The notes under the pieces were generated by a model. It had not been told where the DNA came from and searched no databases. It saw only the letters and a list, made by a program, of their open reading frames with translations. A stretch of 64,000 bases of DNA, from positions 864,001 to 928,000 of the forward strand of contig CP084166.1 of assembly GCA_021513695.1 (NCBI GenBank), in the 5' to 3' direction. This DNA comes from Candidatus Heimdallarchaeum aukensis. Lineage in GTDB: Archaea; Asgardarchaeota; Heimdallarchaeia; Heimdallarchaeales; Heimdallarchaeaceae. Every line of letters starts with the position of its first letter. Position 1 is the stretch's first letter. The position numbers and the translations under genes were made by a program. Positions 1-64,000 of this stretch are shown here, piece by piece.

Positions 1-1842
1 AAAATGTTCAGTTGAAAAGATGACAGAAGAAACTCTGCTTAAAGAACTAATAAAATATGAATCAGTAAAAATAGTAGAATATAATTCTATTATTGATGAA
101 TTTGCATAGCTAACAAAAAAAGAAAGATTCAGTTGTTGAATTATTGATCGAGCTTCATGTGAATCTGCTGGAAGAGAACTTAAAGTTTCTAGAATAATTC
201 TACCTGTCGAGAGATTACTAGAGAAAATGTATTGCTCCCACCACATATAAATTGGTCGTATTTTAGTTTTGTTCTCAATTGTAGATGCATTATAATAATC
301 TATTAGAAGTAAGGAAATACTATGTACATCTGCTAAATCATAACAACCAGCTAGAACAGATAGCCTTATTCCAGTTGCCCTATTACATGAGGCTATTAAA
401 CTTCCAGAAAAATTATTAAAGAACTTTGCTAGCTCTATCTCTTCTTCTGTTAATTCAGAGTTGTCAAATGGAGCATTTGTTCTAGTTCTATAATCTATTT
501 GCCAATTTAAATAATATCTGGAATGTACTAAAAGTTGAAGAACAATTAACAAAACTAATATTCGATACAAAGCCTTTTTTGATAAAATGAAATTCAATTT
601 TCCTTCAAATAGAACACCAACTGAAAAAACAAGATATGCAACTCCAAAAATTATGAAAATACTCAAATAGAATTTTATATCGCTAACATATAGGTCTAAT
701 AATAAAAAACTAAAGATTACAGAAAAAGATAAAAGGAAAAGGTAAGAGCATTTCTCAAATTTTAATATCATGTTATGTTTATAGAGAAAAACGTCTATAA
801 AATAAATTGCAAACAAAACAGGTAATAATGATAATATATATATAATATAATGATTTGAAATAAATAGAATCAGAGGAAGTTGTAAATAAGTTAATTTTTT
901 TATTCGTCTATTCAATAAAGGAGAGGTTATATTTTCATGACTAACATGTAGGAAGAAACCAAATAAAGCTAAAAGAGAAACGAAACCCCATCCATTGTAA
1001 ATAACAAAACCAAGTATGTAAAGAAAATAATTTACTAAGTCATTATTGGTATATAGTGTTTTGGAAACTCTTGTGATATTTACATATTGATTAAAAAAGA
1101 AACCAGAAAATATAAGTATCAATGCTGAAATTATAACAATATAAGAAAATTTATCATACATAAACTTTTGAACTCTTCCTTTATTTAATTTATACTTTGA
1201 ATTATTTTTAAGTAATTTTTCAATAATCAAAAAAAATCCAACTAAAAATAAAAGCAATGTGTATGCTGTACTCATTCTATGAAAAAGGGACATTAAAATA
1301 AATACCAATGTCGCTTTAAAATAAGATGAAAATTGCTTTTTTTCTACTGTTTTTAGCAAATGTATAAAAAATAGAGGAATTAGTGCAACAAATGGAAACC
1401 TTGCAGATGCTAAATTATAGCTGAAATAGATTATATATGGGATATTTATGAAAAGTAAGCTTCCGATTATTGATATTATTGGTTTTTCAAATATGAATTG
1501 AAAAAAAGTAAAAGAAGCATAAGCTGAAATAATTAACCATAAAATAACAAAAACATTAACAGCTAGAATTTCATTATGAAAGCATATTATATCTATAACT
1601 CCATATATAAATAAAGATCCTATGGGGTAAGGAGAAAATGGATAAGCTCCTAGTAAGCTGAAAGGATGAATAATTAACTTTGTTACATAGCTTGAAAAGA
1701 ATAATCTACTTTCCCAAATTAAATACCATGAATCGGTAAAAAGAGGACCTTTGTGTGTTGGAATTCTTAAAACATAAGAGATAATAATAATTATAACAAT
1801 AAATATTAATTTATTAAGATGTTTTCGTACAGTGAATTTCAT
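1..1842 (-). CDS. Large polytopic membrane protein, partial (runs off the window start); possibly a glycan-processing membrane protein (polymerase or GT-C-like)
   Basis: Hand translation of the minus strand from the ATG at ~1842 (MKFTVRKHLNKLIFIVIIIIISYV...) gives an uninterrupted hydrophobic, multi-TM protein of more than 600 aa with no stop before position 1. It is absent from the ORF track because it is truncated. Function is inferred only from context in the glycan locus. Confidence 0.45.
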   Translation of the reverse strand, partial: MKFTVRKHLNKLIFIVIIIIISYVLRIPTHKGPLFTDSWYLIWESRLFFSSYVTKLIIHPFSLLGAYPFSPYPIGSLFIYGVIDIICFHNEILAVNVFVILWLIISAYASFTFFQFIFEKPIISIIGSLLFINIPYIIYFSYNLASARFPFVALIPLFFIHLLKTVEKKQFSSYFKATLVFILMSLFHRMSTAYTLLLFLVGFFLIIEKLLKNNSKYKLNKGRVQKFMYDKFSYIVIISALILIFSGFFFNQYVNITRVSKTLYTNNDLVNYFLYILGFVIYNGWGFVSLLALFGFFLHVSHENITSPLLNRRIKKLTYLQLPLILFISNHYIIYILSLLPVLFAIYFIDVFLYKHNMILKFEKCSYLFLLSFSVIFSFLLLDLYVSDIKFYLSIFIIFGVAYLVFSVGVLFEGKLNFILSKKALYRILVLLIVLQLLVHSRYYLNWQIDYRTRTNAPFDNSELTEEEIELAKFFNNFSGSLIASCNRATGIRLSVLAGCYDLADVHSISLLLIDYYNASTIENKTKIRPIYMWWEQYIFSSNLSTGRIILETLSSLPADSHEARSIIQQLNLSFFVSYANSSIIELYSTIFTDSYFISSLSRVSSVIFSTEHF

Positions 1843-1961
1843 GAAAAATCTCCTAATCACACAAATGGCTAAAAGACAACAAAAAATATAACTAAATAAA
1901 ATTTTCTAAAAATAAATTCTAAAAAAATATTTAATTCTTAAAAAAAAATCCAAAAAAAATT

Positions 1962-3155
1962 GTGAATGCTATGAACAATGTAAAGAAAAAATTACTAGTT
2001 ATTACCCATAGTTATAACAGTTTTATAAAATATCAAATTGAATCACTTTCCAAATATTTCTCTGATATTTATGTTCTCGTAAGATATAATCCAATAGCTC
2101 AAATAGCAAATTATTTTGCAATAGATTATCTTACACCATTTAAAAAAAGTACAAGAATTAATCTTCAGCAAGTACCAACAAATATCCACATTTTTGTAAC
2201 TCCTGTTTATTATCTACCTATAAAGATTTTTGGAAATTACCTAGCTAAATCACATTTTAGAGCTGTAAAAAGAGTAATCGATATAAATAAAATTCAATTT
2301 GATTTGATCCATTGTCATTTTACTTGGAGTTCAGGTTTTGTAGGAATGAAATTAAAAGAGGAATTCAATGTACCTTTAATTATTACTGCTCATGGATATG
2401 ATATTTATTCACTTCCCTTTAAAAACAATAAATGGATGAGGAGAATACAAAAAGTATTGAATAAAGCAGATAAAATAATCACAGTGAGCAAAAGTAACAT
2501 TGATTATATTGAAAAATTGGATGTAAAAACCGATGTAACTTTAATTCCCAATGGATTTTCTCCCGATATATTCTTCCCAATAGAAAAAGATCAAGCTAGA
2601 CGAAACTTGAATATTCCGCTAAATAAATATGTTATCGTATCAATTGGAAATCTAATTAAGAATAAAGGACACAAATTTCTTGTTGATGCAATTAACATTA
2701 TCAAGAAAACATCGGATCTAGATATTATCTGTTTTATTATAGGTGGAGGAATATTAAAGAAAAAGCTTAAGAAGCAAATAAAGAGATTGGGTCTTTCCGA
2801 TAATATTTTTCTTAAGGATTATAGACCTTATAGTGAAATTCCAATTTGGATGAATTCTGCAGATCTATTTGTATTACCAAGCATCCAAGAAAGTTTTGGT
2901 GTTGTTGTATTGGAATCTTTAGCATGTGGAACACCTGTAGTGGCAACAAGAAACGGAGGAAGTGAAGAAGTACTAACTTCTAAAGAACTTGGACTTTTAT
3001 GTGAAGTTGGTAATAGCAGTAATTTAGCGAAATATATTGAACAAGCACTTGAAAAAGATTGGGATAAAAAAAGATTAGTAAAGTATGCTGAAAAATTTTC
3101 TTGGGAAAAAATATCAGAAGATTTATTTTATATTTATCAAGAAGTGTTAGATTAG
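1962..3155 (+). CDS. GT4 (group 1) glycosyltransferase
   Basis: C-terminal EX7E region ESFGVVVLESLACGTPVVATRNGG is the classic GT-B/GT4 donor-binding motif. The N-terminal half is Rossmann-like. Confidence 0.85.
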   Translation: MNAMNNVKKKLLVITHSYNSFIKYQIESLSKYFSDIYVLVRYNPIAQIANYFAIDYLTPFKKSTRINLQQVPTNIHIFVTPVYYLPIKIFGNYLAKSHFRAVKRVIDINKIQFDLIHCHFTWSSGFVGMKLKEEFNVPLIITAHGYDIYSLPFKNNKWMRRIQKVLNKADKIITVSKSNIDYIEKLDVKTDVTLIPNGFSPDIFFPIEKDQARRNLNIPLNKYVIVSIGNLIKNKGHKFLVDAINIIKKTSDLDIICFIIGGGILKKKLKKQIKRLGLSDNIFLKDYRPYSEIPIWMNSADLFVLPSIQESFGVVVLESLACGTPVVATRNGGSEEVLTSKELGLLCEVGNSSNLAKYIEQALEKDWDKKRLVKYAEKFSWEKISEDLFYIYQEVLD

Positions 3156-4714
3156 ATGTCGTCTATATATCTTATTGAGTATTCTTTTTCTATTAAAAGC
3201 TTATACAATTCTATTAATCCAAATAGAAAAAGTGGAATACTTACAATTGTCCAAGTAATTATTAAGATTAAAAACTTAATTTTATATAAAAGTAATATGA
3301 ATATAAAAGACATATAGAGAATTAATATGAACAAATGAAAACCTGATTTACCTTTTGTAAAAAGAAGGAGAAGAATTTGTAGAAAAATATTGTTAAAAAA
3401 CCCTCCTATAGCTAAACCTAAAGCAAAACCAAACATTCCAAAATCTGGAACCAATAAAATCCAAGAAATTGCTACTATAATTGCTCTAATAAAAGCTAAA
3501 ATTGGTTGAATTATAACCTTTTGTTCAGATGAAGAAAAATAGGCAGAAGTAGGAGTACCTAATAAAGAATTTATCGCATTAATTAAGAAATATACAAAAA
3601 CACTCCAATTAACTAGCATATCGTATCTGAAAAATGATAGAATATCTAACCAGATTGGAAAAGATTTCACTAATATTAATGATATACCCAACATTGGAAG
3701 TAAAATTGAGGAAAAAGACCAATTTACTTTTCTTATAAACCTAAGAGCTAATCCAGAATTTGATTTTTGAATATTTGTGATTCTAGATAAAAGAAGAGAA
3801 CCAAGAGATATTGCAATTAGGTTTATTGGAGCCATAGCAGAATTCCAAAAACCCAGAACTCCCATTTCAAAAAAGTTAAGATATTTCTCTGAAATTATTA
3901 TTTGTATCTGTGATAAACCAAGACTAAAGAGACTTCCAGTTGCTACAATAATAGCATAACGAAGAATTTTTTTGGTTTTTTTGCTGATTCGAAATTTTTT
4001 AAATTTAAGTATTGATTTTATTATTTTAACAGAAAAAAGTAAACCAAATATCAGATGGTATATCAATATTGGAACTAATAAAATGTAAATTTTACCAAAA
4101 ATTTTCTCTTGAGGAGAAAATAAAAGAGATGTTACAGAAGCTGGTAAAAAAATTAAAAATGCAATTCCTTCATACTTAAGAAGCTTAATGAAATTTTCTT
4201 CACCTTGCAGTGATTTTCTGTATACATAGTGGATTATATTAGTAAACATTGTTATATATATAAAAAATATATCTAAAGCTGAAATATTGTAAAAAAGGCA
4301 AATAAATATCAATCCAACTAATGACAAAAAAGAATAGATTAAAGTTAGAATAATACCATCATCAACAATTTTTTCTATTTCCTTTATATTACTCGCAGCA
4401 ATAAATCTAGCAATAGAAGGGGCTATACCATTTGATATTGGAATGCTAAGGAGGATTACCCACGAAAATATAAATGAAAAAGCTCCCATAACATCTGCGC
4501 TAAAGACCAAACCAACTACTAAAGGATAAATAGTATTAACAACACCAAGAATTACCGTACTTAAAATTGAATATAATATATTATTTGCTAATACTGATTT
4601 GAACATATTCGCAAAACCCTTCTTTTTACACTTCAAGAAAAAGTTAAGTATATTAATTATTCGCTTTATTAGTATCTTAATATATTCATTTAAGAGAAAA
4701 ATAACATTGAGCAT
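3152..4714 (-). CDS. Polysaccharide/oligosaccharide flippase, MOP (Wzx-like) superfamily
   Basis: About 520 aa, 12-14 predicted TM helices, no soluble domains, located in the glycan cluster. Family assignment is by topology and context only. Confidence 0.5.
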   Translation of the reverse strand: MLNVIFLLNEYIKILIKRIINILNFFLKCKKKGFANMFKSVLANNILYSILSTVILGVVNTIYPLVVGLVFSADVMGAFSFIFSWVILLSIPISNGIAPSIARFIAASNIKEIEKIVDDGIILTLIYSFLSLVGLIFICLFYNISALDIFFIYITMFTNIIHYVYRKSLQGEENFIKLLKYEGIAFLIFLPASVTSLLFSPQEKIFGKIYILLVPILIYHLIFGLLFSVKIIKSILKFKKFRISKKTKKILRYAIIVATGSLFSLGLSQIQIIISEKYLNFFEMGVLGFWNSAMAPINLIAISLGSLLLSRITNIQKSNSGLALRFIRKVNWSFSSILLPMLGISLILVKSFPIWLDILSFFRYDMLVNWSVFVYFLINAINSLLGTPTSAYFSSSEQKVIIQPILAFIRAIIVAISWILLVPDFGMFGFALGLAIGGFFNNIFLQILLLLFTKGKSGFHLFILILYMSFIFILLLYKIKFLILIITWTIVSIPLFLFGLIELYKLLIEKEYSIRYIDDI

Positions 4715-4781
4715 TCATAACATTTATTATACATTCATTGAAAAATATAAAACAACACACTTAAAGAGAGGGTACATAGAA

Positions 4782-6962
4782 ATGAAAAAATGGAAGCTTC
4801 TTTACTTCGTATCATTTGCATTTATTATATTTCTCTCAACATTATTAAATCCCCCTGATTACGTAAAACTAGCTGATAAGGAAAACTACAAAACAAAAAA
4901 TAATTTTACCGTAATAAAGTCTGAAAGTGACCCAATTTTCATTGACTCAGATGATGATTTTAGTTTAGCCTATAATTTTCCTGGGTCAGGAACAAAAGAA
5001 GATCCTTATCTCATTTCAAATCGCACTATAATAACTACTTCGGATTACGGAATCTATATTTTTAATGTATCTAAATTTTTTAAAATTCAAAATAATATAA
5101 TTAAATCCTCAAAATACTCAATATATATTGAATCAATTGCAAATAATTCAGGAACAATTTTGAATAATTCATGCGAAAATAATGCAATTGCTGGTATTTT
5201 TATAAAAAACTCAAAAAACATTGTTATTAGTAATAATAGTTGTAACTTTAATTATGAGGGAATATCTGTTATAGACTGCTATAATATTACATCAAGTTTT
5301 AATAATTGTTCATTTAATAGTTATGGAATAAAGTATAACAATTCTCCATTTTCAATAATTGAAAGTAATTTTTGTGATAACAATAGTATTTTTGGAATTG
5401 ATTGCAGATATGGTAATAAGTCACTCTTACTAAATAATCAAATGAATAATAATGCTTTCGGTCTTAGAATCGAGGAATCAGCAAATTGTAATGTAGCTTC
5501 TAATTCTATTAACAGTTCTACTAGAGCAGGAGCACTAATTTCGAAGAGTTACTATTGTGAATTTACCTACAATAATTTTACAGACAATATTGAATATGGA
5601 CTTATTTTTTCAAATTCTAAGATGAATAAGATCCATAGAAACAACTTCATCAATAATAGTAAAGAACAATCTTCTCAAGCTTTTGAAGATGATACAAATA
5701 TATGGTATGACATTGTTGCTTATAAAGGTAATTTTTGGTCAGATTATAAGGGAAAAGGCAACTATACAATCGGTGGACCAACCTTAAATTCAGATCCTTA
5801 TCCTATCTTAAATCCCACATTAGTTTATCATGATAATATCAAGATTTATTCTAACTCTCAATTTTATAAAAAATATCTGTTTCCTGGGTCAGGAACAAAA
5901 GAAGATCCTTTTATAATTGAAGATATTTTTATCTATACAAACTTTGGAATAGGAATTTATATTGGGGGGGTAAATGCATCGTTTATTATTAGAAATTGTA
6001 TTATATATTCTAGAGAATATGGTATTTACATTAACAAAGCTAGTTCAAGTAACAATGAAATAATAAACAACACCTGTAGAACTCAAAATCAGTATGGTAT
6101 ATTCATTGAAAATTCAGTAAACACCATAGTTGTAAATAATACTTGTTCTAATCAAAACCAATATTCTATATATTTGTATTATTCAGGTCATTCTTTTATT
6201 TCAAATAATACTTGCTCAAATTCAAAAATAGGTATTCAATTATATTATTCAGGAAACACAAGGATCGATAATAATCTTTGCATTTCAAATGAAGTCGGAA
6301 TTAGTTTATATGTGTCAAAAAATTGTACCATAGAAAATAACAATTGTTCTTATAATTCTTTTTCAGGGATTTATATTAGTACAACTCGCCAACTTTTTTC
6401 AGTACCAGCCATAATTATAAACAATTTTATTTATAATAATTCTTATTTTGGAATATATCTTTTTGAAGTAGATGGATCATTTATTGCTAATAATTCTATT
6501 ATTTTGAACGGCATGATTGGTATTTACTTGATTTTTTCAAAATATTGTATAATTACCTATAATAACTTTATAAATAATTTAGGATACGGACTTTCCTTAA
6601 TAGATGTAGAAAAAACAAAAATCCATCATAACAATTTTTTTCAAAATAATATCAATGGAACATCACAAGCATTTGATGATGGATGTAATAATGAGTGGTA
6701 TGACAAAGAACAACGAATTGGTAATTTCTGGTCTGACTTAAAAGATGACTTTTATGAAATTTCAGGGAATGCTAATGAGATTGATAAATATCCAGTAAAG
6801 AAACCATTCTTACCTCCTTACAATATAGAACCAATTTCGCTACTTCCAAATGATAAACTAAATACCAATGAAATTATTGTCTTTTTCATTGAAATATTTA
6901 CTTTAATTGCTATTCCTTCTTTCATATTTCTATTTAATAAAAGAATTATAAGAGGTAAATAA
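4782..6962 (+). CDS. Membrane-anchored surface protein with two right-handed parallel beta-helix (pectate-lyase/NosD-like) repeat domains, heavily sequon-decorated
   Basis: The ORF track starts at 4599, but a signal-peptide-like start MKKWKLLYFVSFAFIIFLSTLL at 4782 is preceded by agagaggg. The FPGSGTKEDP[YF] module appears twice, each followed by a long N/S/I-rich beta-helix repeat region. There is a C-terminal hydrophobic anchor plus KRIIRGK. More than 20 N-x-S/T sequons were counted by eye. Confidence 0.7.
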   Translation: MKKWKLLYFVSFAFIIFLSTLLNPPDYVKLADKENYKTKNNFTVIKSESDPIFIDSDDDFSLAYNFPGSGTKEDPYLISNRTIITTSDYGIYIFNVSKFFKIQNNIIKSSKYSIYIESIANNSGTILNNSCENNAIAGIFIKNSKNIVISNNSCNFNYEGISVIDCYNITSSFNNCSFNSYGIKYNNSPFSIIESNFCDNNSIFGIDCRYGNKSLLLNNQMNNNAFGLRIEESANCNVASNSINSSTRAGALISKSYYCEFTYNNFTDNIEYGLIFSNSKMNKIHRNNFINNSKEQSSQAFEDDTNIWYDIVAYKGNFWSDYKGKGNYTIGGPTLNSDPYPILNPTLVYHDNIKIYSNSQFYKKYLFPGSGTKEDPFIIEDIFIYTNFGIGIYIGGVNASFIIRNCIIYSREYGIYINKASSSNNEIINNTCRTQNQYGIFIENSVNTIVVNNTCSNQNQYSIYLYYSGHSFISNNTCSNSKIGIQLYYSGNTRIDNNLCISNEVGISLYVSKNCTIENNNCSYNSFSGIYISTTRQLFSVPAIIINNFIYNNSYFGIYLFEVDGSFIANNSIILNGMIGIYLIFSKYCIITYNNFINNLGYGLSLIDVEKTKIHHNNFFQNNINGTSQAFDDGCNNEWYDKEQRIGNFWSDLKDDFYEISGNANEIDKYPVKKPFLPPYNIEPISLLPNDKLNTNEIIVFFIEIFTLIAIPSFIFLFNKRIIRGK

Positions 6963-6964
6963 TA

Positions 6965-8923
6965 ATGAGATTCACTAGATTCATATACAAATTAAAAAAT
7001 TATGATATTGTATTTAGTACACTTTTTATCTTTGGAATAATTATCCAATGTCTATTTGTTTTATTTAACTGTAGTAAATTTTTTAGAGTGATTCTAGGTG
7101 TCATTATTTTTTATTTGCTTCCAGGTTATTTTTTATATTCACTTTTAGTACCAGAAAGAAAAGATGATAATGTTTTTTATTTTCTCCCTTTATTTTTTAT
7201 TATTTCATGTAGTTTTATTTCAATTATTGCAGTTTTCTATTCTACAACAAAAATAAAATTCAATATTGATTCATTTTTTGTAATTTATTTTGTTTTTATT
7301 TTGTTAATTATAAGTCTTGTATTTTTCCAATCTCTAAAAAATAATAAAAAAGTCCTTATTAGGTTCAAAGTTTCGCTAAAAAGTGAGAAAATATTAGATA
7401 CATTTTTTATTCTTGGAGTAATTTATTTTATTATATTCTTTTTATTCTTGACAATAAAAAATCCGTATTCTTTAGTTCCAGATGAGATAATGTTTGCGAA
7501 ATGGTCCTCTTATATGCTTAATAATCAAAAAATGCATCCACGTTTTACAGATTCTGCATCTGATATTATGATTATCTATCCCTATGGTTGGGTTTTTATT
7601 TTAGCAGTTTTAGAACTTTTGAGCGGAATAAAATCCATATACATTGTTATGTATGGTTCTATTTTCCTTAGTTTAATATTATTAATGTCGATCTTCGCAA
7701 TTTTTAAATCTAATCAAAATAAAGGCTTTTTTACTCTTATCGTTTTTACTACTTTAACTTTAGATGACTACATAAAACTACCAATAAGGCTAAGTTATAT
7801 GTTACCAGGAACTCTTGGTTTTATTTTTATATTGATTTTTTTTGCACACTGGAATTATGAATCAAAAGATGCTTTAAAACAAGTTTCTTACAGAAAATTA
7901 AGTTTCTTTTCTGTATTATATGGGTCTTTTTGGACAATTCATCATTTTACAAGTATTATTCTATTTCCATTAGTTGTCTTTTTAATATTTTACATTTTAA
8001 TTTTAAAAGAAAATGAAAGGCGCAGAGTTATTATGTATTTTTTTGGCCTTATGCTGCTAGTATTATTAGCTTCTCTTACATTTCTTTATAAATATATGCT
8101 TGTTTTAATAAAAGGAGGAAGTCTTACTATTGATATAATCGGAAATCCTGTATGGATTCCTATTAGTATTTTTGACTGGTTTGAAAAAAGTAGCTATTTA
8201 TTATATGGACTCCCATTTATAATTATCTTAGTCATCGGAACACTATTGGTATTTACAAATAAAAAATTTGATCAAATCTTACCTTTAATTTTTATATTAA
8301 CAATATTTACTTTCCGAATATTCACTTACTATATATATAGATCAAATACTTTATTTTATAGATTAGGAATATTCTTCAGTTTATCAATAGGTATCTTCAT
8401 CGCTAAAACTACAACATATCCAGAATTGATTTTAGATTTAAAAAAGTATAGCAAAAGAATACAGAAAATAGATCTTTCTTCAATTTTCATTATCGTTTTG
8501 TTATTATCTAATCTGTTAAATCCATTATTTTCTAAGAGTTTAGATGAAAATAGATACGATACATTTGCTTCTTTTATTTCAGAACACCCTTCTGTATATA
8601 AAGAATCAGATATAGAAATTGTTCTTTCAGTAGATATTGAAAATTGTGTGTTTATTGACTTTTACAATGTCACCCCCATTCAAGCTTTATTTGAAAATCT
8701 GTTGTTAGCTAAATGGGAAGGTACTAACTATTCTTATTATCGAATAGAAAAAGAGGTTACAATTAAAAGAATTCTTTTTTTTGTTGAATCAAACAAAACA
8801 AACTATATTTTCTTTTCTTCGGTAATGGATTTTGATCTTAAGCAAGAGCTTTTTATATCATTACAGATCTACGGATTTTCTATATACAAAATAATAGGGG
8901 AATCAATAATATTAATAAAATAA
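6965..8923 (+). CDS. GT-C fold membrane glycosyltransferase (PMT/ArnT-like, GT39/GT83-type)
   Basis: 652 aa polytopic protein. The first extracytoplasmic loop carries SLVPDEIMFAKWS, resembling the DE-x-hFgK loop-1 motif of dolichyl/undecaprenyl-phosphate-sugar-dependent GT-C enzymes. It lies immediately downstream of the sequon-rich beta-helix protein. Confidence 0.5.
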   Translation: MRFTRFIYKLKNYDIVFSTLFIFGIIIQCLFVLFNCSKFFRVILGVIIFYLLPGYFLYSLLVPERKDDNVFYFLPLFFIISCSFISIIAVFYSTTKIKFNIDSFFVIYFVFILLIISLVFFQSLKNNKKVLIRFKVSLKSEKILDTFFILGVIYFIIFFLFLTIKNPYSLVPDEIMFAKWSSYMLNNQKMHPRFTDSASDIMIIYPYGWVFILAVLELLSGIKSIYIVMYGSIFLSLILLMSIFAIFKSNQNKGFFTLIVFTTLTLDDYIKLPIRLSYMLPGTLGFIFILIFFAHWNYESKDALKQVSYRKLSFFSVLYGSFWTIHHFTSIILFPLVVFLIFYILILKENERRRVIMYFFGLMLLVLLASLTFLYKYMLVLIKGGSLTIDIIGNPVWIPISIFDWFEKSSYLLYGLPFIIILVIGTLLVFTNKKFDQILPLIFILTIFTFRIFTYYIYRSNTLFYRLGIFFSLSIGIFIAKTTTYPELILDLKKYSKRIQKIDLSSIFIIVLLLSNLLNPLFSKSLDENRYDTFASFISEHPSVYKESDIEIVLSVDIENCVFIDFYNVTPIQALFENLLLAKWEGTNYSYYRIEKEVTIKRILFFVESNKTNYIFFSSVMDFDLKQELFISLQIYGFSIYKIIGESIILIK

Positions 8924-8930
8924 AGGAGTA

Positions 8931-9434
8931 ATGTTAATGACATATAATCGTAAATTATCATCTCTGCGAAATTTTTTTCTTTCTATTAACCATGAAAGAT
9001 TTGTTAAAATCTGTAATATTATTCTCTTTTCTTTTGGAGTAATATTTGGAACAATTCTTAGAATGGATTACTTTGGCGGATGGAGTTTAGCAAATAATTT
9101 AGATACGCTAGTCTTCAAAAACTCTGTTCTTTATTCACTGCACCCTTTTAGAGTATTGTGGATTCTGCTTAGAGTTACAATAATGATATTATCATTTTCT
9201 TTTGCGATAATATTTTATTATCAAATGAAAAGGGATTGGATAAATTCAATTATTAATATCTTATCGTTTTTCATTGTCTCTTTATTAATGAGTATTTTTA
9301 TTATAATTTTTCGCCATATTAAAATAGATGCTAGTACACTTTTCACATATATCGGAATTTTTTTGGTAATAATAATTGCTATATTCAATCATTATTTTCC
9401 ATTTACTTCTCTATTTAACAAAACAAAAACTTAA
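8931..9434 (+). CDS. Small integral membrane protein, unknown function
   Basis: 167 aa, about 4 TM helices, translationally coupled downstream of the GT-C gene. Confidence 0.4.
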   Translation: MLMTYNRKLSSLRNFFLSINHERFVKICNIILFSFGVIFGTILRMDYFGGWSLANNLDTLVFKNSVLYSLHPFRVLWILLRVTIMILSFSFAIIFYYQMKRDWINSIINILSFFIVSLLMSIFIIIFRHIKIDASTLFTYIGIFLVIIIAIFNHYFPFTSLFNKTKT

Positions 9435-9460
9435 ATGAAAATTAAATGGAAATGAATATT

Positions 9461-10705
9461 CTAGTGTTTCATGAATTTTGCTTTTATTTTTTCACTATAT
9501 TTGTAAGCTAAAAATTTTCGTTCAAAACTCATTATTTTTTCTTCATTACATCCATACTTTAACTTATTATTTTTCCATTTATTATAAAGAGACCAGAGTT
9601 TTTCATAAATAGCACTTGTAGATATTTGTACTTGAGTATATTGCTGTTCGATCTCATCTAAAACAGACCAATTATCTTTTTTATAAGAAATCAGCATGAT
9701 ATGAGAATTACCTAGAATATAATCATACAGTTTTGTAGGGAGTGCATACTCAATACCTTTGGGATACAATAAAATTAAAACATTTGATTTTTGAAGTTCA
9801 CAGTGGAACTTTCTCTTACTCAAATAACCTAAATCATGAAAATAGTCTTCTATCTCAGCTTCGTGCACCATTCTTCTAATAACTTTACGTGATGTTCCCC
9901 CTGCATAATTGAATTTTACTTGATGAGGAAGAAGATTATGTTTTTTTACAAATTCTCCAAAACCTAAACAAAAAGTCCTAAATACAGGTTTATGAACTAA
10001 ATAGAAGTTCCCAAAAAAAGAAACAGTAAAAGTCTGTTTTTCTTTTTCACATTGTGTAGTGGGTATTTCTTCTTTGAAGAAACCATTATGGATGATTTCA
10101 AAAGAATCTTTTTCTAAATGCAAAGCTTTTTCTATTATTTTCGCACAGTCTTTTCCAATTGTCACCAACATTTTCGATTTCTTAACAATCTTTTTTTCTA
10201 ATTTGAGATGTTTCTTCTTTATGAATTTTGGGAACTGCAAAAAAGGACTGCCATTCCAAGGATCACGATAATCAGAGATTAAAGGAATATTAAACTTCTT
10301 AGAAAGTCTATAACCAACAACTAAAGCAGAAAGAGGAGGTTGAGTAGCTAAAATAACATCAATTTTTTCATTTTCAATAGCTTTACTACCAACTTTTACA
10401 GCTCTCGTAATCCAAGGAAAATAAATATCAGGAAAAAACAATAGTTTATCCAAATTCAATAGTTCAAGTAAAGCTAATAGTTTAATCTTATATCCTATCT
10501 CTCTTAATTTCGGCCGTTTAGCATAGTAAACCATTGAGAGATTGTACTCTTTCTGTAATTCATTATTTTCAGTTATTTCCTTATTGCTTGTAAGAAGAAA
10601 AACGTTAAGATCTTTTTCAGGAAAATATTTTGCAAAACTAGCTGCTCTATATCCTCCTGCACTTTTATCTGGAGGAAATAGATAGGATATAAGAAGAATA
10701 TTCAT
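9461..10705 (-). CDS. GT4-like glycosyltransferase
   Basis: N-terminal MNILLISYLFPPDKSAGGYRAASFAKYF matches the Glyco_trans_4 N-domain pattern. The size (414 aa) and two-Rossmann organisation fit GT-B. Confidence 0.6.
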   Translation of the reverse strand: MNILLISYLFPPDKSAGGYRAASFAKYFPEKDLNVFLLTSNKEITENNELQKEYNLSMVYYAKRPKLREIGYKIKLLALLELLNLDKLLFFPDIYFPWITRAVKVGSKAIENEKIDVILATQPPLSALVVGYRLSKKFNIPLISDYRDPWNGSPFLQFPKFIKKKHLKLEKKIVKKSKMLVTIGKDCAKIIEKALHLEKDSFEIIHNGFFKEEIPTTQCEKEKQTFTVSFFGNFYLVHKPVFRTFCLGFGEFVKKHNLLPHQVKFNYAGGTSRKVIRRMVHEAEIEDYFHDLGYLSKRKFHCELQKSNVLILLYPKGIEYALPTKLYDYILGNSHIMLISYKKDNWSVLDEIEQQYTQVQISTSAIYEKLWSLYNKWKNNKLKYGCNEEKIMSFERKFLAYKYSEKIKAKFMKH

Positions 10706-10847
10706 AACTGAATTTTTAGTTCAAATTTTTTAAAGTTTAAGGAAGAAGAAAAAATGAGAAAAGAAAGAGTTGAAGATTATATTTAAGTTCTATTTATAAA
10801 TTAATAACCTAGATAAAACAGATAATATGTCAGCTTAAATCTAATAG

Positions 10848-11852
10848 TCATCTAAATTTGACACTATCTACATTAGGCATCGAATCTGCTGAATAAATAG
10901 AATCCAACTCAAACAGAGAAAGTATATCAATTGCCCGTTCTAGTTGCTCTTTTGTAATATTTTCCTTCCATTTATCGATAATACTTCCACCGGATATTAA
11001 TGCACTTTCCTTTCTTACTTCGGGAGAAGGTTTCTTTAGAACTCTATAAATAGATTGATCATAATTTTTTCCTAAAAATTGGAATAATTTATCTATTTCT
11101 TCTTCAGGTGAAACAGCATATTTTTCATAAAAAGTTACAAGTATTTCATCTTTTGAAAACTGTTTTAGTGGGACATAATTCTCAATACACCATAAAAAGA
11201 TATTCTTCTCAAAAGTAGTCTGAGCATGTAAAATATCTTTCTTAAAGGGATTCAAGAAATCTTCCATTAGCTCTTCCTGAGAAAGTAAAACATCCAGATG
11301 GTCTTCCCAATTTAATTTTATTCTAGAGTTAGCCACTGCTCCGGGATGTCTTAGAAGTAAAATAATTTTTATTTCAGGAAACTGGGTTTTGATCCATTTT
11401 AGCATTAAATTAGCTCGGATATCTTTAACAAGCCTTTTTTTGCACAGAAACTTTTTATTAAATCTGTCTACCCATTTGTTTCTTATTTTTCCTGAAAGAA
11501 TTTTTCTTGCTGGTTCTAAATACTTTTCATCATTGTTCTCAGGTCTAAGATATTGCCTATACTTGAAATCTTTACAGACATCAACAAAGTATGAGTGAAA
11601 TGGCTCAAAAATGTACCTATAACTGTTATCATAATTAATGATATTTGAAACCCATGTTGTACCACTTCGTCCTGTTCCAGCTAGAAAAATGGTATTCTCA
11701 TAATTGCTATCTAAATTAATATATAATCTACTATGAATCTTGATTTTGATTGAATCAAGTAATGTTCCTTCATCGATTTTTCTTTTTATTTTATTTACTA
11801 TATTACTCATACAATCACTTTTTAGAATTAGATAAAACCCCATTTTTTCCAA
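10848..11852 (-). CDS. PAPS-dependent sulfotransferase
   Basis: 5-prime PSB loop AGTGRSGTTWVSNII and 3-prime PB-like LRHPGAVANSRI are characteristic of the sulfotransferase fold. Confidence 0.7.
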   Translation of the reverse strand: MEKMGFYLILKSDCMSNIVNKIKRKIDEGTLLDSIKIKIHSRLYINLDSNYENTIFLAGTGRSGTTWVSNIINYDNSYRYIFEPFHSYFVDVCKDFKYRQYLRPENNDEKYLEPARKILSGKIRNKWVDRFNKKFLCKKRLVKDIRANLMLKWIKTQFPEIKIILLLRHPGAVANSRIKLNWEDHLDVLLSQEELMEDFLNPFKKDILHAQTTFEKNIFLWCIENYVPLKQFSKDEILVTFYEKYAVSPEEEIDKLFQFLGKNYDQSIYRVLKKPSPEVRKESALISGGSIIDKWKENITKEQLERAIDILSLFELDSIYSADSMPNVDSVKFR

Positions 11853-12751
11853 TGCTCATTTAAAACTTTGATTACATTATCTGGACTGTGATATCTTAAT
11901 GCAATATCTTTTTTACCTTTTTTAGTTTCACTCTTTAGGATTTGCAGAATAGAATCTTTTAAATTATTAGGGTTTAAGAAACCAATTACCTCTTTCATCT
12001 CTTCATAATCGATATATTGCTCTGAATAGTAAGTTCCTACAGAAACGTCACAAAAAAGAGCTTCAATTGAAATCACATTATATGTCAAACCTGTGCTAGG
12101 GTTTGCATGATCAATAATCAAATCACAGAAATTTATAGTATCACATATTTTTTCTCTGGGTATTGGTTTGTTGATGAAGTGAATATTGAAAGTTTTTTCA
12201 TTATTTATTTCTTCAATTGCTTTACTAATTAGATCAGAACCTTTTATTTTTGGTGAATGAGCAAAATGACCTATAACATAATCAAATCCATTCTCATCCT
12301 TGAATTGCTCTTTTTTTTCTTTTACTTCCTCTTTCGAATAAAATTCGTCAGGATTTACACAGCGAGGAAGAAAAATAGAATTAGGACTATAATTTATTAA
12401 CTCTTTAAGTGAGACAAATGAAGGTTCTTGAGGTTTAACAGTTCCAAGTCTTAAATCAGAACCATGATAATGAAAGCAAGTATTTCTTGCTCTTACTAAT
12501 TGTGGATAAGTACCATTGACCACCTGAATATCAAATTTTCTCAACAACCAACCAAAAGCCATCCAAAACCCTGTTCTCAGATAATTTTTCCACAAAGGCC
12601 CTTGAACACTTCCTAATTTAAAATACTGTTCAGGAAGATTGGCATATTTATTGCTCTGAAGAAAATAAGTTACTTCGTGACCTTGTCTTTCTAGCTCTCT
12701 TCCAATAAGAAAATGTTGACTAGCATAGTCACCAATAATAGCAATTCTCAT
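11828..12751 (-). CDS. Uncharacterised Rossmann-like protein with HYHGSD motif, possible GT-B glycosyltransferase
   Basis: N-terminus MRIAIIGDYASQHFLIGRELERQGHEV resembles a GT4 N-domain. It shares the motif FHYHGSDLRLG with the paralog at 18457-19401 (IIHYHGSDIRFK). Confidence 0.4.
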   Translation of the reverse strand: MRIAIIGDYASQHFLIGRELERQGHEVTYFLQSNKYANLPEQYFKLGSVQGPLWKNYLRTGFWMAFGWLLRKFDIQVVNGTYPQLVRARNTCFHYHGSDLRLGTVKPQEPSFVSLKELINYSPNSIFLPRCVNPDEFYSKEEVKEKKEQFKDENGFDYVIGHFAHSPKIKGSDLISKAIEEINNEKTFNIHFINKPIPREKICDTINFCDLIIDHANPSTGLTYNVISIEALFCDVSVGTYYSEQYIDYEEMKEVIGFLNPNNLKDSILQILKSETKKGKKDIALRYHSPDNVIKVLNEHWKKWGFI

Positions 12752-12864
12752 TTTTAGTTCCTATCAGTATTCTTATTGACAACCTCAGATTTCTCTATAA
12801 AGATATTTCGCTTATATTCCTCAATAAGCATATGTATAAGAATTTCAAACTTATTTTTTTAAGT

Positions 12865-13998
12865 CTATATCATTATATTTGTCTCTATTTCTAGTTCGTG
12901 TTCTTCGTATCGTTTTATAATCTCATTTACAATTTTTGTACTGCTTTTTCCGTCTCCATAAGGATTTTCCCAATTTATGTTTTTATAATGATCCAAATTG
13001 TCTTTAATTTGTTTAATCGCTGATTTTATTCTTTCTTTTTCTGCTCCTACTAATTGATTAGCACCAATTTCAAGTGTTTCAATCCATTCAGTATTGTCTC
13101 TTAAAGTTATACAAGGAACATTTAGAGTTAAAGCTTCTTTCTGAATTCCTCCGCTGTCAGTAAGAATAGACATAGAATTTACTTCAAGAGAAATAAAATC
13201 AAGATACCCAGTAGGATCAATTGTGATAATATTCTCGTTCTCAATCAAATCTCCTAAATTGTAATCTTTAATACGATTTTTTGTTCGTGGATGAACAGGA
13301 TAAACAATAGTTTCCTCAACTTCATTTAAAGTCTCCAAAATTGTCTTTAATCTTCCTTTGTTGTCAACATTCTCTTTTCGATGGAGAGTTAACAAAAAAT
13401 ACTCTTTTGATTTTAAGCCCAACTTTTTTAGAATTGATGATTGTTTTTTTGCTTTTTTTACATTCCTTAAGATTGCATCAACCATTGTGTCTCCTGTTTC
13501 AAAAATCCATCTCTTATTTATTCCCTCTTTCAATAAATTCTCAGAAGCAGTCATAGATGTTGTAATTAACATTCTACTGATGTGGTCAGTTAACTTTCTG
13601 TTTATCTCTTCAGGCATTCTGAAATCATAGCTCCTTAAACCTGATTCAAGATGAATAACAGGATATTGCAACTTACTTGCTGCTAGAGCTCCAGCAAGAG
13701 TTGAATCAGTATCTCCAGGAACTAAAACAGCATCAGGATCCTCTTCTTTTAATTTTTCTTCTATTTTAATCATCATATTTCCGACTAGCTGAGCATGAGT
13801 TTGAGAATGAATATTTAGATTTACATCAGGAGGAGGAAGAGACAATTCTTGAAAAAATATAGAAGACATATTTTCATCAAAATGTTGGCCTGTGTGTAAA
13901 TGATAGAAATCCATTTTTGGCTCTTCTAACATATCTTGTATTATTGGTGATAGTTTGATAAATTGGGGTCTAGCTCCCGATATGATAAATACTTTCAT
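12865..13998 (-). CDS. wecB: UDP-N-acetylglucosamine 2-epimerase (non-hydrolysing), WecB/MnaA type
   Basis: MKVFIISGARPQFIKLSPII, HLHTGQHFDENMS, VPGDTDSTLAGALAAS and HLESGLRSYDFRMPEEINRKLTDHIS are diagnostic WecB blocks. The likely start is the internal MKVF (ORF track starts 14 codons earlier). Confidence 0.85.
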   Translation of the reverse strand: MKVFIISGARPQFIKLSPIIQDMLEEPKMDFYHLHTGQHFDENMSSIFFQELSLPPPDVNLNIHSQTHAQLVGNMMIKIEEKLKEEDPDAVLVPGDTDSTLAGALAASKLQYPVIHLESGLRSYDFRMPEEINRKLTDHISRMLITTSMTASENLLKEGINKRWIFETGDTMVDAILRNVKKAKKQSSILKKLGLKSKEYFLLTLHRKENVDNKGRLKTILETLNEVEETIVYPVHPRTKNRIKDYNLGDLIENENIITIDPTGYLDFISLEVNSMSILTDSGGIQKEALTLNVPCITLRDNTEWIETLEIGANQLVGAEKERIKSAIKQIKDNLDHYKNINWENPYGDGKSSTKIVNEIIKRYEEHELEIETNIMI

Positions 13999-14023
13999 TT
14001 TAACACCTTGTTTAATATACTTT

Positions 14024-15418
14024 TTATTCTCCAATTCCAACTATGACTCTTTTATCATTTTCTCTCTCATTTATATGACCAAAAATATGGCGAGTATCAA
14101 TAATAGCATAAGGATTATTTGCTTGTTCGTCAAAGAATGAGATATCTAACTCTTTGTAGTGGCTATGGTCAGTAAGAATTACTATACAGTCGCTGTTATG
14201 AATCGCTTTTTTCAAATCCTCTTCAAATTTGATATCAATTATTTCTCTTAGTTCTTCTTCTTTATAGAGTGGATCATGTAAAACAATTTTTGCTTCGTAT
14301 TCTTTTAGTCCTTTTATGACATCAAATGTTGGAGAATATCTATATTCTTTAACATTTCCTCTATAAGCTAACCCTAAAAGGGTAATTTTTGAGCCTTTAA
14401 GGTTTTTATTTACTTTATTCAGCGCAATAATTGTACGATTGACTACATGATAAGGCATTGAGAGATTGATTTCTCTCCCTTTTTTTGTTAATGCTGCACT
14501 TATTCCAAATTGGTCTGCAATATTAATTAAAAATTGTGGATAAACAGGAATACAATGTCCTCCAACTCCAGCACCAGGTCTATGAATATGGGAGAAAGGT
14601 TCACTGTTTGCAGCTTTTATCACTTCATGGACATTAACACCTATTTTTTCTGAAATTTTAGCAAATTCATTAGCCAATGCTATGTTTACATCTCGATAAA
14701 TCCCCTTAAATATCTTAACAGCTTCTGCAGCTGTCGATGAACTCATCTGAATAACACCTTTTTTAGCTATAGTCTCATAAAGCAAAGCGATTCGTTCAGT
14801 ACTTCTAGGATCTACACCACCCACAATTTTTGGATAATTATCTCTGATATCTTCTATTGCTCTACCACTATAAGTGCGTTCAGGAGCAAAACCTAACCCA
14901 AAATCTTTTCCTGCTTTAAGACTAGATATTTGTTCCAACTGCTTCTTAACGATTTGCTCAGTAGTTAAAGGAGGAACAGTACTTTCAATAACTATTAACT
15001 TCCCAGGTTTCATATAAGCTCCAATCGAATTTATTAGCTTAATTACAGGTTGAAGTTCTGGGTTTCTATATTTATCAATTAAAGTAGGGATTATGATTAT
15101 TATAACATCGGATTCATCTACAGCTTTCTCTAATGAGAGCGTGCACTCAAACTTTTTCTCTTTCAAACCTTTTCTAATTCCTTCAATAACTCCAGGTTCA
15201 CCTATTATAGGTGGATTACCTTCATTGATCTTTTGAACAGTTTCAGGGTTAACATCTACTCCAATAACTCTATACCCTGCTTCAAGAAAGACCACATCAA
15301 TTGGTAGACCCATTTTTCCTTGTCCAATAACCGCTATAGTCAAAGACCTATTTTCTAATAACTTAATGGCTTCATCTTTTGAAATTATAAAATATCCCAT
15401 GTTTTCCATTCTCTCCAC
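14024..15418 (-). CDS. wecC: UDP-sugar 6-dehydrogenase; by synteny with wecB likely UDP-ManNAc dehydrogenase (WecC-like)
   Basis: N-terminal NAD fold IAVIGQGKMGLPIDVVF and catalytic-Cys block GAGVGGHCIPVYP. It lies directly downstream of wecB on the same strand. Confidence 0.8.
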   Translation of the reverse strand: MERMENMGYFIISKDEAIKLLENRSLTIAVIGQGKMGLPIDVVFLEAGYRVIGVDVNPETVQKINEGNPPIIGEPGVIEGIRKGLKEKKFECTLSLEKAVDESDVIIIIIPTLIDKYRNPELQPVIKLINSIGAYMKPGKLIVIESTVPPLTTEQIVKKQLEQISSLKAGKDFGLGFAPERTYSGRAIEDIRDNYPKIVGGVDPRSTERIALLYETIAKKGVIQMSSSTAAEAVKIFKGIYRDVNIALANEFAKISEKIGVNVHEVIKAANSEPFSHIHRPGAGVGGHCIPVYPQFLINIADQFGISAALTKKGREINLSMPYHVVNRTIIALNKVNKNLKGSKITLLGLAYRGNVKEYRYSPTFDVIKGLKEYEAKIVLHDPLYKEEELREIIDIKFEEDLKKAIHNSDCIVILTDHSHYKELDISFFDEQANNPYAIIDTRHIFGHINERENDKRVIVGIGE

Positions 15419-15562
15419 AAAGAAATTATTAACTATTTCATCATTTCAAAACATCAAGTCTTAAATCTTTCTTTTAAAATAACAATAGGAAATGGGATGT
15501 GTTTTAGTAGATATTCTTAAATACCTCTCTCCCTCAATTGCTTTAAGTTTCGGTGAAATATC
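15419..15562. promoter_or_regulatory. Divergent promoter region between wecC (-) and the Wzx-like flippase (+)
   Basis: 144-bp AT-rich spacer between divergent genes. No confident BRE/TATA assignment. Confidence 0.25.
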
Positions 15563-17143
15563 TTGTATTCTGAAGAAAAAGGGAATCTATTAAAAAGAGG
15601 ATCAGGCTCTCACTTTGTAATCATTTTTTTCTTGTCGTTCGTTTTATCAAAACTATTCAGCATGGCCTTCAACAAGATTTTCACCAATGTGTTAACGAAA
15701 ACAGAGATGGGTAGATATGCCATTTTTATATCTGCAATTACCACAATTTTTACTTATTCAACACTGGGCTTCCCAGCGGCTTTAAATAGATTTACTGTAA
15801 CTTATAAAGAGAGAAAACAATTAGAAAATCTCAAGAATTTTCTTACTACAGGATTTATTATTTTCCTTGCAGCTGAACTGACGATAACTTCCATTCTAAT
15901 AATTCTATACTATACTACTGGTTTTACACCTAAATTTCTAAATATTGAACCTTACATCATAACTTTAATTATTGTAAGTCTAGTAGCAATAACACAGATA
16001 TTCAGTACAATGTGCTATGTTATCGCAAGTGCTTTACAGAATAGTAGATATTATGCAATAATAATGATCATGAGAGTTTTTTTACAGATACCCTTTGGAT
16101 TCTTGTTTGTAGTTTTCTTGAATTTAGGAGTATTTGGCTTAATCCTAGGCCTTCTACTTTCTGAATTCATTGTTGCATTATATAGTTTTTATTACTTGGT
16201 GAAAGATGTAGGAATTGGTAAATTTTCTTGGGAAGAGGGAAAGGCAATGCTATCCTTCTCAGTACCAGGTTACATAGCAGCCATTTTTATTAGTTCTTTT
16301 GATTTAGGTCTAAAAGTCTTTGTAGATTATGTTTTTCCTGCTGAAGGAAAAGAAATTATAGCCTTATACCAGTATGGTGCATTGGCAGTAGTAAATATTC
16401 TTTTAGTAGCTGGTAATTTATTTAGAGTTGTCTACAGGCCCATTATTTTCAAATACTTTGAACAAAAAAAGTACAGAGAAATTCAGACTCTTACAATCAC
16501 GATTTCAAAATTATTTACAATTACAATTGTTTTTTCTGCAATCTTTCTTTTTGCGTTCTCTCCACTCTTGATTCCATTTTTGACCAAGTCTTCTTATCTA
16601 TCTAGTATATCTGTAATTCCTATTCTAATGCTCTCGACTATTATAGGTTACTTAAGAACATTGATAACTTATGGACACACGTTATACTACAAGAATTATT
16701 GGAATGCTATAGCTGCAATAACTGCAATAATAATTTCAGCAATAATTGGTTATTTTATCATTCCTACTCTTGGATTGATAGGTTTAGGATTAGTTTATCT
16801 TTCACTTACGAGTATCCAATTCTTTATTTTATTCTTTGTCTCTCAACATTATTTCAAAGTAAAATTTGAAATTAAATTAATTATAAAGATTTTAGTTTTA
16901 TGCGGAGTTTCAATGGGAACAGGAATAATTTTTAATGTTACTATCTTTTCATTCTCTGAACACTCCTTAATTTACTCCTTTCTTCTAAGTTCATTTATTT
17001 ATATTATAGGCATCTTCCCTTTGAGACTCATAGGAAAAAAAGATATAGAATTCCTGAAGTCTGTAATAAAGACATATATCAATATTATTAAGTCCAAGAA
17101 TAGCTTAGAAAAAAAGAATTCAAAAAAAAAGAATAGACATTAA
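15563..17143 (+). CDS. Wzx-like oligosaccharide flippase (MOP superfamily polysaccharide biosynthesis protein)
   Basis: 526 aa with about 14 TM helices. The length and charge distribution are typical of Wzx/MurJ-type transporters. It is divergently arranged from wecC. Confidence 0.65.
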   Translation: MYSEEKGNLLKRGSGSHFVIIFFLSFVLSKLFSMAFNKIFTNVLTKTEMGRYAIFISAITTIFTYSTLGFPAALNRFTVTYKERKQLENLKNFLTTGFIIFLAAELTITSILIILYYTTGFTPKFLNIEPYIITLIIVSLVAITQIFSTMCYVIASALQNSRYYAIIMIMRVFLQIPFGFLFVVFLNLGVFGLILGLLLSEFIVALYSFYYLVKDVGIGKFSWEEGKAMLSFSVPGYIAAIFISSFDLGLKVFVDYVFPAEGKEIIALYQYGALAVVNILLVAGNLFRVVYRPIIFKYFEQKKYREIQTLTITISKLFTITIVFSAIFLFAFSPLLIPFLTKSSYLSSISVIPILMLSTIIGYLRTLITYGHTLYYKNYWNAIAAITAIIISAIIGYFIIPTLGLIGLGLVYLSLTSIQFFILFFVSQHYFKVKFEIKLIIKILVLCGVSMGTGIIFNVTIFSFSEHSLIYSFLLSSFIYIIGIFPLRLIGKKDIEFLKSVIKTYINIIKSKNSLEKKNSKKKNRH

Positions 17144-17156
17144 AGATGAAATATAA

Positions 17157-18155
17157 TCACATAAATACATTATAATCAAGAGACCTATTAAAAATATAGG
17201 TAAACAATTTCTCCTTTTTCACTGGTAAAAATCTTGATTTTCGAGGTTGTGAGAGAATTGGATAGTCATAATCATATAATATTTTTCTGAAATATTTAGT
17301 TATATAATATTTCTCAAGAGTATTGATTTCTTTCTTCCAAACTTCTAGATTATCTGCAGAGATACCTTGAAACTGTTTGTTGAGACTTGAATTTCCCAAC
17401 CACAACTTCCCTTTGATAGTTGGTTTAAGAAGAATAGGATCATATTTTACTCCAATGAAATCAGCTAATTCTTTCATAGATTTTTCAGGATTAGTCAAAA
17501 TATCTTCATATTTAATAACATGATAAGAATCAGGAAACAGCTCTAAATTACGATACATGTGGTAGAAAGAATTTTTCAGAGAAAGTAAAGGAACACTAAT
17601 TTTGGGATATTTTCCTTTATTCACAGCCTTTTGTAAATAACGTCTGTAACTAACCAGATTAGAATATGGATTGCGTAACACACGTATAAATTTGGCATCT
17701 GGAAAGAGTTTTTTCAATAAAGGTACAAATTCATCATGTTCTACAGATTTTTCTACAAAACGTTTCGTTTCTACGTAGTCTTCTTCATAAAAGGAAGCAT
17801 AAATTGCTTGGAAGTAAAGTTCAACAAGATCTTTAAAATCATCAACTTCTTTCTCAATTTTTTGATTGAATATAGAAAGGTTGAACATTCCTATTCTACT
17901 TGAAGAATCATGACTAAAATCTTGCTTTACAGTATTAATTTTTTTAATATGTTTCTTAAAATTGTCTTTTATTTCCTTAAATGAAAGATCTTGAGGGTAA
18001 GTCTTTCTCCCTCGATAATCAACCCATCGTCCAGATAATTGGAAAATGTGTGTTTCAAAAGGAATACTAAAAAGTTCAGGATGATTATCTAGTAATCTTA
18101 ATAGTAAAGTTGTACCACTCTTATGTGGACCTACAATGAAAATGGGATTATTCAT
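17157..18155 (-). CDS. PAPS-dependent sulfotransferase
   Basis: IVGPHKSGTTLLLRLL (5-prime PSB P-loop) and RVLRNPYSNLVSYRRY (3-prime PB) were read directly from the sequence. Confidence 0.7.
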   Translation of the reverse strand: MNNPIFIVGPHKSGTTLLLRLLDNHPELFSIPFETHIFQLSGRWVDYRGRKTYPQDLSFKEIKDNFKKHIKKINTVKQDFSHDSSSRIGMFNLSIFNQKIEKEVDDFKDLVELYFQAIYASFYEEDYVETKRFVEKSVEHDEFVPLLKKLFPDAKFIRVLRNPYSNLVSYRRYLQKAVNKGKYPKISVPLLSLKNSFYHMYRNLELFPDSYHVIKYEDILTNPEKSMKELADFIGVKYDPILLKPTIKGKLWLGNSSLNKQFQGISADNLEVWKKEINTLEKYYITKYFRKILYDYDYPILSQPRKSRFLPVKKEKLFTYIFNRSLDYNVFM

Positions 18156-18456
18156 TTAATTATCAAAAAAGAAAAAGTAAAACACTAAATTAAATTTTTT
18201 ATTGCAGCTATGAATGAGAATTTATTATTTTGAGGATTGGTTAGATTAATTTAGGATATCATCAAAAAGTGGTCTTCTCAATTTCAAACTAACACATCTT
18301 ATGGTTTAAATATATATAAGTGGAAAAGATGAGAACTAGAATATGGTTGTAATGAAACCAAATAGTAAATTTTGAAAGAAAAAATTTAGCTTATAAAAAC
18401 TCTGAAAAAATCAAAAAGCGATTTTCACCAGAAATTTGATTCTTTACTTTTCTTTT

Positions 18457-19401
18457 TTATCTCTTTTTGATTAACAAATTTTGATATATCTCTCTCCATT
18501 TTAGAGCAACATTTTGTGGACTATGCTCATCTGGAAATTTATCAATTTCCTTATCTTTTAATATCACTTTATTTCCAAGAGCTAAAGCTTGCAAAGCAGT
18601 TAAACTCAAGGAATCCAAAAATGTGTTACGATAAGGTTCTTGGCGAATATCGATATAATATTCATACATTTCAAGTGTTCTAGCAAAGTCTTTATAGGGG
18701 ATTATAGTTTTATTCCTTTCAATAATTGTCAGTTTTAAATTCCTTTTTTTAGCTTCTTTAATTGCTAATTTTCTAGCTTCTGTAAATCTATCATATGCTT
18801 GAATAAAGAGCGCAGTATCCTTCTTTGCATTTTTTATTCTTTTAAACAATGTAAAATCAACAGGATTAGGAACATACTCTCCCTTAATATGATCCAAAAG
18901 ATCAGGAGTGCTAACAGTTATCTTATTTGCGAATCTAAATTTGTCTTTTTTCTTTTCAGTTTTAAATCTGATATCAGAGCCATGATAATGTATTATTATA
19001 ACTTTTCTTGGATAAACGAACCTGAGATGAGGTATTATCCAATCATACCAATGAACATGTAAAATATCATATTTTTTTGCTAATTTTATAGTTTTTATGA
19101 AAAAAATAAAGAATTTTGAAGGAGTTGCAATAAAAAGCTCTGGATGTACTTCACAGAACTTTGCTTTATCTAGATCTCTTCGAGCTATAATGTCTGCTTC
19201 TATCCCTAATTTTCTCGTTTCATATGCAAGAGTGTTTGCTACTCCTGCAACATTCCATATGTGTAGAATTTTTAAAGATTTATTGCTTTGACTTCGAGAA
19301 AACAGTTTTATTACTATATTAAATATCCACATGTAGAGTTTAAAATACAATAAAACTATTGTTAATACAATGTTTTTTATTATTTCTCCTATTTTTTTCA
19401 T
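18457..19401 (-). CDS. Uncharacterised N-terminally anchored protein with HYHGSD motif (paralog of 11828-12751)
   Basis: N-terminal TM helix, then ILHIWNVAGVANTLAYE and IIIHYHGSDIRFK. This motif is shared with 11828-12751. Confidence 0.4.
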   Translation of the reverse strand: MKKIGEIIKNIVLTIVLLYFKLYMWIFNIVIKLFSRSQSNKSLKILHIWNVAGVANTLAYETRKLGIEADIIARRDLDKAKFCEVHPELFIATPSKFFIFFIKTIKLAKKYDILHVHWYDWIIPHLRFVYPRKVIIIHYHGSDIRFKTEKKKDKFRFANKITVSTPDLLDHIKGEYVPNPVDFTLFKRIKNAKKDTALFIQAYDRFTEARKLAIKEAKKRNLKLTIIERNKTIIPYKDFARTLEMYEYYIDIRQEPYRNTFLDSLSLTALQALALGNKVILKDKEIDKFPDEHSPQNVALKWREIYQNLLIKKR

Positions 19402-19536
19402 TATTCTCTCTCAATATCAGCTATTTATATAGTTTAGCAAAAATATCTTTTTTAAAAAGTTAATTTGTTATTTAGGAATAGCTTTACAATAAATGATTTT
19501 GCAAGAATTACCTTAATAAAAGAAAAAAAGAAAAAG

Positions 19537-21289
19537 TTAAGCAATTTTTTTTCTTGTTAGTATGACTAAAGTTACTAGTCCAATAATAGTAATAAAAAAT
19601 GGGAGAGAGATTGTTTTTGTAGAAGGGTGCTCACTTGGATCCAATGGATTATAACCTTTTTGAACTTCCTCACCATCCATCCAACCATCTGAATCAGTAT
19701 CTGAATTTAAAGGGTCAGTAAGGTAAATATTAACTTCTTCTCCGTCACTTAGTCCATCTGAATCAGTGTCTGAATTTAAAGGGTCAGTAAGGTAAATATT
19801 AACTTCTTCTCTGTCACTTAGTCCATCTGAATCAGTGTCATTGTTATTTGTTAGAGTTCCTATATATTGTTCATAAGCATTTGATAAACCATCATAGTCT
19901 GAATCAACATCATACAAGTTCTTAGTCCTTATGAACTTAGAAGATCCACTCATTCCTTCCCAATAAACATGTAGAGAACTTGAAGGAAAAGAAAAACAGT
20001 AGATATATTCAGTAGTATCACCTATAATAAGCTCCAAATGACCATCAGAATCAATATCACCAATAGAGGGAGAAGAATAAGCAAAAGGACCAAGAGTATA
20101 ACTCCACAATAAAGATCCATTATTACTCAAACAATATAAATTACTATCATGAGACCCAAAAATAATCTCAAAATATCCGTCTGCGTTAATATCTGCAACA
20201 GAAGGAGAAGAACGAACATTATCTCCTGTTTTGTAAGTCCATTTTATAGAACCATCATTGTTGAAACAGTACACATAATCAGAATCACTCCCCACAATAA
20301 TCTCAAAATAACCATCAGAATCTATATCTACGACAGCAGGAGAATCCCACACTCTATCTTCAGTATTGTATCGCCATTTTAAAGTACCATTATAATTTAA
20401 ACAATAGATGTAACCGTCATGGCTACCAATAATGATTTCTGATCTCCCGTCTGAATTAATATCTGCGATAGCTGGAGAAGAATAAATATCATTAGCAGTA
20501 CCGTATCGCCATTTTAAAGTACCATCATTGTTGAAACAATAAATGTAATTATCATAACTTCCGACAACAATTTCCAAGTCCCCATCAGCATCAATATCAC
20601 CGACTGAAGGTGAAGAAAGAACATTAAGACCAGTACCGTATCGCCATTTTAAAGTACCATCATTGTTTAAACAGTAGATATAATAGTCATCGCTACCAAT
20701 AATGATTTCTAAATTTCCGTCTCCGTCAATATCAAAAACAACTGGAGCAGTACGAACTTTTTCTCCTGCTTTATAAGTCCATTTTACAGTACCATCATTA
20801 TTCAAGCAGTATATGTAATTGTCATCACTTCCTACAACGATCTCCAAATTTCCGTCTTTATCAATATCTACAACTACAGGAGAAGAACGAGTGGATCCAC
20901 CTGTTTTGTAAGTCCATTTTACAGAACCATCATTGTTGAAACAATAGATGTAACTATCCAAACTCCCTTCAATGATCTCTACATTTCCATCGGCATCAAT
21001 ATCAACTATAGCAGGAGAAGAATGGATATCTCCCCCAGTTCTATAACTCCACAATAACTCAGCTTCAATACTCTTAAATGTTGAACCTTTGGGTGTTTCA
21101 AGATTAGTACTTGCATAAGAAAGAGAGTCAGTAGATAAAGAAGTTTCACCATTATAGTTTAAGGAAGTATTAAGTCTTCGATAATCAGTTTCATAATTTG
21201 ATGTTAACAAAGCAGGTGTTAACAAAATAATTAATAAAGCAACCGTGATAGTTAAACTTCTTATTCTTGAAATTTGCATTATTTTTTCT
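19537..21289 (-). CDS. Membrane-anchored secreted beta-propeller protein (9 FG-GAP/PQQ-like blades) with C-terminal TSP3-like Ca-binding repeats
   Basis: Nine repeats of the form DIDxDGxxEIxxGSxDxYIYC[FL]NNDGxxKWxYxTG. These are followed by D-rich DTDSDGLSDxEEVNIYLTDPLNS repeats and a C-terminal TM helix. The probable true start is the signal peptide MQISRIRSLTITVALLIILL (~21289), not the ORF-track start at 21450. Confidence 0.7.
19691..19840. repeat. Near-perfect 69-bp tandem duplication (2.2 copies) inside the beta-propeller gene, encoding the 23-aa DTDSDGLSDxEEVNIYLTDPLNS unit
   Basis: Units at ~19691-19759 and ~19760-19828 differ at 2 positions. A third partial unit follows. Confidence 0.8.
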
Positions 21290-22126
21290 CTAGTTTGAAA
21301 TATTTTTTGATTTTTAGCTTGCTTTTTTTTCATTATTAATTCATTCCTTTTTATTTTATGATTTTTCTGTTGCGATTTACTTGAATATTTAGAAACACTT
21401 CTTCTAAATCGTAATTTAGTAGCTGATTTTGCTCTCTGTCTAAATATCATCCATGAATTATCTTTTTGTTATCTTTTCCTACTCTATCAGTGGAATGGTA
21501 CAAACGATGAAATTTAAAGGTTTCAAAGTACTAACATCATCTAGGAATTATGAGACACTATTGAAGTATTTAACTCTTCGCTCAACGAGCAGCTATAATA
21601 TTCTGATTACTAGTGAATAGGTTGATTTAAGCATCTAGTTAAGGCACTTTTAGGAATGGTTTTTTTACATCTTTTCTCATTTCCAGTACCTCTTTTTGAA
21701 CATAGTTCGTTTCTTTTTTAGAGTAGATCACATAGTTATTACCAGAATCATATATAAACTAGACATTTTTTGAAGGAAGAAAATAACTGCAAAAAAGAAA
21801 CTCAAAGTTACATTCAGCCATTTTTTTAAATAAAATCACATTTCCCCAATATTCTAAAATCATTTTTACAACATTTTCAGGACTATGATACTTCATACAA
21901 TCACTTTAAAAAGATTTGAACTTGAATTTTTACAAAACTTAAAAAAATAGATTCATAACCGAATTTCAAGAGCTTCTGCAAAGATGCACTCTCATTAGCT
22001 ACATTTATTGTAAAGATGAAAGTAACTTAAAAACATTAACTATCATTTCTTTTTATTCCTACTATATGAATAAAACAATCAATTGTTAATAAGTAATATT
22101 TTTATTTTCTATCCTAATTTTAAATT

Positions 22127-24004
22127 GTGAGATATAAAGATCCATTTCTTATTCCAATAATGCAAATTAGTAAAAAAAAGAAATTAAGGAATGAGGAAAA
22201 GATACAATTAATAGAAAATATTTTTCAGAAAATAATAAAATTTACAGGAGAAAATAGAGAAATACGAAAAAAAATAGAAGAAATAAGAAAAATCATTGCT
22301 AAGAGCGGAATAGAAATTAATAAAGAAATCAACAATTTGAACAATTTAAACGATTTAAATAATTTAAATAATTTAAACAAGAAACTCAACTTTAGTTTAG
22401 ATGAAAGAAAATCAAATATTTTTATCACTCCTTATCATCTTTCACTAATCACAAGTATTTGCTCTACAGACCCTAAAAGCAATGGAGAGTTTAACACACC
22501 GTTCTATATAGCAGAATACTTGGCAGAAAGAGCAATAAAATACTATTTAACAGAAAACAAAGCAGAAGAAAAATCAGATAACAAAACAGAACAAAGTAAA
22601 CTACTTAGATTAAAGTTTGCAGATATAGCTAGTGGAACAGGAAACTTGATACTCGCTCTCTTATATAAATTAAAAGAAAGAATAAAAAAGGAAGAAGAGA
22701 TAGAAAATGAAGAATTAATAGAGTTTATCAGTAACAACATTTATTGTTACGATAATAACCAATTAGCACTAAAAATAAATGAGCTTAGACTATTCTTATT
22801 CATCAAATTTACTATGGAAGAAGCAGAATTAAGAAAAGTAAATTTTAAAACAATAAAAACAAATACTTTGGATAAAGAAAAAATAAAGAAAAACAATTAT
22901 TTTGATATTATTTTAATAAATCCACCTTTCAAAACTTATGGATTAAGAAATGGGCAAAAGTATAGCCAAGAATTAAAGAACTATTTAAGAAAAGAATATA
23001 AGACCGCAGAGTATAAACTTCCACTTTATCCACTATTCATGGAAAGAGCAATAGAATTGTTAAGAAAAAGAGGAGTTCTTGGAGTAGTTAGCCCAGATAG
23101 TTTTTTGTTAGGTAAATATTACTCAAAAATAAGAAGTTATATTCTCAACAATACTACAATTAAAGAAATAACACTATTAGACTATGAACCCTTTGAAAAA
23201 GTAACACTAGGAAGAACAGCGCTAAGTTTCTATATGAAAAAAAATGAAAAAGAAAAAAAACAGAATCAAATAATCACGAAAAAAATAAGCAATTACCAAA
23301 CTTTCACTCACAAAAATGAGATTGATAAGAAGTACTTGAACAATGAAAAAAAATTCCTAAAAAATGATCTAAATAGATTTTTTCTGTTCTTTAATGAGAA
23401 AGAAGAAAAGATAGTAGAGAAATGGATTGAAAAAGCAGATTGTAAACTAGAAGATCTGGTAACAATCCACACAGGAATAAGAAGTAAAATAGGCCAAAAA
23501 AAGATCATTAGCTTAAAAAAACATGATGAAAATTGGAAAAAAGGAATATTATCAGGAAAACAAATAAAACCTTTTTATTTAGAATACAAAGGACATTGGA
23601 TAAATGTTGATCCAACTATATTATGGGCAGGAGGTTATAATGAGGAGATAATAGAAAATCCTAAATTGTTAATAAGACAAACAGGAGATAAAATAATTGC
23701 ATGTGTAGATACTAATGGCTATTACCACTTGAATAATATTCACTCACTTTCTCCAAAAGACGAAACAGTTGACCTTTACTCCTTATCAGTTATCTTAAAT
23801 TCAAAAGAATTTAATCAAGTCTATAGAATTTTAAGTATGGAAAAAAAAAGAACATTTGCTCAAATAGACATAGATTTTTTCCTCAAAATGCCGATAATAT
23901 ACTTTTCAAAAGAAAAAAAAACACTTTATGAATTTTATCTAAAAGAAAGCACCAAACAGAAAAAAAGAATAGAAATAGAATCATATTTATTAGATAATAT
24001 TTAA
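22127..24004 (+). CDS. N6-adenine DNA methyltransferase (gamma-class, Eco57I/TaqI-like MTase domain plus C-terminal target-recognition region), apparently orphan
   Basis: Motif I FADIASGTGNLILALLYKL and motif IV DIILINPPF. About 350 aa of C-terminal non-catalytic sequence. No nuclease domain or neighbouring restriction gene was found. The N-terminal ~110 aa are low-complexity (NNLNNLNDLNNLNNLNKK). Confidence 0.7.
   Translation: MRYKDPFLIPIMQISKKKKLRNEEKIQLIENIFQKIIKFTGENREIRKKIEEIRKIIAKSGIEINKEINNLNNLNDLNNLNNLNKKLNFSLDERKSNIFITPYHLSLITSICSTDPKSNGEFNTPFYIAEYLAERAIKYYLTENKAEEKSDNKTEQSKLLRLKFADIASGTGNLILALLYKLKERIKKEEEIENEELIEFISNNIYCYDNNQLALKINELRLFLFIKFTMEEAELRKVNFKTIKTNTLDKEKIKKNNYFDIILINPPFKTYGLRNGQKYSQELKNYLRKEYKTAEYKLPLYPLFMERAIELLRKRGVLGVVSPDSFLLGKYYSKIRSYILNNTTIKEITLLDYEPFEKVTLGRTALSFYMKKNEKEKKQNQIITKKISNYQTFTHKNEIDKKYLNNEKKFLKNDLNRFFLFFNEKEEKIVEKWIEKADCKLEDLVTIHTGIRSKIGQKKIISLKKHDENWKKGILSGKQIKPFYLEYKGHWINVDPTILWAGGYNEEIIENPKLLIRQTGDKIIACVDTNGYYHLNNIHSLSPKDETVDLYSLSVILNSKEFNQVYRILSMEKKRTFAQIDIDFFLKMPIIYFSKEKKTLYEFYLKESTKQKKRIEIESYLLDNI
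22331..22380. repeat. 9-bp tandem repeat (aatttaaac-like, ~5 copies) encoding an (N-L-N)n tract in the MTase N-terminus
   Basis: caatttgaacaatttaaacgatttaaataatttaaataatttaaac, read directly from the sequence. Confidence 0.6.
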
Positions 24005-24327
24005 TAAATAATTGAATTAAATTAAATTATAATAATATTTTAACTTTGAATTTATTAAAACTAAAGCCTATTACTCTTTATAATATCAAGGTTTGGTATA
24101 AAAAACTGAACTTAGTACATTAATATTCTTTTCTTACAGTATTTCAAGAATCAAAAATAATTATTATCACTTTAAAAGAAGTGATATTCAAGTAAGTATA
24201 ATTACCAATAAATATTTCCTAAAAATAAATAAAGAAAAAAAGTAAGAGGAGAAAGTGAAGAAAGTGTTTAAGAACAAAGTCTAGAACTAAATAAGCATGA
24301 ATAGTAAAAAATGATTAAAAGTTAACA

Positions 24328-25395
24328 TTATATTTTTTCGTTGCTAAAATCTTTATTTTTTTTCAAGTATTCTTTAGTTTCGATATTCTTTAACCACCAC
24401 TCATTTTCTAAATACCACTCTATTGTTAGTTGAATACCTTCTTCAAAATCGATTGTTGGAAACCAGTTCAGTTCATTTTTTATCTTTGAAATATCGATCG
24501 CATATCTTCTATCATGCCCTAATCTGTCTTTAACGTGTTTAATTAAAGTTTCATTAATTTTAGTGTCTTTTGTTTTCTCATATAAATAAGAAATTATTTT
24601 TTTTACAACATATATATTCTTTCTCTCATTTTGAGCTCCAATATTATATATCTCACCTATCCTTCCTTTTTCAAAAACCAAGTCGATTGCTCTACAATGA
24701 TCAGTGACAAATATCCAATCTCTTACTTGATTTCCATCTCCATATATAGGTAGATTCTTATGGTTCAATGCATTTTGTATCATTAATGGAATTAATTTTT
24801 CGGGGAATTGGAAGGGTCCGTAGTTATTAGAACATCTAGTAATATTTACTGGCATCCTATATGTATCAAAGTACGCTTTTACTATCAAATCTGCAGATGC
24901 CTTACTTGCAGAATAAGGACTATGCGGATCAAGAGGAGTTTTTTCTGTAAAAGCACCTGTAGGACCTAGAGAACCATATACTTCATCTGTTGATATTTGC
25001 AAGAATTTCTTATTTGCAATCCATTCTTCATTGTGATACCAATTTTTTTTACATATTTCAAGAAGTGAATATGTGCCTAAAATATTTGTTTGAAGAAATA
25101 TTTGTGGATTAGCAATAGATCTATCAACATGGGATTCTGCAGCGAAATTAATAACTCCATCTATATCTTTATAGGTTTCAAATATTTTCCTTAATAACTC
25201 AAAATTATTAATATCTCCTTTAATAAAAATAAACCTTGACTTTTGATCTTCAGTTAAATTTTTCCAATTTTCAACGTTACCAGCATAAGTAAGTTTGTCG
25301 ATACCAATTATTTCTCTATCAGGATATCTATCAAGATAATAATAAAGAAAATTACTTCCAATAAATCCTGCAACGCCAGTTACTAATATTTTCAT
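24328..25395 (-). CDS. rfbB: dTDP-glucose 4,6-dehydratase
   Basis: MKILVTGVAGFIGSNF Rossmann start and YSASKASADLIVKAY (YxxxK) block. The length fits RmlB, and it is the last gene of the rfbA-C-D-B run. Confidence 0.9.
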   Translation of the reverse strand: MKILVTGVAGFIGSNFLYYYLDRYPDREIIGIDKLTYAGNVENWKNLTEDQKSRFIFIKGDINNFELLRKIFETYKDIDGVINFAAESHVDRSIANPQIFLQTNILGTYSLLEICKKNWYHNEEWIANKKFLQISTDEVYGSLGPTGAFTEKTPLDPHSPYSASKASADLIVKAYFDTYRMPVNITRCSNNYGPFQFPEKLIPLMIQNALNHKNLPIYGDGNQVRDWIFVTDHCRAIDLVFEKGRIGEIYNIGAQNERKNIYVVKKIISYLYEKTKDTKINETLIKHVKDRLGHDRRYAIDISKIKNELNWFPTIDFEEGIQLTIEWYLENEWWLKNIETKEYLKKNKDFSNEKI

Positions 25396-25418
25396 TCCTA
25401 ATACTTCCTCTATGTTTT

Positions 25419-26267
25419 TTATTTGATCAATTCAATTTCCTCTAAAAATTTGATAGTAGCATCTTGCCAAGAAGGTAGTTTGTATCCAATTACTTCTTCT
25501 AAACCAAATGGGTCTAAAACTGATAAGAAAGGTCTTTTAGCAGGTGTATTAAACTCATGAGAGAGAGCAGGAAGAAGCTCTCCTTCCCACTCTATTTTAT
25601 TTAATATATATTCAGCCCATTGATATCGTGAACAATATCCAGAATTTGTCATATGATACAACCCATAATTTTCTGTTTTTATCAAGTTGTAAGTTGCATC
25701 TACAATATCGTTTGTATAACTTGGTGATGATATCTGATCAATAACGATTCTTATTTTTTTTCTATTTCTACTCCATTTTATAGTTTTAGTTATAAAGTTT
25801 TCATTACCTTTCCCAAAGACCCAGCTTAACCTTACTAAAAAAAACCTATTAGCGATATTTTGTACATTCTTTTCACCCAGCACTTTACTTTCTCCGTATT
25901 TTGAAATGGGAGATGGTTTATCATAAATTGTATAGGGATAACCTTTACATCCATCAAAAACATAGTCAGTAGAGTAATGGACAAGTATAGCATCTAATTC
26001 ATTCGCAAGTAAAGCTAAGTTTTTTGGACCAAGCCCATTGATTCGATAAGCAGATTGCCAGTCATTTTCAGCATTGTCTACTGCATTATAGGCAGCACAA
26101 TTAATAATTATATCAATATCTTTATTTGAAACATATTCCCGTAATTTTTTAAAATTTGTAATATCTAATTCGACATCAGTAGCAAAAAAACTAATTCCCT
26201 TTTTTAAAAAAAAGGTTTGGAATGATTGACCTAATTGTCCTTTTGATCCTGTAATTAATATTCCCAT
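25419..26267 (-). CDS. rfbD: dTDP-4-dehydrorhamnose reductase
   Basis: MGILITGSKGQLGQSF N-terminus, about 280 aa, sits between rfbC and rfbB. Confidence 0.85.
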   Translation of the reverse strand: MGILITGSKGQLGQSFQTFFLKKGISFFATDVELDITNFKKLREYVSNKDIDIIINCAAYNAVDNAENDWQSAYRINGLGPKNLALLANELDAILVHYSTDYVFDGCKGYPYTIYDKPSPISKYGESKVLGEKNVQNIANRFFLVRLSWVFGKGNENFITKTIKWSRNRKKIRIVIDQISSPSYTNDIVDATYNLIKTENYGLYHMTNSGYCSRYQWAEYILNKIEWEGELLPALSHEFNTPAKRPFLSVLDPFGLEEVIGYKLPSWQDATIKFLEEIELIK

Positions 26268-26414
26268 ATAATCACCATTAAATTTTCATAAATATATCTT
26301 TTATGTGATTCAAATTTGAAATACTATAAAGCAACTCCTACGAACTAATTTCTTAATTAATGCATATATTATTCTCTTTCTTACATACCTTTTTAGCTTA
26401 ACTTCTTAATTAAA

Positions 26415-26996
26415 TCACTTTTCGTATTTAAAAGGTAATTCAATATCTTTCAAAAATGGTAATTTAGAATCTTTCTCTGAAATAATTAATCTTGAATCTT
26501 CAATCTTGTCTAAAGGCCATTTAATGTTTATATCTGGATCATTCCACCTGATTCCTCTATCATATGCTGAATAATAATAATCAGTTGTTTTGTAAACAAA
26601 TTCAGTCTCTTCAAGGGCAAGAAATCCATGAGCAAAACCTTTAGGAATATAAAACATGCGTTTGTTTTTTTCAGAAAGTTCTACACCATAATACTGACCA
26701 AAACTGGGAGAACCTACTCTTATATCAACAGCAACATCAAACACTCTTCCTTTGATTACACGTACTAATTTTCCTTGAGAGTGCTTAGATTGAAAATGTA
26801 ATCCTCGTAGAACTCCTTTTGAAGATTTAGAGTGGTTATCTTGTACAAAATCCACGTTTAATCCAATTTTGTTAAATTCCTTTTTATTATAAGTTTCCAT
26901 AAAAAATCCTCTTTCATCGTAAAAAATTACTGGTTCAATAATAAATGCCCCTTCCAATATTGTTTCAATTTTATTAAATTTTAACATATAAATCAC
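26415..26996 (-). CDS. rfbC: dTDP-4-dehydrorhamnose 3,5-epimerase
   Basis: Cupin with the RGLHFQ block and KLVRVIKGRVFDVAVDIR. 193 aa. Confidence 0.9.
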   Translation of the reverse strand: MIYMLKFNKIETILEGAFIIEPVIFYDERGFFMETYNKKEFNKIGLNVDFVQDNHSKSSKGVLRGLHFQSKHSQGKLVRVIKGRVFDVAVDIRVGSPSFGQYYGVELSEKNKRMFYIPKGFAHGFLALEETEFVYKTTDYYYSAYDRGIRWNDPDINIKWPLDKIEDSRLIISEKDSKLPFLKDIELPFKYEK

Positions 26997-27143
26997 CGTA
27001 AATCTTTACTATAATTTTTGGATTAGTTTATCTCATAATCATGTTTATTTTTTGTCACTGTTGTACTATTGAAATGAAATTAATTTTATTCTATTAAATC
27101 TATTGAATTACATTATACTTTGTAATATGTAGATGAAAAATTT

Positions 27144-28007
27144 TTAAATAAGACTTAATAAATACCTTCCATAATCAGAATTTGAGTGCTCTTTTGCTAA
27201 ATTTTTAAGTTGATCGGTGTCAATATATCCAAGTCTGAATGCAATTTCTTCTAAACAAGCAATATAATATCCTTGCCTTTTTTGAATAGCTGCAACAAAA
27301 TTACTAGCTTCTATTAAACCATCAAATGTTCCAGTATCAAACCAAGCTAATCCACGTCCTAATAATTTGACTTTCAACTTTCCTCTTTTTAAATATTCAA
27401 TATTAAGATCAGTAATTTCTAGCTCTCCTCTTGGAGATGGTTTAAGATTTTCTGCATATTTAATTACATTATTATCGTAGAAATATAAACCAGGTATAGC
27501 ATAATTTGATTTTGGAAAAGCTGGTTTCTCTTCTATGGAGATAACATCCATAGTTTCTTCATTGAATTCTACAACTCCAAAAGCGGTGGGATTATTTACA
27601 TAGTAACCAAAGATTAAGGCTCCTTCCTTTAAAGTAGTTGCTTTTCTTAAAATTGAAGAAAAACCTTGACCATAAAAGATATTATCACCTAAAATTAGTG
27701 CAACATTATCAGAACCAATAAATTCTTTACCAACAATGAAAGCATCAGCTAACCCTCTTGGTTTTTCTTGAATTTTATATGAAAACTGAACACCAAGTTG
27801 AGAACCATCTTTTAATAAATTCTTGTAGTCTATAATATCTCTTGCTGTTGAGATAATTAAAATATCTTTTATCCCAGCAAGAAGAAGTGAAGAAAGTGAG
27901 TAATAAATCATAGGTTTATCATAAACTGGTAGAATTTGTTTTGAAATTGCTTTTGTTATGGGATATAATCTTGTTCCTGTTCCTCCAGCCAATACAATTC
28001 CTTTCAT
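27144..28007 (-). CDS. rfbA: Glucose-1-phosphate thymidylyltransferase
   Basis: [36 protein letters not shown] is the canonical RmlA N-terminus. Confidence 0.9.
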
Positions 28008-28340
28008 TTTCTATTATAAGAAGAAAAACTCTATTCTATAAAATTTTCGTAATCATAAATCATTGTGAAATCATGAATTAATATTCTAAGGAAATACACT
28101 TCACATTTTTTTATTTTGTATTTATAAACCTAGTAAACATATTATCTATTAAGAGAAAAAAATGGAATACTAAAACATTATTAGAAACTATAATCTATTA
28201 ATGTTAGATTTGCTCGCTAACTAAAAAAATCATTGCTTATTCCTAAACAATAAAAAGAACAACTAGAAAAATAAGTATCAAAGCATTATGTTTTAAAATT
28301 TTATGTATAATACTATTTCACGTATCATGATAAGCATAAA

Positions 28341-28500
28341 CTTGGTCTAACCTACTGTAACTCCGATCTTTTTTCAACCTCTCTTACTACAATTTTAGCC
28401 TTGCTCACCAGTCTATTAACTTCCTAACTTTGGAAAATAATTTATGAACCAACCCTAAGTTTTTGACATTCAAAAGTGTAACCCCCTATAGAGAGTGAAT
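28341..28500. repeat. Intergenic repeated element, copy A (intact); a homologous copy at 43246-43317 plus 44081-44200 is split by the IS6-like insertion
   Basis: Shared core cttggtctaacctactgtaactc[c/a]gatct...tttt...cctctcttactacaatttt. The downstream cttcctaac...aataatttat...caaaagt[gt]taaccc blocks align by eye between the two loci. Confidence 0.5.
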
Positions 28501-28773
28501 ATAAGAAATAAAAGCAAAAATCAATAAAAATTTTCTTATAGGTATTGTTTCTTTTTCTAAATTACACTTCTGAATCAGAAGCTGAAGTTGTATCAGAATA
28601 ACTGTTTAAATACAAATATGATGTTACAGACTTCATAAATTGTATTTCTTGGAGTTACATCAACTTATATAATAAAATCATAATACATAGTTTAACAAAG
28701 CTGGTGACTGATAACTTATTTTAGTAAAATGTATTCTTATTTTTCATATCAATTGTTGAAAATTTTATTATTT

Positions 28774-29658
28774 TTATTCATCAAATGAATACCAATTATG
28801 TAAATCAATCTCAAATAATTTTTCGAATTTAATAATATCATCTAAAAAGTATTCATTAATTAGTTTTTCTTTTAATTCAACATTTATTTTTTTCTTGTCA
28901 AGTGGTTTTTTATTAAAGTTCATCAGTAATTTAGATAGTTTGTATCTAAAAGTTTCATCCGGAATAATACATCTGATTATTTTTTTAGCAAAATTATCTT
29001 TGTATATAAAATCTCGTATAAATTTGTTCTTTGATTCATAAGCTTCATTCTTTAAAATGTTTAAATTAAGGTCGTATTTTGGAATATCAAGAAAAGAAAA
29101 TAATTTATCGATCATCTTTTTAATGTTTAAACATAAATCGTATTCAAAATTAAAAATTATAAAATTCTTCTTATGGAAAAAATCTAGATATTTTTGAATG
29201 TTTAGATAATACATTCCTTTTTCAAGATAATTATATCTTTGATAATAGGGATGATTTGCATTTAATTCTTTTATCTCCCTTTGGATAGCTTCTTCAAAAG
29301 TTAATTTTTCATAACCTCGTCGAACATTCATTAAATAGTGAGAATATGCTCGTTCCACAGGATCTCTTACAATTAAGATAAATTTTACACCATTTCCAAA
29401 AGCATTATAGATTCTTTTTGGTACTTGCTTATAGTACAAATATTCAGGTGCTACTTCACCTAAATAGGAACTTTCATCACATTTAAAGAACGTTGAGAAA
29501 TACCAATCTAAACCTTTCTTGAACTTTCTGTCTAAATCAAAGAATCTAGTTTCTTTGATATCAGGAAGACATAACTTTGGATGCTGTTTTAGAATAGAAT
29601 GAATTGTTGTTGTTCCTGCTTTTTGAGCACCTATACAGAAGAAAGATACCTTTGGCAT
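28774..29658 (-). CDS. PAPS-dependent sulfotransferase
   Basis: FFCIGAQKAGTTTIHSIL (5-prime PSB) and ILIVRDPVERAYSHY (3-prime PB). Confidence 0.7.
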   Translation of the reverse strand: MPKVSFFCIGAQKAGTTTIHSILKQHPKLCLPDIKETRFFDLDRKFKKGLDWYFSTFFKCDESSYLGEVAPEYLYYKQVPKRIYNAFGNGVKFILIVRDPVERAYSHYLMNVRRGYEKLTFEEAIQREIKELNANHPYYQRYNYLEKGMYYLNIQKYLDFFHKKNFIIFNFEYDLCLNIKKMIDKLFSFLDIPKYDLNLNILKNEAYESKNKFIRDFIYKDNFAKKIIRCIIPDETFRYKLSKLLMNFNKKPLDKKKINVELKEKLINEYFLDDIIKFEKLFEIDLHNWYSFDE

Positions 29659-29841
29659 AAGTTATTATTGGATATTTATTTTTAAAATGTTATGTAATTT
29701 TAGCAATGTTATAATACCAACAATAGAAATGAAATAACAACAAATTGTCCTACAAATACAATTTAAATGCTTTTATGTCAAGATAATTCTTTTTTAATAT
29801 TACTGGAAAATGATATAAATAACAAAAAATATTGAATATAG
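29659..29841. promoter_or_regulatory. Divergent promoter region between the sulfotransferase (-) and GT2 (+)
   Basis: AT-rich 183-bp spacer between divergently oriented genes. No specific BRE/TATA element could be assigned with confidence. Confidence 0.25.
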
Positions 29842-30810
29842 ATGTATATTTCAAAGATATTTGAAAAAACAAATGGACAAATATTTAATATAAAAGTATC
29901 TATTCTCCTACTTAATTATAAAAACTCAGAAGATACAATAAGGTGCTTAAAAACTATAGAAGAACTTAATTATAAAAACTTTGAAGTATTAATATTCGAT
30001 AATGCATCTGAACAAGACCAAGTATTTTTATTGAAAAACTATCTTAAGAATATGAACAATCCAAAAAATATAAGATATTATTATTCAAAGTATAATTTAG
30101 GATTCAGTAAAGCCAATAATTATTTAGTAGAAAAATCCAATGGAGAGCTAATTTGGTTTTTAAATAATGACACAATTGTAGAAAAAAACTCATTGAAAGT
30201 TCTAGTTAAAATATATAAAAAATATCAAAATGCTGGAACAGTAAGTTGTACAATACCATTTATGCAAAAACCAGAAATTGTTTGGTCAGCAGGATGCATT
30301 TATTATAGGGGTATAAGCCTTGTTAGATCTATTGGAAAATTTCAAAGTATAAAAAAATGGTCTAAAAAAGATACTTTGTTAAAAGTAGATTTTAATACAG
30401 GATGTGCATTACTGATAAAAAGAACAATATTCGATAAAGTAGGAAGATTTAATGAAGAATATTTTGTTTATAATGAAGATCTTGAATTGGGGTTGAAAAT
30501 CAAAGAATTAGGATTAGATAACATTGTTTTACTTTGTCCTCTAGTTCTTCATGATGAATCAGCTTCCACCAAAGGAAAAAGAAGTAGTGAAAAAGAAAAA
30601 TGGTCATACACAAAAATCTATTTAATGCTTAAAACGCGATTAATTTTTTTAAGTAAAAATGGTTTAAGTATCAAAAATATTTTAATTTCTCTTTCTTTTT
30701 TGTTCATACACTTCTTTTTATTTTTTTATTATTCTAAAGAAAAAAATATATTGTGCTTAGGAAAAATATTTAGAAGAGCGATAAATGATTCACGATTATT
30801 TAAAACATAA
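29842..30810 (+). CDS. GT2 glycosyltransferase
   Basis: N-terminal GT-A block LLLNYKNSEDTIRCLKTIEELNYKNFEVLIFDNAS and downstream NEDLELGLK acidic motif. Confidence 0.75.
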   Translation: MYISKIFEKTNGQIFNIKVSILLLNYKNSEDTIRCLKTIEELNYKNFEVLIFDNASEQDQVFLLKNYLKNMNNPKNIRYYYSKYNLGFSKANNYLVEKSNGELIWFLNNDTIVEKNSLKVLVKIYKKYQNAGTVSCTIPFMQKPEIVWSAGCIYYRGISLVRSIGKFQSIKKWSKKDTLLKVDFNTGCALLIKRTIFDKVGRFNEEYFVYNEDLELGLKIKELGLDNIVLLCPLVLHDESASTKGKRSSEKEKWSYTKIYLMLKTRLIFLSKNGLSIKNILISLSFLFIHFFLFFYYSKEKNILCLGKIFRRAINDSRLFKT

Positions 30811-31257
30811 ATTTAATAATGTTCAGTAATAAAAAAAATATGGTAAAGGTATTATAAGTAGAAAAACCTTCAACTACTACTTTGAACAATTATAAAAAAC
30901 AAACACGAATAAAGAATTTTATTAGAAAGTGAATGTTAAGTTTGATATTCTCCCTCAAACCATAATAAAAACTAATATTTTCTTTGATACAATTTATTTC
31001 ATTCCTCAAGTAGTAAATGAAAATAAAAGAGCTAATAGTTATCCTTATATTGTAATCATTATTATGATTTATATAAAAACAAATAAAATTATCTAATGAA
31101 ACAGAACTTCATATTGTTTTAGTTAAGAATTAAAAAAGAAAAATTATTTAGAATAATCAGAAGATGAATATTCTAAAAACATTAATTACTTGTAACTTTA
31201 GAAAGTTTAATTGTATAGAGAAATTTTTATAAGCAGAAAAATATCAATTAAAATGCT

Positions 31258-33324
31258 TTGAAAATAACAATTTTATTAGCGATATATCTTATAACAATTC
31301 CAGGATTAGTAATTTATTTATGGTTCATTAGTTTGAATAAAAAAGTAGAATTTTTAAATTATGATATAAAAAAATTAAACTTTACAGATATTATGATTTT
31401 AATTATCTTTATTTCCATTTCTGAAATATCGTTATTAGTATATTTCCTCTTATTATTAAATTTAAAGTATGATAAAATAACTATAATTTTATTAATATTA
31501 CAGTTGATTATCGCATTCCCTTTAATTTTTTATATAAATAAAAAATCTGATTATAAAAAAGATTTCATCACCAAAATTAAGGAAAATATTTCTGTTTATT
31601 ATACTAAACAATTAATGTTAAATAGAAAAGCGATCCCTTTAATTTCTCTATTAATTATAGAATTGATATATGTTATTATAAAAATAAATTCATTCAGTGG
31701 TTTTTATTATAAATATTTAATTGATTTAGGTCCTTTTAATTACTTATCATGGTACTATTGGATAATTTTGTTTGCTCAAATATCCATTTGGATCTATTTC
31801 AACTTGAAGAATAACTTAGAGTGTATAAAGTATTCAGTAGTTTTGTCTTGTCTCATTTTCTTTCATGTATATATTTTCCCTGTTATTTATTACCAAAATA
31901 TGCGATACCTAGACGTATATTTTCATACAATGATTTCTATTTTAGAATTAAATACACAAAAAGTTCATGGATTTTATTTTGGATCTTATGATAAAAAACC
32001 TCTTTCTTACATCTTTTTTTCATTCATGCAATATACACTTCAAGTTAATTGGACTTTATTCTCAAAGATATACTTTATATTCTTAATGATACTTGTTTTA
32101 AAGTCTCTAAACATTATCGTAAGAATTGTATATAAAAGAAATAAAAGAAAGTTATTAAATGATAATAATAAATTAACATACGAAAAACATTATTTTCGTG
32201 TATTATCTTATTCAATACTAATTTTTTCATTAACTTGGATACAAGAATTTCATTTAAGCAGACAAAGCTTTTCTTTTTTATTTTTTTTAGCCTTTATAAT
32301 AATAATATTTACTACAAGAAGTGTAATCAAATATTTTTTAGTTTTCATAATACTTATTATAACATGTCTGTCTCATTTTGTTACACCAATTATAATCTGT
32401 ACAATTTTTATTATTAATGAAATTGTAGAACAATGGAAAAAATATCAGAATAAAGCAATTATAAAAAACTTATTAAGCAAAAAAAAGCATTTGTATTTTT
32501 TCACATTAATTTTTATATTGTTAATTTTTTCAGTATCTATTAGTTTTCATTTAATTAGTTTAAGAAATATATATAATAGTTTTTTAAATGCATTTATTGG
32601 AACTCAGCCTAGTACAGGTCATTTTATTGTCATCTCTGTGCGAATATTAGTGATTATAGTACAAATATCAATTTTTTTATACTCAATATTAAAGAAAGAA
32701 AAAAGTAGCGATAAGATTTTTATAGTAAAGTTTGTTATAATTTCACTAATCTCAATCCTTGGGCCACTTGGTTACTCATTAATATTCGTAGGAGGATATG
32801 TAATTTCTAGGTTCTTATTATTTATGTCTGTTTTTGTTTCTTCATCTATTGCGTATATACGAGTAAGTAAGAAAATAAATGTGATATTGCTTATATTTTT
32901 ATCAATTTCTACTATTATAGCACCCATAGCAAAATATGGTTCCGATTCTACTGAGATGATGTCAACTAAGGAAGAAGAGATATATGCGCTATTTATTAAC
33001 AAATACGAAAATGTTACTATTCATTGTTTTACTCCTTCAAAGATTTTTATCTCATATCTTTCAGCGCTTAAAAACAAATCAACTTATTATCAGATTTACG
33101 ACATAAAATTGCAGAATAAAGAAAGTTTTAATCCAAAGTTATTATTAAATTTTAGTTTATTTATAAACGACTTTATCTGTTTTTCTATTTCAGACTATCA
33201 TTTTATTGATATTAGGTACGGTTGGGGACAAGAATATTTGAATATATGGAAAATATATAATGAAACAAACTATTACATTATGGGGAATGAATATATTTCT
33301 TTTTATTTTATTGATAAAATATAA
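31258..33324 (+). CDS. Large polytopic membrane protein, unknown function (candidate glycan polymerase or ligase)
   Basis: 688 aa, more than 14 hydrophobic segments, no recognisable catalytic motif. Context only. Confidence 0.4.
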   Translation: MKITILLAIYLITIPGLVIYLWFISLNKKVEFLNYDIKKLNFTDIMILIIFISISEISLLVYFLLLLNLKYDKITIILLILQLIIAFPLIFYINKKSDYKKDFITKIKENISVYYTKQLMLNRKAIPLISLLIIELIYVIIKINSFSGFYYKYLIDLGPFNYLSWYYWIILFAQISIWIYFNLKNNLECIKYSVVLSCLIFFHVYIFPVIYYQNMRYLDVYFHTMISILELNTQKVHGFYFGSYDKKPLSYIFFSFMQYTLQVNWTLFSKIYFIFLMILVLKSLNIIVRIVYKRNKRKLLNDNNKLTYEKHYFRVLSYSILIFSLTWIQEFHLSRQSFSFLFFLAFIIIIFTTRSVIKYFLVFIILIITCLSHFVTPIIICTIFIINEIVEQWKKYQNKAIIKNLLSKKKHLYFFTLIFILLIFSVSISFHLISLRNIYNSFLNAFIGTQPSTGHFIVISVRILVIIVQISIFLYSILKKEKSSDKIFIVKFVIISLISILGPLGYSLIFVGGYVISRFLLFMSVFVSSSIAYIRVSKKINVILLIFLSISTIIAPIAKYGSDSTEMMSTKEEEIYALFINKYENVTIHCFTPSKIFISYLSALKNKSTYYQIYDIKLQNKESFNPKLLLNFSLFINDFICFSISDYHFIDIRYGWGQEYLNIWKIYNETNYYIMGNEYISFYFIDKI

Positions 33325-33427
33325 CATAAACAAAGTGTTTATTGGTTTAATTTCATATAATTTAGCCTTAGTTAATAACTTTCATCAACCCCCCAGATAT
33401 TAATTAAAGTAGATTCATATATCAAAT

Positions 33428-34687
33428 TTAATTAGATAGATCAGATTCTCTGTTTTTAAGACATATTAAGATCACCGCTAAAAATTCTACAATATTTGCA
33501 ATCAAAATAGAATATCCAACAGCTAAATAACCAATATATATCACGCCTATAATCATCGTTGGAATACAAGTAATTGCATATATTAAATGAAGCTTAAATG
33601 CATATTTTGATTCTCCTTTAGAATTCTTATACATTATAAAGACAAAATTGAACACGGAGAAAAAAATACCTAAAGAAAGCAACATTAAGAGTTTAAAACT
33701 ATATACAGAATAATTTACGCCAAAAAAGTTTAAAAAAAAGTCGCCAAAAATAAAAATTATTATAATTCCAATCACAACGAGTATTAATGCAAAAAATAAT
33801 GTTTCTAAAGCATTCCTTTTACTTGAATCATGTGAAACATGCGCAAGCATAGTTTGCGAAATAATTTTAGGAATCATTGCAATTATAGCGCTAAAAGTCC
33901 CTGCAATAAAGAGATAAGCTGAATATTCAACTCCGACTATTTTTGCAACGATTGTAGGTGCCAATAATCCGGGTACCCTATAAAAAATGGTGGCAAAATA
34001 ATTATCAAACGAAAAATTAAATGTGTCTTTCAGTAAACGAATATTCACTCTACTAGTAATAAAAGCACTAAAAAGGAATTTAAAATTAACGAAAAATAGA
34101 GATAAAACTAGAATCGTGATACCTATAGCTACTCCCCAACTAAGGAGAAGACCAAATACATCTATATCTTTAGTGATAAAAATAAGACCAATTTTTAATG
34201 ATGAAGCTAACGATGCAGAAATCAGGCTATACTTACTTTTATTTGATGCCAAGAAGTACGAATCATAGAAAACATAAGTTACTTGGAAAATGGAAGTAAT
34301 TACAAAAAACAATATTATGGAAAAAGGCAAGTAATATAATAGTTCTTTCATAGTAAGTAAAAGTATTATAATTACTACTGTACTTGTTACTGTGCTGTTA
34401 CATAATAGTAATTTCAAATAGGTTCCAAATAATTCTTCTATTTTATATTGTTCTTTAAATTTAAGTATCGAGATATTTAATCCAATCATAGAAATTAATG
34501 TTATTAGATTAATATTTGATACTAAAGTTGAATTTATACCAATAATATTAGGTGGATATATCCTTGAACCTATTAGCCAAAATATAAAACCTGAAATCGA
34601 ATTTATTGCGAATGAAAGCATTTGATAAATACTATTTTGATATAACGGTTGTTTAATGAAATCTTTCATTGATTTTCTTAATGTCAC
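33428..34687 (-). CDS. MOP-superfamily (Wzx-like) flippase
   Basis: 419 aa, about 12 TM helices, with polysaccharide-biosynthesis-protein-like topology. Confidence 0.55.
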   Translation of the reverse strand: MTLRKSMKDFIKQPLYQNSIYQMLSFAINSISGFIFWLIGSRIYPPNIIGINSTLVSNINLITLISMIGLNISILKFKEQYKIEELFGTYLKLLLCNSTVTSTVVIIILLLTMKELLYYLPFSIILFFVITSIFQVTYVFYDSYFLASNKSKYSLISASLASSLKIGLIFITKDIDVFGLLLSWGVAIGITILVLSLFFVNFKFLFSAFITSRVNIRLLKDTFNFSFDNYFATIFYRVPGLLAPTIVAKIVGVEYSAYLFIAGTFSAIIAMIPKIISQTMLAHVSHDSSKRNALETLFFALILVVIGIIIIFIFGDFFLNFFGVNYSVYSFKLLMLLSLGIFFSVFNFVFIMYKNSKGESKYAFKLHLIYAITCIPTMIIGVIYIGYLAVGYSILIANIVEFLAVILICLKNRESDLSN

Positions 34688-35740
34688 AAGTATTTAGCAA
34701 AAAAGTTTTTTTATATATTTATTGATATTGTTAACTCAACAGATACAAGTTACACTCACGGAGAGATAAAGAGTCAAGAAGACATTCATAAATCTTTTAT
34801 TTTACCAAGGGTAAAGAGACTATGCCTTTAAGGGGACAGGATGTTGTAATAATCACAAAAACGTTGAAGGACAGTGTTACTTACACTAAGTGAGATCTAT
34901 ACGGTTCATCTCTTGGACAATAACTCCAAGGAGATGTTCAACTCTTCAATAAGTTTCAAGGTGATGGATCTGTGAGCTGATGCAGCCGATAACATGGGTT
35001 TGACACCGTTTATCACCATTAGAAGAAGGTACTCGTTTCTCTTTGTATTGTGTGAAAGAGTACTCCATCGTTGGTTAGAATCTGTTGAGGAAGAGCATAG
35101 TTTTGCATAGCTTGATCTAAAAATTGGGACATATCTAAAGTTTTAACTGTGTGAGAATAGAATTTTGTTGCTACATATATCGAACCGTAGGTGATTACTA
35201 ATTACACTCACGAAGTAGAGGTGTTGGCCTTATTCTTCTACCCGAAGGGCGCTCTAATAGATATTCGTCAAAAGTCGTTAGGTTTAGTTTTCTCGAATCT
35301 TTTTGTTCTCTTGTAAAATTAGCTGTTTTTCTCTATTTCTTTTCACTCTTTTTTTATAGTACTTTATTTATTATAAATGCCCCTCCTGTCTTAAGAATAA
35401 GCAATCTTGACTATATTAACTTTATATTTGCTCCTACCTATGATTGTATGTCTTCTTTCTATAACTTTCTTCTTTATTCACTTATTGATGATTTTTCTAC
35501 TTACTATATATTCTCTTGCTATTTAAGCTACTCTCACCCTTACAAAACTTCTTTAACTACTCTTTTCTAAGTTTTCTAGTTTACGTTTAGGTTTCATGTT
35601 TAATTAGTCACTTGCTCTTTGTAACCCTTTCTTTTACACCATTATCAAGGCTGGTTTAGTAAACAAGGGGTTTCAATTTAAAACATACTATTTAAAAATC
35701 AAATCTAAATTATTTTAAATGCTTTACAATAGTTGTATTT

Positions 35741-36790
35741 ATGGAGAAAAAATTCAAAAAAATTGCAATAGTAGAATTCGTGAGAACTCATTATGATTTT
35801 ATAATTTCAGTTCACGAATATTTATATAAAAAAGGATATAGAGATATTAAAATTCTAACATCATCAGAAATTTGGAAAGATATAGAATATCAACTAATAA
35901 AAATTGAAAATCATATTAATCCTACAAATGTATTTACAGCAGGTAAAGTAAAAAATTATTTCTATATTCTAAAGAATAATTTTGATGTTATTTATTTTAA
36001 TAGTTTTTACTATAGTTGGAAGAATATTATTGGTTTATTATTGCTAAAAATTTTAAAAAGAGACACAGATATAATATTAACTTTACACAATATTAGACGT
36101 CATTTTGAATATAAATCCAAGTTTAAATTTGCTCCTTTGAAAAAAATACTTATAACTGTTATAGATAAAAAAATCAATAAATATATTGTGCTTAACGAAA
36201 AATTGAAAGAATTTGCATCAAAATATACTAAAAAAGAAATTCTTGTAATACCCTTTAAAATACCCCTCAAACAAGAGATACTAACTGTTTACAAATATTC
36301 TTCTAGTTTTTATAAAATAATTATACCTGGTATAATTTCAAATAAAAGAAGAAATTATGATGAGTTAATCAAAGTAATAAAAAATGTTTTAAGTAAACGA
36401 ACAGATTTTAAATTTATACTTCTAGGAAGAATCGTATCAAAAGAGTTAATAGTCCCCCTTACACGTCTCAAACAACAGTTCCCCCAAAACATACAATTTT
36501 TCAGTAGTTATATCGAACAAGAATTGTTTGAAAAATACGTAATTGAATCAGATATTATTTTAGCGCCAATTAGGAAAAATGTCGATAGCAACCCTCAAGA
36601 ACAATATGGTTTAACAAAAGCTTCTGGTATTGAATTTGATGCTTATAAATATAAAAAACCAATATTAATTCCCAGTTTCTATGAAATACAAAATGATAAT
36701 ATTGATGTTACATATTTCAATACATATGATGATCTGACAAAAATACTGTTAAAATATCCGAAAAAAGATAGCTTTTTAATGAGTGCTTAA
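35741..36790 (+). CDS. Hypothetical protein, possibly a glycosyltransferase-like Rossmann protein
   Basis: 349 aa soluble K/I-rich ORF in the glycan locus with no diagnostic motif. Confidence 0.35.
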   Translation: MEKKFKKIAIVEFVRTHYDFIISVHEYLYKKGYRDIKILTSSEIWKDIEYQLIKIENHINPTNVFTAGKVKNYFYILKNNFDVIYFNSFYYSWKNIIGLLLLKILKRDTDIILTLHNIRRHFEYKSKFKFAPLKKILITVIDKKINKYIVLNEKLKEFASKYTKKEILVIPFKIPLKQEILTVYKYSSSFYKIIIPGIISNKRRNYDELIKVIKNVLSKRTDFKFILLGRIVSKELIVPLTRLKQQFPQNIQFFSSYIEQELFEKYVIESDIILAPIRKNVDSNPQEQYGLTKASGIEFDAYKYKKPILIPSFYEIQNDNIDVTYFNTYDDLTKILLKYPKKDSFLMSA

Positions 36791-37529
36791 AGGCTTCTAA
36801 AAACTCTAAGATAATAAATAGTGCTGAGTATAGTGTCGTATGTTCAATTTATAAAGCATAGACTCAGAAAAATAGATGAACACCCACAATTACTTAAACC
36901 TTTATTTCAACCTAGATTCCTTGATACCCCTACTAACAAACAGGTCGAGAAGGAAGATTAAAACAGTGAGAACGGGCTGGATAGTAGCCTTAGCGCTGAT
37001 ATGTGCGTCTTTTTCTACGAGATAAGAACAGTATACAGAGCGGTTAAACCTTGTGAATAAGAAAATACAAAGTATAACACAACATACATTCCGCAAAAAA
37101 CATCCATCTTCAACGTTTGCACAGAGATAAAAAACTCCAAATAGTCCACACAATCACGTTAATAGTAAGAATGCTTTGCTCTTCTCCCGAAACAGTAGAA
37201 GAGGACAGGACAGGATTCAAGGTAAAAGGGGGTTGATTTAGAGTATTGCTAATGGAGTCACGCTTTACATAAAAACAAAGTCATTTTGGAAAGTCCACAA
37301 GATTATAGATTCCCCGATATTCATCCTCTCGGTTGCCCTCTCTCATTTCTACCGTTATAACCCCACACGAACAAGAGCATTTTTCAGAACCTAGAGAAAA
37401 AGACTTCTATGTAGAATTAGAAGATTTCATGCAGATAAAGCCCATCATAACAACAAACTGGGAGGGGGTTTCTCATCCAAGAGAGAATCAAATTTATTAT
37501 CGAACTAAAACGTAAACGTCGATCATGAC

Positions 37530-38330
37530 CTAATTATATAAATCACCTTTTTTTCCTTTGGGGATTGCTAATAAATAACCTTGTATCGTATCTCTAATGT
37601 CTGTGAAATCTCTAAATGGATTAGGATTACCTATAATTATTTCCTTATTTTCGCTTTTAAGAATCTTTGCAATCTGATTAAAAATTACTAAAGTTACAAA
37701 CATAATTTCTCTGTTTGGTCCAGTATTATTATATCCTCTTGTAACAACAATAGGCAATCCATACATACTATGATATTTAAGACTAAATTGTTCAGTAGCT
37801 ACCTTACTAGCTTCATATGGAGACTGTGGTCTAAGCGAATTGTTTTCATTAATAGGTATTTCGCCTAGAGATGGTAATCCATATTCTACACTACTCTCTG
37901 CAATCTGAATATCAATATCTAAATCTGAATTTCTTATTATTTCTAAAAGATTTACAGTACTTTCAATATTTGTACGTACAGCTTCAATAGGCCCCCAAAA
38001 TGAGAAAAGAACAAGACTGTGCTGGTAAGTGAAAGATATAACTTGGTTGGACTTCTTTGATAGTTATTTCTAATGATGAATAATCAATAAGATTAGCTTC
38101 CTTAAGTATAGTTTTATTAAGAAATTTATCAATTTTTGGATTTATTGGATTAGATTGTCTTCTTACAATACTATAAATTTCAACTTCTTGTTCCACAGAT
38201 AGTATTTTTTCTACTAAAGAGCTACCTACAAATCCTAATGTGCCAGTAATCAGAACCTTTTCTTGATGAAAACATGATTTGTCATACAGATCTCTTTTTT
38301 CTTTAGAAAATTTATTTTTATATTCATTAA
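37530..38330 (-). pseudogene. Degraded paralog of the Gmd-like GDP-mannose 4,6-dehydratase at 48601-49704
   Basis: Fragments in different frames align to the intact gene. KVLITGTLGFVGSSLVEK matches RVLITGITGFVGSHLAEK. VRRQSNPINPKI...EANLIDYSSLE...PSYIFHLPAQS matches VVRRQSVPNFPNI...EANLIDYSSLE...PDYIFHLAAQS. YGLPIVVTRGYNNTGPNRE...IIIGNPNPFRDFTDIRDTIQGY matches YGLPIVITRGFNHTGPRRG...IIIGNPKPIRDFTFIEDMIQGY. Frameshifts and stops interrupt them. Confidence 0.75.
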
Positions 38331-38688
38331 TATTGTCTGGATATATTAAGAATTTGCTTGTTTCTCATATATTTCTCAGTAAATTTTATCTTCAAAGAGC
38401 ATAAATAAACTAACGCTTTCTTAGTTTTTAAATTTAATAGCAAGTATTTTAATTTAAACTCATTATTTTTTCAATTTTTTTTTAAAAAAATTTGAAGAAT
38501 AAAATGTAAGAATGAACAAACTTAAAATTAATAATTAAATTCTGCTTCATTAAAATGCATTATTTACTATTTAAATTGTAACTAAATACATAAATACATA
38601 TATACACATATTATTGAAAATAATAAGATAACTTTAACAAACAAATTTATTACAAAAAATAAGAAAAACTTCACATTGGGGGAAATTT

Positions 38689-39387
38689 ATGACAGAAGGA
38701 AAATACAATAATCTAGTTATATTAATTCCAACGCTAAATGAGGAAGATTCTATTGGTTATTTAGTGAACTCATGTAAAAAATTGACAGATAATGTAATTG
38801 TTGTTGATGGGTTATCAATTGATGATACAGTGGTAATCTCTAAGAAAGAAGGGGCAGAAGTGATTTATTGCAAGAAAAAGGGAAAAGGTAATGCTATTAT
38901 AGACGGTTTAAAATACGTATTGAAGAAACCAAATATTGAATATATCGCATATTTGGATGGAGATAGTACATATGACCCTTATGACATAAAAATTCTGTTA
39001 GACAAGATGTTAAATGAAAAAAAACTTGATGTAATAATTGGTAACAGATTACCAAAAAGAGAAAAAGGTTCTATAAAATTTATAAATATAATTGGCAATT
39101 ATTTATTTTCTTTTTTAATTAGTCTAATAAGTAGGGTAAAAATAAGTGATTCACAATCAGGTCTTCGTTTATTATCTAAAAAAGCAACTATGATATATTC
39201 AGATTGTCTAGAGTCTTCTGGTTTTGATATTGAAACTGAAATGATCATTAAAGGGTCGAGAAAAGGTATTAAATTTGGTGAAGTTCCTGTTAGCTATAGG
39301 TGTCGTGAAGGAAATTCTAAACTTAATCCTTTTAGAGATGGATTTAAGATTTTAAAAACGATTATAAAATATAGTTTTAAAAGATAG
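38689..39387 (+). CDS. GT2 dolichyl-phosphate sugar synthase-like glycosyltransferase (Dpm1/AglD/AglJ-type)
   Basis: LVILIPTLNEEDSIGYLVNSCKKL...VVDGLSIDDT...YLDGDSTYDP matches the GT-A architecture of polyprenyl-phosphate glycosyltransferases. 232 aa. Confidence 0.75.
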   Translation: MTEGKYNNLVILIPTLNEEDSIGYLVNSCKKLTDNVIVVDGLSIDDTVVISKKEGAEVIYCKKKGKGNAIIDGLKYVLKKPNIEYIAYLDGDSTYDPYDIKILLDKMLNEKKLDVIIGNRLPKREKGSIKFINIIGNYLFSFLISLISRVKISDSQSGLRLLSKKATMIYSDCLESSGFDIETEMIIKGSRKGIKFGEVPVSYRCREGNSKLNPFRDGFKILKTIIKYSFKR

Positions 39388-39479
39388 AATTTATATTCAT
39401 CTTACACTAAACTATAGTAATCAGATTTCTTTATATAAAACTATTTTTAATCCTTCATTCTATAACATTATAAAATTCT

Positions 39480-40309
39480 CTCCACGTTGATGTTTTAAAT
39501 TTATAAATGATATTAAAAAACTCTTATGGTGCACTTCCAAGGTGTTACAAATACAGACATAGATTGTACTTGAAATAATAGAGAATAAGACGCTTATGAT
39601 GATGGAAGAGAAGACGGTCACGCAACGAGATGAATACAAGTTTGATGAAAACAAAAATGTTTTCTACGGCAGATTTACAGGACACACAGAAGTGTTTTTA
39701 TTTACACAACCAGTGATAAGACTGTTAAAGACGTATTGAACGGTCTTGGAGATAACCTGTCTCATGGGTGGATTCGTGAAAGAAACGATAAAAATGAGTT
39801 AGCAAAAAAATACAAACATATTGATCCAAGATTTCTTTTTGTAAAAAAAAGATATAATTTAAGACCAACTGAAATACAAGGAGCATTTGGAATTCAACAA
39901 CTCAAGAAACTTGAAATATTCTTACGAACTAGAGAAGAAAATGCAAAATTTTGGATAGATAATTTGAACAAATATAGAAGCCTTATTCACATTCCAAAGA
40001 CTGAAACAAATATAAGACATGCATGGTTTGGATTTCCAATAGTTATTTATGAAAAAGCTGGATTTAAACATGATGATTTCATTAAAATATCTTGAAAACA
40101 ATAATATTGAAACTCGTCCAATTATGGCAGGAGATATAATTGAACACCCCGCTATGCACTATTATAACTGGAAACAAGTAAGAACACTAGAAAACTCTTC
40201 AAAGATAATAAAAAATGTTTTCTTCGTTGGAAATCATAGTAGCATTAAACAAAAAGAAAGAGAATACATTATGGATGTAATGAAATCATTTTTGGAAAAA
40301 AACACCTAA
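39480..40309 (+). pseudogene. Degraded C-terminal half of a DegT-family enzyme, paralog of 49730-50998
   Basis: TSDKTVKDVLNGLGDNLSHGWIRERNDKNELAKKY...RYNLRPTEIQGAFGIQQLKKLEIF...NNIETRPIMAGDIIEHPAMHYYNWKQ aligns to the intact copy (HGWIRERKDRSILAKKY...GYNLRPTELQGAFGIHQIKKLDDF...NNIETRPIMSGNITEHPALKYFKWRK). It is split over two frames. The upstream part is a GC-elevated, stop-rich remnant. Confidence 0.7.
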
Positions 40310-40344
40310 CTTTTTTTTAAATATTCATTAAAATCTTTTCTTTT

Positions 40345-41349
40345 AAAGCATGTCCAAAAATTAATTTTTATTAATGTGGGGGTTTATGTCGGAAGTATGA
40401 GTTTCTTTCAGATCATAGACCCCCACAAAGCAAGAGAATTCATAATCATTAATGAACCTTTCCTTAAGAAACTGGTGAAAGAGGAACCGAGAGAAAGTAA
40501 GAGAGGGAGAAAAAGAATAGCAGAAAGGTGGGTGATACTGGCTTTAGCGATCATTGCGAGAATAGAAGGAATTGCTTGGAGGAAGTTAGAGGAAAAGTTG
40601 TCTTTATGCGATTTTTTGATAGAAGAGGGGTGGATGAAGAAGATTCCTTCCAAATCTACTTTTCATGCAGTGTGGAGAGCGACAGAAAGTAAGTTGCTGG
40701 AGCGGTGGATAATAGATTTAGGTAGGGAAATAGTAAGGAAAAAAGGGTTGAAAGCTATGTCGGTGGATAGTTCAGGTTTTAAAATTCGTCAAGCTTCTGT
40801 TTGGCGTTTTCTCAAGTGGGCAAGAGGAGGACTAAAGAAAACCTCCAAACTTTTCTGGAAGATACACCTTATAGTTGGTTTACCCTCTCGAGCTATAGTC
40901 TCTCTTGCTCATTCTGCTAGTAACACTCACGATAGTAAAGTCTTCGGTTTACTATGGCAGAAACTTCCTTCTGCACTCTTGAGACCTTTCTTGAGATTCT
41001 ATGGAGACTGCGCTTACTGGACAGAAAATATCGTGGGACTTCTTAGCCAACATTCCTTTTTTCCTGTTATTCCTCCAAAAAGTAATGCTCGTTATCCCTC
41101 TCCTCCTCCTCTTGGACCAATAGTTCAAGCTCATCGTCTCTACCCTGGTCTCTATCGTCATAATCACCACCCCGAGTATCGTAGTAGTATTGAACATGTC
41201 TTTGGTCTCCTCAAACTCTCTCTTCCCCCGATTCTTGATCGCTTACCCTCCACCATCCTCTCTACCTTGTACAGTTCTCTTCTCTGTTACAACTACCTTT
41301 TACTCCTTCGGACTGTATAGTTGGTGAAAAAGAATTTTTGGACATGCTT
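40345..41349 (+). mobile_element. IS4/IS5-superfamily insertion sequence, copy 1 (about 1005 bp, 18-bp perfect terminal inverted repeats AAAGCATGTCCAAAAATT)
   Basis: Identical to the copy at 47464-48469 over its whole length except for one A insertion in copy 2. The inverted repeats were read at both ends. Flanks suggest a 3-bp duplication (TTT here, AAT at copy 2), but AT-rich flanks make that weak. Confidence 0.85.
40376..41320 (+). CDS. DDE transposase of the IS4/IS5 superfamily
   Basis: C-terminal YRSSIEHVFGLLK fits the R-x3-E-x6-K (YREK) signature of IS4/IS5 transposases. The ORF fills the element. Confidence 0.8.
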   Translation: MGVYVGSMSFFQIIDPHKAREFIIINEPFLKKLVKEEPRESKRGRKRIAERWVILALAIIARIEGIAWRKLEEKLSLCDFLIEEGWMKKIPSKSTFHAVWRATESKLLERWIIDLGREIVRKKGLKAMSVDSSGFKIRQASVWRFLKWARGGLKKTSKLFWKIHLIVGLPSRAIVSLAHSASNTHDSKVFGLLWQKLPSALLRPFLRFYGDCAYWTENIVGLLSQHSFFPVIPPKSNARYPSPPPLGPIVQAHRLYPGLYRHNHHPEYRSSIEHVFGLLKLSLPPILDRLPSTILSTLYSSLLCYNYLLLLRTV

Positions 41350-41397
41350 TTTTAATAGAACATTAAATATTTATATCTATATATTATGTAACTATCA

Positions 41398-42543
41398 ATG
41401 AAAATAGCTATAATTAATCAATTTACCACACCAGAAGCTGGAGGGCACGAAATAAATTTAGCCAAACTATTACATAAAAAAGGACATGAACCTGTAATAA
41501 TAACTTCTGAATATAAGAATCCTAACCTAACCAATTATAAACTTATTAAGGCAGATGTGAAGAAGGATAAAGAACTCTGTTCTTTTAAAATTATAAGACT
41601 AAAAACTATATTTGCCTATTCAGAATTCCCAATTGTGACAGGAATGGATAAAATAATAGCTGAACTTAAACCAGACATTATTAATATTCATGAATTTTTT
41701 CAATACACTAGCTATAAAGGATACAAGTTAGCGAAAAAAAACAAAATACCTATTGTATTAACTCAACACTGTTATTACTTTCCACCCAGTTTTTTGAATA
41801 GATTAGGTATGAAAATTACAACTAAACTTTGGGGAAAAAAAATAATCAAGAATAGTGATGGACTTATAGCTATAGCTGAAAGCTCTAGTAAATTTCTAAA
41901 GGAAGTATCAAAAAATCCAAGATTGAAAGTAAACATAATACCAACGCCATTAGAATTGGATCAATTTCTTGAAATTATACCAGATTTTACTAAAAAATCA
42001 GAAAGTGATATTTTTAGAATATTATATGTTGGAAGAGTAGATGAGAGAAAAGGGATAAAATATTTGTTAGATGCTATGTCAATAGTAACAAAAAGATTCT
42101 ATAAACAAAAAATTGTTTTAGATATTGTTGGAAGAGGAGCAGATTTAAAGAAGTTTAAAAGATATGCAAGAGACAGAAATATTTGTGCAAAATTTCATGG
42201 ATTTGTTGAACATCAAAACATTTCAAAATTTTATAAAAAAGCTAATGTTTTTGTTTTACCCACAATTACAAAAGAACCATTCGGCAACGTAGCAGTTGAA
42301 GCTTTAGCGTCTGGGATCCCAGTTATTGCAAGCAAATTAGGAGGACTAGTAAATATTGTTCAAGAAGGTGCAGGATTTTTAGTTCAACCAAAAAATGCAG
42401 AAGAAATAGCTAATGCAATTACAAAGTTTTTAGATAATCCACTCTTATTAAAAAATTACAGTAAGAATGCAAAAGATCTTGGGTTCAGATTTGCAAATGA
42501 GCCTATAAATTCAATTATAGAGTTATTTCAGAATCTTATTTAA
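41398..42543 (+). CDS. GT4 glycosyltransferase
   Basis: EPFGNVAVEALASGIPVIASKLGG EX7E motif. N-terminal MKIAIINQFTTPEAGGHEINLAKLLHKKGHEPVII matches the GT4 N-domain. Confidence 0.85.
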   Translation: MKIAIINQFTTPEAGGHEINLAKLLHKKGHEPVIITSEYKNPNLTNYKLIKADVKKDKELCSFKIIRLKTIFAYSEFPIVTGMDKIIAELKPDIINIHEFFQYTSYKGYKLAKKNKIPIVLTQHCYYFPPSFLNRLGMKITTKLWGKKIIKNSDGLIAIAESSSKFLKEVSKNPRLKVNIIPTPLELDQFLEIIPDFTKKSESDIFRILYVGRVDERKGIKYLLDAMSIVTKRFYKQKIVLDIVGRGADLKKFKRYARDRNICAKFHGFVEHQNISKFYKKANVFVLPTITKEPFGNVAVEALASGIPVIASKLGGLVNIVQEGAGFLVQPKNAEEIANAITKFLDNPLLLKNYSKNAKDLGFRFANEPINSIIELFQNLI

Positions 42544-42585
42544 ACATGTTTCTGAACTAAATATTGTTTAAGTAATCACAAAGAG

Positions 42586-43030
42586 ATGGATATAAAAATG
42601 GACATTAATAAATTCAAAAATCAAAACATCTTGATAATTAGTGAAAATGGTTTTATTGGTTCTCACCTTTTTCTAAAGCTTAGACATTTATCTAAAAATA
42701 TTATTAGAACAGTTTATTCACATAATTCAGAGAAAAATCAATTGTACAAATTTTACTATATCCATGTATTATTTGTTCAGCTGATGATTTAGAAGATGAA
42801 TATGCAATTGATGGGATTTAATAGATGTGTTTCATCTATAGGTAAATATTTAGTTTTTCCATAAACCAGACCAGATGATGAAAATACAAATTTTGAATCC
42901 TCTTGATATTTTCTAATGTTTTCCATTATATTTAAAGTTCCAAAAGTATTGACTTGATAACAAAGCTCTGGCTTTTTTATTGATTCATAAACATCAATTA
43001 AACTTGCTAGGTAATATATGATATTGAAAT
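42586..43030. pseudogene. Disrupted NAD-dependent sugar epimerase/dehydratase: N-terminal fragment on + strand (42586-42792) and the following mid-gene segment inverted on - strand (~43030 to 42790)
   Basis: The + strand encodes NILIISENGFIGSHLFLKL (Rossmann GxxGxxG start). The - strand encodes YLASLIDVYESIKKPELCYQVNTFGTLNIMENIRKYQEDSKFVFSSSGLVYGKTKYLPIDETH, which is the segment that normally follows in the same orientation. The C-terminal part is absent. Confidence 0.55.
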
Positions 43031-43245
43031 TTTAAAATTATTACAATAATATCCTACAAACGATTTGGTTATACTATTAAGATATATAAGTGAAGTAGAT
43101 AAAATAAATAAAAACTACCTCACTTTTAAATCTTTATAAGTTTAGTTCTTTATAAATTTTGGTTAATCTTACTACATTTTTCTCATTATAATACTTTTTT
43201 TTATTATTTTTTTATTTATCATGAGACATTCATGAAATGTAGAGA

Positions 43246-43317
43246 CTAGGTCTAACCTACTGTAACTCAGATCTCTTTTTTTCTTCCTCTCTTATTACAA
43301 TTTTCCCCCTTCACTAG
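43246..43317. repeat. Left half of repeated intergenic element copy B; the right half resumes at 44081
   Basis: ctaggtctaacctactgtaactcagatctc...cctctcttattacaatttt matches 28341-28395. Confidence 0.45.
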
Positions 43318-44080
43318 GGTAGTGTCTAGTTTTTATACCACCTCCTAGGTAAAAAGGAACTAAGGGGAGGATGTCCCAAGCTCTGATGAGGACGAACGAA
43401 ATTATAATGGAGCATAAAGAGAGTAAGAAAACCAGAAAGATGAGTAGAGCCATAGACGGCACGGATAGGACAAGTGCAGTGGAGAATAGAATGAAACCAA
43501 CGATAACTCTTAAGAGTAGCATTAAAACGTTCAATATAGGAGCGTAAACCACCTTTGATAACGGAGATTTTGATACCTAGACGAAGTAAGACAGGATACC
43601 ATACCCCTGCATCTGTAACGACAATACGGGGCTTAAAACCCCAACATTTGAGCCAATAACGGAAAGTTAGTAAACATTCAAGATTACTCCGTCCTTTAGT
43701 AATACTAAAACCCAGTAAAGTCTTGTTGTAAGGATCTAACGCGAACCACAGATATATTGAGCCTTGAGAGGTCCTAATCTCTGTTTCATCTACTACTATA
43801 ATCTCTGGTATTCCCCCTCTCTCTGCTACAACTCTATGTAAACTTTCCCTAAAGAGCCTGAACTTCTTTACCCAATACCATAATGTTTGATGCGTTAAAC
43901 CATTCTTCCATGCTACTGTCCTCAACCCATTCTTTGAACCAATATATTCATAAATCGCTTTTATTATTATTTTTTTGGGGACTCTGCATCTCTTAAAAAG
44001 AGCAGATAGTTTTTGTGTTTTCATATCTTACTATTAGAGTCCCCACAAATATTTTTGTCGGAAGAAAACTAGACACTACC
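43318..44080 (-). mobile_element. IS6-family-like insertion sequence (about 763 bp, 16-bp perfect terminal inverted repeats GGTAGTGTCTAGTTTT, 9-bp direct target duplication CTTCACTAG)
   Basis: The inverted repeats start with GG as in the IS6 family. The CTTCACTAG duplication sits at 43309-43317 and 44081-44089. The single ORF spans almost the whole element. Confidence 0.75.
43326..44024 (-). CDS. DDE transposase, IS6-family-like
   Basis: 232 aa. VVDETEI, VVTDAGVWY and IERFNATLKSYRW blocks resemble the D, D and E/K regions of IS6/IS26-type transposases. There is an N-terminal HTH-like region. Confidence 0.7.
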   Translation of the reverse strand: MKTQKLSALFKRCRVPKKIIIKAIYEYIGSKNGLRTVAWKNGLTHQTLWYWVKKFRLFRESLHRVVAERGGIPEIIVVDETEIRTSQGSIYLWFALDPYNKTLLGFSITKGRSNLECLLTFRYWLKCWGFKPRIVVTDAGVWYPVLLRLGIKISVIKGGLRSYIERFNATLKSYRWFHSILHCTCPIRAVYGSTHLSGFLTLFMLHYNFVRPHQSLGHPPLSSFLPRRWYKN

Positions 44081-44437
44081 CTTCACTAGCCTCCTAACCT
44101 TCTTATATTAGAGAAATAATTTATTAAAAGAAACATTTTTCTAGTACCCAAAAGTATAACCCATGTCTATCGAGTGAACAACTAGGGAAATAGTAATCAA
44201 AAATTCTTCATATATTGAATAATCTGATATTGGATATTTGAAATTAAGTCCAATTTCCGCTTACAAATTCCTCTTTTGAAGTTTTGTATATACTTCTTTA
44301 TACATGCATATTATAAAATGAAAACATAAGCTTAATTTATATTCTTCTTTTTGACATATTATTTTAATCATTATAGAGAAAAATAGAGTTTCAATTAGAA
44401 AAAATAAATTTTTATTATAGAAAAAAAATATTAACTT

Positions 44438-45394
44438 GTGAGTTTTATATTGCGTGAGATGATAACAATGAATTCAGATTTATCACTAAAAGACAAGAAA
44501 ATTTTATTAACAGGTGGTAGTGGTTTTTTTGGAAGTTTTATTCTTGATGAATTAAATAAAGAGGAAGTTTCTGAAATTATTGTACCAAGGTCATCAAGGC
44601 ATGATTTACGTAATAGAGATGATGTACAAGATGTAATGGACGGAGTTGACATCGTAATACATGCTGCAGGAATTGTATCTGGTATTGGGGGAATTCAAGA
44701 AATACCTGCAAAAATTTTTTATGATAACGCAATAATGGGCTTGCATATAATGGAAGAAGCAAAAAATTTTGGAATTAAGAAATTAGTAAATATAGGTACT
44801 GCTTGTTCATATCCCAAATTTGCACCTATACCCTTAAAAGAGAAAGATTTATGGGCTGGATATCCTGAAGAAACCAAAGCTTCTTATGGTATCGCTAAAC
44901 GTTTACTAGTAGAAGGTGCAAGAGTTTATCATCATCAATATAATTTAAATGTTATCCCACTAATAATATTTAATCTATATGGACCTCGTGACAATTTTGA
45001 TTTAGCTACCTCTCATGTAATACCTGCTTTAATTCGAAAATGCTTAGAATCAAACAAGTTAGTGGTTTGGGGAGATGGAACTCCAACAAGAAGTTTTTTG
45101 TATGTCAAAGACGCAGCAAAAGCTGTGATATTGGCAACAAAAAAATATAATAAACATTACCCTGTAAATATAGGTACATCTGAAGAAACTAGTATTAAAA
45201 ATCTTGTAGAATTAATAGCTGAATTAACTGGTTTTAATGGTGAAATAATCTATGATAAAACAAAACCTAATGGACAACCTAGGCGATGTGCAGATGTTTC
45301 GTTAGCAAAAAAAGAATTTAATTTTGAAGCTAAATATTCATTAAAACAAGGATTAAAGGAAACAATTGATTGGTATAAAAAAAATTTTAACTGA
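44438..45394 (+). CDS. GDP-4-keto-6-deoxy-D-mannose 3,5-epimerase/4-reductase family (GDP-L-fucose synthase Fcl/WcaG or GDP-colitose synthase ColC-like)
   Basis: KKILLTGGSGFFGS Rossmann start. NIGTACSYPKFAPIPLKEKDLWAGYPEETKASYGIAKRLLVEG...LYGPRDNFDLATSHVIPALIRK aligns closely with the Fcl blocks (SSCIYPK...EPTNEPYAIAK...LYGPHDNF...SHVIPALLRR) from memory. Confidence 0.75.
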   Translation: MSFILREMITMNSDLSLKDKKILLTGGSGFFGSFILDELNKEEVSEIIVPRSSRHDLRNRDDVQDVMDGVDIVIHAAGIVSGIGGIQEIPAKIFYDNAIMGLHIMEEAKNFGIKKLVNIGTACSYPKFAPIPLKEKDLWAGYPEETKASYGIAKRLLVEGARVYHHQYNLNVIPLIIFNLYGPRDNFDLATSHVIPALIRKCLESNKLVVWGDGTPTRSFLYVKDAAKAVILATKKYNKHYPVNIGTSEETSIKNLVELIAELTGFNGEIIYDKTKPNGQPRRCADVSLAKKEFNFEAKYSLKQGLKETIDWYKKNFN

Positions 45395-45559
45395 AAATTT
45401 TGACTTTTTTGTTTAATTTTAATTAATTACTGTTATATCACGATATTCATAAATAAAAGTTATTGATAACAATGTAGAAATAATTAATTATTAGAAATCT
45501 CAATTTTAATTCTTCAGTGATCCTTCTGGAGGAAGTTTTATGTTTTCAGAAAAAAAATA

Positions 45560-45830
45560 TAAATCCATCCCTACCATAAATGATGCGTAAAATCCACGAT
45601 CATAAATCTTTCGCCATACATATGAATTATTTTTGTTTGGTGGATAATTAATAATACAGGATTTATGATTTTAGGGAGAATTAGTGGTAGCAGCATATTT
45701 ATCAATCTTTAAAATTGGCTAACATATACATTAGCATTCTGCATTGTTAGAATATAGCAAAGATAAGAACCAAGAAAAACTGAACCACCAGTTACAAAAA
45801 TACTTTGATTCTCAATTTTTATTTCTCTCT
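45560..45830 (-). pseudogene. Fragment of another NAD-dependent sugar epimerase/dehydratase (N-terminal Rossmann segment only)
   Basis: The minus strand encodes EKREIKIENQSIFVTGGSVFLGSYLCYILTMQNANVYVSQF followed by stops and frame changes. No intact start or continuation. Confidence 0.45.
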
Positions 45831-46202
45831 TTTTTAAATTATTGTATTTTAATCTTCATTGATGAATATAAAAATTAATTTGGTTATATATAAAAATCTA
45901 TATCAATTTTAATATGGCTTTTAGAAAATAAAATTTATTTTAGTTTTAAAACAATGAAGAGGATTATTTAAAAGAAAATTGTTAAAAGAAAAAATTAATA
46001 TTCATAAGTTCACATAAAATAGCCACAAACTATTAAGATAATGGAATAAATAGGAAACAGATATTCATATGACTATAAAAGTATATGATTTTTGTCTTTT
46101 AGAATAGAAAATACAAATTTTTTTTGTAGATGTAATTCTAAATATCCCTTTACTTTTAATAAAAACCTAATCTTTATAATAAGATTAGTAATTATTCTTC
46201 AT

Positions 46203-47333
46203 ATGGATAAAGTTATAATAATTGGTCCCTCTTCAAAATTCTTAAGTGGTATCACATATTATACAATTAATATAGCAAATTTGTTAAGAAAAGATAAAAA
46301 AATTTTTATTTTTGAAATAGATCAATTATTACCAAAATTTTTATTTCCTGGGTCAGGAAGAGTGGGTAAAATACAAACAATCTCTACTTATAAAGAAGAA
46401 GTCTCAGTTAGCCATATTAAAATGAAATATTATTCAATACCTTCAATAATTAAAGCAGCAAAGTCTATAAACATGTTAAAACCAAAGGTAGTAATCTTTC
46501 AATGGTGGTCTTGTACAGTAGCACACATTTATTATTTTTTAATAAAACTTATTTCAAAAGAGATTAAAATCATTTTTGAGTTTCATGAAATTTTAGATAC
46601 AAGCGAAGCTTCATTTTTTCTTCTAAAAATTTATACGAGTTTGATGATGAAATTGTTGTTAAAGGAAGTTACAATATTTATAACTCATTCAGTTTCCGAT
46701 AAGAAAAAAGTAATAAAAACTTATAAAATAGATGAAAGCAAAATTCAAGTTATACCTCATCTTACAACAACTACCTATTCTTTAATAAGTAAAAATATTG
46801 CTAGAAAAAAATTTAATTTACCAATGAACTCAATCGTCTTGGTATTTTTTGGATTAATTAGAAAATATAAAGGAATCAACATTTTAGTTAAAGCTTTTGA
46901 ACAATTAAAAATAAACAGCTTAAAAAAGCCATTACTTATTATTGCTGGAGAGATATGGGATCCATTAGACAAGAAAACTAACAAGATAATAAATGAAAAT
47001 AGAAATATTATTCTTATTAACAAATACTTATCAGATGAGGAGGTAGAATATTTAATCTCTGCTGCAGATTGTTTTGTATTACCATATACTAGAGCATCTC
47101 AGAGTGGAGTATTAAGTATAATACATAATACAGGCAAACCTGTAATATTATCTGACATAAAAGAATTCGTGGAAGCTTCAAAACATTATAGTAATTCTAT
47201 TTTCTTTAAGAGAAATGATATTATAGATTTAAAATCAAAAATAGAAAAATTCACTAAAAATCATAATGATTTTAATATTAAGCCAGTTAACAACAATGAA
47301 AGAGTTAAAGAATTATATCTTTCTGTAATGTAA
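46203..47333 (+). CDS. GT-B (GT4-like) glycosyltransferase
   Basis: Likely start MDKVIIIGPSSKFLSGITYY; the ORF track begins 37 codons earlier. The C-terminal nucleotide-sugar-binding-like region ISAADCFVLPYTRASQSGVLSIIHNTGKPVILSDI is a degenerate EX7E. Confidence 0.55.
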   Translation: MDKVIIIGPSSKFLSGITYYTINIANLLRKDKKIFIFEIDQLLPKFLFPGSGRVGKIQTISTYKEEVSVSHIKMKYYSIPSIIKAAKSINMLKPKVVIFQWWSCTVAHIYYFLIKLISKEIKIIFEFHEILDTSEASFFLLKIYTSLMMKLLLKEVTIFITHSVSDKKKVIKTYKIDESKIQVIPHLTTTTYSLISKNIARKKFNLPMNSIVLVFFGLIRKYKGINILVKAFEQLKINSLKKPLLIIAGEIWDPLDKKTNKIINENRNIILINKYLSDEEVEYLISAADCFVLPYTRASQSGVLSIIHNTGKPVILSDIKEFVEASKHYSNSIFFKRNDIIDLKSKIEKFTKNHNDFNIKPVNNNERVKELYLSVM

Positions 47334-47463
47334 TTATATATTTCTAAAAGAGGAGATAAAATCATTGTTACGCTTACAGACAAGCTATTATGAATCGAAA
47401 TTCTCAAATGAAAGTAATATTATATGTTTTTGTCTATCTTCAATTAAATATTAAATAATTAAT

Positions 47464-48469
47464 AAAGCATGTCCAAAAATTAATTTTTATTAATGTGGGG
47501 GTTTATGTCGGAAGTATGAGTTTCTTTCAGATCATAGACCCCCACAAAGCAAGAGAATTCATAATCATTAATGAACCTTTCCTTAAGAAACTGGTGAAAG
47601 AGGAACCGAGAGAAAGTAAGAGAGGGAGAAAAAGAATAGCAGAAAGGTGGGTGATACTGGCTTTAGCGATCATTGCGAGAATAGAAGGAATTGCTTGGAG
47701 GAAGTTAGAGGAAAAGTTGTCTTTATGCGATTTTTTGATAGAAGAGGGGTGGATGAAGAAGATTCCTTCCAAATCTACTTTTCATGCAGTGTGGAGAGCG
47801 ACAGAAAGTAAGTTGCTGGAGCGGTGGATAATAGATTTAGGTAGGGAAAATAGTAAGGAAAAAAGGGTTGAAAGCTATGTCGGTGGATAGTTCAGGTTTT
47901 AAAATTCGTCAAGCTTCTGTTTGGCGTTTTCTCAAGTGGGCAAGAGGAGGACTAAAGAAAACCTCCAAACTTTTCTGGAAGATACACCTTATAGTTGGTT
48001 TACCCTCTCGAGCTATAGTCTCTCTTGCTCATTCTGCTAGTAACACTCACGATAGTAAAGTCTTCGGTTTACTATGGCAGAAACTTCCTTCTGCACTCTT
48101 GAGACCTTTCTTGAGATTCTATGGAGACTGCGCTTACTGGACAGAAAATATCGTGGGACTTCTTAGCCAACATTCCTTTTTTCCTGTTATTCCTCCAAAA
48201 AGTAATGCTCGTTATCCCTCTCCTCCTCCTCTTGGACCAATAGTTCAAGCTCATCGTCTCTACCCTGGTCTCTATCGTCATAATCACCACCCCGAGTATC
48301 GTAGTAGTATTGAACATGTCTTTGGTCTCCTCAAACTCTCTCTTCCCCCGATTCTTGATCGCTTACCCTCCACCATCCTCTCTACCTTGTACAGTTCTCT
48401 TCTCTGTTACAACTACCTTTTACTCCTTCGGACTGTATAGTTGGTGAAAAAGAATTTTTGGACATGCTT
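47464..48469 (+). mobile_element. IS4/IS5-superfamily insertion sequence, copy 2 (identical to copy 1 apart from a single extra A)
   Basis: Same inverted repeats and internal sequence as 40345-41349. gggaaaatag here versus gggaaatag in copy 1 (~47836). Confidence 0.85.
47495..48440 (+). pseudogene. IS4/IS5 transposase gene, frameshifted (split into 47495-47890 and 47868-48440)
   Basis: A 1-nt insertion in an A-run breaks the reading frame relative to copy 1. This could be a genuine inactivating mutation or a homopolymer sequencing error. Confidence 0.75.
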
Positions 48470-48600
48470 TAATAATTAAATACTAAATAATAATTTAATA
48501 ATTAAATATTAAATAATAAAAAAATTTATTTTGGAATACATATTCTATTTTAATTTCTAAAAGAAAAAAATATAAAAATATTTGAATCTTTACATTAAGT

Positions 48601-49704
48601 ATGTTATCAGAAAAAGAAATTTTCCGTGAAATAAATGCTAAACATAAAAAAATTCTTATAGATCCTGAAAATTTAGATTCTTATTTGTCAAATTTTGATA
48701 AAGAAAAAAAAGATTTATTTGATCCAAAAAAACTAGAAGGTTCTAGGGTTTTAATTACCGGTATTACCGGATTTGTAGGAAGTCATTTAGCAGAGAAACT
48801 TGTAGGATTAGACTCTGATATTGATGTTTATGGTGTTGTGCGAAGACAATCTGTACCTAACTTCCCAAATATTAAACATATTGTTAATGACATAAATCTA
48901 ATAGAAGCAAATTTGATAGATTATTCTTCTTTAGAACATACTATTAATAATGTAGAACCAGACTATATTTTCCATCTAGCAGCTCAATCTTTTGTACCAA
49001 CTTCTTTTATTGCACCAATTGAGTCTGTAACAATAAACATTCAAGGAACAGTAAATTTACTTGAAATTCTTCGTAAAAGTGAAATTAATTTCAGTGGAAT
49101 TCAAGTTGCCTGCAGTAGTGAGCAATATGGACTTGTCTATCCTGATGAAGTTCCAATAAATGAGAACAATCCATTTAGACCACAATCACCTTATGCTGTT
49201 AGTAAAATAGCAACTGAAAAATATAGTTTAACTTATCATAGAGCTTATGGTTTACCAATTGTAATTACAAGAGGTTTTAATCATACAGGTCCAAGAAGAG
49301 GAATAAAGTTTGTTACTTCAGTAATCGCAAGTCAAATCGCAAATATTATTAATGGCAAAGGAAATAAGATAATAATCGGAAACCCCAAACCAATAAGAGA
49401 TTTTACATTTATTGAAGATATGATACAAGGATATATTTTATCAATAATAAAAGGAAAAAGAGGTGAGGTTTACAATCTTGGTCATGGATTTGGAATTAGT
49501 ATAGAGAATTTGATTAAACTTACTGCATCTATTTACGATGTTAGCTATGAAATTGAAATTGATAAATCAAGATATCGACCAGCAGAGGTAAACATTCTTG
49601 TATGTGATTATTCAAAAGCTAAAAAAGAACTAGGTTATTATCCACAATATTCGTTAGTTGAGACTATCAGAAAAATTGTTGAATTTTACTTAGAAAAAAC
49701 GTAA
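48601..49704 (+). CDS. gmd: GDP-mannose 4,6-dehydratase-like (Gmd family) NDP-sugar dehydratase
   Basis: RVLITGITGFVGSHLAEKL, VVRRQS, DYIFHLAAQSFV, PYAVSKIATEKY (YxxxK) and especially GFNHTGPRRGIKFVT resemble Gmd blocks (IVRRSS, YNLGAQSHV, FNHESPRRG) recalled from memory. It has a 45-aa N-terminal extension. Confidence 0.7.
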   Translation: MLSEKEIFREINAKHKKILIDPENLDSYLSNFDKEKKDLFDPKKLEGSRVLITGITGFVGSHLAEKLVGLDSDIDVYGVVRRQSVPNFPNIKHIVNDINLIEANLIDYSSLEHTINNVEPDYIFHLAAQSFVPTSFIAPIESVTINIQGTVNLLEILRKSEINFSGIQVACSSEQYGLVYPDEVPINENNPFRPQSPYAVSKIATEKYSLTYHRAYGLPIVITRGFNHTGPRRGIKFVTSVIASQIANIINGKGNKIIIGNPKPIRDFTFIEDMIQGYILSIIKGKRGEVYNLGHGFGISIENLIKLTASIYDVSYEIEIDKSRYRPAEVNILVCDYSKAKKELGYYPQYSLVETIRKIVEFYLEKT

Positions 49705-49729
49705 TCTTAAATTATAGGGTGATTTTATA

Positions 49730-50998
49730 ATGAAGTTAGAAACAGCATTGAATGAAATTAAGAATATTGTAGATATGTATTTCTCTGAAAATGATATTTA
49801 TAAAGATGAAACGAAGATAAGGCTTATTGCTCCTTCATATGGAACTAAAGAAGTGATAGAAGTAATAGAATCACTTCTTTCCACTAATGTAACAATGGGT
49901 AAAAAAGTTAGTGAATTTGAAAATATGTTTTCAACATACTTAAATGTGAAATATGGTACTATGGTAAATTCTGGTTCAAGTGCAAATTTAATAGCTCTTC
50001 AAATTTTATCAAATCCTGCTATTAGAAATAATATTAAACCTAAAGACGAAATTATTACTCCAGCTTTAACTTGGTCTACTACTGTTTTTCCAATGTTTGA
50101 TATTCATGCAGTTCCTGTATTTGTTGATGTGGATCCTAAAACTTTGACTATTGATGTTAACCAACTAAAAAGCGCTTTATCTAAGAAAACTAAGGCAATA
50201 ATGCCAGTTCATCTTTTAGGTCATCCATGTGATATGGACTACATAACAGAATTTGCTGAAGATAATTCATTGTACATAATTGAAGATTGTTGTGAAGCTC
50301 ATGGAGCAATGTGGAAAGGTAAGAAAGTTGGTAGTTTTGGTGATATCGGTACTTTTAGTTTCTTTTTTTCTCATCATATATCTACGATAGAGGGTGGGAT
50401 TGTTGTTACTAATAACGAAGAATATAATCTTTTATCAAAATCTTTGAGGGCCCATGGTTGGATTCGAGAGAGAAAAGATAGGTCGATTTTAGCTAAAAAA
50501 TATCCTTTTATCAGTGAAAAATATCTTTTTATAAATAAAGGATATAATTTAAGACCTACAGAACTTCAAGGCGCATTTGGAATACATCAAATTAAGAAAT
50601 TAGATGATTTCATTAAAATTAGAGAAGAAAATGCAAAATATTGGTTATCTGAACTTGATGAAATAAAGCATCTTATACAGTTACCAACCATTAAGAAAGA
50701 TGTTAAGCATTCATGGTTTGGTTTTCCCTTAATAGTTAAAGATGAAGCTCCATTTAAAAAAGATGACTTAATTCAATATCTTGAATTAAATAACATTGAA
50801 ACTCGTCCAATTATGTCAGGTAACATTACAGAACATCCAGCTTTAAAATATTTCAAATGGCGTAAGATCGGTAATTTGGAAGTATCCTCGAAAGTTATGA
50901 AGAATGGCTTTTTCTTTGGTAATCATCTAGGTATTAAAAACTACGAAAGAGAATTTATTGCGGAGAAAATTAGAGAGTTCATAGATTATAAAACTTAG
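49730..50998 (+). CDS. DegT/DnrJ/EryC1-family PLP enzyme with His replacing the Schiff-base Lys: ColD-like NDP-4-keto-6-deoxyhexose 3-dehydratase rather than a classical aminotransferase
   Basis: The block GSFGDIGTFSFFFSHHISTIEGGIVVTN aligns to the family consensus ...SFhgnKiittgEGG... with H at the K position, read by eye. The remaining blocks (HGWIRER, NIETRPIM) are standard DegT. Confidence 0.65.
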   Translation: MKLETALNEIKNIVDMYFSENDIYKDETKIRLIAPSYGTKEVIEVIESLLSTNVTMGKKVSEFENMFSTYLNVKYGTMVNSGSSANLIALQILSNPAIRNNIKPKDEIITPALTWSTTVFPMFDIHAVPVFVDVDPKTLTIDVNQLKSALSKKTKAIMPVHLLGHPCDMDYITEFAEDNSLYIIEDCCEAHGAMWKGKKVGSFGDIGTFSFFFSHHISTIEGGIVVTNNEEYNLLSKSLRAHGWIRERKDRSILAKKYPFISEKYLFINKGYNLRPTELQGAFGIHQIKKLDDFIKIREENAKYWLSELDEIKHLIQLPTIKKDVKHSWFGFPLIVKDEAPFKKDDLIQYLELNNIETRPIMSGNITEHPALKYFKWRKIGNLEVSSKVMKNGFFFGNHLGIKNYEREFIAEKIREFIDYKT

Positions 50999-51081
50999 AT
51001 ATCCTTTAAAATAAACTGTTAAATAATATAGAAATTTCCTAAAAAATACTTCTAACATTTTTTATTTTGTTTTTCTGCTAA

Positions 51082-51903
51082 TTATCTTTCTATAATTATT
51101 ATGTATCTTTTTCTTGTTCCTGCTTTGATTTCTATATAACCACACTCTTTTTTTTCACAAAACAACCTACGTAATTTCTCCAATTGGTTTTTGTTCATTA
51201 ATTGTAAAGTAATCAAATTAATTCTAACGTCATTATTATTCATTGCTTCATTCAGCAATTTAATAGCAAAATCTAACTCTCTCTCTCCAGCAATAAGTTC
51301 AGATTGTACTCCTTTCCACCCCCTTTGTTTTTCAAGTTTCGTCAAATCTGCAGGATAGATGGGTGGGTAACACATTAAAGCTGTGTATTTTCCTTCAGGT
51401 ACAATTTCTTTTATTATTTGCCCTTCTGATTTAATCAAAGTTATTAAGCTGCTTAATTTATTTTTCACTATATTTCTTTGTGCTAGTTGATAAGATATTT
51501 CATTTATTTCTGTAGCTAAAACTTTTCTCTTGTATTTTTTAGCGAGTAGCATTGCTATTGCTGCACTGGCTCCTGTCCCAATCTCGATTATAGGGTAGGA
51601 AAAGTTTGCAATTTTACTTGTGAGCAGTTCATTTATTGCTTCGACGTAAGCCATTCTTAGACTATAAGAAGGAATTAAGTGCCCTTTTGGTAGTTCAATA
51701 TCTAAATCTGCTAATTCTTTAAACAAGCACTTATTAAGTTCTGATAGAGTTTCAGGATCACCCAAATCAAATTTAGGAGGATTTTTGCTTATTAAGTATT
51801 TCTCCAATTTAGGGTATTTAGCAACTAATTTTTCGAATTTCATCCCTAAATGCTTAGCTTCTATAATTTTTAGTGGTTCTTTAATCATGCTTAGTCCTAT
51901 CAT
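51082..51903 (-). CDS. Class I SAM-dependent methyltransferase, RlmF/METTL16-like (N6-adenine RNA MTase type)
   Basis: SAM motif IIEIGTGASAAIAMLLAKK and an NPPF-like MCYPPIYPAD motif. Confidence 0.5.
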   Translation of the reverse strand: MIGLSMIKEPLKIIEAKHLGMKFEKLVAKYPKLEKYLISKNPPKFDLGDPETLSELNKCLFKELADLDIELPKGHLIPSYSLRMAYVEAINELLTSKIANFSYPIIEIGTGASAAIAMLLAKKYKRKVLATEINEISYQLAQRNIVKNKLSSLITLIKSEGQIIKEIVPEGKYTALMCYPPIYPADLTKLEKQRGWKGVQSELIAGERELDFAIKLLNEAMNNNDVRINLITLQLMNKNQLEKLRRLFCEKKECGYIEIKAGTRKRYIIIIER

Positions 51904-52102
51904 TTACTAACTATATAATAATCTAGTTATATTTTGGCTAACTAATTTTTTAACAATAAAGGCTTGATAAAAATCCTCTCATTTTTCATAGTTAATATAT
52001 TGAAAATACCAAAAATGCAACAATTTTTTGAACACTAAAAAAGAGTACAAATTAATTTGAAAAAAAAATATTAATTAGAAATAAAAAGTGAAGAAAGTAA
52101 AG

Positions 52103-53059
52103 TTAAATTTTTGCTTTTGATCTAAAAGGTAATTTAGCAGAAATAGCTTTCCAATCCATGATAAAGTATTCTATTACCAAATCAATAACTAGTACAATAA
52201 TAGAAACTATACCAACCAAAGGAATAGTACTGAAAAATCCTAGAGCAAAATAAGTTGCCAGGTAGAGTAAATGAAAACTTGTAAATAAAGCAAAAGGAAG
52301 AATATTAGTTATTTTTTCGATTCTAAAATGTCCCGCAAAAATAGAGATTAGTATAACTGTTAAAGCAATAAAAACAAACAACAGAACAAGATAAAACCAA
52401 TACCAAACAACAATTATTCCTTTAGCAAGAAGAAATAGATTAAAGCGATAAGTTCCTTCAAAAGCTAAATAAAGAGGAATGTAACCCAAAAAAGGAACAA
52501 TTAAGTGATAAACAATTACAAGTAAATTTACTTTGTCTCTCCAAATTTTACGCTCTAAACGTAGTATAGAACTGAAAATTAAAACAATAAAAAACCAACC
52601 CATGTAATTAGTCCAAATAACACCAAAGTAAGTAAGAGGAGAAATATAAGTAGGCAAACCATATCCCCAATCCCAAAATCCACCATCAATTCTAATAGCA
52701 ATAGCATCCATAGTTAGATCAAGTGTTAAAGCTAACAAAGTGTCTAAAAAAGGGCGAGATATAGGATGCAAACCAAAATGGTCAGTAGTATCCATTGAAC
52801 AGGTAATAATCATTGCCCAACAAAAAGCAACAACTAATGGGACATTGTTGGGAGCACGACCAAACTGTAATAGAAAAAGAGTTGAATAGTGATAACTGTC
52901 ATATAAGAAGATACTCAGATACTCAATACTCAAACCAAATAAAGTAGCGGAAAGGAAATTCAACAAACGAGACCATCGCTTAAGAAAAATAAATCTGACT
53001 AGAAATACAAGATAAAGGACTTCAAAATAAATCTCAAAAAAATAAGTAAGCCAAACCAT
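52103..53059 (-). CDS. Polytopic membrane protein, unknown function
   Basis: 318 aa, 8-9 hydrophobic segments, W/Y/F-rich, no assignable motif. Confidence 0.4.
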   Translation of the reverse strand: MVWLTYFFEIYFEVLYLVFLVRFIFLKRWSRLLNFLSATLFGLSIEYLSIFLYDSYHYSTLFLLQFGRAPNNVPLVVAFCWAMIITCSMDTTDHFGLHPISRPFLDTLLALTLDLTMDAIAIRIDGGFWDWGYGLPTYISPLTYFGVIWTNYMGWFFIVLIFSSILRLERKIWRDKVNLLVIVYHLIVPFLGYIPLYLAFEGTYRFNLFLLAKGIIVVWYWFYLVLLFVFIALTVILISIFAGHFRIEKITNILPFALFTSFHLLYLATYFALGFFSTIPLVGIVSIIVLVIDLVIEYFIMDWKAISAKLPFRSKAKI

Positions 53060-53285
53060 TAAGTATTAAAAGAGAGTTTTTTAAAAAAACCTTTTGGGTA
53101 TAGTAAAAAATAGCAAGGGAAAACAATAATTCTAAACATGTTTATGTTATGTTTTCTTGCGTCAAAAGTAGATGGAATAACAATTAGAGTTATTGGGTAT
53201 TTAATTTATAACATATTTCCAAGATAGCTCTTGTTTGGCTAATTTAAAAAACTGTAAATCTATTTGGTGTAAATTACATAACAGC

Positions 53286-53930
53286 TTAAATTTTCTTTGA
53301 TATTGCGTAAGCAGTATATCCTCCAAATGCACTATTAACTAACAACCAAGGTAAACCAAAGTAAGCTATGCCTAGAAACGAACCAGATCCTGTTTGGGGG
53401 TTGACATAAAAAAATGTAAGAGCTACGAGTGTTAGTATAAAATTAGTTAGTCCCATAATTATTCCAGTCAATATTGTACGATTACGCAGATTTAGGTTTG
53501 AGGGAAGAAACTTAAATGAAAGATCTGCTGAAAAACCTGTTGCCAGTCCAAAAACGCACCAACCTACCACTGCCCAAGGACTTACTAAAGACTTTGTTTT
53601 TATCAACTCGTAATAATATTCTACAAAGAAACCAATTATTGCATAAGGCAAATATATTGCTGTTCCCATTCCAAACTGTCTTATTTTAAGAATAGGTAAG
53701 ATAATTATTAGTGCATTAAAATAACCTACCATATATACAAAAAACATTCCTGTTCCTTCTATCTCGCCCATTTTACCGAATCCTACTGTTGCACTTCCTG
53801 CAAAAAAGTCAAAGAAGTATGTTCCTATAGCTGTTACTGTGGATTGTAGGAATCCAAAAATGAGTATAATTTGCCATACTTTTATTTTTTCTTTTTTTTC
53901 TGGTTGTGTAATTCTATCTTTTTTTCTCAT
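53286..53930 (-). CDS. Small 6-TM membrane protein, ECF-transporter S-component-like (tentative)
   Basis: 214 aa. The size and glycine-rich TM pattern resemble substrate-capture components. No ATPase or T component is nearby. Confidence 0.3.
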   Translation of the reverse strand: MRKKDRITQPEKKEKIKVWQIILIFGFLQSTVTAIGTYFFDFFAGSATVGFGKMGEIEGTGMFFVYMVGYFNALIIILPILKIRQFGMGTAIYLPYAIIGFFVEYYYELIKTKSLVSPWAVVGWCVFGLATGFSADLSFKFLPSNLNLRNRTILTGIIMGLTNFILTLVALTFFYVNPQTGSGSFLGIAYFGLPWLLVNSAFGGYTAYAISKKI

Positions 53931-54355
53931 TTTATCTTACTTTTTATTTTTTTTCTAATAAGTTGTTAGTTTTTAGCTTTTTCCAACTTTTTATTTTTGT
54001 ATAAATATCTTTGATTTGTTTCTTGTTGTTTTTTATAATGTGAGATTATCTTTCATCAGTTAGAATCTAGTTGTTGTTTTCACAAATGGTTTTTTTTACA
54101 ACATGGGGTTCTTTTAGTTCTTGATTGTTTCAATTTTCTTTTTTTTTAGAAAAACTTTAGTGATAATTATTACTTGAGAACTTTTGTTTCTAGTTTTTTT
54201 ATAGTTGATTTAAGCGATAACCTATTATTGATTTTACTGCATTTCCTTCTTTCTCTTTTTTCCATAATTATTCTTTGACTAGTAGAATAGTATTCTTTTT
54301 ATTCTCTAGTTTAGCTATTTTACTCAGTAAGCATCGCTTTAGGAGAAGTGTAGGA

Positions 54356-55588
54356 ATGGAAGAAAGTAAAGACTACTTTTACGACATCCAATTAGATAAA
54401 AAAAATTCTTTAAATAATCAAATGAGAGAAACTCTTCAATCCTTTATTAATTCATTTCCTTTCTATGTTATGCTTATTGACGAGGATCATCACATTCAGC
54501 TTGCTAACAACGCTATCTTAGACCAATTGAAAATGGATCCTACTGCTATTGTTGGTTGTTATTGTCCTTCCAAAATTCACGGTTTAGATTCTCCTTTTGC
54601 TGGTTGTCCTCTTGAAGCATCTAAATCTTCTCTTAAAGCTATTGAACGAGAATATTATTTTAAAGAAGAAGACAGGTGGGTTCGCTCTACTGCTTATCAT
54701 ACTAATATTTTTACTCCTGAAAACAAACGTCTTTTTATTCATCTTACTATTGACATTACTGCTCAGAAGAATGCTGAAAATAAATTGAAGCGTTCTGAGG
54801 AGAAGTATCGTCTTCTTGCTTCTAAATTACAAAAGCTTAATGATTTACATAAGAAATTGAATGAGATCCAAGAGATTTTTATTTACGAACGAGATAAGAC
54901 TTCTTTAATTCATCGTATATGTTCAAAGTTGTCAGAACTTATTAGTTATGATCTTTGTTGGATAGGTATTTTAGATTCAGGTAAGTTAAAGATTTTGGCT
55001 AGTTCTAGTTCTGATTCTGATTCTGGTTCTAGTTCAAGTTCTAGAATTAAAGACTTTTTTACTACTGAAATTGACCTTCATTCCGATGGTCGTTATTCTT
55101 GTTTACATAAGGTTATTGAGCAAAAACAATTAATTGTTATTAACAAGGATAATTTTTCTTGTTCTGATTGTCTATTCCACGACACTTCTTCACCTAATTC
55201 TATCTTAATCTTTCCTATGATTGTTAACGACAATGTTTATGGTATTATCAGTTTATATAAGTCTGAGAGTCACATCTCTGAAAACGAGATATCTATTTTA
55301 CAGACTGTTGCTAATGCTTTAGCTTTTGCTCTTCAATCTATTGAATTAATTGAAAGTCAGAATGAAGCTTTTTCTCAGCTTAAGAGAAATATTGATTATT
55401 TAGAAGATATAATCGATAAAATTAGAAATCCTCTTACTGTTATTCAAGGTTTCGTTGAACTTTATATGAAAGATAAAAGCAGTGCAGCTATCATTAAAGA
55501 ACATATTAACCAAATTGTAGAGATTCTTTCTAAAGTTGACGAAAAATATATTCGTTCTACTGACTTATTCAAACAGTATACTGAATAA
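54356..55588 (+). CDS. PAS plus GAF domain sensor protein without recognisable kinase or output domain
   Basis: The ORF track starts at 54275; the likely start MEESKDYFY at 54356 is preceded by aggagaagtgtagga. A PAS-like N-terminal half (FPFYVMLIDEDHHIQLANNAIL...GCPLEASK...TIDITAQKNAE) is followed by a coiled linker and a GAF-like C-terminal half. It is a paralog of 61883-63076. Confidence 0.6.
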   Translation: MEESKDYFYDIQLDKKNSLNNQMRETLQSFINSFPFYVMLIDEDHHIQLANNAILDQLKMDPTAIVGCYCPSKIHGLDSPFAGCPLEASKSSLKAIEREYYFKEEDRWVRSTAYHTNIFTPENKRLFIHLTIDITAQKNAENKLKRSEEKYRLLASKLQKLNDLHKKLNEIQEIFIYERDKTSLIHRICSKLSELISYDLCWIGILDSGKLKILASSSSDSDSGSSSSSRIKDFFTTEIDLHSDGRYSCLHKVIEQKQLIVINKDNFSCSDCLFHDTSSPNSILIFPMIVNDNVYGIISLYKSESHISENEISILQTVANALAFALQSIELIESQNEAFSQLKRNIDYLEDIIDKIRNPLTVIQGFVELYMKDKSSAAIIKEHINQIVEILSKVDEKYIRSTDLFKQYTE

Positions 55589-55864
55589 ATAATTTTAACT
55601 TTCTTTTGCAGCTCTATTATAGTTAACAGTCTTAACAATTAATTTATTTTGTCTGTACTTATGATTTTTACTTTTTATGTTTCTTACCTGTTGAAGAGAT
55701 AAGAAAACATTTGAACATTAGTAATAATGTAAATGGTTCTATAGAAAAATCTCTATTTACGCTTGAGATTTAAATGAATTAAAAAACTCTTTTCAAATAT
55801 CTCAAATTTACTTAAATATTTCTAAGCTTTGATTTTTTGGAGTAAACCTCGATTTAATTTTTTA

Positions 55865-56068
55865 CTATCCTTCTGTTATCTTTCGCTTTTTGACCTTTGT
55901 GATTTGAATAGTTCCATCATAAAAAAGTATCCATCTAATTTTATCTCCATTTTTAAGTTCTAGAGCTTCCACAATCTCTTTTGGGACAGTTGTTCTTCTC
56001 CTACTTTCGCGTATTGTCAATGTTGTTTCTGTTACAAATTCTACTTCGTCTAAATCTACTTTTGGCAT
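55865..56068 (-). CDS. AbrB/MazE/SpoVT-type swapped-hairpin DNA-binding protein
   Basis: 67 aa. TVPKEIVEALELKNGDKI fits the looped-hinge helix motif (v.IPkeiRe.lgikeGD.l). No partner toxin ORF was found on either side. Confidence 0.55.
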   Translation of the reverse strand: MPKVDLDEVEFVTETTLTIRESRRRTTVPKEIVEALELKNGDKIRWILFYDGTIQITKVKKRKITEG

Positions 56069-56276
56069 GTTTATGTGATTAATTTATAACATATATATTT
56101 TTTGGTTGTAATCCAAACTGTTTTGCTAATAAGATAATTAATGTTATCAGAACACATACATGTATTGTCAATTTTTATTCGTCACAAGAACTATCTTATA
56201 CTCCACATTACATTGGTGTGACGTAATACTTATATGGACAATTACCAATGGCCATCAAAACAAGGATAGTGAGATA

Positions 56277-57221
56277 ATGATGGATGCTATTACAACCTTT
56301 TCATTTGGATTATATCTTTTATTTGCATTTATAGCTTTAATTTGTGAATATATTGATTCAGCTTTAGGTGGGGGATATGGAACTATTCTTGTTCCTGTAA
56401 TGATGATCGCCTTTAATATTGATAAGAAATTCCTTATTCCTGCTGTTCTTGTCAGCGAGACAGTCACTGGTCTTGGTTCAGCATTGCTTCATCATTATGT
56501 AGGCAATGCGAATTTTAATATACGAAAAAAGAATAATTCAAGTGAATTCAATAAAACAAATGATATTCTAAAGAGATACAATTCTCCATCTAGTATAATT
56601 AAAGAAAACGGTTACTGTCAAAATTTCTTCTATAGATCTCTAATTACTCGTGCTAAAGATTTTCTTAATAGTTTTAAGGTTTCAGACGACTTTAAAGTTT
56701 CAATGATTTTAGGTTTCTTTGGTATTATTGGTGGCATTTCAGCTGCTTTTCTTTCTTTAAGATTATCTCAAACTTTTGTCAAGATATATATTGGAGCACT
56801 TGTCTTTTTAGTCGGTTTGTTTGTTTTAATAGGTTTCAAATGGAAATTCACGTGGGTTAAAATCTCCATTATTGGTCTAGTTGCAGCGTTTAATAAAGGT
56901 TTATCAGGTGGAGGATATGGACCTCTTATTTCCTCAGGTCAGATTGTTGTAAACCGCAATCCTCGCCAAGCTGTTGCTTCAACTTCACTAGCTGAAGCTT
57001 TAGTATGTATCTCTTCCTTGGTTGTTTATTTTTCTTGCCCAGAAATTACCTTTAATTTTGGTTTCTTGTTTCTCTTACTTTCTCTTTTTATAGGAGCAAC
57101 CCTTTCTGCTCCTCTAGCGGTTCTAACTGTAAAGTATATACCACTTAAGAAAATGCAACCAATTGTTGGACTTGTAACCATGTTATTAGGAATTTTTACG
57201 TTGGTTAAGGTCTTCATTTGA
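56277..57221 (+). CDS. TauE/SafE (DUF81) family anion exporter (sulfite/sulfonate-type permease)
   Basis: Two internal repeats each carry the G-rich signature (ALGGGYGTILVPVMM and GLSGGGYGPLISSGQ), separated by a long hydrophilic loop. The start is taken at 56277 (the ORF-track ORF begins earlier at 56160). Confidence 0.6.
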   Translation: MMDAITTFSFGLYLLFAFIALICEYIDSALGGGYGTILVPVMMIAFNIDKKFLIPAVLVSETVTGLGSALLHHYVGNANFNIRKKNNSSEFNKTNDILKRYNSPSSIIKENGYCQNFFYRSLITRAKDFLNSFKVSDDFKVSMILGFFGIIGGISAAFLSLRLSQTFVKIYIGALVFLVGLFVLIGFKWKFTWVKISIIGLVAAFNKGLSGGGYGPLISSGQIVVNRNPRQAVASTSLAEALVCISSLVVYFSCPEITFNFGFLFLLLSLFIGATLSAPLAVLTVKYIPLKKMQPIVGLVTMLLGIFTLVKVFI

Positions 57222-57665
57222 AACAAATTTTTATTAATTATTTTATTTTCAGCAAAAGTTCTCTTACTTCAGGTGGGGATAGTTCATACTGCAATTTTCA
57301 CTTTTCACTTGGTGGATACAAAAAGCGAAATAGTAAATTAGTAAAGTAAAAGCAAATAAAACTAGACTTCTTCACTAAAGAATATGATATACTAAATCTC
57401 TATACTCTATTCTCTTCTCTTCTCTTTTCTTTTCTTTTCTTTTCTTGGTTGTATGCATGACTTATTTTTTTACGTAAGTTTGTAAAAATTGAATTGAGGG
57501 AGGAGTGAATGTAAAAAAGAAAAAAGAAAAAAGAAAGGAGGAAGGGAGAAGAGAGGAAAATGAGGGGTTTTTATAAGGAAAAAAGGTATAAGTAAGTAAG
57601 AAGAGAAGAAGAAAAGTAAAAAAAAGAAAGAAAAAAAAAGAAAAAAAAGGAAGGAGTAAAGAAGG

Positions 57666-59126
57666 ATGGAGGGCGTCGTTAAAACCTTGAAAGTGAGAAT
57701 AAAGAATGAGGTGTTGACGACTAGAAAAAAGCTAAGGTTAAGGAGAATAACGGGGAGAGACACAAGGATTATAGAAAAGTATGTGAGAATAATACACCAT
57801 AACAGAAGAAAGATATGTATACGAACCAAAAAAGGGAAAATAAGAGTACATAGAGGAAAATTAGATGAGTTGACGCTTACTACTTCAAAAGTTAAAGAAG
57901 AAGAGATGAGAACGACTGTTCCTCACGACCTTAAGAAAATGTTTCCTTACTGTTCTCACAATGAGTTTCAAGAGTGTAGAGATATAGCTGTGCAACTGTA
58001 CGAGCAAGGATATCGACCCAGTTCTAAACGTCCTCTCATAAAGAGAGTAAGAAGGCAACTAATTAATGGAAAAAGATTCATCCTTGTTCATCTACCAAAA
58101 GAAAAGAATAACACTCTTACTCGTTGGTGGGTGGGAATAAGAGACTCGTTAGACACGTGGAAAAGAAATACCCCCTACCATCAGAAGTTGTGGTTACCTT
58201 TAGAGATAAGCACTTTTCATCAGAAAGAGTTGAAAAAAGGACAAGTGAAAAGCCTAGAATTAAGATATAAGCATTCTACACGTGAGTGGTGGGTGTATTT
58301 TCAACTAAAAGTTCTCCCTCCTTCTTCTTTTCTAAGCGATAATTCCTCTTCTTCTTCTCTTCCTCCAGCTGTGCTGGGAATAGATCTGGGGATAAACATT
58401 CCAGGTGCAGGAGTGCTTCTAGCCCCTAAAAAGAAGTTAACTATTAAAGAGATAAAATTCTGGTATACCAAACAGTGGAATAAATTTAATCATAGATATA
58501 AACTTAAACTTTCCCGTCTTCAGAGGAAAGCGGCTTTAAATGACCAGTCGGGTAAAAAACACCAAATTTATCGTTTTCTTGGATATCTTCGAAGAAGATA
58601 TAGAAACGTTAAACGAGCCTATATTCACCAATTTGTAAGCGATATTGTGCGGACAATAGAGAGTTATGCGCAAGTGTATGATCTTTTTGTCGTCGTAGGT
58701 TACCCCAAAAATGTTAGAAAAGGAAAAGGAAAAGAAAAAGGGAAAAGTAAAAGTACTCGTTATTTTCGCAGAAAACTTCATCAGTGGAACTATGCTCATG
58801 TTCTTGGTCTTCTCCGTCGAGCATTGATATTAAGAGGTTTTGCTCCTCACCGCATTCTTATAATAGACGAAAGAGGAACATCTTCTCATTGTTCACGTTG
58901 TGGAAAAGAAGTTTCTCGTCCCGTCAGAGGGTTAGTCTCTTGTCCCTCTTGTAACTATACCTTCCACTCTGATTTAACAGGAGCTAGAAATATTGCTCTT
59001 AAGTTCCTTAGTCATCTTTTTCGTCCCCGTGTTACAACTATTACTGATTACTTTACTGGTCAAAAATTCAGTCTTACCCATTACACTGTTTGCCGAGGGC
59101 TCAGCCATTGGTTGCAGTCCCAGTAG
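57666..59126 (+). CDS. tnpB: TnpB (OrfB_IS605) RuvC-like RNA-guided endonuclease
   Basis: RuvC-I GIDLGINIPGAG, RuvC-II IIDERGTS, the zinc finger CSRCGKEV...CPSCNY and RuvC-III HSDLTGARNIAL near the C-terminus. The N-terminal half matches the OrfB_IS605 wedge/REC-like region. Confidence 0.85.
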   Translation: MEGVVKTLKVRIKNEVLTTRKKLRLRRITGRDTRIIEKYVRIIHHNRRKICIRTKKGKIRVHRGKLDELTLTTSKVKEEEMRTTVPHDLKKMFPYCSHNEFQECRDIAVQLYEQGYRPSSKRPLIKRVRRQLINGKRFILVHLPKEKNNTLTRWWVGIRDSLDTWKRNTPYHQKLWLPLEISTFHQKELKKGQVKSLELRYKHSTREWWVYFQLKVLPPSSFLSDNSSSSSLPPAVLGIDLGINIPGAGVLLAPKKKLTIKEIKFWYTKQWNKFNHRYKLKLSRLQRKAALNDQSGKKHQIYRFLGYLRRRYRNVKRAYIHQFVSDIVRTIESYAQVYDLFVVVGYPKNVRKGKGKEKGKSKSTRYFRRKLHQWNYAHVLGLLRRALILRGFAPHRILIIDERGTSSHCSRCGKEVSRPVRGLVSCPSCNYTFHSDLTGARNIALKFLSHLFRPRVTTITDYFTGQKFSLTHYTVCRGLSHWLQSQ

Positions 59127-59400
59127 ATAAAAAAGTTCCTTTCTTTTATATCAAGGGATAGGTTCTTTTTTGTCTCTCGTGGAGTGAAGAAAGAAAAAGT
59201 TCTTTTCTTCTTTATGATTCCCATGATTCGTGTATGAGGTCTGTCTCAACCCCTCCCATTCATTGTATTATTGGTTGAGTTCGCAAGAGATCAAACTTTC
59301 TCCTTGCTTGTTTTTTCTCTTGAAAGACTGAGTGCGAAAAACTTACGTAAAAAAGTAAATCATAATCTCTTAATTTGTTAATAACCACACTTATCATTCA
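59127..59400 (+). ncRNA. Candidate omega-RNA (reRNA) region at the 3-prime end of the tnpB element
   Basis: Known TnpB systems transcribe a guide RNA that overlaps the tnpB 3-prime end and the right end of the element. This stretch has elevated GC and stem-forming segments, e.g. gttgagttcgcaagag...ctccttgcttg. Extent and strand are inferred, not demonstrated. Confidence 0.3.
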
Positions 59401-59466
59401 TTCAAGTTGTCTAATAAATGCCTATAGAAATACTCTTTAAGTGATGTTGTTAGATTTTATTTACTT

Positions 59467-60027
59467 ATGCATTTTGTAATTATTTTTGGTCCTCCTGCTG
59501 TTGGTAAAATGTCTGTTGGTAAAGAACTAGCCAATATTACCGGTTTCAAATTATTTCATAATCATATGTCTATTGAACTCGTTTTGACTCTTTTTGATTA
59601 TGGTACTCCTGAATTTAAGCAACTGAATTCTTCTATCCGCAGATTAATTTTCGAAACTGTTTCTTCTAGTAACTTAAGTGGTTTTATTTTTACTTTTGTT
59701 TGGGCTTTTAACATCCCTGAAGATAAACAATATGTTGAATTTGTTTCTGAAATTTTCAGAAAGAATAATTGGAAAGTTTATTTTGTTGAATTACAGTGTA
59801 GTCTTCAAGAGCGTTTAAGAAGAAATAAAACTGAAGAACGATTAAGAGAAAAACCTTCCAAACGCTCAATTAAAGAATCAGAGCAAAGGTTATTGGAGTG
59901 CGAAAAAAAATATGTTTTAAACACTCAGGGAGATTTTTATTTTCCTGAAAAATATATTAAAATTGATAATACTTCCCTTTCTGCTATTGAAGTAGCGGAG
60001 AGAATTAAGAGTTATTTCAACTTTTAA
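59467..60027 (+). CDS. P-loop NTPase/small-molecule or nucleotide kinase-like protein (AAA_33-like) with atypical Walker A (GPPAVGKM)
   Basis: MHFVIIFGPPAVGKMSVGKELA, then a lid-like basic region. 186 aa. Family placement is tentative. Confidence 0.4.
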   Translation: MHFVIIFGPPAVGKMSVGKELANITGFKLFHNHMSIELVLTLFDYGTPEFKQLNSSIRRLIFETVSSSNLSGFIFTFVWAFNIPEDKQYVEFVSEIFRKNNWKVYFVELQCSLQERLRRNKTEERLREKPSKRSIKESEQRLLECEKKYVLNTQGDFYFPEKYIKIDNTSLSAIEVAERIKSYFNF

Positions 60028-60314
60028 GTCGTATAGTATTTTATTGTGTGTTCTTTGCTATTTTTACTATTTTTTATAGTTACTAATTTTTTTCTCAAGT
60101 GTTATTTTTCTTGTTCTTTCAGGTTTGGAAGATTTGTTTATTAGGATCCTTTATTTCATACAGTTGATTTTTTCTAATAAACTATCAAGTGTAAGGAAAA
60201 CAACTAATTCAATTTAATCAAATAAATTTTCTTTAGCTTCTGACTCTTCTCTTATTCTCAAAATTCTCATTTTTTTAACTAAAAACTTTTAAGATTTATT
60301 CAGATAATAACTAT

Positions 60315-61418
60315 ATGGGTCAACTTAACAAACCCCTTGAGCTATTAACCACCTTAAGCAACCATAATGGTTCTATTTCATCTATTAGAGCTGATAAAAC
60401 TTATCTTTACTCTGGTTCGAAAGATGATACTTTAAGAATTTTTAAAAAGAGTAGTTGGGAAGAGGTTACTTCTTTAGTTCATTCGTCTTGGGTTAATTGT
60501 ATAGAAGTAGACACTGAAAAGGTTTACTCTGGCTCTAGTGATTCAACTGTTCGAGTTTGGAAAAAAGGTTCCTGGGGTTTAATTTCTTCCATTAAACATT
60601 CTCGTTTTTCTATTGTTAAAGACATTGCCGTTGATAAAGAGCACTGCTATGTTGTTCTAACTGATCGCTCTTTGATTATCTATTCTAAACAAAAGTTTGT
60701 TGAACAGGATAAACTTACTCATACTGGCATAGTTCAATCAGTAGAGGTTGATAACACTAATATTTATTCATCTCTAAGCGATGGAACAGTTGTTATCTGG
60801 ACTAAGAATAATTACGAAGTGGAGAAAGTATTAACTCTTTCTTCTTTTAAAACAGTAGAACAGCTGGAAATAGATAATGCTTACATTTATACTTCTGTTG
60901 GCAAGAACATTAAAGTTTTTGATAAGAAAAAAAAGGAAGTGGTTAAAGAATTAAAAATCAACAAAGGTATAGTTTCTTTAACAGTCGACGACTCACTTTT
61001 ACTTGTAGCTTCTAAAGACAAGAAAGTTTACATGTGGAAGAAAGAAACATACAAAGAATACTCTCCTCTAATTATTGATAAAGCAATTACTTATATCTAT
61101 TCTGACAATGAATTTATTTATGTGGGTTGCAAAAATGGAGAAATAAAGATTTATACCCATCCAATAAAAAGAAAAACTATAAAAAAACAACCAACAAGAA
61201 CAAAAAAGGTTACTAAAAAAGCTGAAAAAGCCCAAAAAACAGAAGAGCCTATTAAAAAAACTAAAGAAGATAAAAAAGAAAAGAAAAAATCAAAGGATTA
61301 CACTGTCAAAGAAGCAAAAGAGCTTATGAGTAAAATGAGCAATGAAGAGATACTAGAGTTTACAGAAGGAGATAAAAGAGTAACAATACAGAAATATCGA
61401 GAAAAAGAACAAAAATAA
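60315..61418 (+). CDS. Seven-bladed WD40-type beta-propeller protein with a about 90-aa lysine-rich (histone H1/HMG-like) C-terminal tail
   Basis: Seven ~40-aa repeats end in motifs such as TLRIFKKSSWEE, TVRVWKKGSWG, TVVIWTKNNYE, KVYMWKKETYK and EIKIYTHP. The tail reads KKQPTRTKKVTKKAEKAQKTEEPIKKTKEDKKEKKKSKD. Confidence 0.6.
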   Translation: MGQLNKPLELLTTLSNHNGSISSIRADKTYLYSGSKDDTLRIFKKSSWEEVTSLVHSSWVNCIEVDTEKVYSGSSDSTVRVWKKGSWGLISSIKHSRFSIVKDIAVDKEHCYVVLTDRSLIIYSKQKFVEQDKLTHTGIVQSVEVDNTNIYSSLSDGTVVIWTKNNYEVEKVLTLSSFKTVEQLEIDNAYIYTSVGKNIKVFDKKKKEVVKELKINKGIVSLTVDDSLLLVASKDKKVYMWKKETYKEYSPLIIDKAITYIYSDNEFIYVGCKNGEIKIYTHPIKRKTIKKQPTRTKKVTKKAEKAQKTEEPIKKTKEDKKEKKKSKDYTVKEAKELMSKMSNEEILEFTEGDKRVTIQKYREKEQK

Positions 61419-61882
61419 CTATTTTGCTTTTTTTCTTCTAACACCTTTTTATTTCTTTAATTTTAATATTGGCTATTTTCTTAAATTAGAAAAATAATAC
61501 ATTTTCATAAAGGAAGAAAAGCAGAAATTGACATTGTAATAAAGACTGGCTTCAATTTAACCGTAGTTTCTGTAACAACAAGTAGAACAATAGGTTTGAT
61601 TAAATTAAAACTGTTTGAAGTTCTGCATGTTCTCTTAACCCAGTCCTCACAACTTTCGATATGTTTGTTGACCGGTTGGGTAGAGTCCTGAAGAAATTAA
61701 GTAAAATTTCAACTCATGGAACAAATCAAATTGGAGGAATTCATTCAATGGTTGTTTTGGTCACATTATTGGAAAAATAGCAAGTAGAACAGCTAAAGAG
61801 AGATATCTCTGTTTGAGTTAAAAAATAGAATAAAAATTGTAGGAAAAGAAAAAATAGGTAAGTTATCTGAAATATTACACGT

Positions 61883-63076
61883 TTAAGGTTGATTATACAT
61901 ATCTTGCTCTTTTAGCATTTTTGTTGTTTCTTTATATTTTTTATCTATTTTTTTCATTTTTTTAATAATTTTGTCTATTTGTTCGCGAAAAAGTTGATAC
62001 ATTCCATTTGTTTCGAATTTTAAATCGCTCATTCCTTTCATTACCGTTAAGGGATTTACTATTTGGTCTAGTAATTCTTCTAGTTCTTTTTTGTTCTGTA
62101 ATAATTGGTTTAGCGCTTTTTCTCTTTCTTCGTTAATTTCCAGCATTTCTATGGAAAAACCTAATTCGTTCGCTATTGTGCTAAGAATCACTTCTTCATG
62201 TTCAAAGAACTCTTCCCGTTCTGTTAATAATACCATTATCCCAAATTGTTTCTGTGCTGCGAACATTGGAATAATGACTATATAGCGTGGAGTTTTTCTC
62301 TGTAAAATTGTTGAAGGTACAGCAAGTTCTCTTGCAGAAAAAATTGCATTCTGGTCAAGTTTTACTTTTCTGTTCAATTTATCTAAAAAATTGTATAACT
62401 CTTGTTTTTCTACTTCAGTCAAGTGAGGTCTTGAATTGAGCAATTCTAGCTTTTCATCTTTTTTTCTCAAAATAAAACAATATGTGTAATCGCGGAACTT
62501 ACTTAGTTCTCTAGAGATTGTATCAACCAATACTTGTTTATCTTTAATGTAAATTAGTTTGTTTTGCACAGAAACAGTTACTTTTCCTAACTCGTATATT
62601 TTTTCCAGTTTTTTGGAAAGAAGTTCGAACTTTTCACTTGCTTCAATTAGTTTTTCCTCAGCAAGTTTTCTTTTGGTTATATCAACAGTATAACAAATAA
62701 AGACTCTTTTTCCTTCGTATGTGTAAAAGTTGCTAAAATAAACTCCTGAAATCAACCAACTTTTTTCACCGTATTTGATCTCTCGTTGCACATTTTTTGA
62801 AATCGCTATAGCTTTTTCCAATGGACATCCGCGAAATAGATTATTGACCCCGTGAACAAGATGAGAACAATATCTTCCTATAATTTGTTTTTTTTCTAAA
62901 CCCAATTTTTTTTGGAAAATATCATTAACTAACAGTATGTTATGCTTTTCATCTACTAAAATTATTGGATAAGAAAAACTATCTATGAAACTCTGGATTA
63001 TTGCTATACATTCTTTTGTTAGAATAATTTTCTCTTTTGGTAAACTTACTGGAAAAGTAACATCTTCTCTAATCAT
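61883..63076 (-). CDS. PAS plus GAF domain sensor protein (paralog of 54356-55588), no output domain
   Basis: Shares blocks with the other copy: F[PS][FY][YP]...L[IV]DE.H.I.L.N....GCPLE....ITKRK/ITAQK...plus a coiled linker, and C-terminal ...NPLTV[MI][QK]G... It has host-like NNA codon usage. Confidence 0.6.
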   Translation of the reverse strand: MIREDVTFPVSLPKEKIILTKECIAIIQSFIDSFSYPIILVDEKHNILLVNDIFQKKLGLEKKQIIGRYCSHLVHGVNNLFRGCPLEKAIAISKNVQREIKYGEKSWLISGVYFSNFYTYEGKRVFICYTVDITKRKLAEEKLIEASEKFELLSKKLEKIYELGKVTVSVQNKLIYIKDKQVLVDTISRELSKFRDYTYCFILRKKDEKLELLNSRPHLTEVEKQELYNFLDKLNRKVKLDQNAIFSARELAVPSTILQRKTPRYIVIIPMFAAQKQFGIMVLLTEREEFFEHEEVILSTIANELGFSIEMLEINEEREKALNQLLQNKKELEELLDQIVNPLTVMKGMSDLKFETNGMYQLFREQIDKIIKKMKKIDKKYKETTKMLKEQDMYNQP

Positions 63077-63131
63077 AGTTTTATGTTTAATTTTTTTTTT
63101 TACTTTTAAAGCTCACTATTTAGGAAAAAGG

Positions 63132-63977
63132 TTATCTTTTGCCTTTGAATTTTTTCTTTTTTCTTCTAACCATTAAAAGTACAAAACTTAGAGTTGCAAA
63201 AAAACCTAAATAGACTATCAACTCAAGAGCTGTTGGTTTGTCTTGATAACCAAATAACGATCTTAAGAATCGCCCTATTTCTGTATTTTTATCATCTATA
63301 AATCCACTAGTATCCCATAACTGTTTTTGTAGCCAATATGTTTCTGGCCCAAACCAGTTTATTTCTTGTAGTTCATGTATTCCATAAGTAAACATTCCTG
63401 CAGCAAAGAAAACTAGAAGAATACCTGTTGTTATGAAAAAAGCTTTTATGTTTATTCTCTTTCCTGATAGGAAAACTAAAGCAGCTACTATCAACGCTAC
63501 AACTAGACCTAATACCCCTGACCAAAGCATAGTAAAATAGTTTCCTTCTATTGCTTCTACTCCTGATAGAAACAGAACTGTCTCTACTCCTTCTCTTAGG
63601 ACAGAAAAAACTGTTAATAATAACACCCCGTATTTCTTGCTCTCTTCTAATGTTTGGTCAACCTTTCTTTCTAATCCTTCTTTTATTTTTGACCCCTCTG
63701 AGCTCATCCAGATTATCATCCAACCTAATAGGAGTGAAGCAATGATCATTGTAAAACCTTCAAATATTTCTTCATATCCGCTAAACCCACCTAGTAATAG
63801 TTGGAATAAGACTGCGAAAACGATTGATAGGACTATTCCTATTACCGTTCCTACCCATATCTGTTTTTTCAACTTTCTTTGCTCTATTTTAGAAACATAA
63901 ACTAAAAGTATTCCTACTATTAAAGCAGCTTCCAGAACTTCTCTGAAAGTTATTAGAAAACTGGCTGTGCTAAACAT
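63132..63977 (-). CDS. FTR1/EfeU-family high-affinity iron permease
   Basis: Two RExxE motifs in TM helices, FREVLEAALIVG and LREGVETVLFLSG. About 7 TM, 281 aa. Confidence 0.75.
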   Translation of the reverse strand: MFSTASFLITFREVLEAALIVGILLVYVSKIEQRKLKKQIWVGTVIGIVLSIVFAVLFQLLLGGFSGYEEIFEGFTMIIASLLLGWMIIWMSSEGSKIKEGLERKVDQTLEESKKYGVLLLTVFSVLREGVETVLFLSGVEAIEGNYFTMLWSGVLGLVVALIVAALVFLSGKRINIKAFFITTGILLVFFAAGMFTYGIHELQEINWFGPETYWLQKQLWDTSGFIDDKNTEIGRFLRSLFGYQDKPTALELIVYLGFFATLSFVLLMVRRKKKKFKGKR

Positions 63978-64000
63978 TAGACATTTCCATCCTTTTTCAT

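Follow-up and report, generated by a model that had tools for sequence, protein, structure and literature searches.

Decayed nucleotide-sugar genes and mobile elements in a surface-glycan locus of Candidatus Heimdallarchaeum aukensis

Dead and intact genes of the locus

Within a window of 64,000 nucleotides, the whole stretch analysed here and part of the closed genome of Candidatus Heimdallarchaeum aukensis, we find a surface-sugar locus that holds dead nucleotide-sugar gene copies and mobile elements. A preliminary description of this DNA had called the region a pseudogene graveyard, with intact GT2 and GT4 glycosyltransferase genes between the decayed copies and three insertion sequences nearby. 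This picture largely holds: four of the five decayed items it listed are real, some with corrected coordinates; the three glycosyltransferase genes GT2, GT4-381 and GT4-376 are all intact; and the insertion sequences comprise two IS5-family copies and one IS6-family copy. For comparison we used H. endolithica and a strain from another metagenome (the JGI strain, 95-98% identical), whose contigs may stem from several strains, as two of them, L004 and L014, carry different relic copies.

The Gmd-like NDP-hexose 4,6-dehydratase pseudogene, earlier placed at 37530-38330, runs on the minus strand from 38402 to 37480. It is the orthologue of H. endolithica P0001, with which it groups in an NJ tree (bootstrap 100/100), and keeps amino acids 1-310 of about 365, the 3' end with some 55 C-terminal codons having been lost. 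Its protein identity is 72-74% to the orthologue and 53-60% to an intact paralogue at 48601. Relative to the orthologue it carries a stop at codon 9, 1-nt deletions at codons 15 and 292, a 2-nt deletion at codon 132 and an in-frame 3-nt deletion at codon 165. Directly adjoining the lost 3' end is a heavily decayed IS5-family relic (36788-37466, plus strand) related to the complete copies ISa and ISb. Its match to the transposase spans amino acids 14-221, is about 29% identical and is interrupted by several stops and frameshifts; a degenerate left terminal repeat lies at 36788, and frameshift-aware alignment scores 86 versus 34.3 (sd 3.9) for shuffled sequence. The relic is collinear, at 95%, in JGI contig L015.

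Transcribed divergently from the Gmd pseudogene is the intact GT2 gene (38689-39387, plus strand), which is AglJ-like, of the dolichyl-phosphate hexose transferase type (Pfam PF00535; NCBIfam AglJ, 176 bits), and 84% identical to its H. endolithica orthologue with an omega of 0.14. Beyond it lies a DegT-family pseudogene (RfbH/ColD-like, sugar 3-dehydratase-like) on the plus strand. A remnant at 39480-40309 had been proposed; the remnant is real, and its start must be moved, as homology is confined to 39721-40306 and no DegT homology aligns across 39388-39720. The pseudogene (39721-40309) retains amino acids 227-422, with a single +1 frameshift near 40086, and has lost codons 1-226 to deletion, and with them the cofactor site.

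Between the DegT pseudogene and GT4-381 sits ISa (40344-41350, plus strand), a 1007-bp IS5-family element that encodes an intact 314-aa DDE transposase (40376-41320). Its terminal inverted repeats, AAAGCATGTCCAAAAATT, are perfect over 18 bp, and its target duplication measures 3-5 bp. GT4-381 itself (41398-42543, plus strand; 381 aa; Pfam) has as its H. endolithica orthologue the gene just after DegT, with 83% identity and an omega of 0.105.

An epimerase split by a local inversion had been reported at 42586-43030, and comparison with the 314-aa H. endolithica SDR epimerase/reductase orthologue confirms this exactly. Piece 1 (42598-42750, plus strand) encodes codons 1-51 (tblastn 67% identity, E=5e-17) and is collinear with the comparison locus L003 up to 13801. 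Piece 2 (42751-43031, minus strand) encodes codons 68-160 with one frameshift and is inverted in place, a true 281-bp inversion. It matches the orthologue at 81% by tblastn (E=3e-34, amino acids 68-141), at 77 of 94 residues in frameshift-aware alignment and, by blastn, L003 from 14129 to 13850 at 82.6%, and scores 55.5 bits with Pfam GDP_Man_Dehyd. Codons 52-67 and 161-314 are deleted, and the inversion breakpoints have no inverted repeats longer than 6 bp.

The IS6-family element (43318-44080, minus strand; 763 bp) encodes a 232-aa transposase (43326-44024) between perfect terminal inverted repeats of 18 bp, and has a target duplication of 8 bp, TTCACTAG. At least eight full-length copies at 90% identity or more occur in H. 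aukensis, and others in H. endolithica; the genome paper lists 11 families of transposases and integrases, the largest reaching 27 copies (PMC8813620). The insertion interrupts a relic of about 205 bp on the plus strand (43229-44292, in pieces 43229-43317 and 44090-44292) in which an rve-type transposase gene (YNFxRPHQSL motif) survives by its 3' end, together with the element end. Further copies of this relic lie in the window at 28325-28521 and upstream of two dehydratase genes, Gmd of H. endolithica and Gmd2 of JGI contig L004. The rve-type and decayed IS5-family relics are two additions to the features described earlier.

Next comes an intact Fcl-like SDR gene (44468-45394, plus strand; Pfam), annotated in GenBank as GDP-L-fucose synthase (NCBIfam GDP-fucose synthase, 245 bits against a cut-off of 500), whose product is likely the final reductase/epimerase of the working pathway. 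An epimerase N-terminal stub had been proposed at 45560-45830 and was not substantiated. Frameshift-aware realignment, which recovered the homology of the Gmd, DegT and epimerase pseudogenes, gave weak alignments only for the stub; Pfam Epimerase matched at E=0.26, and database search returned no homologue. What can be seen is a Rossmann-type TGGSxFLGSYL motif in a possible N-terminal stub at 45727-45830 on the minus strand (IFVTGGSVFLGSYL), and on this motif an epimerase gene remnant is plausible. The segment 45624-45886 is missing from both JGI strain contigs.

GT4-376 (46203-47333, plus strand; 376 aa) is carried on a segment of 1455 bp (45887-47341). It is followed by ISb (47463-48470, plus strand), the second IS5-family copy, with a 3-5 bp target duplication. 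Inside the element ISb equals ISa except for one extra A (AAA to AAAA, at about 47847-47850), which splits its transposase into ORFs of 131 and 190 aa. This is the frameshifted transposase noted earlier, and its single-base lesion could be an assembly artefact. Last, at 48601-50998 on the plus strand, lie the intact genes Gmd2 (a 4,6-dehydratase of 367 aa) and DegT2 (RfbH/ColD-like, 422 aa, with an SHHIS motif), assigned by Pfam and NCBIfam (RfbH, 366 bits).

Divergence between strains and species

Between the two strains, the pseudogene fragments evolve neutrally. Pseudogene blocks show 49 substitutions in 1264 bp and intact genes 97 in 6882 bp (rate difference, p=5e-8), spread over codon positions 1:2:3 as 16:16:17 versus 19:14:64. 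Nonsynonymous to synonymous changes number 37:12 in the pseudogene blocks and 43:54 in the intact genes (Fisher p=4e-4), and indel columns number 7 and 0, respectively. Both strains share the codon-9 stop and codon-15 frameshift of the Gmd pseudogene, and each adds later lesions of its own. The JGI strain has a break in its DegT pseudogene at 39859-39988, where it shows a different junction.

The mobile elements and one glycosyltransferase also distinguish the strains. All three IS insertions are absent from the JGI strain, which has precise empty sites for ISa (40346 joined to 41350), ISb (contig L004) and the IS6-family element (contig L014). There, the GT4-376 segment is moved and inverted, at 43085-43089. 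In both strains the segment is bordered by the 8-bp sequence TTATATAT, of which one L014 junction has a shortened, imperfect copy. Another JGI contig, L005, reads IS5(-), 382-aa ORF, Gmd3, DegT3, IS5(+), and thus places a third Gmd/DegT cassette between two inverted copies of the window's IS5-family element. Against H. endolithica the glycan locus reaches only 47-86% protein identity, far below the genome average of 90% AAI (PMC8813620). The divergence, the strain differences in IS insertions and in the placement of the GT4 segment, and the IS-flanked third cassette support the earlier suggestion of rapid turnover in a surface-glycan locus, for which diversifying pressure from phage, virus or host recognition had been put forward as a candidate cause.

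Judged by gene order and divergence, the pseudogenes are vertical orthologues of the working H. endolithica cassette. That intact cassette is ordered 4,6-dehydratase, RfbH/ColD-like 3-dehydratase, GT4 and 314-aa SDR, and the order DegT pseudogene, GT4-381, epimerase pseudogene equals DegT, GT4, epimerase in L003. By tblastn, H. endolithica proteins match the Gmd and DegT pseudogenes at 72-76%, the epimerase pseudogene at 67-81% and Gmd2/DegT2 at 64%; nucleotide identity is 79-83% for the pseudogenes versus 69% for Gmd2/DegT2. Against the same species, dS is 0.71-1.02 for the pseudogenes (Gmd, dS 0.71 and dN 0.149; DegT, dS 1.02 and dN 0.144), 0.60-0.87 for neighbouring orthologues and 1.60-1.65 for Gmd2/DegT2 (dN 0.28). 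The omega of the pseudogenes, 0.14-0.21, is only slightly above that of their intact neighbours, so that their inactivation must be recent.

The preliminary description had seen the intact Gmd/ColD-like/Fcl-like set as the survivor of a larger repertoire. This view needs changing: Gmd2/DegT2 are about twice as divergent as the pseudogenes and group with other Asgard sequences. Gmd2 falls with P0007 and P0006 (97/100 in the NJ tree), with P0002 from a Helarchaeota MAG next to the group. As the dead genes are the H. endolithica orthologues and the living Gmd/DegT pair is far more divergent, it appears that the ancestral cassette died and that an alternative is now used.

A proposed history and its rivals

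Collectively, we read the interval from 36.8 to 45.8 kb as the wreck of the genus-ancestral sugar cassette, whose role was taken over by a divergent second pair, probably acquired as an alternative cassette; we would put the probability of this reading at a little under 80%. In the history that we propose, whose order of rearrangements rests on gene order in two genomes and on short metagenome contigs, Gmd2/DegT2 most probably came in as a cassette, because a third variant lies between two inverted copies of the IS5-family element. With a second cassette present, the resident genes would have become redundant and free to decay. An inversion of at least about 2.2 kb, with one breakpoint inside DegT, may have flipped GT2 and Gmd, and a deletion beside the old IS5-family relic may have cost DegT its 5' part and Gmd its 3' end. 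The SDR gene has its 281-bp segment inverted and has lost the remainder to deletion. The two IS5-family copies and the IS6-family copy came later, each with a target duplication, as the sister-strain empty sites show. The three nucleotide-sugar genes of the cassette are non-functional and drift neutrally beside the still intact GT2, GT4-381 and GT4-376. Sugar-nucleotide synthesis would now run through Gmd2/DegT2 and the Fcl-like reductase, probably yielding a 3,6-dideoxyhexose-type sugar for surface or N-glycans.

The second pair could instead be an ancient paralogue. If the genus ancestor had both cassettes, H. endolithica would have lost type 2 and H. aukensis would be losing type 1, with no horizontal acquisition. 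Both types do belong to one Asgard-dominated Gmd-like clade with a shared N-terminal extension, and the gene directly upstream of Gmd2 in the window, GT4-376, also stands upstream of Gmd in H. endolithica. Nevertheless, Gmd2 shares 75% identity with the Helarchaeota MAG protein and 77% with the IS-flanked cassette, but 65% with the type-1 gene of its congener, and among the matches listed in our genome scan, a list that does not include H. aukensis itself, H. endolithica has a single Gmd locus. Moreover, judged by eye, the L004 relic just upstream of Gmd2 resembles that of H. endolithica much more closely than the genes next to it resemble their counterparts (69%), a jump in similarity that suggests a recombination boundary. 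We therefore consider reciprocal loss unlikely, while giving it some weight. A shufflon-like or phase-variable glycan switch, with the fragments as silent donor cassettes, is very improbable. It would fit the change in place and orientation of the GT4 segment between strains, the presence of TTATATAT at both sites and the differing DegT junction. However, in a genome of 27% GC an AT-only repeat of 8 bp proves little; the window has no inverted repeats of 60 nt or more, nor does the epimerase inversion have any above 6 bp at its breakpoints; and the scanned ORFs of the region include no recombinase or invertase gene. Being truncated and neutrally evolving, the fragments cannot regenerate functional genes.

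There is next to no chance, in our estimate, that the genes are intact in the organism and that the frameshifts, truncations and inversion arose in the hybrid Illumina/Nanopore assembly. The genome consists of SPAdes contigs scaffolded with MDA-amplified Nanopore reads (PMC8813620), and in contigs from SRR15988958 intact GT genes are broken up by homopolymer indels. Yet the sugar-gene lesions all lie in unique sequence and are not homopolymer slips. Logan contigs from SRR15988954, an independent short-read assembly, are 100% identical over 41324-43345, and a 16.9-kb contig from the same run, which covers the Gmd/GT2/DegT region as far as the end of ISa, agrees with the window in its gene calls. 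A different metagenome, 96-98% identical here, also has the codon-9 stop and the codon-15 frameshift, the truncations and the inverted epimerase piece, and assembly error cannot yield a neutral substitution pattern. On the independent assembly, the shared lesions and the neutral pattern we reject assembly error for the sugar genes. The ISb frameshift is a possible exception, being one extra A in a short A-run within a repeat where Illumina contigs break.

Likeness to known glycan loci

The locus is a well-documented case of an already known phenomenon, as similar decay is familiar in bacterial surface-sugar loci. Bacterial O-antigen and capsule loci, for example rfb of Shigella and E. coli and pneumococcal cps, contain IS elements and remnant sugar genes. 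Like them, the present locus is a low-GC surface-glycan locus with intact glycosyltransferases among truncated or frameshifted nucleotide-sugar genes and IS, exchanges alternative sugar cassettes between close relatives and is far more divergent than the rest of the genome. Unlike them, it belongs to an Asgard host, resembles an archaeal agl/N-glycan-type cluster (AglJ-like GT2, Wzx-like flippases, sulfotransferases), is without conserved flanking housekeeping genes or JUMPstart-type elements, and has archaeal IS5- and IS6-family members as its mobile elements.

In the GDP-colitose and CDP-3,6-dideoxyhexose pathways, Gmd or RfbG is followed by ColD or RfbH (E1) and then by ColC or a reductase. 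The locus likewise has a 4,6-dehydratase directly followed by a DegT-family enzyme, with an Fcl-like reductase nearby, and DegT2 has His in place of the Schiff-base Lys (in SHHIS) and RfbH as its best NCBIfam match. All of these enzymes, however, score below the NCBIfam equivalog cut-offs (RfbH 366 versus 423, gmd 178 versus 415, Fcl 245 versus 500), and the dehydratase is extended at its N terminus by about 45 aa, a trait typical of an Asgard clade. The L005 cassette recalls a composite transposon in that its dehydratase and 3-dehydratase genes lie between two inverted IS5-family copies whose ends are 99% identical to ISa/ISb. It differs in that the contig includes only 114 bp of each IS and shows no outer target duplications, and this structure lies outside the window.

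In haloarchaea, N-glycosylation (agl) gene clusters are replaced strain-specifically. The Heimdallarchaeum locus is similarly an archaeal, IS-associated surface-glycosylation cluster that differs between close strains. It departs from that model in that its ancestral genes remain as datable pseudogenes and the sister species keeps the intact version, so that the replacement is caught mid-way.

Decayed nucleotide-sugar genes in the glycan locus

The proteins of the window are UJG41568-UJG41583, from a closed genome of 3.08 Mb. GC content is ~27% across the window, and ~1-51 kb of it is occupied by one very large glycan locus comprising rmlABCD, three sulfotransferases, three Wzx-like flippases and many GT2 and GT4 glycosyltransferases, one of them an AglJ-like GT2. 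For the genome assembly, SPAdes contigs of Illumina data were scaffolded with Nanopore reads obtained after MDA amplification. The publication of the genome, which places the Heimdallarchaeum clade phylogenetically closest to eukaryotes, does not contain the word pseudogene (PMC8813620). The sister species is H. endolithica (90% AAI), and transposases are abundant (PMC8813620).

Of the decayed nucleotide-sugar genes claimed for this locus, three were confirmed by frameshift-aware alignment and tblastn: fragments of a Gmd-like dehydratase, a DegT-family protein and an SDR epimerase, with 67-81% identity to intact H. endolithica proteins (E 5e-17 to 1e-109). The Gmd pseudogene, previously placed at 37530-38330, runs on the minus strand from 38402 to 37480. 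Its start codon is kept, codon 9 has become a stop, deletions at codons 15, 132 and 292 shift the frame, and one at codon 165 leaves the frame unchanged; sequence past about codon 310 is gone. The DegT pseudogene, also a real decayed gene, covers only amino acids 227-422 (39721-40306) and has one frameshift at ~40086; the start at 39480 proposed in the preliminary description (39480-40309) was rejected, as nothing aligns upstream of 39721. The epimerase survives as two directly abutting pieces, codons 1-51 on the plus strand (42598-42750) and codons 68-160 on the minus strand (42751-43031), the remainder of the gene being absent. The suggestion that a local inversion split this gene was correct, since the two pieces correspond to complementary parts of a single H. 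endolithica protein (E=5e-17 and 3e-34). A search of the whole window for the lost parts (the N-terminus of DegT and the C-termini of Gmd and the epimerase) found no remnants. A further epimerase stub had been proposed at 45560-45830, and this one could not be confirmed: it has a Rossmann motif only, its SDR similarity is not significant (Pfam Epimerase E=0.26, 11 bits), a database search found no homologue, and its best local alignments to local SDRs lie near a shuffle background that was measured for another query. In practice, the 78-aa Epimerase and 119-aa DegT ORFs called on Logan contigs (independent assemblies of the H. aukensis runs) are pseudogene pieces, not genes.

Frameshifts of this kind could be assembly errors, a reading that we reject for the sugar genes. 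The Logan assembly agrees with the window, and a sister strain shares some of the lesions. One Logan contig from run SRR15988954 matches the window over 41324-43345 at 100% identity, and in two others the gene content is the same, up to the end of the insertion sequence ISa and from Gmd2 onward; the contigs of this run break only at IS copies. The sister strain, found through cluster and exact-sequence look-ups, is represented by three contigs of JGI metagenome 3300033149 (L004, L014 and L015) that are 95-98% identical to the window. It has the same Gmd stop, codon-15 frameshift, truncations and epimerase inversion, and it has added lesions of its own, a stop in the DegT pseudogene (L014) and a frameshift (L004). 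Errors do affect the sibling run SRR15988958, where homopolymer indels prevail and, in contigs L097 and L098, split the intact GT2 and GT4 genes. We rejected a third haplotype as the source of these split proteins, since the contigs belong to the window's strain, and apparent frameshifts from this run should be read as sequencing errors. The weak point is the frameshifted transposase of the preliminary description: one extra A does split the transposase of the copy ISb, and its position is within a repeat too long for short reads to bridge, so the lesion is possibly an artefact.

Decisive evidence comes from substitutions between the window and the JGI strain, compared over 1264 bp of pseudogene blocks and 6882 bp of intact genes. 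The pseudogene blocks differ at 49 sites (3.9%) and the intact genes at 97 (1.4%; Fisher's test for the rate difference, p=5e-8). By codon position (1:2:3), these changes are distributed 16:16:17 in the pseudogene blocks versus 19:14:64 in the intact genes, and the ratio of nonsynonymous to synonymous changes is 37:12 versus 43:54 (p=4e-4); indel columns number 7 and 0, respectively. Homology, disabling lesions and, between these two strains, neutral evolution coincide in the same fragments, and the substitution pattern argues that these remains of Gmd, DegT and the epimerase have truly lost their function and are drifting.

The probable ancestral cassette and its divergent counterpart

Each element of the graveyard has a counterpart in the H. 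endolithica locus (L003, CP084167.1), where the order is GT2 (minus strand), GT4-376, IS fragments, Gmd, DegT, GT4-381 and a 314-aa epimerase. The DegT pseudogene, GT4-381 and the epimerase pseudogene are collinear with this order, and in a database search the repaired Gmd pseudogene came closest to the H. endolithica GDP-mannose-4,6-dehydratase-like protein (74%). The intact neighbours match H. endolithica at normal orthologue levels (GT2 84%, GT4-381 83%, GT4-376 77%), and the pseudogenes lie near those levels (67-81% protein, 79-83% nucleotide identity). The intact dehydratase/3-dehydratase pair Gmd2 and DegT2 (48601-50998) reaches only 64% protein and 69% nucleotide identity. Nei-Gojobori estimates against H. 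endolithica follow the same order: dS is 0.60-0.87 and dN 0.085-0.131 for the intact neighbouring orthologues, 0.71-1.02 and 0.144-0.149 for the pseudogenes, and ~1.6 and 0.28 for Gmd2/DegT2. A neighbour-joining tree joins the Gmd pseudogene to its H. endolithica counterpart in 100/100 bootstraps, and Gmd2 to its strain variant P0007 and the Gmd-like protein P0006 in 97/100; a Helarchaeota protein (P0002, 75% identical to Gmd2) is placed beside the Gmd2 group. A profile search of genome contigs with the Gmd alignment returned mostly distant bacterial Gmd homologues among the matches listed, which did not include H. aukensis.

The omega of the pseudogenes against H. endolithica is barely raised (0.14-0.21), so inactivation was recent relative to the species split; as some lesions are common to both strains, it predates the split of those two. 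The intact set had been described as the survivor of a larger repertoire. Judging from these comparisons, that account should be reversed in emphasis: the casualty appears to be the genus's own, ancestral Heimdallarchaeum cassette, and the one now working would be a divergent alternative.

What the living set makes can be suggested from its family matches, all of which score below equivalog cut-offs. Gmd2 is a generic NDP-hexose 4,6-dehydratase and the SDR at 44468-45394 is Fcl-like (NCBIfam). The best NCBIfam match of DegT2, encoded adjacent to the 4,6-dehydratase gene, is RfbH (366 bits, below the cut-off of 423), which acts as 3-dehydrase in 3,6-dideoxyhexose synthesis, and the sequence of DegT2 reads SHHIS, with His in place of the aminotransferases' catalytic lysine. 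Gmd2, DegT2 and the Fcl-like SDR plausibly make a colitose-like 3,6-dideoxyhexose.

Decayed cassettes are well known in bacterial surface-polysaccharide loci. The phenomenon is a known one, here unusually cleanly documented, and in an Asgard archaeon. The locus offers a datable, internally controlled case of surface-glycan cassette replacement, with its stages preserved as the ancestral cassette in the sister species, the pre-IS state in one strain and the decayed state in the closed genome. It indicates that Asgard surface glycans undergo rapid, IS-assisted turnover, as bacterial O-antigen and capsule loci do, which is relevant to recognition between virus and host and between syntrophic partners.

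Mobile elements and rearrangement of the locus

ISa (40344-41350) and ISb (47463-48470) are two copies of the same 1007-bp IS5-family element with perfect 18-bp terminal inverted repeats. The element, whose transposase is of the DDE_Tnp_1 type, scores 41 bits against Pfam PF01609 (cut-off 23) and falls below the NCBIfam IS5 equivalog cut-off (NF033579, 67 bits vs 140); we class it as a distant member of the IS5 superfamily, without a named subgroup. It has a 3-5 bp target duplication and empty sites in the sister strain, and the idea that ISa lacks a duplication was rejected because the empty site in L014 shows one of 3-5 bp. The third element (43318-44080; 763 bp) has the size of an IS6-family member (~0.8 kb), an rve-type DDE transposase of 232 aa (~230 aa in the family) and perfect 18-bp terminal inverted repeats. 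Its target duplication, TTCACTAG, is 8 bp long, an IS6 hallmark; the element's profile scores lie below the cut-offs (Pfam rve_3 24.8 vs 26.5; NCBIfam IS6 49 vs 125). All three insertion sites are precisely empty in the sister strain, where the target duplication occurs only once at each junction: 40346 is joined to 41350 (ISa), 43317 to 44080 (IS6-family) and 47465 to 48474 (ISb).

Two IS relics can be added. One is an IS5-like copy in advanced decay (36788-37466), which borders the Gmd pseudogene where the latter is truncated; the other consists of the last ~200 bp of an rve-type transposase gene (43229-44292), which contain the IS6-family insertion. Overall, the graveyard observed in the preliminary description stands, with amended Gmd and DegT coordinates, one stub unconfirmed, one IS frameshift in doubt and these relics in addition. 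The first relic accounts for the GC-richer patch at 36.8-37.5 kb, which was rejected as an RNA gene; Rfam and tRNA scans of the whole window yielded no RNA genes. The stop codon of a GT4-like ORF (35741-36790) overlaps the first bases of this relic's degenerate terminal repeat (36788-36790), and the old insertion may have clipped or redefined the 3' end of that ORF.

Gene order suggests how the locus decayed. Compared with H. endolithica, an inversion would have turned GT2 and Gmd around against DegT's 3' part, GT4-381 and the epimerase, with one breakpoint at about DegT codon 227. Such an inversion would make neighbours of the DegT 5' part and the Gmd 3' end, both of which are missing exactly at the old IS5-like relic; the epimerase carries a 281-bp inversion plus deletions. 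The features expected of a site-specific invertible element or shufflon, inverted repeats at the boundaries and a recombinase, were not detected: the window contains no inverted repeats of at least 60 nt, those at the epimerase breakpoints measure at most 6 bp, and Pfam scans of the region's ORFs gave no recombinase gene.

Comparisons between strains, as between species, support the proposed turnover of the surface-glycan locus. A 1455-bp segment carrying GT4-376 (45887-47341) is absent from this position in the sister strain and lies there inverted at 43085-43089 (regions compared: L014 2202-3655 and L004 272-274; strains 98% identical). An 8-bp sequence, TTATATAT/ATATATAA, flanks the segment in both strains, with an imperfect, shorter copy at one L014 junction, and each empty site appears to carry one related 8-bp copy. 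In the sister strain a break interrupts the DegT pseudogene between 39859 and 39988, and part of the pseudogene is joined to the 3' flank of DegT2 through a 58-bp filler. A simple 11-kb inversion between the strains was rejected, since the left end of L014 mismatches the sequence expected beyond 51030; the short JGI contigs may represent more than one haplotype. At 39988 the sister strain's pseudogene gives way to an unrelated sequence (L014 1-118), possibly a further mobile element, that has no match in the window and on its minus strand holds the start of an outward-reading ORF (MNKPKRNLANLRKIVVK...). A search of JGI metagenome contigs with GT4-381 found only relatives of 24-43%.

Possible cassette movement and the wider locus

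The same metagenome as the sister strain contains a third dehydratase/3-dehydratase pair (L005, Ga0366834_1091108, 1-4105); its dehydratase shares 78% identity with Gmd2 and its 3-dehydratase 73% with DegT2. Inverted copies of the IS5-family element of the window enclose this pair and a 382-aa ORF that has no family match: L005 1-114 and 3993-4105 match the left end of ISa/ISb at 99% identity, in inverted orientation. With cargo between two IS copies, inside both of which the contig ends, the arrangement is composite-transposon-like by its sequence.

The rve-type relic recurs as a conserved ~200-bp element, made up of the 3' end of the transposase gene (YNFxRPHQSL) and the element terminus, with at least 75% identity among copies at 28325-28521 and 43229-43317 plus 44090-44292 in the window, 9726-9960 in L003 and 1-114 in L004. 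Three of the four copies stand directly upstream, in the same orientation, of a nucleotide-sugar gene (Gmd, Gmd2 or Fcl-like), and the relic could serve as a shared recombination anchor or outward promoter. By eye from the alignment, the L004 relic upstream of Gmd2 looks much closer to its H. endolithica counterpart than do the genes next to it (69%), a difference that would fit a recombination boundary.

Three observations would fit a mechanism, dedicated or semi-dedicated, that moves Heimdallarchaeum glycan genes around as discrete cassettes: the GT4 segment occurs at two sites in opposite orientations, flanked by TTATATAT; a dehydratase/3-dehydratase cassette sits between inverted IS5-family copies; and the conserved IS-end relic marks the 5' edge of several nucleotide-sugar cassettes. 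We consider such a mechanism quite improbable. If it does operate, it would amount to a cassette-exchange system diversifying the surface glycans of an Asgard archaeon.

An Eco57I-type methylase gene (22127-24004) and a Methyltransf_10 gene (51082-51903), which share 47% and 62% identity with the corresponding genes of H. endolithica, are 27 kb apart in the window and adjacent in that species; their separation and divergence imply that the rearranged, hyper-divergent zone reaches well past the region first delimited. Within the glycan locus, a 688-aa multi-pass membrane protein without a Pfam match (31258-33324) has a 695-aa counterpart in the H. endolithica glycan locus (L003 1614-3701) and could be a polymerase or an oligosaccharyltransferase-like component. 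A 637-aa FG-GAP/beta-propeller protein (19537-21450), probably a surface protein, has TSP3-type calcium-binding repeats and is encoded in part by seven tandem 135-bp units (20104-21048) that are 66-76% identical. A 486-aa TnpB/Cas12f-like ORF with a Pfam Cas12f1-like TNB domain lies in a GC-richer patch at 57666-59126, and a 157-aa fragment 86% identical to its C-terminus directly follows the epimerase gene in H. endolithica.

Follow-up and report, generated by a model that had tools for sequence, protein, structure and literature searches.

Two independent, recent insertions of an IS5-like element in a glycan-biosynthesis locus of the Asgard archaeon Candidatus Heimdallarchaeum aukensis

When two copies of one insertion sequence lie in direct orientation around glycosyltransferase and epimerase genes, the question arises whether the elements carried these genes into the chromosome or entered resident DNA separately. 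Such a pair is found in the window analyzed here, a 64,000-nucleotide stretch of the circular genome published for Candidatus Heimdallarchaeum aukensis, an Asgard archaeon. An earlier note, made from the sequence of the window, described two near-identical copies of an IS4/IS5-type element around four genes or elements (GT4, IS6, Fcl-like and GT4-like), and proposed that the intervening 7-kb segment could move as a composite transposon. Both the gene content between the copies (41398-47333) and their near-identity hold, the sole difference being one extra A in copy 2 (Table 1). The arrangement resembles the composite transposons Tn5, Tn9 and Tn10, in which two copies of one insertion sequence likewise surround non-transposon genes.

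Heimdallarchaeum genomes have been singled out for unusually heavy loads of repeats and transposons (PMC8813620; 2026 survey PMC13343696). Wu et al. 2022 (PMC8813620) describe 11 transposase/integrase families, lettered a-k, in two Heimdallarchaeum genomes, where a family can reach 27 copies in one genome, and attribute the non-tandem repeats of these genomes to multi-copy transposases; the searchable text and supplements of the paper make no mention of where the element ends, of its duplications, of its IS family or of the present pair. Here we describe evidence that the locus very probably reflects two independent, recent insertions of one active, multi-copy, IS5-like element of about 1 kb, bracketing resident DNA.

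Table 1. Coordinates of the two element copies, their target duplications and the intervening genes in the window
Feature	Position	Strand	Remarks
Left target-site duplication, copy 1 (TTTTA)	40341..40345	.	same 5-mer at 41350-41354
IS5-like insertion sequence, copy 1, intact, 1004 bp	40346..41349	+	bounds from 22 full-length Ca. H. endolithica copies; agree with L085 empty site
Left 17-bp terminal inverted repeat, copy 1, AAGCATGTCCAAAAATT	40346..40362	+	perfect complement of 41333-41349
A/T-rich box TTTTTATTAA, candidate archaeal TATA element of the transposase gene	40364..40373	+	24-33 nt upstream of ATG; read from sequence
Transposase gene, copy 1, 307 aa from ATG	40397..41320	+	UJG41575.1; Pfam DDE_Tnp_1
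Catalytic codons, copy 1	D124 at 40766; D204 at 41006; E266 at 41192		
Right 17-bp terminal inverted repeat, copy 1	41333..41349	-	pairs with left repeat
Right target-site duplication, copy 1 (TTTTA)	41350..41354	.	confirmed by L085 empty site
GT4 gene, between copies	41398-42543		
IS6-like element, between copies	ORF 43326-44024		
Fcl-like epimerase gene, between copies	44438-45394		
GT4-like gene, between copies	46092-47333		
Left target-site duplication, copy 2 (TAATA)	47460..47464	.	same 5-mer at 48470-48474
IS5-like insertion sequence, copy 2, 1005 bp	47465..48469	+	identical to copy 1 but for one extra A; empty site in contig L076
Truncated N-terminal ORF, copy 2, 124 aa (110 native + 14 out-of-frame)	47516..47890	+	UJG41580.1
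AAAA run with extra A, copy 2	47847..47850	+	frame shifts after codon 110
Orphaned C-terminal catalytic reading frame, copy 2	47868..48440	+	
Right target-site duplication, copy 2 (TAATA)	48470..48474	.	confirmed by L076 empty site

Ends, copies and composition of the element

The element reads AAGCATGTCC...GGACATGCTT and is bounded by 17-bp terminal inverted repeats. It had been credited with perfect 18-bp repeats, and the 18-mer AAAGCATGTCCAAAAATT does occur four times in the window, always at one of the four element ends (0.42 occurrences expected by chance; four reached in 0 of 100 shuffles). Across 22 Ca. H. endolithica copies, however, all four bases occur at its first position, so the first A and the matching last T belong to flanking DNA and the true length is 17 bp. 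The bounds first proposed, 40345-41349 and 47464-48469, are correct on the right and begin one base too early on the left. The terminal motif AAGCNTGTCC recurs in distantly related members of the family from other Heimdall MAGs, and the 80 nt of non-coding ends show no substitution between the two Heimdallarchaeum species. Judging from its sequence and position, the A/T-rich box TTTTTATTAA may serve as the promoter element of the transposase gene.

The sister species Ca. H. endolithica (CP084167.1), one of the same two genomes surveyed by Wu et al. 2022 (PMC8813620), contains at least 28 copies of the element, set against the maximum of 27 per genome in that survey, and one fragment. Of 18 young copies examined there, 17 lie between direct duplications of 5-9 bp, mostly 6 bp. 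Another Heimdall MAG contains a distant relative with termini of the same type and a 6-bp duplication.

As first noticed, the GC content of the element is well above that of its host, at 41%, where the window as a whole has 28.4% and the stretch separating the copies 27%. Strong coding constraint, one of the causes suggested earlier, is not sufficient, because GC3 of the transposase gene is 0.38 against 0.13-0.19 in neighboring host genes, an excess beyond what amino-acid constraint would impose. Older, decayed copies are lower in GC (0.38-0.40 versus 0.41-0.42), and young subfamilies are 95-96.5% identical at the DNA level between the two species, compared with a genome-wide ANI of 88%. Together with the GC3 gap, these values point to a possible horizontal movement after the species split.

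The transposase and its family relationships

The product of copy 1, exactly UJG41575.1, would be 314 aa rather than 307 aa long if started at GTG 40376. It matches Pfam DDE_Tnp_1 (PF01609) with an E-value of 2.4e-10, scoring 41 bits where the cut-off is 23. All 36 family members match this profile, and the original IS4/IS5 assignment is thus borne out by profile matches at the level of the DDE_Tnp_1 superfamily. In an alignment of 36 homologues, D124, D204, R262 and E266 are invariant and K273 is conserved in about 70%; the spacing is 80 aa between the two D residues and 62 aa from D to E. An AlphaFold2 model, confident at a mean pLDDT of 86.6, is similar to transposases and integrases with an RNase-H fold, and Tn5 transposase is among its structural matches (TM about 0.38). 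Compared with the sister-species consensus, the gene has 39 synonymous and 10 non-synonymous differences, and the 307-aa ORF is kept in 16 of 16 young H. endolithica copies; the transposase is under purifying selection.

The Tn5 match and the common Pfam superfamily are features shared with the IS4 family (Tn5/IS50 type), to which the YREK signature reported earlier would also have pointed. The R262-x3-E266-x6-K273 part of this signature is present, but the IS4-type Y-x2-R is absent, since Y261 directly adjoins R (P-E-Y-R-S-S-I-E) and is not conserved in the family. Membership in IS4 was rejected on the missing Y-x2-R-x3-E-x6-K motif, a score of 26 bits for IS4_1 against a cut-off of 115, and the D-E spacing, which is too short to accommodate the IS4 insertion domain of more than 100 aa. 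A transposase made by programmed frameshifting, of the IS427/IS1031 or IS3 type, was likewise rejected: the gene is a single ORF in copy 1, in the 16 young H. endolithica copies and in 35 aligned homologues, and copy 2 alone is split.

IS5 is the closest family by sequence comparison, with the transposase falling below its curated thresholds. IS5_2 is the best NCBIfam match for 36 of 36 family members (best E-value 1.9e-27), and for the present transposase this profile (NF033579) gives 67 bits against a cut-off of 140, with IS5_3 and IS5_4 at about 30 bits. The element shares with IS5 members a length of about 1 kb (1004 bp, within the range of about 0.8-1.5 kb), a single ORF of about 300 aa (here 307), inverted repeats (here perfect, 17 bp), the DDE_Tnp_1 domain with invariant D, D and E at short spacing and an E-x6-K tail, and 12 of 36 relatives have a DUF4096-type N-terminal region. 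The classical IS5 subgroups of ISfinder each have a characteristic target duplication of 2-4, 8 or 9 bp. The duplications of the present element do not follow this pattern, being variable (5, 6, 7, 8 and 9 bp, with 6 bp the commonest and 5 bp at both window copies). The nearest named element found, ISAae1 of Aquifex aeolicus ('IS5-like element ISAae1 family transposase'), is 28% identical by tblastn. The family is a small clade of its own, so far seen almost only in Heimdall-type Asgard MAGs: 1.84 billion representatives yield 28 clusters at E<=1e-30, and below these there is a gap before generic DDE_Tnp_1 proteins appear. We tentatively suggest, as a possibility short of an even chance, that it is a distinct Heimdall-restricted, IS5-related group below the family thresholds, with AAGCNTGTCC termini and a flexible 5-9 bp stagger, that may have moved horizontally between co-occurring species after their split.

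Two insertions into resident DNA

Both target sites are precisely empty in metagenome contigs whose flanks are 96-98% identical to the window. Contig L085 (JGI 3300033149) joins window position 40346 to 41350 and reads ...TCTTTTCTTTTAATAGAAC..., with a single TTTTA in place of copy 1; contig L076 joins 47465 to 48474 and reads ...AAATAATTAATAATTAA..., with a single TAATA in place of copy 2. These contigs were assembled from short metagenome reads and represent a related strain rather than that of the window. In Ca. H. endolithica, DegT is followed directly by the orthologous GT4 gene without an element between them. Because each copy has its own 5-bp duplication and both sites are empty in so similar a strain, the two copies inserted independently and recently, in agreement with the recent transposition that the earlier note had offered, beside gene conversion, as a reading of their near-identity. 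Both insertions lie in AT-rich spacers between genes of a glycan-biosynthesis cluster that varies among strains.

Import of the glycosyltransferase and epimerase genes by the 8.1-kb unit (copy 1, four genes with the IS6-like element, copy 2) acting as a composite transposon would suit the direct orientation of the copies, their intact outer ends, the accessory type of the genes that they bracket and the differences of the locus between strains. However, in place of one outer duplication shared by the unit, the outer flanks bear different 5-mers, TTTTA on the left and TAATA on the right, each copy having its own matching pair. The earlier note had also asked whether the interior is absent from relatives. 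It is in place in the related strain, where both copies are missing and yet the interior (41350 onward; 47335-47465) is contiguous with the exterior (to 40346; 48474 onward), and the syntenic locus of H. endolithica has orthologous DegT, GT4 and epimerase genes without the element. In contrast to Tn5, Tn9 and Tn10, then, each copy here has a separate duplication and the interior is resident in two relatives; import as a composite is very improbable, and as an account of how the segment arrived it was rejected. The 6-kb segment is resident chromosomal DNA bracketed by two insertions, not delivered cargo. Since both outer ends are intact, future mobilization of the 8.1-kb unit is formally possible, and there is no sign of such an event in the past.

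The identity of the copies might also have other causes. Multi-copy elements 7 kb apart can convert each other, and old insertions homogenized in this way could likewise agree over 1004 bp but for a single indel; against this stand the intact 5-bp duplications of both copies and the existence of identical pairs among the dispersed young copies of H. endolithica as well (pairwise differences from 0, median 16). Sites that are empty in a strain with flanks only 2-4% diverged make both insertions young whether or not conversion took place, and we consider old, converted insertions improbable. Least probable of all is an assembly artifact, a possibility already raised in the earlier note, in which one copy was placed twice or a repeat was collapsed or expanded. 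Repeats are a classic source of misassembly, but each copy is set in unique sequence and has a duplication of its own, independent metagenome contigs with empty sites match the four flank junctions to the base, and the element is multi-copy in a second closed genome, that of H. endolithica.

The split copy and the activity of the element

The frameshift that the earlier note saw in one transposase is present in the deposited sequence, in which the N-terminal fragment of copy 2 is annotated separately as a hypothetical protein, UJG41580.1. The matching run is AAA in copy 1 (40728-40730) and in 16 of 16 young H. endolithica copies. It is possible, at less than even odds, that the extra A is a leftover long-read homopolymer error and that both copies are intact. 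The genome paper describes a Nanopore assembly with Pilon correction by short Illumina reads (PMC8813620), which map ambiguously inside a repeat longer than the read; a one-base homopolymer indel is the sole difference between the copies, and every young sister-genome copy is in frame. On the other side, the run is short (3 versus 4 A), coverage is high (346x, PMC8813620), and further truncated copies exist in H. aukensis and H. endolithica (P0053, P0056, P0059), so that copy decay is common in these genomes. As deposited, the truncated ORF retains the helical DNA-binding region predicted from the model's secondary structure and lacks all three catalytic residues; a DNA-binding domain alone could damp transposition.

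With both empty sites, at least 28 sister-genome copies, and 39 synonymous against 10 non-synonymous substitutions, the element appears to be an active, autonomous insertion sequence, a view based on empty sites, copy number and purifying selection. By standard DDE chemistry, the N-terminal helical domain would bind the AAGCATGTCC... ends, the RNase-H-fold domain (D124, D204, E266) would cleave them, and the 3'-OH ends would be joined to target positions staggered by 5-9 bp, most often 6 bp. Copy 1 would supply the intact enzyme, and copy 2, in which the added A removes the catalytic domain, would be non-autonomous and, because its ends are intact, might be mobilized in trans.

For annotation, the true ends and target duplications of the element are now defined, and a composite transposon need no longer be invoked. 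The locus itself can be seen as a glycan-biosynthesis island that differs among strains and is being reshaped by several mobile elements. While an ordinary DDE insertion sequence will not surprise specialists, the pair provides a clean case, documented by precise empty sites, of an insertion sequence currently active in an Asgard lineage often placed nearest to eukaryotes.

A near-identical pair of elements and their ends

Two copies of a sequence of about 1 kb lie in direct orientation in the window, as blocks of 100% identity with start-to-start spacings of 7119 and 7120 bp. In a global alignment, the sole difference between copy 1 and copy 2 is a single-base indel, where copy 1 reads GGGAAATAG and copy 2 reads GGGAAAATAG, with identical sequence on both sides. 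The open reading frame of copy 1 is uninterrupted (314 aa from a GTG, or 307 aa from an ATG), and its 307-aa product agrees at every residue with UJG41575.1 of Candidatus Heimdallarchaeum aukensis. The extra A of copy 2 ends the reading frame after 124 aa, a fragment deposited as UJG41580.1 and annotated as a hypothetical protein. For the sequence as deposited, the alignment confirms the earlier note's account of two near-identical copies, one of them frameshifted.

The same note had assigned the copies perfect 18-bp inverted repeats. While the 18-mer AAAGCATGTCCAAAAATT does occur exactly four times in the window, at the four element ends (0.42 occurrences expected by chance; none of 100 shuffles reached four), its outermost base belongs to the flank, and the true repeat is 17 bp. 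When one genome per species was searched for exact matches to this 18-mer, the sister species Ca. H. endolithica (CP084167.1) proved to have many such loci, and copy 1 was then aligned to them. This yielded 22 full-length copies, six that were split or cut off by the limits of the 8-kb blocks fetched, and a fragment of 184 bp; the count of at least 28 copies is a lower bound because the probe took in one flanking base. By their identity to the window copy, they divide into a young subfamily (94.9-96.5%) and an older one (88.6-89.7%). The base preceding AAGC is A, T, C or G, and that following GCTT is T or A; since the bases outside these motifs vary among copies, both positions are flank rather than element. 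The element is thus 1004 bp long and bounded by AAGCATGTCC...GGACATGCTT, with a 17-bp inverted repeat.

With the ends set at this repeat, exact direct duplications flank 17 of 18 young copies, including both in the window, with lengths of 5 bp (the two window copies), 6 bp (11 copies), 8 bp (three) and 9 bp (one). A 3-bp duplication (TTT, AAT) combined with the 18-bp repeat was dropped, as the outermost base varies among the H. endolithica copies. Among six longer disrupted copies, a 6-bp duplication persists in one (93.5% identical) and a 7-bp duplication in one older copy, and four have lost theirs. The termini AAGC(A/T/C)TGTCC are common to distant relatives in other Heimdall metagenome-assembled genomes (MAGs), one of which (L088) has a clean 6-bp duplication, AAAATA.

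Features of the element pair and of the surrounding window (window coordinates)
Feature	Position	Detail
Copy 1, element	40346-41349	TTTTA duplicated at 40341-40345 (left) and 41350-41354 (right)
Copy 2, element	47465-48469	TAATA duplicated at 47460-47464 (left) and 48470-48474 (right)
Copy 1, A run at indel	40728-40730	AAA
Copy 2, A run at indel	47847-47850	AAAA
Candidate TATA element, copy 1	40364-40373	TTTTTATTAA, 24-33 nt upstream of ATG
Transposase gene, copy 1	40397-41320	from ATG at 40397
Antisense ORF (rejected)	40952-41197	81 aa
IS6-like element	43318-44080	763 bp
gmd-like, fragmentary	37524-38452	minus strand
DegT-like, fragmentary	39736-40309	plus strand
gmd/DegT pair, intact	48601-50998	plus strand
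GT4-like gene	45887-47341	
69-nt pair	19663-19800	
135-nt tandem repeat	20104-21048	seven copies
Probable TnpB element	57606-59363	
Insertion-sequence remnant	28325-28462	
Insertion-sequence remnant	43227-43304	

Empty sites, the composite-transposon proposal and neighbouring DNA

Protein searches with the two genes adjoining the copies each led to a short contig of JGI metagenome 3300033149 that encodes a protein 98-99% identical to the query, and both contigs were then fetched. One (L085) matches window positions 39988-40346 and then directly 41350-43089, at 96-98% identity, and reads ...AAAATCTTTTCTTTTAATAGAACATT..., the copy-1 site with a single TTTTA and without the element. The other (L076) matches 47335-47465 and then directly 48474-51030, and reads ...AAATAATTAATAATTAA..., the copy-2 site with a single TAATA, also without the element. 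Because both sites are precisely empty in a strain 2-4% diverged, both insertions are younger than the split from that strain. The recent transposition proposed earlier is thereby borne out, and it fits the zero substitutions between the two copies. A metagenome scan with the neighbouring GT4 protein returned distant relatives only.

It had further been suggested that the 7-kb segment between the two copies could move as a composite transposon. Delivery of the segment in this way is rejected because the outer duplications differ, because interior DNA (41350 onward in L085; 47335-47465 in L076) is joined to exterior DNA on the two contigs, and because of the syntenic locus of Ca. H. endolithica, where the order is GT2, GT4-like, gmd, DegT, GT4, epimerase, and the orthologue of the window GT4 gene directly follows DegT with no element between. 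The outer ends being intact, the whole 8.1-kb unit, both copies included, could in principle still be mobilised, or the segment be deleted if the two copies in direct orientation recombined; neither event was observed.

The IS6-like element is a third recent insertion (38.5% GC), bounded by inverted repeats of 13 bp (GGTAGTGTCTAGT) and flanked by a duplication of 9 bp (CTTCACTAG); L085 has its precise empty site, with a single CTTCACTAG. Its transposase (232 aa, minus strand) scores 49 bits against NCBIfam IS6, for which the cut-off is 125, and has weak rve/rve_3 matches. Left of copy 1, the fragmentary gmd-like and DegT-like frames are the true orthologues of the intact Ca. H. endolithica gmd and DegT (80-83% DNA identity); the intact pair to the right of copy 2 reaches no more than about 72%, and among its named relatives a Helarchaeota protein comes closest, at 74%. 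It looks as though a decayed resident pair has been replaced by a divergent acquired one.

The position or orientation of the GT4-like gene differs among the three genomes: the window has it between the Fcl-like gene and copy 2, L085 has it inverted and inserted at 43085-43089, and in H. endolithica it adjoins the GT2 gene. Short ATATATAA-type microhomologies are found at its junctions near 43085-43089, 45623 and 47335-47341. Past the intact DegT (window 51030), L076 continues with 58 unmatched bases and then the reverse complement of window 39859-37784 (L076 2927-2986; 39859/39860 and 51030/51031). The two direct copies cannot account for this inversion-type difference, which has a breakpoint within the DegT pseudogene and may alternatively reflect a chimeric short-read contig.

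Elsewhere in the window, a 135-nt unit is repeated in tandem (66-76% identity to the reference copy), with the 69-nt pair just upstream; this array probably belongs to the intragenic tandem repeats mentioned for these genomes in PMC8813620. A segment 85-86% identical to two Ca. H. endolithica places (L021, L086) is probably an IS200/IS605-type TnpB element, its L086 counterpart having a Cas12f1-like/TnpB zinc-ribbon domain (PF07282). Another insertion-sequence family has left remnants in the form of two short, related fragments (79-84% identical), which correspond to the 3' end of a transposase gene of rve_3 type that occurs in L086 and at the start of L076.

Selection, the frameshift and the transposase family

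Copy 1 differs from the young H. endolithica consensus at 49 positions, all 49 of them inside the ORF (39 synonymous, over some 220 synonymous sites, and 10 non-synonymous, giving seven amino-acid changes), with zero differences in the 80 nt of non-coding element ends. The 307-aa frame is complete in 16 of 16 young H. endolithica copies and disrupted in six of six longer copies at 88.6-93.5% identity, which include all of the older subfamily. At the level of sequence, this is the pattern of an element that would be kept up by selection for transposition. The A/T-rich box upstream of the ATG is a plausible candidate for an archaeal TATA element.

Among the young copies, the frame is interrupted in copy 2 alone; the product retains residues 1-110, predicted from the structural model to be the helical DNA-binding part, and has lost all catalytic residues. 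That the extra A is an uncorrected assembly error rather than a mutation is possible, if somewhat doubtful. Assembly of the Heimdallarchaeum genomes relied on Nanopore reads, and their correction by Pilon on short Illumina reads, at 346x for H. aukensis (PMC8813620), and as such short reads have no unique placement inside a 1-kb multi-copy repeat, a homopolymer indel could survive polishing. Against an error, however, stand the shortness of the A run and the presence of further truncated copies in both genomes (coding sequences P0053, P0056 and P0059). Programmed frameshifting in copy 2 was also rejected, because a single ORF is the norm in the family. At least six H. aukensis coding sequences are found among the clusters listed; exact-protein look-ups of the 307-aa and 314-aa products and of P0054 returned no record.

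The transposase matches Pfam DDE_Tnp_1 (E 2.4e-10), and its best NCBIfam match is IS5_2, at 67 bits well under the 140-bit cut-off, with weaker matches to IS1182, IS5_3, IS5_4 and IS4_1. All family members match IS5_2 best (best E 1.9e-27), and 12 also match DUF4096, an IS4/IS5 N-terminal domain. D124, D204, R262 and E266 are invariant in a 36-member alignment, K273 is present in most members and Y261 is not conserved, so that the motif is D...D...R-x3-E-x6-K and not the Y-x2-R of IS4. Of the earlier assignment to an IS4/IS5-type element with a YREK signature, superfamily membership stands through DDE_Tnp_1, and the IS4-type signature falls. The spacing of 80 residues from D to D and 62 from D to E is IS5-like; in IS4 elements, more than 100 residues separate the second D from the E.

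Nearly all of the 48 full-family homologues (one further match was spurious) come from Heimdallarchaeota/Heimdallarchaeaceae MAGs or unnamed metagenome contigs, and the 90% cluster of the transposase holds one short fragment labelled Helarchaeota. Of 1.84 billion cluster representatives searched with the family profile, only 28 reached E<=1e-30, after which scores drop to the generic DDE_Tnp_1 range; judged by this profile, the family is a small, discrete clade. The nearest named element in a plasmid collection, 'IS5-like element ISAae1' of Aquifex, is 28% identical to the transposase. A confident AlphaFold2 model (pLDDT 86.6, pTM 0.87) has a helical N-terminal region followed by an alpha/beta core. 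The matches to this model in a Foldseek search of the PDB were all generic enzymes of the RNase-H fold (piggyBat, Tn5, retroviral integrases; TM <= 0.43). We class the element as IS5-related, under the family thresholds, and its duplication length matches no classical IS5 subgroup.

With regard to viruses as a transfer vehicle, a 17-mer search of IMG/VR gave six single, chance-level matches, and the profile found no relative there. A 2068-bp contig binned as Saccharibacteria (CAYRIM010000111.1) carries a related element that deletion has made non-autonomous, with both ends kept (73-76% DNA identity) and the middle gone; the contig may be mis-binned, because the family is otherwise Asgard-only.

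Composition and the published genomes

The element (41% GC) lies well above the window (28.4%) and the DNA between the copies (27%), as had been noted. Its transposase gene has 42% GC and a GC3 of 0.38, compared with 28-31% and 0.13-0.19 in four neighbouring host genes; because the excess is present at synonymous sites, it exceeds what constraint on protein composition would produce. Relatives in other Heimdall MAGs have 39-42% GC in hosts of 31-40%. The GC content of H. endolithica copies is 0.408-0.418 in young and 0.378-0.398 in older decayed ones, which fits a drift to the AT-rich host composition once inactivated. The young subfamilies show 95-96.5% identity between the two species, compared with a genome ANI of 88%; the cause could be a transfer that followed speciation, or just a stronger constraint.

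GC skew in the transposase gene is +0.38 in the 5' half and -0.34 in the 3' half, a reversal absent from family members in other Heimdall MAGs (+0.03 to +0.26, then +0.02 to +0.07); the sign change reflects S/P/L-rich segments in place of K/E/D/N-rich consensus ones. The antisense ORF was rejected as its cause, since synonymous differences there (12 in 246 nt) are as dense as elsewhere and give no support for an overlapping gene.

The H. aukensis chromosome (3,081,793 bp) is one of two circular Asgard genomes of Wu et al. 2022 (PMC8813620), in which Ca. H. aukensis and Ca. H. endolithica share 88% ANI and 90% AAI, and non-tandem repeats make up 3% of the genomes. Eleven transposase/integrase families were reported there, of which seven are multiplied and reach as many as 27 copies in a single genome, so that repeated transposases in H. 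aukensis are already on record. The searchable text and supplements of that paper yielded neither element ends, duplications nor this pair, and the accessible supplements no transposase table. The element is an ordinary insertion sequence, new and unnamed, and the multi-copy transposases of the genome are already published. In a 2026 survey of 394 Asgard genomes (PMC13343696), Ca. H. endolithica ranks highest for 'eukaryotic-like transposons' (81), and these calls may possibly correspond to the IS5-like element.

Follow-up and report, generated by a model that had tools for sequence, protein, structure and literature searches.

A 64,000-nt stretch of the genome of Candidatus Heimdallarchaeum aukensis (the window) carries an insertion sequence (IS) that interrupts an intergenic sequence, and an uninterrupted twin of that sequence lies near 28.3 kb. 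What is the repeated sequence, and why should an IS be found within it? The initial annotation described an IS6-like element inserted into a repeat of about 150 bp, and suggested that the repeat could be a MITE, a small RNA gene or a preferred IS target. The best explanation, to which a probability of about 90% is assigned, is that two unrelated ISs are nested, with an IS6-like element (IS-A) lying inside the decayed tail of an IS481-family element (IS-B). The features of the IS-A insertion and the rfbA gene near the twin are as follows.

27144–28007, minus strand: rfbA
43309–43317, no strand: target-site duplication CTTCACTAG, left copy, belonging to the IS-B remnant sequence
43318–44080, minus strand: IS-A, an intact archaeal IS6-like insertion sequence of 763 bp
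43318–43333, plus strand: IS-A terminal inverted repeat GGTAGTGTCTAGTTTT at the transposase-start-distal end (IRR by convention)
43326–44024, minus strand: IS-A DDE transposase, 232 aa, intact, with predicted catalytic residues D79, D138 and E165 and conserved K172
44065–44080, minus strand: IS-A terminal inverted repeat, the perfect complement of 43318–43333, at the transposase-start-proximal end (IRL by convention)
44081–44089, no strand: target-site duplication CTTCACTAG, right copy

The element is a genuine IS, with the perfect 16-bp inverted repeats beginning with GG and the 9-bp duplication that had first been recorded, and its G+C content is 38.5% compared with 28.4% for the whole window. 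Since the duplicated target itself has the form CT...AG, repeat-finding software reported longer units, of 18 nt for the inverted repeat and 11 nt for the direct one. Taken alone, the window copy could be read as a 16-bp inverted repeat with a 9-bp duplication, or as 17 with 7 bp, or 18 with 5 bp. A scan of genome contigs with the end of IS-A gave nine sites in the closely related Ca. H. endolithica, and the boundaries were compared across 10 further H. endolithica loci, which correspond to these nine sites because L001 and L008 coincide. The sequence common to the copies runs from GG to CC only; one copy (L001/L008) begins with TG, and the GG tip is present in nine of the 11 loci recovered (10 distinct copies). 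As the copies are alike only between these tips, IS-A corresponds to nt 43318–44080 (763 bp), flanked by a duplication of 9 bp. These limits were confirmed independently by nt 28054–28062 of the window, which is the orthologous empty site of an H. endolithica IS-A copy located upstream of rfbA.

A duplication of 9 bp had been regarded as slightly unusual. That holds against the canonical 8 bp of IS6 but not against other copies of IS-A, nor against the archaeal elements ISH15 and ISPfu5, for which ISfinder gives 9 bp (PMC6807381, Table 5). At the nine other H. endolithica sites the duplication measures 9 bp at three, 10 bp at three and 11–12 bp at one, and is absent from two. Because most of these copies carry 9–10 bp, the 9-bp duplication is a property of IS-A itself and no oddity of the window copy. 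The two sites lacking a duplication are compatible with, but do not prove, intramolecular replicative events or recombination.

When IS-A and one copy of the duplication are removed, the reconstructed empty site over nt 43309–44089 reads …CCCCCTTCACTAGCCTCC…, and the joined flanks match nt 28325–28448 by BLASTn (76.6% over 128 nt, E = 7e-20), with the alignment running across the junction. The proposal that the flanks are homologous to one contiguous stretch near 28.3 kb is thereby borne out. A local alignment of the two repeat bodies scores 101 (shuffles, 17.9 +/- 2.5), and the 20-mer GGTCTAACCTACTGTAACTC is found at exactly two positions of the window, against an expectation of none. The two copies are 77% identical and in direct orientation. 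The homologous body of the twin (nt 28326–28501) is slightly longer than the 28341–28500 given earlier. The twin lies between rfbA and a sulfotransferase gene (nt 28774–29658); with rfbA encoded on the minus strand, this places it upstream of that gene and not downstream as first described. The two copies differ in their orientation relative to neighbouring genes. A segmental duplication was considered and rejected, as the flanks outside the repeat bodies are no more alike than shuffles. No uninterrupted allele of the second copy was found in other assemblies, the Logan contigs ending at the IS. Several proteins of the window are present exactly in the Logan assemblies of SRR15988954/58/59.

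The identity of the repeat became apparent from copies outside the window. A metagenome scan with an 18-mer core of the repeat returned five loci, two of which (L018 and L019, overlapping contigs carrying one element) hold the whole element. The other three (L015–L017) are chance matches of 18–23 nt, with L016 and L017 falling in the region of a eukaryote-like kinase gene. The core gave no match in the collection of genome contigs, among which the window's own genome is not included, and viral contigs scanned with the core and with the IS-B tail gave no match in either case. In L019 the element comes immediately after ...ILTDNGALF...HPETCGKVERLHGS and reads in frame as ...RLGLTYCNSGLSFYRSYYNFSRPHQSLNLLTPGERFMNHPYISLVPKSVTQVY*, the C-terminus of an rve-type transposase. 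In L019 and in the H. endolithica loci L004 and L007, the sequence of the window repeat forms the 3' end both of a transposase gene and of an IS. The copies in L004 and L007 are complete, with a length of 1010–1019 bp, TGT-tipped ends (TGTATACTCAAC / TGTTTACTCAAT) and target duplications of 14 and 16 bp. The L007 transposase (312 aa) is intact and scores 232.3 bits against the NCBIfam IS481 model (cut-off 224), aligning to model positions 5–284 of 284; the Pfam domains rve, HTH_32 and rve_3 are also above threshold. A DNA profile of IS-B was built from the L019, L004 and L007 copies, and its matches in the window are listed below.

28326–28501, plus strand: twin, uninterrupted IS-B tail remnant (profile 839 to ~1019; nhmmer, tBLASTn)
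34729–35665, minus strand: third IS481-like copy, nearly full length (profile 2–1019), heavily decayed (nhmmer, tBLASTn, sequence)
43226–43317, plus strand: IS-B tail remnant copy 2, left part, decayed (profile 834–924; nhmmer, tBLASTn, translation)
44090–44180, plus strand: IS-B tail remnant copy 2, right part, to the right tip of IS-B (nhmmer, profile end 1019)

In the nhmmer search the twin is matched over nt 28326–28493 (profile 839–1013, E = 1.1e-24), and copy 2 on both sides of IS-A, over nt 43226–43316 (profile 834–924, E = 7.5e-12) and nt 44081–44180 (to profile position 1019, E = 1e-9). The third copy gives E = 5.4e-38 (nt 35664–34729 on the minus strand, profile 2–1019). It has TGT...ACA ends and a matching catalytic fragment (tBLASTn, E = 3e-8), and no target duplication was seen at nt 34729–35665. 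With the IS and one copy of the duplication deleted, the remainder of copy 2 aligns continuously across the junction to the IS-B tail, up to and including the last base of the L019 IS-B. Its right tip reads ...GTCTATCGAGTGAACA (reverse complement TGTTCACTCGATAGAC), and the same tip is mutated to TAT... in the twin. Translation of the twin gives ...LGLTYCNSDLF / SYYNFSLAHQSINFLTLENNL* / FKSVTP, with frameshifts and stop codons, and copy 2 gives LGLTYCNSDLF / SYYNFPPSLAS* / LVPKSITHVY, its left part reading ...RLGLTYCNSDLF... and then ...SYYNFPPSLAS*. The YYNF(S)RPHQSL motif is disrupted in the window remnants by frameshifts and stop codons. Neither tail is a complete element, since each covers only profile ~834–1019 and carries stops and frameshifts. 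The remnants are assigned to the IS481 family because the parent transposase (L007) passes the family model and the DNA profile matches them. The 'repeated 150-bp intergenic element' can accordingly be recognised from its sequence as the truncated 3' end (~176 bp) of an IS481-family IS.

The same alignments bear on the suggestion that the repeat encodes a small structured RNA, or acts as a cis-regulatory RNA within the glycan locus. Its attraction lies in the presence of conserved blocks, the perfect 20-mer included, amid AT-rich intergenic DNA, but these blocks prove to be codons of the transposase C-terminus (GLTYCNS, YYNF..., PKSVT) together with the IS terminal repeat. A search of the whole window gave no match to Rfam families, the minimum free energy is worse than that of shuffled sequences on both strands (z = +1.54, +0.98), and the orientation relative to the neighbouring genes is not the same for the two copies. 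An RNA gene at this position is scarcely credible.

The 5' limits of the two remnants are less easily accounted for. Both start within ~5 nt of one position in IS-B (profile 834 and 839) in spite of unrelated flanks, which would not be expected if each had been truncated independently and at random, and which hints at a breakage hot spot or at the copying of one truncated remnant. Within ~10 nt of this boundary, the IS-B copies of L004 and L019 contain 5 inserted nt that the intact L007 copy lacks. The shared limit could be coincidence, a hot spot for breakage, or a single truncated remnant that was copied. It also recalls a MITE-like or one-ended non-autonomous IS481-like derivative, mobilised in trans and repeated as a unit: the copies begin at nearly the same coordinate, end at the IS tip and have unrelated surroundings, and TGTATA, the first six bases of the left repeat of IS-B, is found at nt 28304–28309, ~20 nt upstream of the twin. 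Beyond these six bases, however, the match is at chance level and nothing comparable is seen at copy 2, so that a left terminal repeat is absent, and neither copy is flanked by a duplication of 14–16 bp. Only two copies occur in the 64 kb of the window and none in ~90 kb of sampled H. endolithica loci, while all full-element matches in the metagenomes are the end of an IS-B that keeps its left end and upstream coding sequence and is internally deleted. A mobile unit of this kind, and with it the original MITE proposal, is very unlikely.

If the repeat were instead a preferred or sequence-specific target of IS-A, the position of IS-A within an IS-B remnant would be explained directly, and the two elements are in fact nested a second time, in L019. 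There the nesting is of the opposite sense, with IS-B sitting inside a copy of IS-A, as expected for ISs that accumulate in neutral DNA. None of the nine other H. endolithica IS-A sites lies in IS-B sequence, the two elements being more than 2.5 kb apart in L004 and L007, and the eight duplicated targets that were compared are AT-rich and otherwise show no consensus. Target preference, the third of the suggestions made for the repeat, is therefore highly improbable.

The directly oriented tails also bracket a block of glycan genes, and could in principle be the ends of a composite structure, or portable homology through which the ~14.7-kb glycosyltransferase segment (28.5–43.2 kb) was exchanged. 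Comparison with H. endolithica gives this some colour: the rfbBDCA block (nt 24040–28061) is 89% identical in DNA between the two species, upstream of rfbA synteny fades within some tens of bases, still ~200 nt short of the twin, and from there on H. endolithica has another gene set. Against it, the tails preserve only the same (right) ends and are not a pair of complete ISs, their 77% identity would make a poor substrate for homologous recombination, and no duplication brackets the 15-kb block. Such a role for the tails is distinctly doubtful. The broader proposition that the 176-bp tail is either a copied unit (a one-ended non-autonomous derivative, or a recurrent breakpoint produced by the chemistry of the parent IS) or portable homology through which Heimdallarchaeum swaps glycan-gene cassettes is unlikely.

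Under the nested-IS reading, from the sequence anatomy, homology, family assignments and duplication lengths we infer an order of events, a transposition chemistry, and a remnant that was hit through neutrality and not through target specificity. IS-B (~1010–1019 bp, encoding a 312-aa transposase) would once have been present at two places in the cell-surface glycan locus, and at both it would have lost its left ~830 bp and decayed, leaving the last ~176 bp with the C-terminal coding region and the right terminal repeat. Later, the 763-bp IS-A would have transposed into one of these remnants, its DDE transposase cutting CTTCACTAG with a 9-bp stagger, and the 9 bp would have been duplicated on repair. 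Landing in a remnant would be an insertion into dead DNA and presumably neutral. Between IS-A and its copies in Ca. H. endolithica (CP084167.1) the identity is 99%, compared with 89% for the syntenic genes; this difference, together with the perfect repeats, perfect duplication and intact ORF, indicates that the insertion was probably recent and that the element is likely to be still active. IS-A has possibly been exchanged recently between the species.

The ~176-bp element is thus ordinary transposon debris, neither a new RNA gene nor a new mobile element, and a false lead is removed, in that a conserved 'intergenic repeat' which might have entered an annotation as an sRNA or a MITE is a piece of a dead transposase. 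In these Asgard archaea, IS debris accumulates in the variable cell-surface glycan locus. For two IS types of Heimdallarchaeum, one archaeal IS6-like and the other of the IS481 family, the exact ends, the inverted repeats and the lengths of the duplications are now given; the genome paper had tallied them by transposase family only (PMC8813620).

The family position of IS-A required more than a single model score. An exact look-up of its transposase returned no record, and the protein is 99% identical to a protein (P0001) of Candidatus Heimdallarchaeum endolithica PR6 (CP084167.1). The NCBIfam IS6 model (NF033587) gives 49 bits, far under its cut-off of 125, which counts against the nested-IS reading as far as the IS6-like label is concerned. 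Other NCBIfam scores are also weak (IS3, 40.5 bits; ISC774, 32 bits; IS1, 27.5 bits), and Pfam rve_3, rve and DDE_Tnp_IS240 are all sub-threshold (14.7 against 27 for DDE_Tnp_IS240). Relatives are more informative. A tBLASTn search of 72,556 plasmids returned annotated IS6 transposases of clostridia and haloarchaea, including ISHbo1, as the best matches, with 25–29% identity over 75–89% of the protein. With phmmer, run exhaustively against 1.84 billion representatives, no more than 179 relatives were found. Among 41 full-length homologues of intermediate distance, in which D79, D138, E165 and K172 are invariant or nearly so, IS6 is the best NCBIfam model for all 41, and IS1 is matched by 21. 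The closest full-length outsiders, P0027 and P0028, are each 34% identical to the IS-A transposase (phmmer E = 2.6e-22 and 2.1e-20) and pass the IS6 cut-off with 128.4 and 137.3 bits, respectively, so that IS-A is connected to bona fide IS6 transposases by transitive homology through these proteins, the other homologues and the plasmid matches. Because these three lines point to IS6, the IS6-like label of the initial annotation is upheld as the best available, and IS-A is a divergent outlier within the archaeal IS6-like group. Another 232-aa ORF (nt 38689–39387) was considered as a second copy of the IS and dismissed, as it is unrelated and resembles a glycosyltransferase.

Compared with known systems, IS-B agrees with the IS481 family in its TGT-tipped repeats, its length of ~1 kb and its long, variable duplications (14–16 bp). 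The 176-bp remnants of the window lack the left end and any catalytic residue and are non-functional, and the third copy (34.7–35.7 kb) is full length but dead.

For IS-A, the IS1 family deserves mention. IS1 measures ~768 bp, and its transposase has 232 aa and a D and an E that are closely spaced. IS-A likewise has a GGnnnTG tip, a 9-bp duplication, a transposase of 232 aa and only 27 residues between the second D and the E. Membership was rejected, as the IS1 score of IS-A (27.5 bits, cut-off 100) is below its IS6 score and the IS6 model scores better for all 41 homologues as well.

IS26 and the bacterial IS6 elements share with IS-A the size class, the single ORF and the GG tips. The terminal repeat of IS26 is GGCACTGTTGCAAA, and the pattern GGnAnTGT is common to it and IS-A. 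The IS6 family in general has ~14–20 bp repeats with GG tips, in keeping with the perfect 16-bp repeat of IS-A. Elements of the IS6/IS26 family range from 700 to 890 bp, with one transposase ORF of ~210–255 aa (PMC7986276), and IS-A falls within both limits with 763 bp and a single ORF of 232 aa. The canonical IS6 duplication is 8 bp, which is also the length for IS26, an element that forms cointegrates (PMC7986276), whereas the duplication in the window is 9 bp. The bacterial IS6 signature is E-DH---K (PMC6807381); IS-A has ERFNATLK instead.

The archaeal 'IS6' elements (e.g., ISPfu1/2/5, ISH14/15, ISC774 and ISHbo1) are 671–853 bp long, with a single DDE transposase of 206–237 aa and repeats of 12–22 bp that are often GG-tipped (PMC6807381, Table 5). 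IS-A fits this description with its 763 bp, its 232-aa transposase and its 16-bp repeat (GGTAGTG...). The signature of the archaeal transposases is E--F---K-R (PMC6807381). IS-A has K at E+7, and in the consensus of its homologues this K is joined by R at E+9, although IS-A itself deviates, with F at E+2 and R at E+10. It differs further in being only 25–29% identical to any annotated IS6 transposase, in duplications of 9–10 bp instead of the usual 8, in the YNxxRPHxxL (rve_3-like) motif at its C-terminus (HYNFVRPHQSLG), and in belonging to a tiny lineage (179 matches among 1.84 billion representatives). Whether the archaeal group should be counted in the IS6/IS26 family proper has been disputed by Harmer and Hall (2019; PMC6807381). 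IS-A is a newly described member of the archaeal IS6-like group. Its 9–10 bp duplications, its sub-cut-off family score and its rve_3-like C-terminus make it a further case in the debate on how archaeal 'IS6' elements relate to IS6/IS26.

Among the IS-B copies (IS481 family) outside the window, the nesting is reversed in the overlapping metagenome contigs L019 (Ga0180301_10090958, nt 110–1241) and L018, where a copy of the IS6-like element IS-A contains a copy of IS-B. The nested copy carries an internal deletion of profile positions 486–625 and a frameshift. A 5-nt insertion relative to the intact Heimdallarchaeum endolithica copy (L007), CCCAA, is present in the IS-B copies of L019 (~1058–1063) and of the H. 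endolithica locus L004 (~1012–1016). It lies immediately 3′ of the catalytic E codon and shifts the transposase frame, and both decayed IS-B tails in the window are truncated no more than about 10 nt from this site. The core of the uninterrupted tail, ACTTGGTCTAACCTACTGTAACT, also gave a 23-nt exact match in two metagenome contigs of 40–42% G+C (L016, nt 1159–1182; L017, nt 1751–1774), adjoining a coding sequence with likeness to protein kinases of the eukaryotic type. This match is probably due to chance, as the flanking sequences are unrelated.

The window, in which glycan-biosynthesis genes are the dominant content, also carries the following:

34729–35665, minus strand: a heavily decayed third IS481-like element of almost full length
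42586–42926, opposite strands: two short ORFs resembling parts of an SDR epimerase/dehydratase

The ends of the third IS481-like copy are TGTTTACTAAAC... and ...GTTGAGTTAACA, and no target duplication was seen around it. One of the two ORFs resembles an SDR N-terminus (GxxGxxG) and the other the middle part of such a protein, the latter with a below-threshold Pfam match to GDP_Man_Dehyd; the pair look like scrambled pseudogene fragments. They lie directly upstream of the interrupted IS-B remnant. Across the whole 64 kb (nt 1–64000), no Rfam family, tRNA included, attained its gathering score.

An empty site at nt 28054–28062 is orthologous to the IS-A insertion of H. endolithica at L001 9945–10706, which lies 60 bp upstream of rfbA; past this site, synteny between the two genomes persists for no more than some tens of bases before fading. 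The H. endolithica IS-A copies (L001, L006 and L007) share 99% identity with the window copy (nt 43318–44080), whereas the syntenic rfbBDCA genes (nt 24040–28061 versus L001 10708–14723) share only 89%. This difference suggests that IS-A has been active recently, or that the two Heimdallarchaeum lineages have exchanged it recently.

Follow-up and report, generated by a model that had tools for sequence, protein, structure and literature searches.

A candidate GDP-linked 3,6-dideoxyhexose locus of colitose type in the Asgard archaeon Candidatus Heimdallarchaeum aukensis

Introduction

ColD (WbdK) is the GDP-4-keto-6-deoxy-D-mannose 3-dehydratase of E. coli O55 and Yersinia pseudotuberculosis (PDB 2gms, 3b8x, 2r0t, 3gr9). 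E1 (AscC/RfbH/DdhC; PDB 3bcx) is the CDP-6-deoxy-L-threo-D-glycero-4-hexulose 3-dehydrase, which acts on a CDP-sugar, carries a [2Fe-2S] cluster on C193, C251, C253 and C261, and depends on a reductase, E3. The mechanistic framework for PMP-dependent 3-dehydration is given in a review (PMC8987622), whose signature table also lists [ST]SE...YxxxK as specific to GDP-mannose 4,6-dehydratases (GMD), versus DE or DK in the dTDP and CDP dehydratases. A published list of six GMD sequence features includes the RR loop (Arg37-Arg46 in BceN), which touches the neighbouring monomer and its cofactor (PMC3584063). The other described enzymes with which we compare the locus are Gmd itself (E. coli, P. aeruginosa, and BceN of B. 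cenocepacia), the GDP-4-keto-6-deoxy-D-mannose reductase Rmd (A. thermoaerophilus, PDB 2pk3), and the E. coli enzymes Fcl (GDP-L-fucose synthase) and ColC (GDP-L-colitose synthase).

Asgard surface glycobiology is almost unexplored, and the Heimdallarchaeum clade is, reportedly and according to its describers, the one closest to eukaryotes. The sole Asgard glycoproteomic study that we found describes glycans in which the composition of several units is unknown (PMC11284389), and a 2024 review of archaeal N-glycans lists no 3,6-dideoxyhexose (PMC11407970). A first-pass annotation of the locus described here had held that colitose is not established for archaeal glycans, a remark that needs qualifying, since earlier computational work had predicted such pathways in some archaea (PMC7725333).

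Here we analyse a window of 64,000 nucleotides from Candidatus Heimdallarchaeum aukensis (contig CP084166.1, positions 864,001 to 928,000). We read three intact genes in it as a GDP-linked 3,6-dideoxyhexose pathway of colitose type, which we consider somewhat better than an even bet:

48601-49704, plus strand: SDR367, 367 aa, predicted divergent GDP-mannose 4,6-dehydratase with an N-terminal extension of ~47 aa
49730-50998, plus strand: DegT422, 422 aa, predicted ColD-type PMP-dependent NDP-4-keto-6-deoxyhexose 3-dehydratase with catalytic S214-H215 and without an Fe-S motif
44468-45394, plus strand: Fcl-like SDR, predicted epimerase/4-reductase; the ORF opens at 44438, with the probable start M11 at 44468

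The ORFs of SDR367 and, downstream of it, DegT422 lie exactly at the positions first annotated.

Results

The predicted 3-dehydratase

DegT422 matches Pfam DegT (PF01041) over residues 40-414 (3.9e-90). Nucleotides 50357-50398 encode SFFFSHHISTIEGG, in which the codon of H215 is CAT at 50372-50374. When HMMER is run against the PDB, S214-H215-H216 align with S187-H188-H189 of ColD (2gms, E 3.4e-80) and with A219-H220-H221 of E1 (3bcx, E 5e-74). The same columns also match the ColD mutant chains H188N, H188K and S187N/H188K, and the PDB title of 3gr9 is 'ColD H188K S187N'. The first-pass annotation had placed His at the PLP-lysine position; alignment to the ColD and E1 structures gives His there, not Lys. 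Across 65 homologues with 52-73% identity, neither H215 nor H216 varies and the conservation of S214 is 90% or higher, whereas the Lys-type DegT proteins of the same metagenomic loci have N-K or A-K at the S214-H215 columns (N-K in the outgroups L007 and L008). Because the His is conserved in all these homologues and the Lys-type outgroups have K, its occurrence at the Schiff-base column is no chance event.

The phylogeny and the structure model that the first-pass annotation had proposed as checks both agree with its reading. In an NJ tree, DegT422 falls within the His-type 3-dehydratases as the sister of E. coli ColD, outside the classical aminotransferases, and E1 clusters with a Cys-rich Omnitrophota homologue. 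Against DegT422, ColD scores 273 bits and perosamine synthase 169 bits. The AF2 model is confident (pLDDT 93, pTM 0.92), and its top Foldseek folds are E1 and ColD, above the Lys-type transaminases; the top-ranked match is E1 with a TM of 0.91, and ColD reaches 0.84-0.93.

The ColD-type signature noted earlier also names the right subtype. Of the E1 motif C-X57-C-X1-C-X7-C, DegT422 keeps only the equivalent of C193 when aligned to 3bcx, and it reads RAHGWIR / HGWIRERKD where E1 has C251, C253 and C261. Because three of the four [2Fe-2S] cysteines are missing, DegT422 is, judged by its sequence, ColD-type (no iron-sulfur cluster) and not E1-type. Among the three pathway steps, the 3-dehydratase role predicted for DegT422 is the most firmly founded. 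The generic name 'DegT family aminotransferase' conceals such 3-dehydratases, and PGAP gives that label to authentic E. coli ColD too.

The predicted GDP-mannose 4,6-dehydratase

SDR367 matches Pfam GDP_Man_Dehyd (2.1e-81). Its top eight matches in the PDB are all GDP-sugar enzymes, of which the best is Rmd 2pk3 (202 bits), with the Gmds at 159 bits or less and the GDP-heptose 4,6-dehydratase 7us5 at 154 bits. With 178 bits on TIGR01472, SDR367 lies far under the gmd equivalog cutoff of 415, so that it represents a divergent subfamily and no canonical equivalog. The family is named 'GDP-4-dehydro-6-deoxy-D-mannose reductase' by JGI and dehydratase by NCBI.

Of the six GMD features, SDR367 shows the sequence motifs and, of the RR loop, the two opening Arg (YGVVRR). 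The GXXGXXG Wierenga motif is GITGFVG, and S-S-E and YAVSK stand at E. coli Gmd positions 133-135, 157 and 161, where the Glu serves as extra acid/base. SSE/YxxxK is necessary but insufficient, and does not discriminate by itself, since Rmd has it too. Two features are missing in Rmd. The GXXRR motif, which opens the RR loop, is YGVVRRQS, with RR in 119-120 of 120 family members, where Rmd 2pk3 has R-N. The Arg of NHTGPRRG, equivalent to BceN R190 and E. coli R192 (NHESPRRG) and required for orienting substrate and cofactor, is kept in 118 of the 120; at this column Rmd 2pk3, L017_SDR313 and L001_SDR314 have Gln.

Genomic context points the same way. On two other contigs (L016 and L020), orthologues of SDR367 with 71% and 74% identity directly adjoin genuine Fcl genes, as in gmd-fcl operons, and the flanking sequence, about 5-10 kb to each side, has no other Gmd and no DegT gene. 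These Fcl proteins are 51-54% identical to E. coli Fcl, the one in L020 being classed by BLAST only. In L017, a member of the SDR367 family is paired with a short Rmd-like SDR that lacks both GXXRR and the dehydratase Arg. From the GMD features, two of them missing in Rmd, and the orthologues beside genuine Fcl, we take SDR367 to be a divergent, N-terminally extended Gmd. The Gmd-like label of the first-pass annotation thus survives on the GMD features and the gmd-fcl-like pairing, despite Rmd being the best PDB match, and our reading would settle the conflict between the NCBI and JGI names for what is a widespread archaeal SDR subfamily.

The Fcl-like gene

An Fcl/ColC-like gene had been annotated at 44438-45394. 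The ORF is present, and in relatives the gene is a conserved partner of DegT genes, but its true start is probably 44468, since the orthologues align from M11 on. At E. coli Fcl positions 107, 109, 136, 140 and 179 the aligned protein has T, C, Y, K and H. We take S107, Y136 and K140 of E. coli Fcl to be the SDR triad, and C109 and H179 to be the epimerisation pair. The best PDB matches are GDP-L-fucose synthases. On the Fcl model NF047922 (cutoff 500) the protein scores 244.6 bits, E. coli ColC 304, the L016 Fcl 487 and E. coli Fcl 551, which puts it in the same sub-threshold range as authentic ColC.

Orthologues with 64-72% identity occur in the DegT loci L002, L004 and L005, and Fcl-like and DegT genes co-occur in these three and in L013 and L014. 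The DegT-linked Fcl-like proteins score ~245-275 bits on the Fcl model and form a clade of their own, apart from the genuine Fcl of related Asgard contigs. In the NJ tree they branch separately from E. coli ColC, which clusters with the Fcls, and the H. aukensis protein is 34% identical to each of E. coli Fcl and ColC. Since it sits in a separate clade with the other DegT-linked proteins, it is the orthologue of neither; its own branch being equidistant from the two, orthology does not tell which C4/C5 stereochemistry the product has. The distinctness of the DegT-linked clade from genuine Fcl argues for proteins specialised to work with the dehydratase.

Neighbouring genes and relics of another module

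Around the three genes extends a glycan island of about 50 kb, to which they belong. The following features lie between or beside the three genes:

37533-38355, minus strand: SDR364 pseudogene of H. endolithica type, residues 17-292, without the C-terminus, frameshift near 38014-38021
39730-40297, plus strand: DegT pseudogene of H. endolithica type, residues ~229-418 only, frameshift near 40082
40344-41369, plus strand: IS copy A, directly after the DegT pseudogene, with an intact DDE transposase at 40376-41320 (Pfam DDE_Tnp_1)
41398-42543, plus strand: intact GT4 glycosyltransferase (Pfam Glycos_transf_1, 6.7e-40)
42598-42750, plus strand (aa 1-51), and 43031-42810, minus strand (aa 68-141): scrambled fragments of SDR314, the H. 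endolithica-type terminal SDR
43326-44024, minus strand: second IS type, rve integrase-core transposase (Pfam rve_3, rve), between the SDR314 remnant and the Fcl-like gene
46092-47333, plus strand: intact GT4-type glycosyltransferase (Pfam), between the Fcl-like gene and IS copy B
47463-48489, plus strand: IS copy B, DDE transposase frameshifted, separating the Fcl-like/GT segment from the SDR-DegT pair

IS copy B shares 99.3% identity with copy A, from which a single indel also sets it apart, and its ORF is split into 47495-47890 and 47868-48440. With a GT gene and this IS copy in between, co-expression of the Fcl-like gene with the SDR-DegT pair is not assured. The glycosyltransferase at 46092-47333 is 77% identical to GT4-376 of the H. 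endolithica locus (L001), itself just upstream of SDR364 there. The one at 41398-42543, a candidate dideoxy-sugar transferase with 83% identity to GT4-381 of L001, is orthologous to the GT4 that lies inside the H. endolithica module. H. aukensis and this sister species have an ANI of 88%.

Degraded Gmd-like and DegT-like paralogs had been reported at 37530-38330 and 39480-40309 and taken as a sign that the module was once duplicated. Both are real; the Gmd-like one lies on the minus strand at 38355-37533, and the DegT-like one spans only ~39730-40297. In the SDR364 pseudogene, which is 72-74% identical to L001 SDR364 versus 53-60% to the intact SDR367, the motifs have decayed from SSE to SSV and from PRRG to PNRE. 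The DegT pseudogene has lost its first 228 aa, and with them the catalytic loop, and is 71-76% identical to L001 DegT versus 53% to DegT422. The SDR314 fragments are 67% and 81% identical to L001 SDR314. The remnants being closer to the sister-species-type genes than to those of the intact module, the proposed duplication does not hold: by sequence identity, the degraded copies derive from another module, of the sister-species type, and not from the intact one. In H. endolithica, the SDR-DegT pair is coupled to a different terminal SDR. That a dead sister-type module lies beside a live one suggests that surface-sugar genes turn over rapidly, with the help of IS elements, between the two species, which is consistent with selection on surface glycans.

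Discussion

The proposed pathway

In the proposed first step, suggested by motifs and context, SDR367 would convert GDP-mannose to GDP-4-keto-6-deoxy-D-mannose. DegT422, having His215 in place of the Schiff-base Lys, would hold PMP non-covalently and form a ketimine with the 4-keto sugar. His215 would then take the C4' proton, with expulsion of the C3 hydroxyl. The enamine would presumably be hydrolysed as in ColD, to GDP-4-keto-3,6-dideoxy-D-mannose and ammonia, because DegT422 has no [2Fe-2S] cluster and the scanned window ORFs (150 aa or more) include no E3-type reductase; PMP would be regenerated from L-glutamate. In the third step, the Fcl-like SDR, which has retained both the Cys/His pair for epimerisation and the Ser/Thr-Tyr-Lys triad for reduction, would epimerise C5 and reduce C4 with NAD(P)H. 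This would probably yield a GDP-3,6-dideoxy-L-hexose, in the simplest case GDP-L-colitose, and neighbouring GT4 or GT2 enzymes would attach the sugar to a surface glycan.

The GDP linkage is favoured by both SDRs matching GDP-sugar enzymes first in the PDB, by SDR367 having [ST]SE...YxxxK and not the DE or DK of the dTDP and CDP dehydratases, and by the loci L013 and L014, where homologous DegT genes lie beside an Fcl-like gene and a canonical Gmd that scores 505 and 513 bits against the cutoff of 415. Several observations count against the colitose-type reading: SDR367 has a low score on the gmd model, Rmd as its best PDB match and a reductase name at JGI, the Fcl-like protein has a branch of its own, and its gene is set apart from the SDR-DegT pair. 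Further, a Pfam scan of window ORFs of 150 aa or more found no GDP-mannose pyrophosphorylase, and the modelled DegT422 resembles E1 more than ColD in overall length and terminal helices. The first-pass annotation had matched the three genes to the GDP-colitose route, and the in silico tests that we ran all favour this main reading; the exact sugar is one that we infer. We consider it a sound homology-based prediction from known enzyme families, which would involve no new kind of system and leave the biochemistry of the families unchanged.

Alternative explanations

The genes may instead not form one pathway, with SDR367 and the Fcl-like protein making GDP-L-fucose or another 6-deoxyhexose, and DegT422 acting on another substrate, such as GDP-heptose, or in a side branch. 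The SDR367 family (SDR-370) is paired with Fcl alone in L016 and L020, the Fcl-like gene lies 3.2 kb from the SDR-DegT pair, past an IS, the H. endolithica pair has its different terminal SDR, and a GDP-heptose dehydratase is among the top PDB matches of SDR367. Against this, the SDR367 and DegT422 genes are co-directional and 25 bp apart, the pair is adjacent in five of five related loci, and the DegT-linked Fcl-like proteins form a distinct clade that scores far below the L016 and E. coli Fcl; we think such a split unlikely, if worth keeping in view. Less probable still is that SDR367 is an Rmd-type C4 reductase, so that a Gmd elsewhere feeds the ColD-type enzyme, the product is a GDP-3,6-dideoxy-D-hexose made without epimerisation, and the Fcl-like gene belongs to a separate fucose branch. 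The PDB ranking, the JGI name and the SSE/YxxxK of Rmd all suit this explanation, as does the scope of our Gmd search, which was the window. It conflicts with GXXRR and the dehydratase-critical Arg, which Rmd lacks and which are conserved in SDR367 and in at least 98% of the family, with the L016 and L020 orthologues paired with genuine Fcl and no other dehydratase, and with the L017 family member having an Rmd-like partner without these motifs; L001, L002, L004 and L005 have no canonical Gmd within 10 kb.

Two further explanations concern DegT422 and strike us as very improbable, to a like degree. It could be an E1/RfbH-type CDP-4-keto-6-deoxyglucose 3-dehydrase in a CDP-linked pathway of abequose/paratose/tyvelose type, as RfbH being its best NCBIfam match (366 bits), the top Foldseek match to E1, and the JGI label 'CDP-6-deoxy-D-xylo-4-hexulose-3-dehydrase' on many homologues would have it. 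Yet the RfbH match falls short of the 423-bit cutoff, three of the four cluster cysteines give way to RAHGWIR as in ColD, both partner SDRs are GDP-type, and the NJ tree puts DegT422 with ColD; nor did the Pfam scan of window ORFs of at least 150 aa find an E3-like reductase, a CDP-glucose dehydratase of [ST]DK type or a cytidylyltransferase. Alternatively, DegT422 could be mainly a C4 aminotransferase that makes a GDP-4-amino-4,6-dideoxy sugar, its fold and most PLP-pocket residues being common to perosamine synthase. It keeps the S-H, conserved family-wide, and according to Cook et al. (2009), turning ColD into a transaminase reportedly takes both S187N and H188K. SpnQ can act as a transaminase without its reductase, but ColD and E1 showed no such activity under these conditions (PMC8987622).

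Significance

Returning to the colitose-type reading, a broader picture is possible, although we hold it as doubtful when taken whole. Heimdallarchaeum may make and display a 3,6-dideoxy-L-hexose (colitose or an isomer); module versions of the sister species, with an Fcl-like or GalE-like last enzyme, would be swapped and inactivated by IS elements, as in bacterial O-antigen serotype switching; and the route would start from a Gmd subfamily with an N-terminal extension, hitherto unrecognised and widespread among Asgard, DPANN and Altiarchaeota archaea. If true, this would be the first sugar of the 3,6-dideoxyhexose class in any archaeal glycan. The gene-level prediction translates into concrete masses, a residue of 130.063 Da and a GDP-dideoxyhexose at m/z 572.08 ([M-H]-), and it names three enzymes for expression.

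Comparison with known systems

SDR367 is like Gmd in its GMD sequence features, including [ST]SE...YxxxK, and in the gmd-fcl-like pairing of its orthologues; it is only 31% identical to E. coli Gmd and has the extra N-terminal segment of ~47 aa, which is family-wide. In sequence it is closer to Rmd, with which it shares the GFVG Rossmann variant, SSE and RDFTDV-like motifs, whereas Rmd lacks the extension as well as the RR and the critical Arg. The Fcl-like protein has the SDR fold and catalytic residues of Fcl and ColC, and its length of about 307 aa is ColC-like.

DegT422 shares with E1 the His at the Lys position, a similar length, the terminal helices and the best Foldseek match, and differs from it in the cluster cysteines, the reductase and the CDP-sugar substrate. 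It is only 40% identical to ColD and longer (422 aa vs 388), its extra N- and C-terminal helices are absent from ColD and superpose better on E1, and it falls in a separate, large clade made up of thousands of metagenomic proteins, none of them characterised. Common to ColD and DegT422 are the DegT/aspartate-aminotransferase fold, Ser-His at the Asn-Lys position, a RAHGW(T/I)R segment without an Fe-S motif at the site of the E1 Cys cluster, gene neighbours of the GDP type, and their place as sisters in the NJ tree.

The DegT-family enzyme

The locus discussed here comprises the following genes and insertion sequences (window coordinates):
44468-45394, plus strand: Fcl-like gene
48601-49704, plus strand: SDR367, 367 aa
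49730-50998, plus strand: DegT422, a DegT-family protein of 422 aa
40344-41369: IS copy A
47463-48489: IS copy B

Both the DegT ORF at 49730-50998 and the SDR ORF upstream of it at 48601-49704 are present where the first-pass annotation had placed them. That annotation had also read, by eye, a histidine at the position of the PLP lysine of DegT422. The reading is correct, because H215 falls on the histidines of both ColD (H188) and E1 (H220), it is conserved in the family, and N-K or A-K fills the S214-H215 columns in Lys-type DegT proteins from the same metagenomic loci. The block SFFFSHHISTIEGG is the translation of nt 50357-50398. In the HMMER alignment, S214-H215-H216 corresponds to S187-H188-H189 of ColD, and the engineered ColD chains H188N, H188K and S187N/H188K mismatch DegT422 precisely at the S214-H215 columns; in E1 the aligned residues are A219-H220-H221. 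Amongst 65 homologues (52-73% identical to DegT422), H215 and H216 never vary and S214 is conserved to at least 90%; the only invariant cysteines are C167 and C188. Searched against all PDB sequences, DegT422 matches ColD best (2gms, 273 bits, E 3.4e-80) and then E1 (3bcx, 253 bits), and the first Lys-type sugar aminotransferase is perosamine synthase with 169 bits. DegT422 is very probably a 3-dehydratase. It is a member of a very large clade (7941 of 8000 scored candidates at E 1e-20 or better) that includes no characterised protein, and the 100% identical NCBI protein is named just "DegT/DnrJ/EryC1/StrS family aminotransferase".

The 3-dehydratases come in two kinds. In E1 and SpnQ a four-Cys motif binds a [2Fe-2S] cluster and a reductase is required, while ColD is cluster-free, its enamine is hydrolysed, and PMP is regenerated from glutamate (PMC8987622). 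The best NCBIfam match and the JGI names would make DegT422 an E1-type enzyme. We rule this out, as the Cys motif is missing. Counting along the alignment, the E1 cluster ligands are C193 (in EDCC) and C251, C253 and C261 (in RDCYCAPGCDNTC), and DegT422 retains only the equivalent of C193; in the C251-C261 region its RAHGWIRERKD resembles RAHGWTRNL of ColD. Among ORFs of 150 aa or more in the window, none encodes an E3-like reductase. A tree and a structure model were among the checks proposed in the first-pass annotation, and the tree bears out its ColD-type call. In the NJ tree, Lys-type enzymes are the outgroup and the DegT422 clade is sister to E. coli ColD, and E1 clusters with an Omnitrophota homologue bearing a Cys-rich insert. 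The AlphaFold2 model, with the family alignment as input, is confident (pLDDT 93, pTM 0.92), and only the catalytic loop 214-218 is ill-defined. Foldseek ranks E1 (TMq 0.91) ahead of ColD (TMt 0.91-0.93, 36-37% identity), and both ahead of perosamine synthase; E1 comes first because it shares extra terminal helices with DegT422. These lines of evidence make DegT422 a ColD-type dehydratase that has no cluster and is E1-like in overall length.

The Omnitrophota homologue (L006, a MAG contig, 10001-11272) is of the His type and 39% identical. It has the E1-like Cys-rich insert RDCFCGDDSGPRGAC and is a probable Fe-S-type 3-dehydrase outside Proteobacteria.

SDR367 and the Fcl-like gene

The assignment of SDR367 is the weakest part of the finding. 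SDR367 matches Pfam GDP_Man_Dehyd (2.1e-81), but it falls far under threshold for every NCBIfam equivalog (LegB 203, gmd 178, RmlB 161), and public names for its family (SDR-370) disagree, dehydratase at NCBI versus reductase at JGI. We seriously considered that SDR367 is an Rmd reductase, since its best PDB match is Rmd (2pk3, 202 bits) and true Gmds reach at most 159. We down-weighted that reading on the basis of motifs and gene neighbours. Six features are typical of GMDs: GXXGXXG, GXXRR, an RR loop, S/T with YXXXK, a Glu base, and an Arg that orients substrate and cofactor (PMC3584063). Mapped via the E. coli sequence, this Arg is R192, the second Arg of NHESPRRG. SDR367 has GITGFVG, YGVVRR, SSE, YAVSK and NHTGPRRG. 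Of 120 SDR-370 members, 119-120 have RR, all 120 the Glu, and 118 the R192 equivalent. Rmd 2pk3 departs from this at the two positions that discriminate, where it has R-N and Gln, and so does the short Rmd-like SDR that sits beside an SDR-370 member in locus L017. The SSE signature is of the GMD type, as opposed to DE/DK in dTDP and CDP dehydratases, but SSE/YxxxK residues alone do not separate Gmd from Rmd, being present in both.

The orthologues of SDR367 also argue against Rmd. The orthologue directly adjoins a genuine Fcl both in L016, where it is 71% identical to SDR367, and in the Helarchaeota contig L020, where it is 74% identical. The two Fcls are 51-54% identical to E. coli Fcl (487 bits for L016). 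Neither a DegT nor a canonical Gmd is found within 10 kb on each side in L016, or within 4.7 kb upstream and 10 kb downstream in L020. The gene order is the classical gmd-fcl one. Given the GMD motifs and the Fcl pairing, we conclude that SDR367 is a predicted divergent Gmd. The first-pass label "Gmd-like" thus holds for motifs and pairing, with the qualification that the gmd equivalog score and the best PDB match do not follow it. At the N-terminus of SDR-370 proteins, a conserved extension of 45-61 aa (47 aa in SDR367, 48601-48741) precedes the Rossmann motif; canonical Gmd and Rmd lack it.

The Fcl-like ORF opens at 44438 and ends at 45394. Its true start is probably M11 (44468), because orthologue alignments begin there. 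Its top PDB matches are GDP-fucose synthases, and at Fcl positions 107, 109, 136, 140 and 179 it has T, C, Y, K and H. Its score with the NCBIfam Fcl model, whose cutoff is 500, is 245, and other DegT-linked Fcl-likes reach 246-275; authentic ColC, taken from the E. coli O55:H7 genome, scores 304 and true Fcls 487-551. It is 34.6% identical to ColC versus 32.0% to Fcl, and in a small NJ tree the DegT-linked archaeal proteins form a third branch of their own, not joined to ColC. We therefore call its putative function "ColC-like" by analogy rather than orthology. The Fcl/ColC-like ORF claimed in the first pass is there, though its start is probably not at 44438. In the orthologue of L004 (11355-12278), the epimerisation pair is changed (C109S and H179R, E. 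coli Fcl numbering), and that protein may be a reductase only, with a D-configured product.

In E. coli O55:H7 CB9615, PGAP names authentic ColD (L011, 5701-6867) "DegT/DnrJ/EryC1/StrS family aminotransferase" and ColC "GDP-L-fucose synthase family protein", and no ColD or ColC model is amongst the NCBIfam matches. The colitose pathway is therefore systematically under-annotated.

Module types and module replacement

The loci of the DegT-His clade (the family of DegT422) fall into three types.

Module types around DegT-His genes
Type A (L013, L014): canonical Gmd (505, 513 bits), DegT-His, Fcl-like gene
Type B (window, L002, L004, L005): SDR-370, DegT-His, Fcl-like gene
Type C (L001, the sister species H. 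endolithica): SDR364, DegT-His, GT4, GalE/LegB-like SDR314

Type A has the gene content of a classical colitose locus. What sets Type B apart from it is solely the choice of Gmd, as expected if SDR367 is the dehydratase; this also supports a GDP linkage. We favour, with some reserve, a GDP-3,6-dideoxy-L-hexose (colitose-like) route for the three genes. In Type C, the third gene, SDR314, is ruled out as an Fcl orthologue, being 27% identical, GalE/LegB-like and devoid of the Glu base.

The window also includes degraded copies (tblastn):
38355-37533, minus strand: SDR remnant, frameshifted, C-terminus absent, motifs decayed to SSV and PNRE
39730-40297: DegT remnant, residues about 229-418 only
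42598-42750 and 43031-42810: scrambled SDR314-type fragments

The first-pass annotation had proposed degraded Gmd-like (37530-38330) and DegT-like (39480-40309) paralogs left by a duplication. Such remnants exist, with the SDR on the minus strand and the DegT one shorter than claimed, but they are of the H. endolithica type. Compared with the functional genes of H. endolithica they show 67-81% identity; between the SDR and DegT remnants and the intact genes of the window, identity is only 53-60%. The intact genes are themselves only 63-64% identical to those of H. endolithica and have their nearest relatives elsewhere (65-78%), for two genomes with about 90% AAI (PMC8813620). On these identities, H. 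aukensis has a Type C module that is dead and a Type B module that is live: the history is one of module replacement, without duplication of the current genes.

Mobile elements interrupt the locus. IS copies A and B (DDE transposase, ~1026 bp) are 99.3% identical and in direct orientation; a 1-bp indel in copy B splits its transposase ORF by a frameshift. An rve-type IS lies at 43326-44024. The 6.1 kb between the two copies, with a GT4, the SDR314 fragments, the rve IS, the Fcl-like gene and another GT4, looks like a composite transposon. An Eco57I-like methylase gene (22127-24004) and a Methyltransf_10 gene (51082-51903) are 27 kb apart and in opposite relative orientation in the window; in H. 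endolithica they are neighbours (L001 15159-17824). As they flank the Rml/GT/dideoxy-sugar region, what lies between them looks like a variable segment that was inserted or inverted. A 486-aa TnpB/Cas12f-like gene is found at 57666-59126, and a fragment 81-88% identical to it immediately follows the sugar module of H. endolithica (L001 13880-14353). H. aukensis is one of two circularised Heimdallarchaeum genomes (Wu et al. 2022), both of them transposase-rich (PMC8813620).

The surrounding glycan island

The window is AT-rich (about 22-35% GC), and a tRNA scan of it finds none. A glycan-biosynthesis island spans about 2 to 51 kb, with many GT4 and GT2 genes, three flippase-like genes and the following:
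10848-11852, 17157-18155, 28774-29658: three sulfotransferase-family genes
12865-15418, minus strand: UDP-GlcNAc 2-epimerase and UDP-glucose/GDP-mannose dehydrogenase-family genes, 17 bp overlap
24328-25395, minus strand: RmlB
25419-26267, minus strand: RmlD
26415-26996, minus strand: RmlC
27144-28007, minus strand: RmlA

The dTDP-L-rhamnose set (24328-28007) is complete, which brings the deoxy-sugar routes encoded by the island to at least two. The 12865-15418 pair is WecB/WecC-like and probably supplies ManNAcA. The sulfotransferase genes suggest that the surface glycans may be sulfated. An arylsulfotransferase or sulfotransferase is also present in L002, L004 and L020. Four ORFs of 214-688 aa in or beside the island (31258-33324, 6965-8923, 52103-53059 and 53286-53930) have no significant Pfam match, 6965-8923 having only a sub-threshold one to DUF1616 (E 0.005, 16.5 bits); a 695-aa gene of H. 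endolithica (L001 498-2585) has none either.

Comparison with known systems

A review of archaeal N-glycans lists no 3,6-dideoxyhexose (PMC11407970), and the single Asgard glycoproteome describes units of unknown composition and reports no dideoxyhexose (PMC11284389). A survey by homology, which covered 303 archaeal and 12,636 bacterial genomes, counts GDP-L-colitose pathways in 719 of them and remarks on their absence from TACK archaea, which implies colitose predictions in other archaea; its supplement has no per-phylum archaeal table for colitose (PMC7725333). The finding presented here is one of known enzyme families annotated in a new lineage, not a new kind of system. To that annotation it adds a divergent subfamily of Gmd and a module whose allelic history is of interest.
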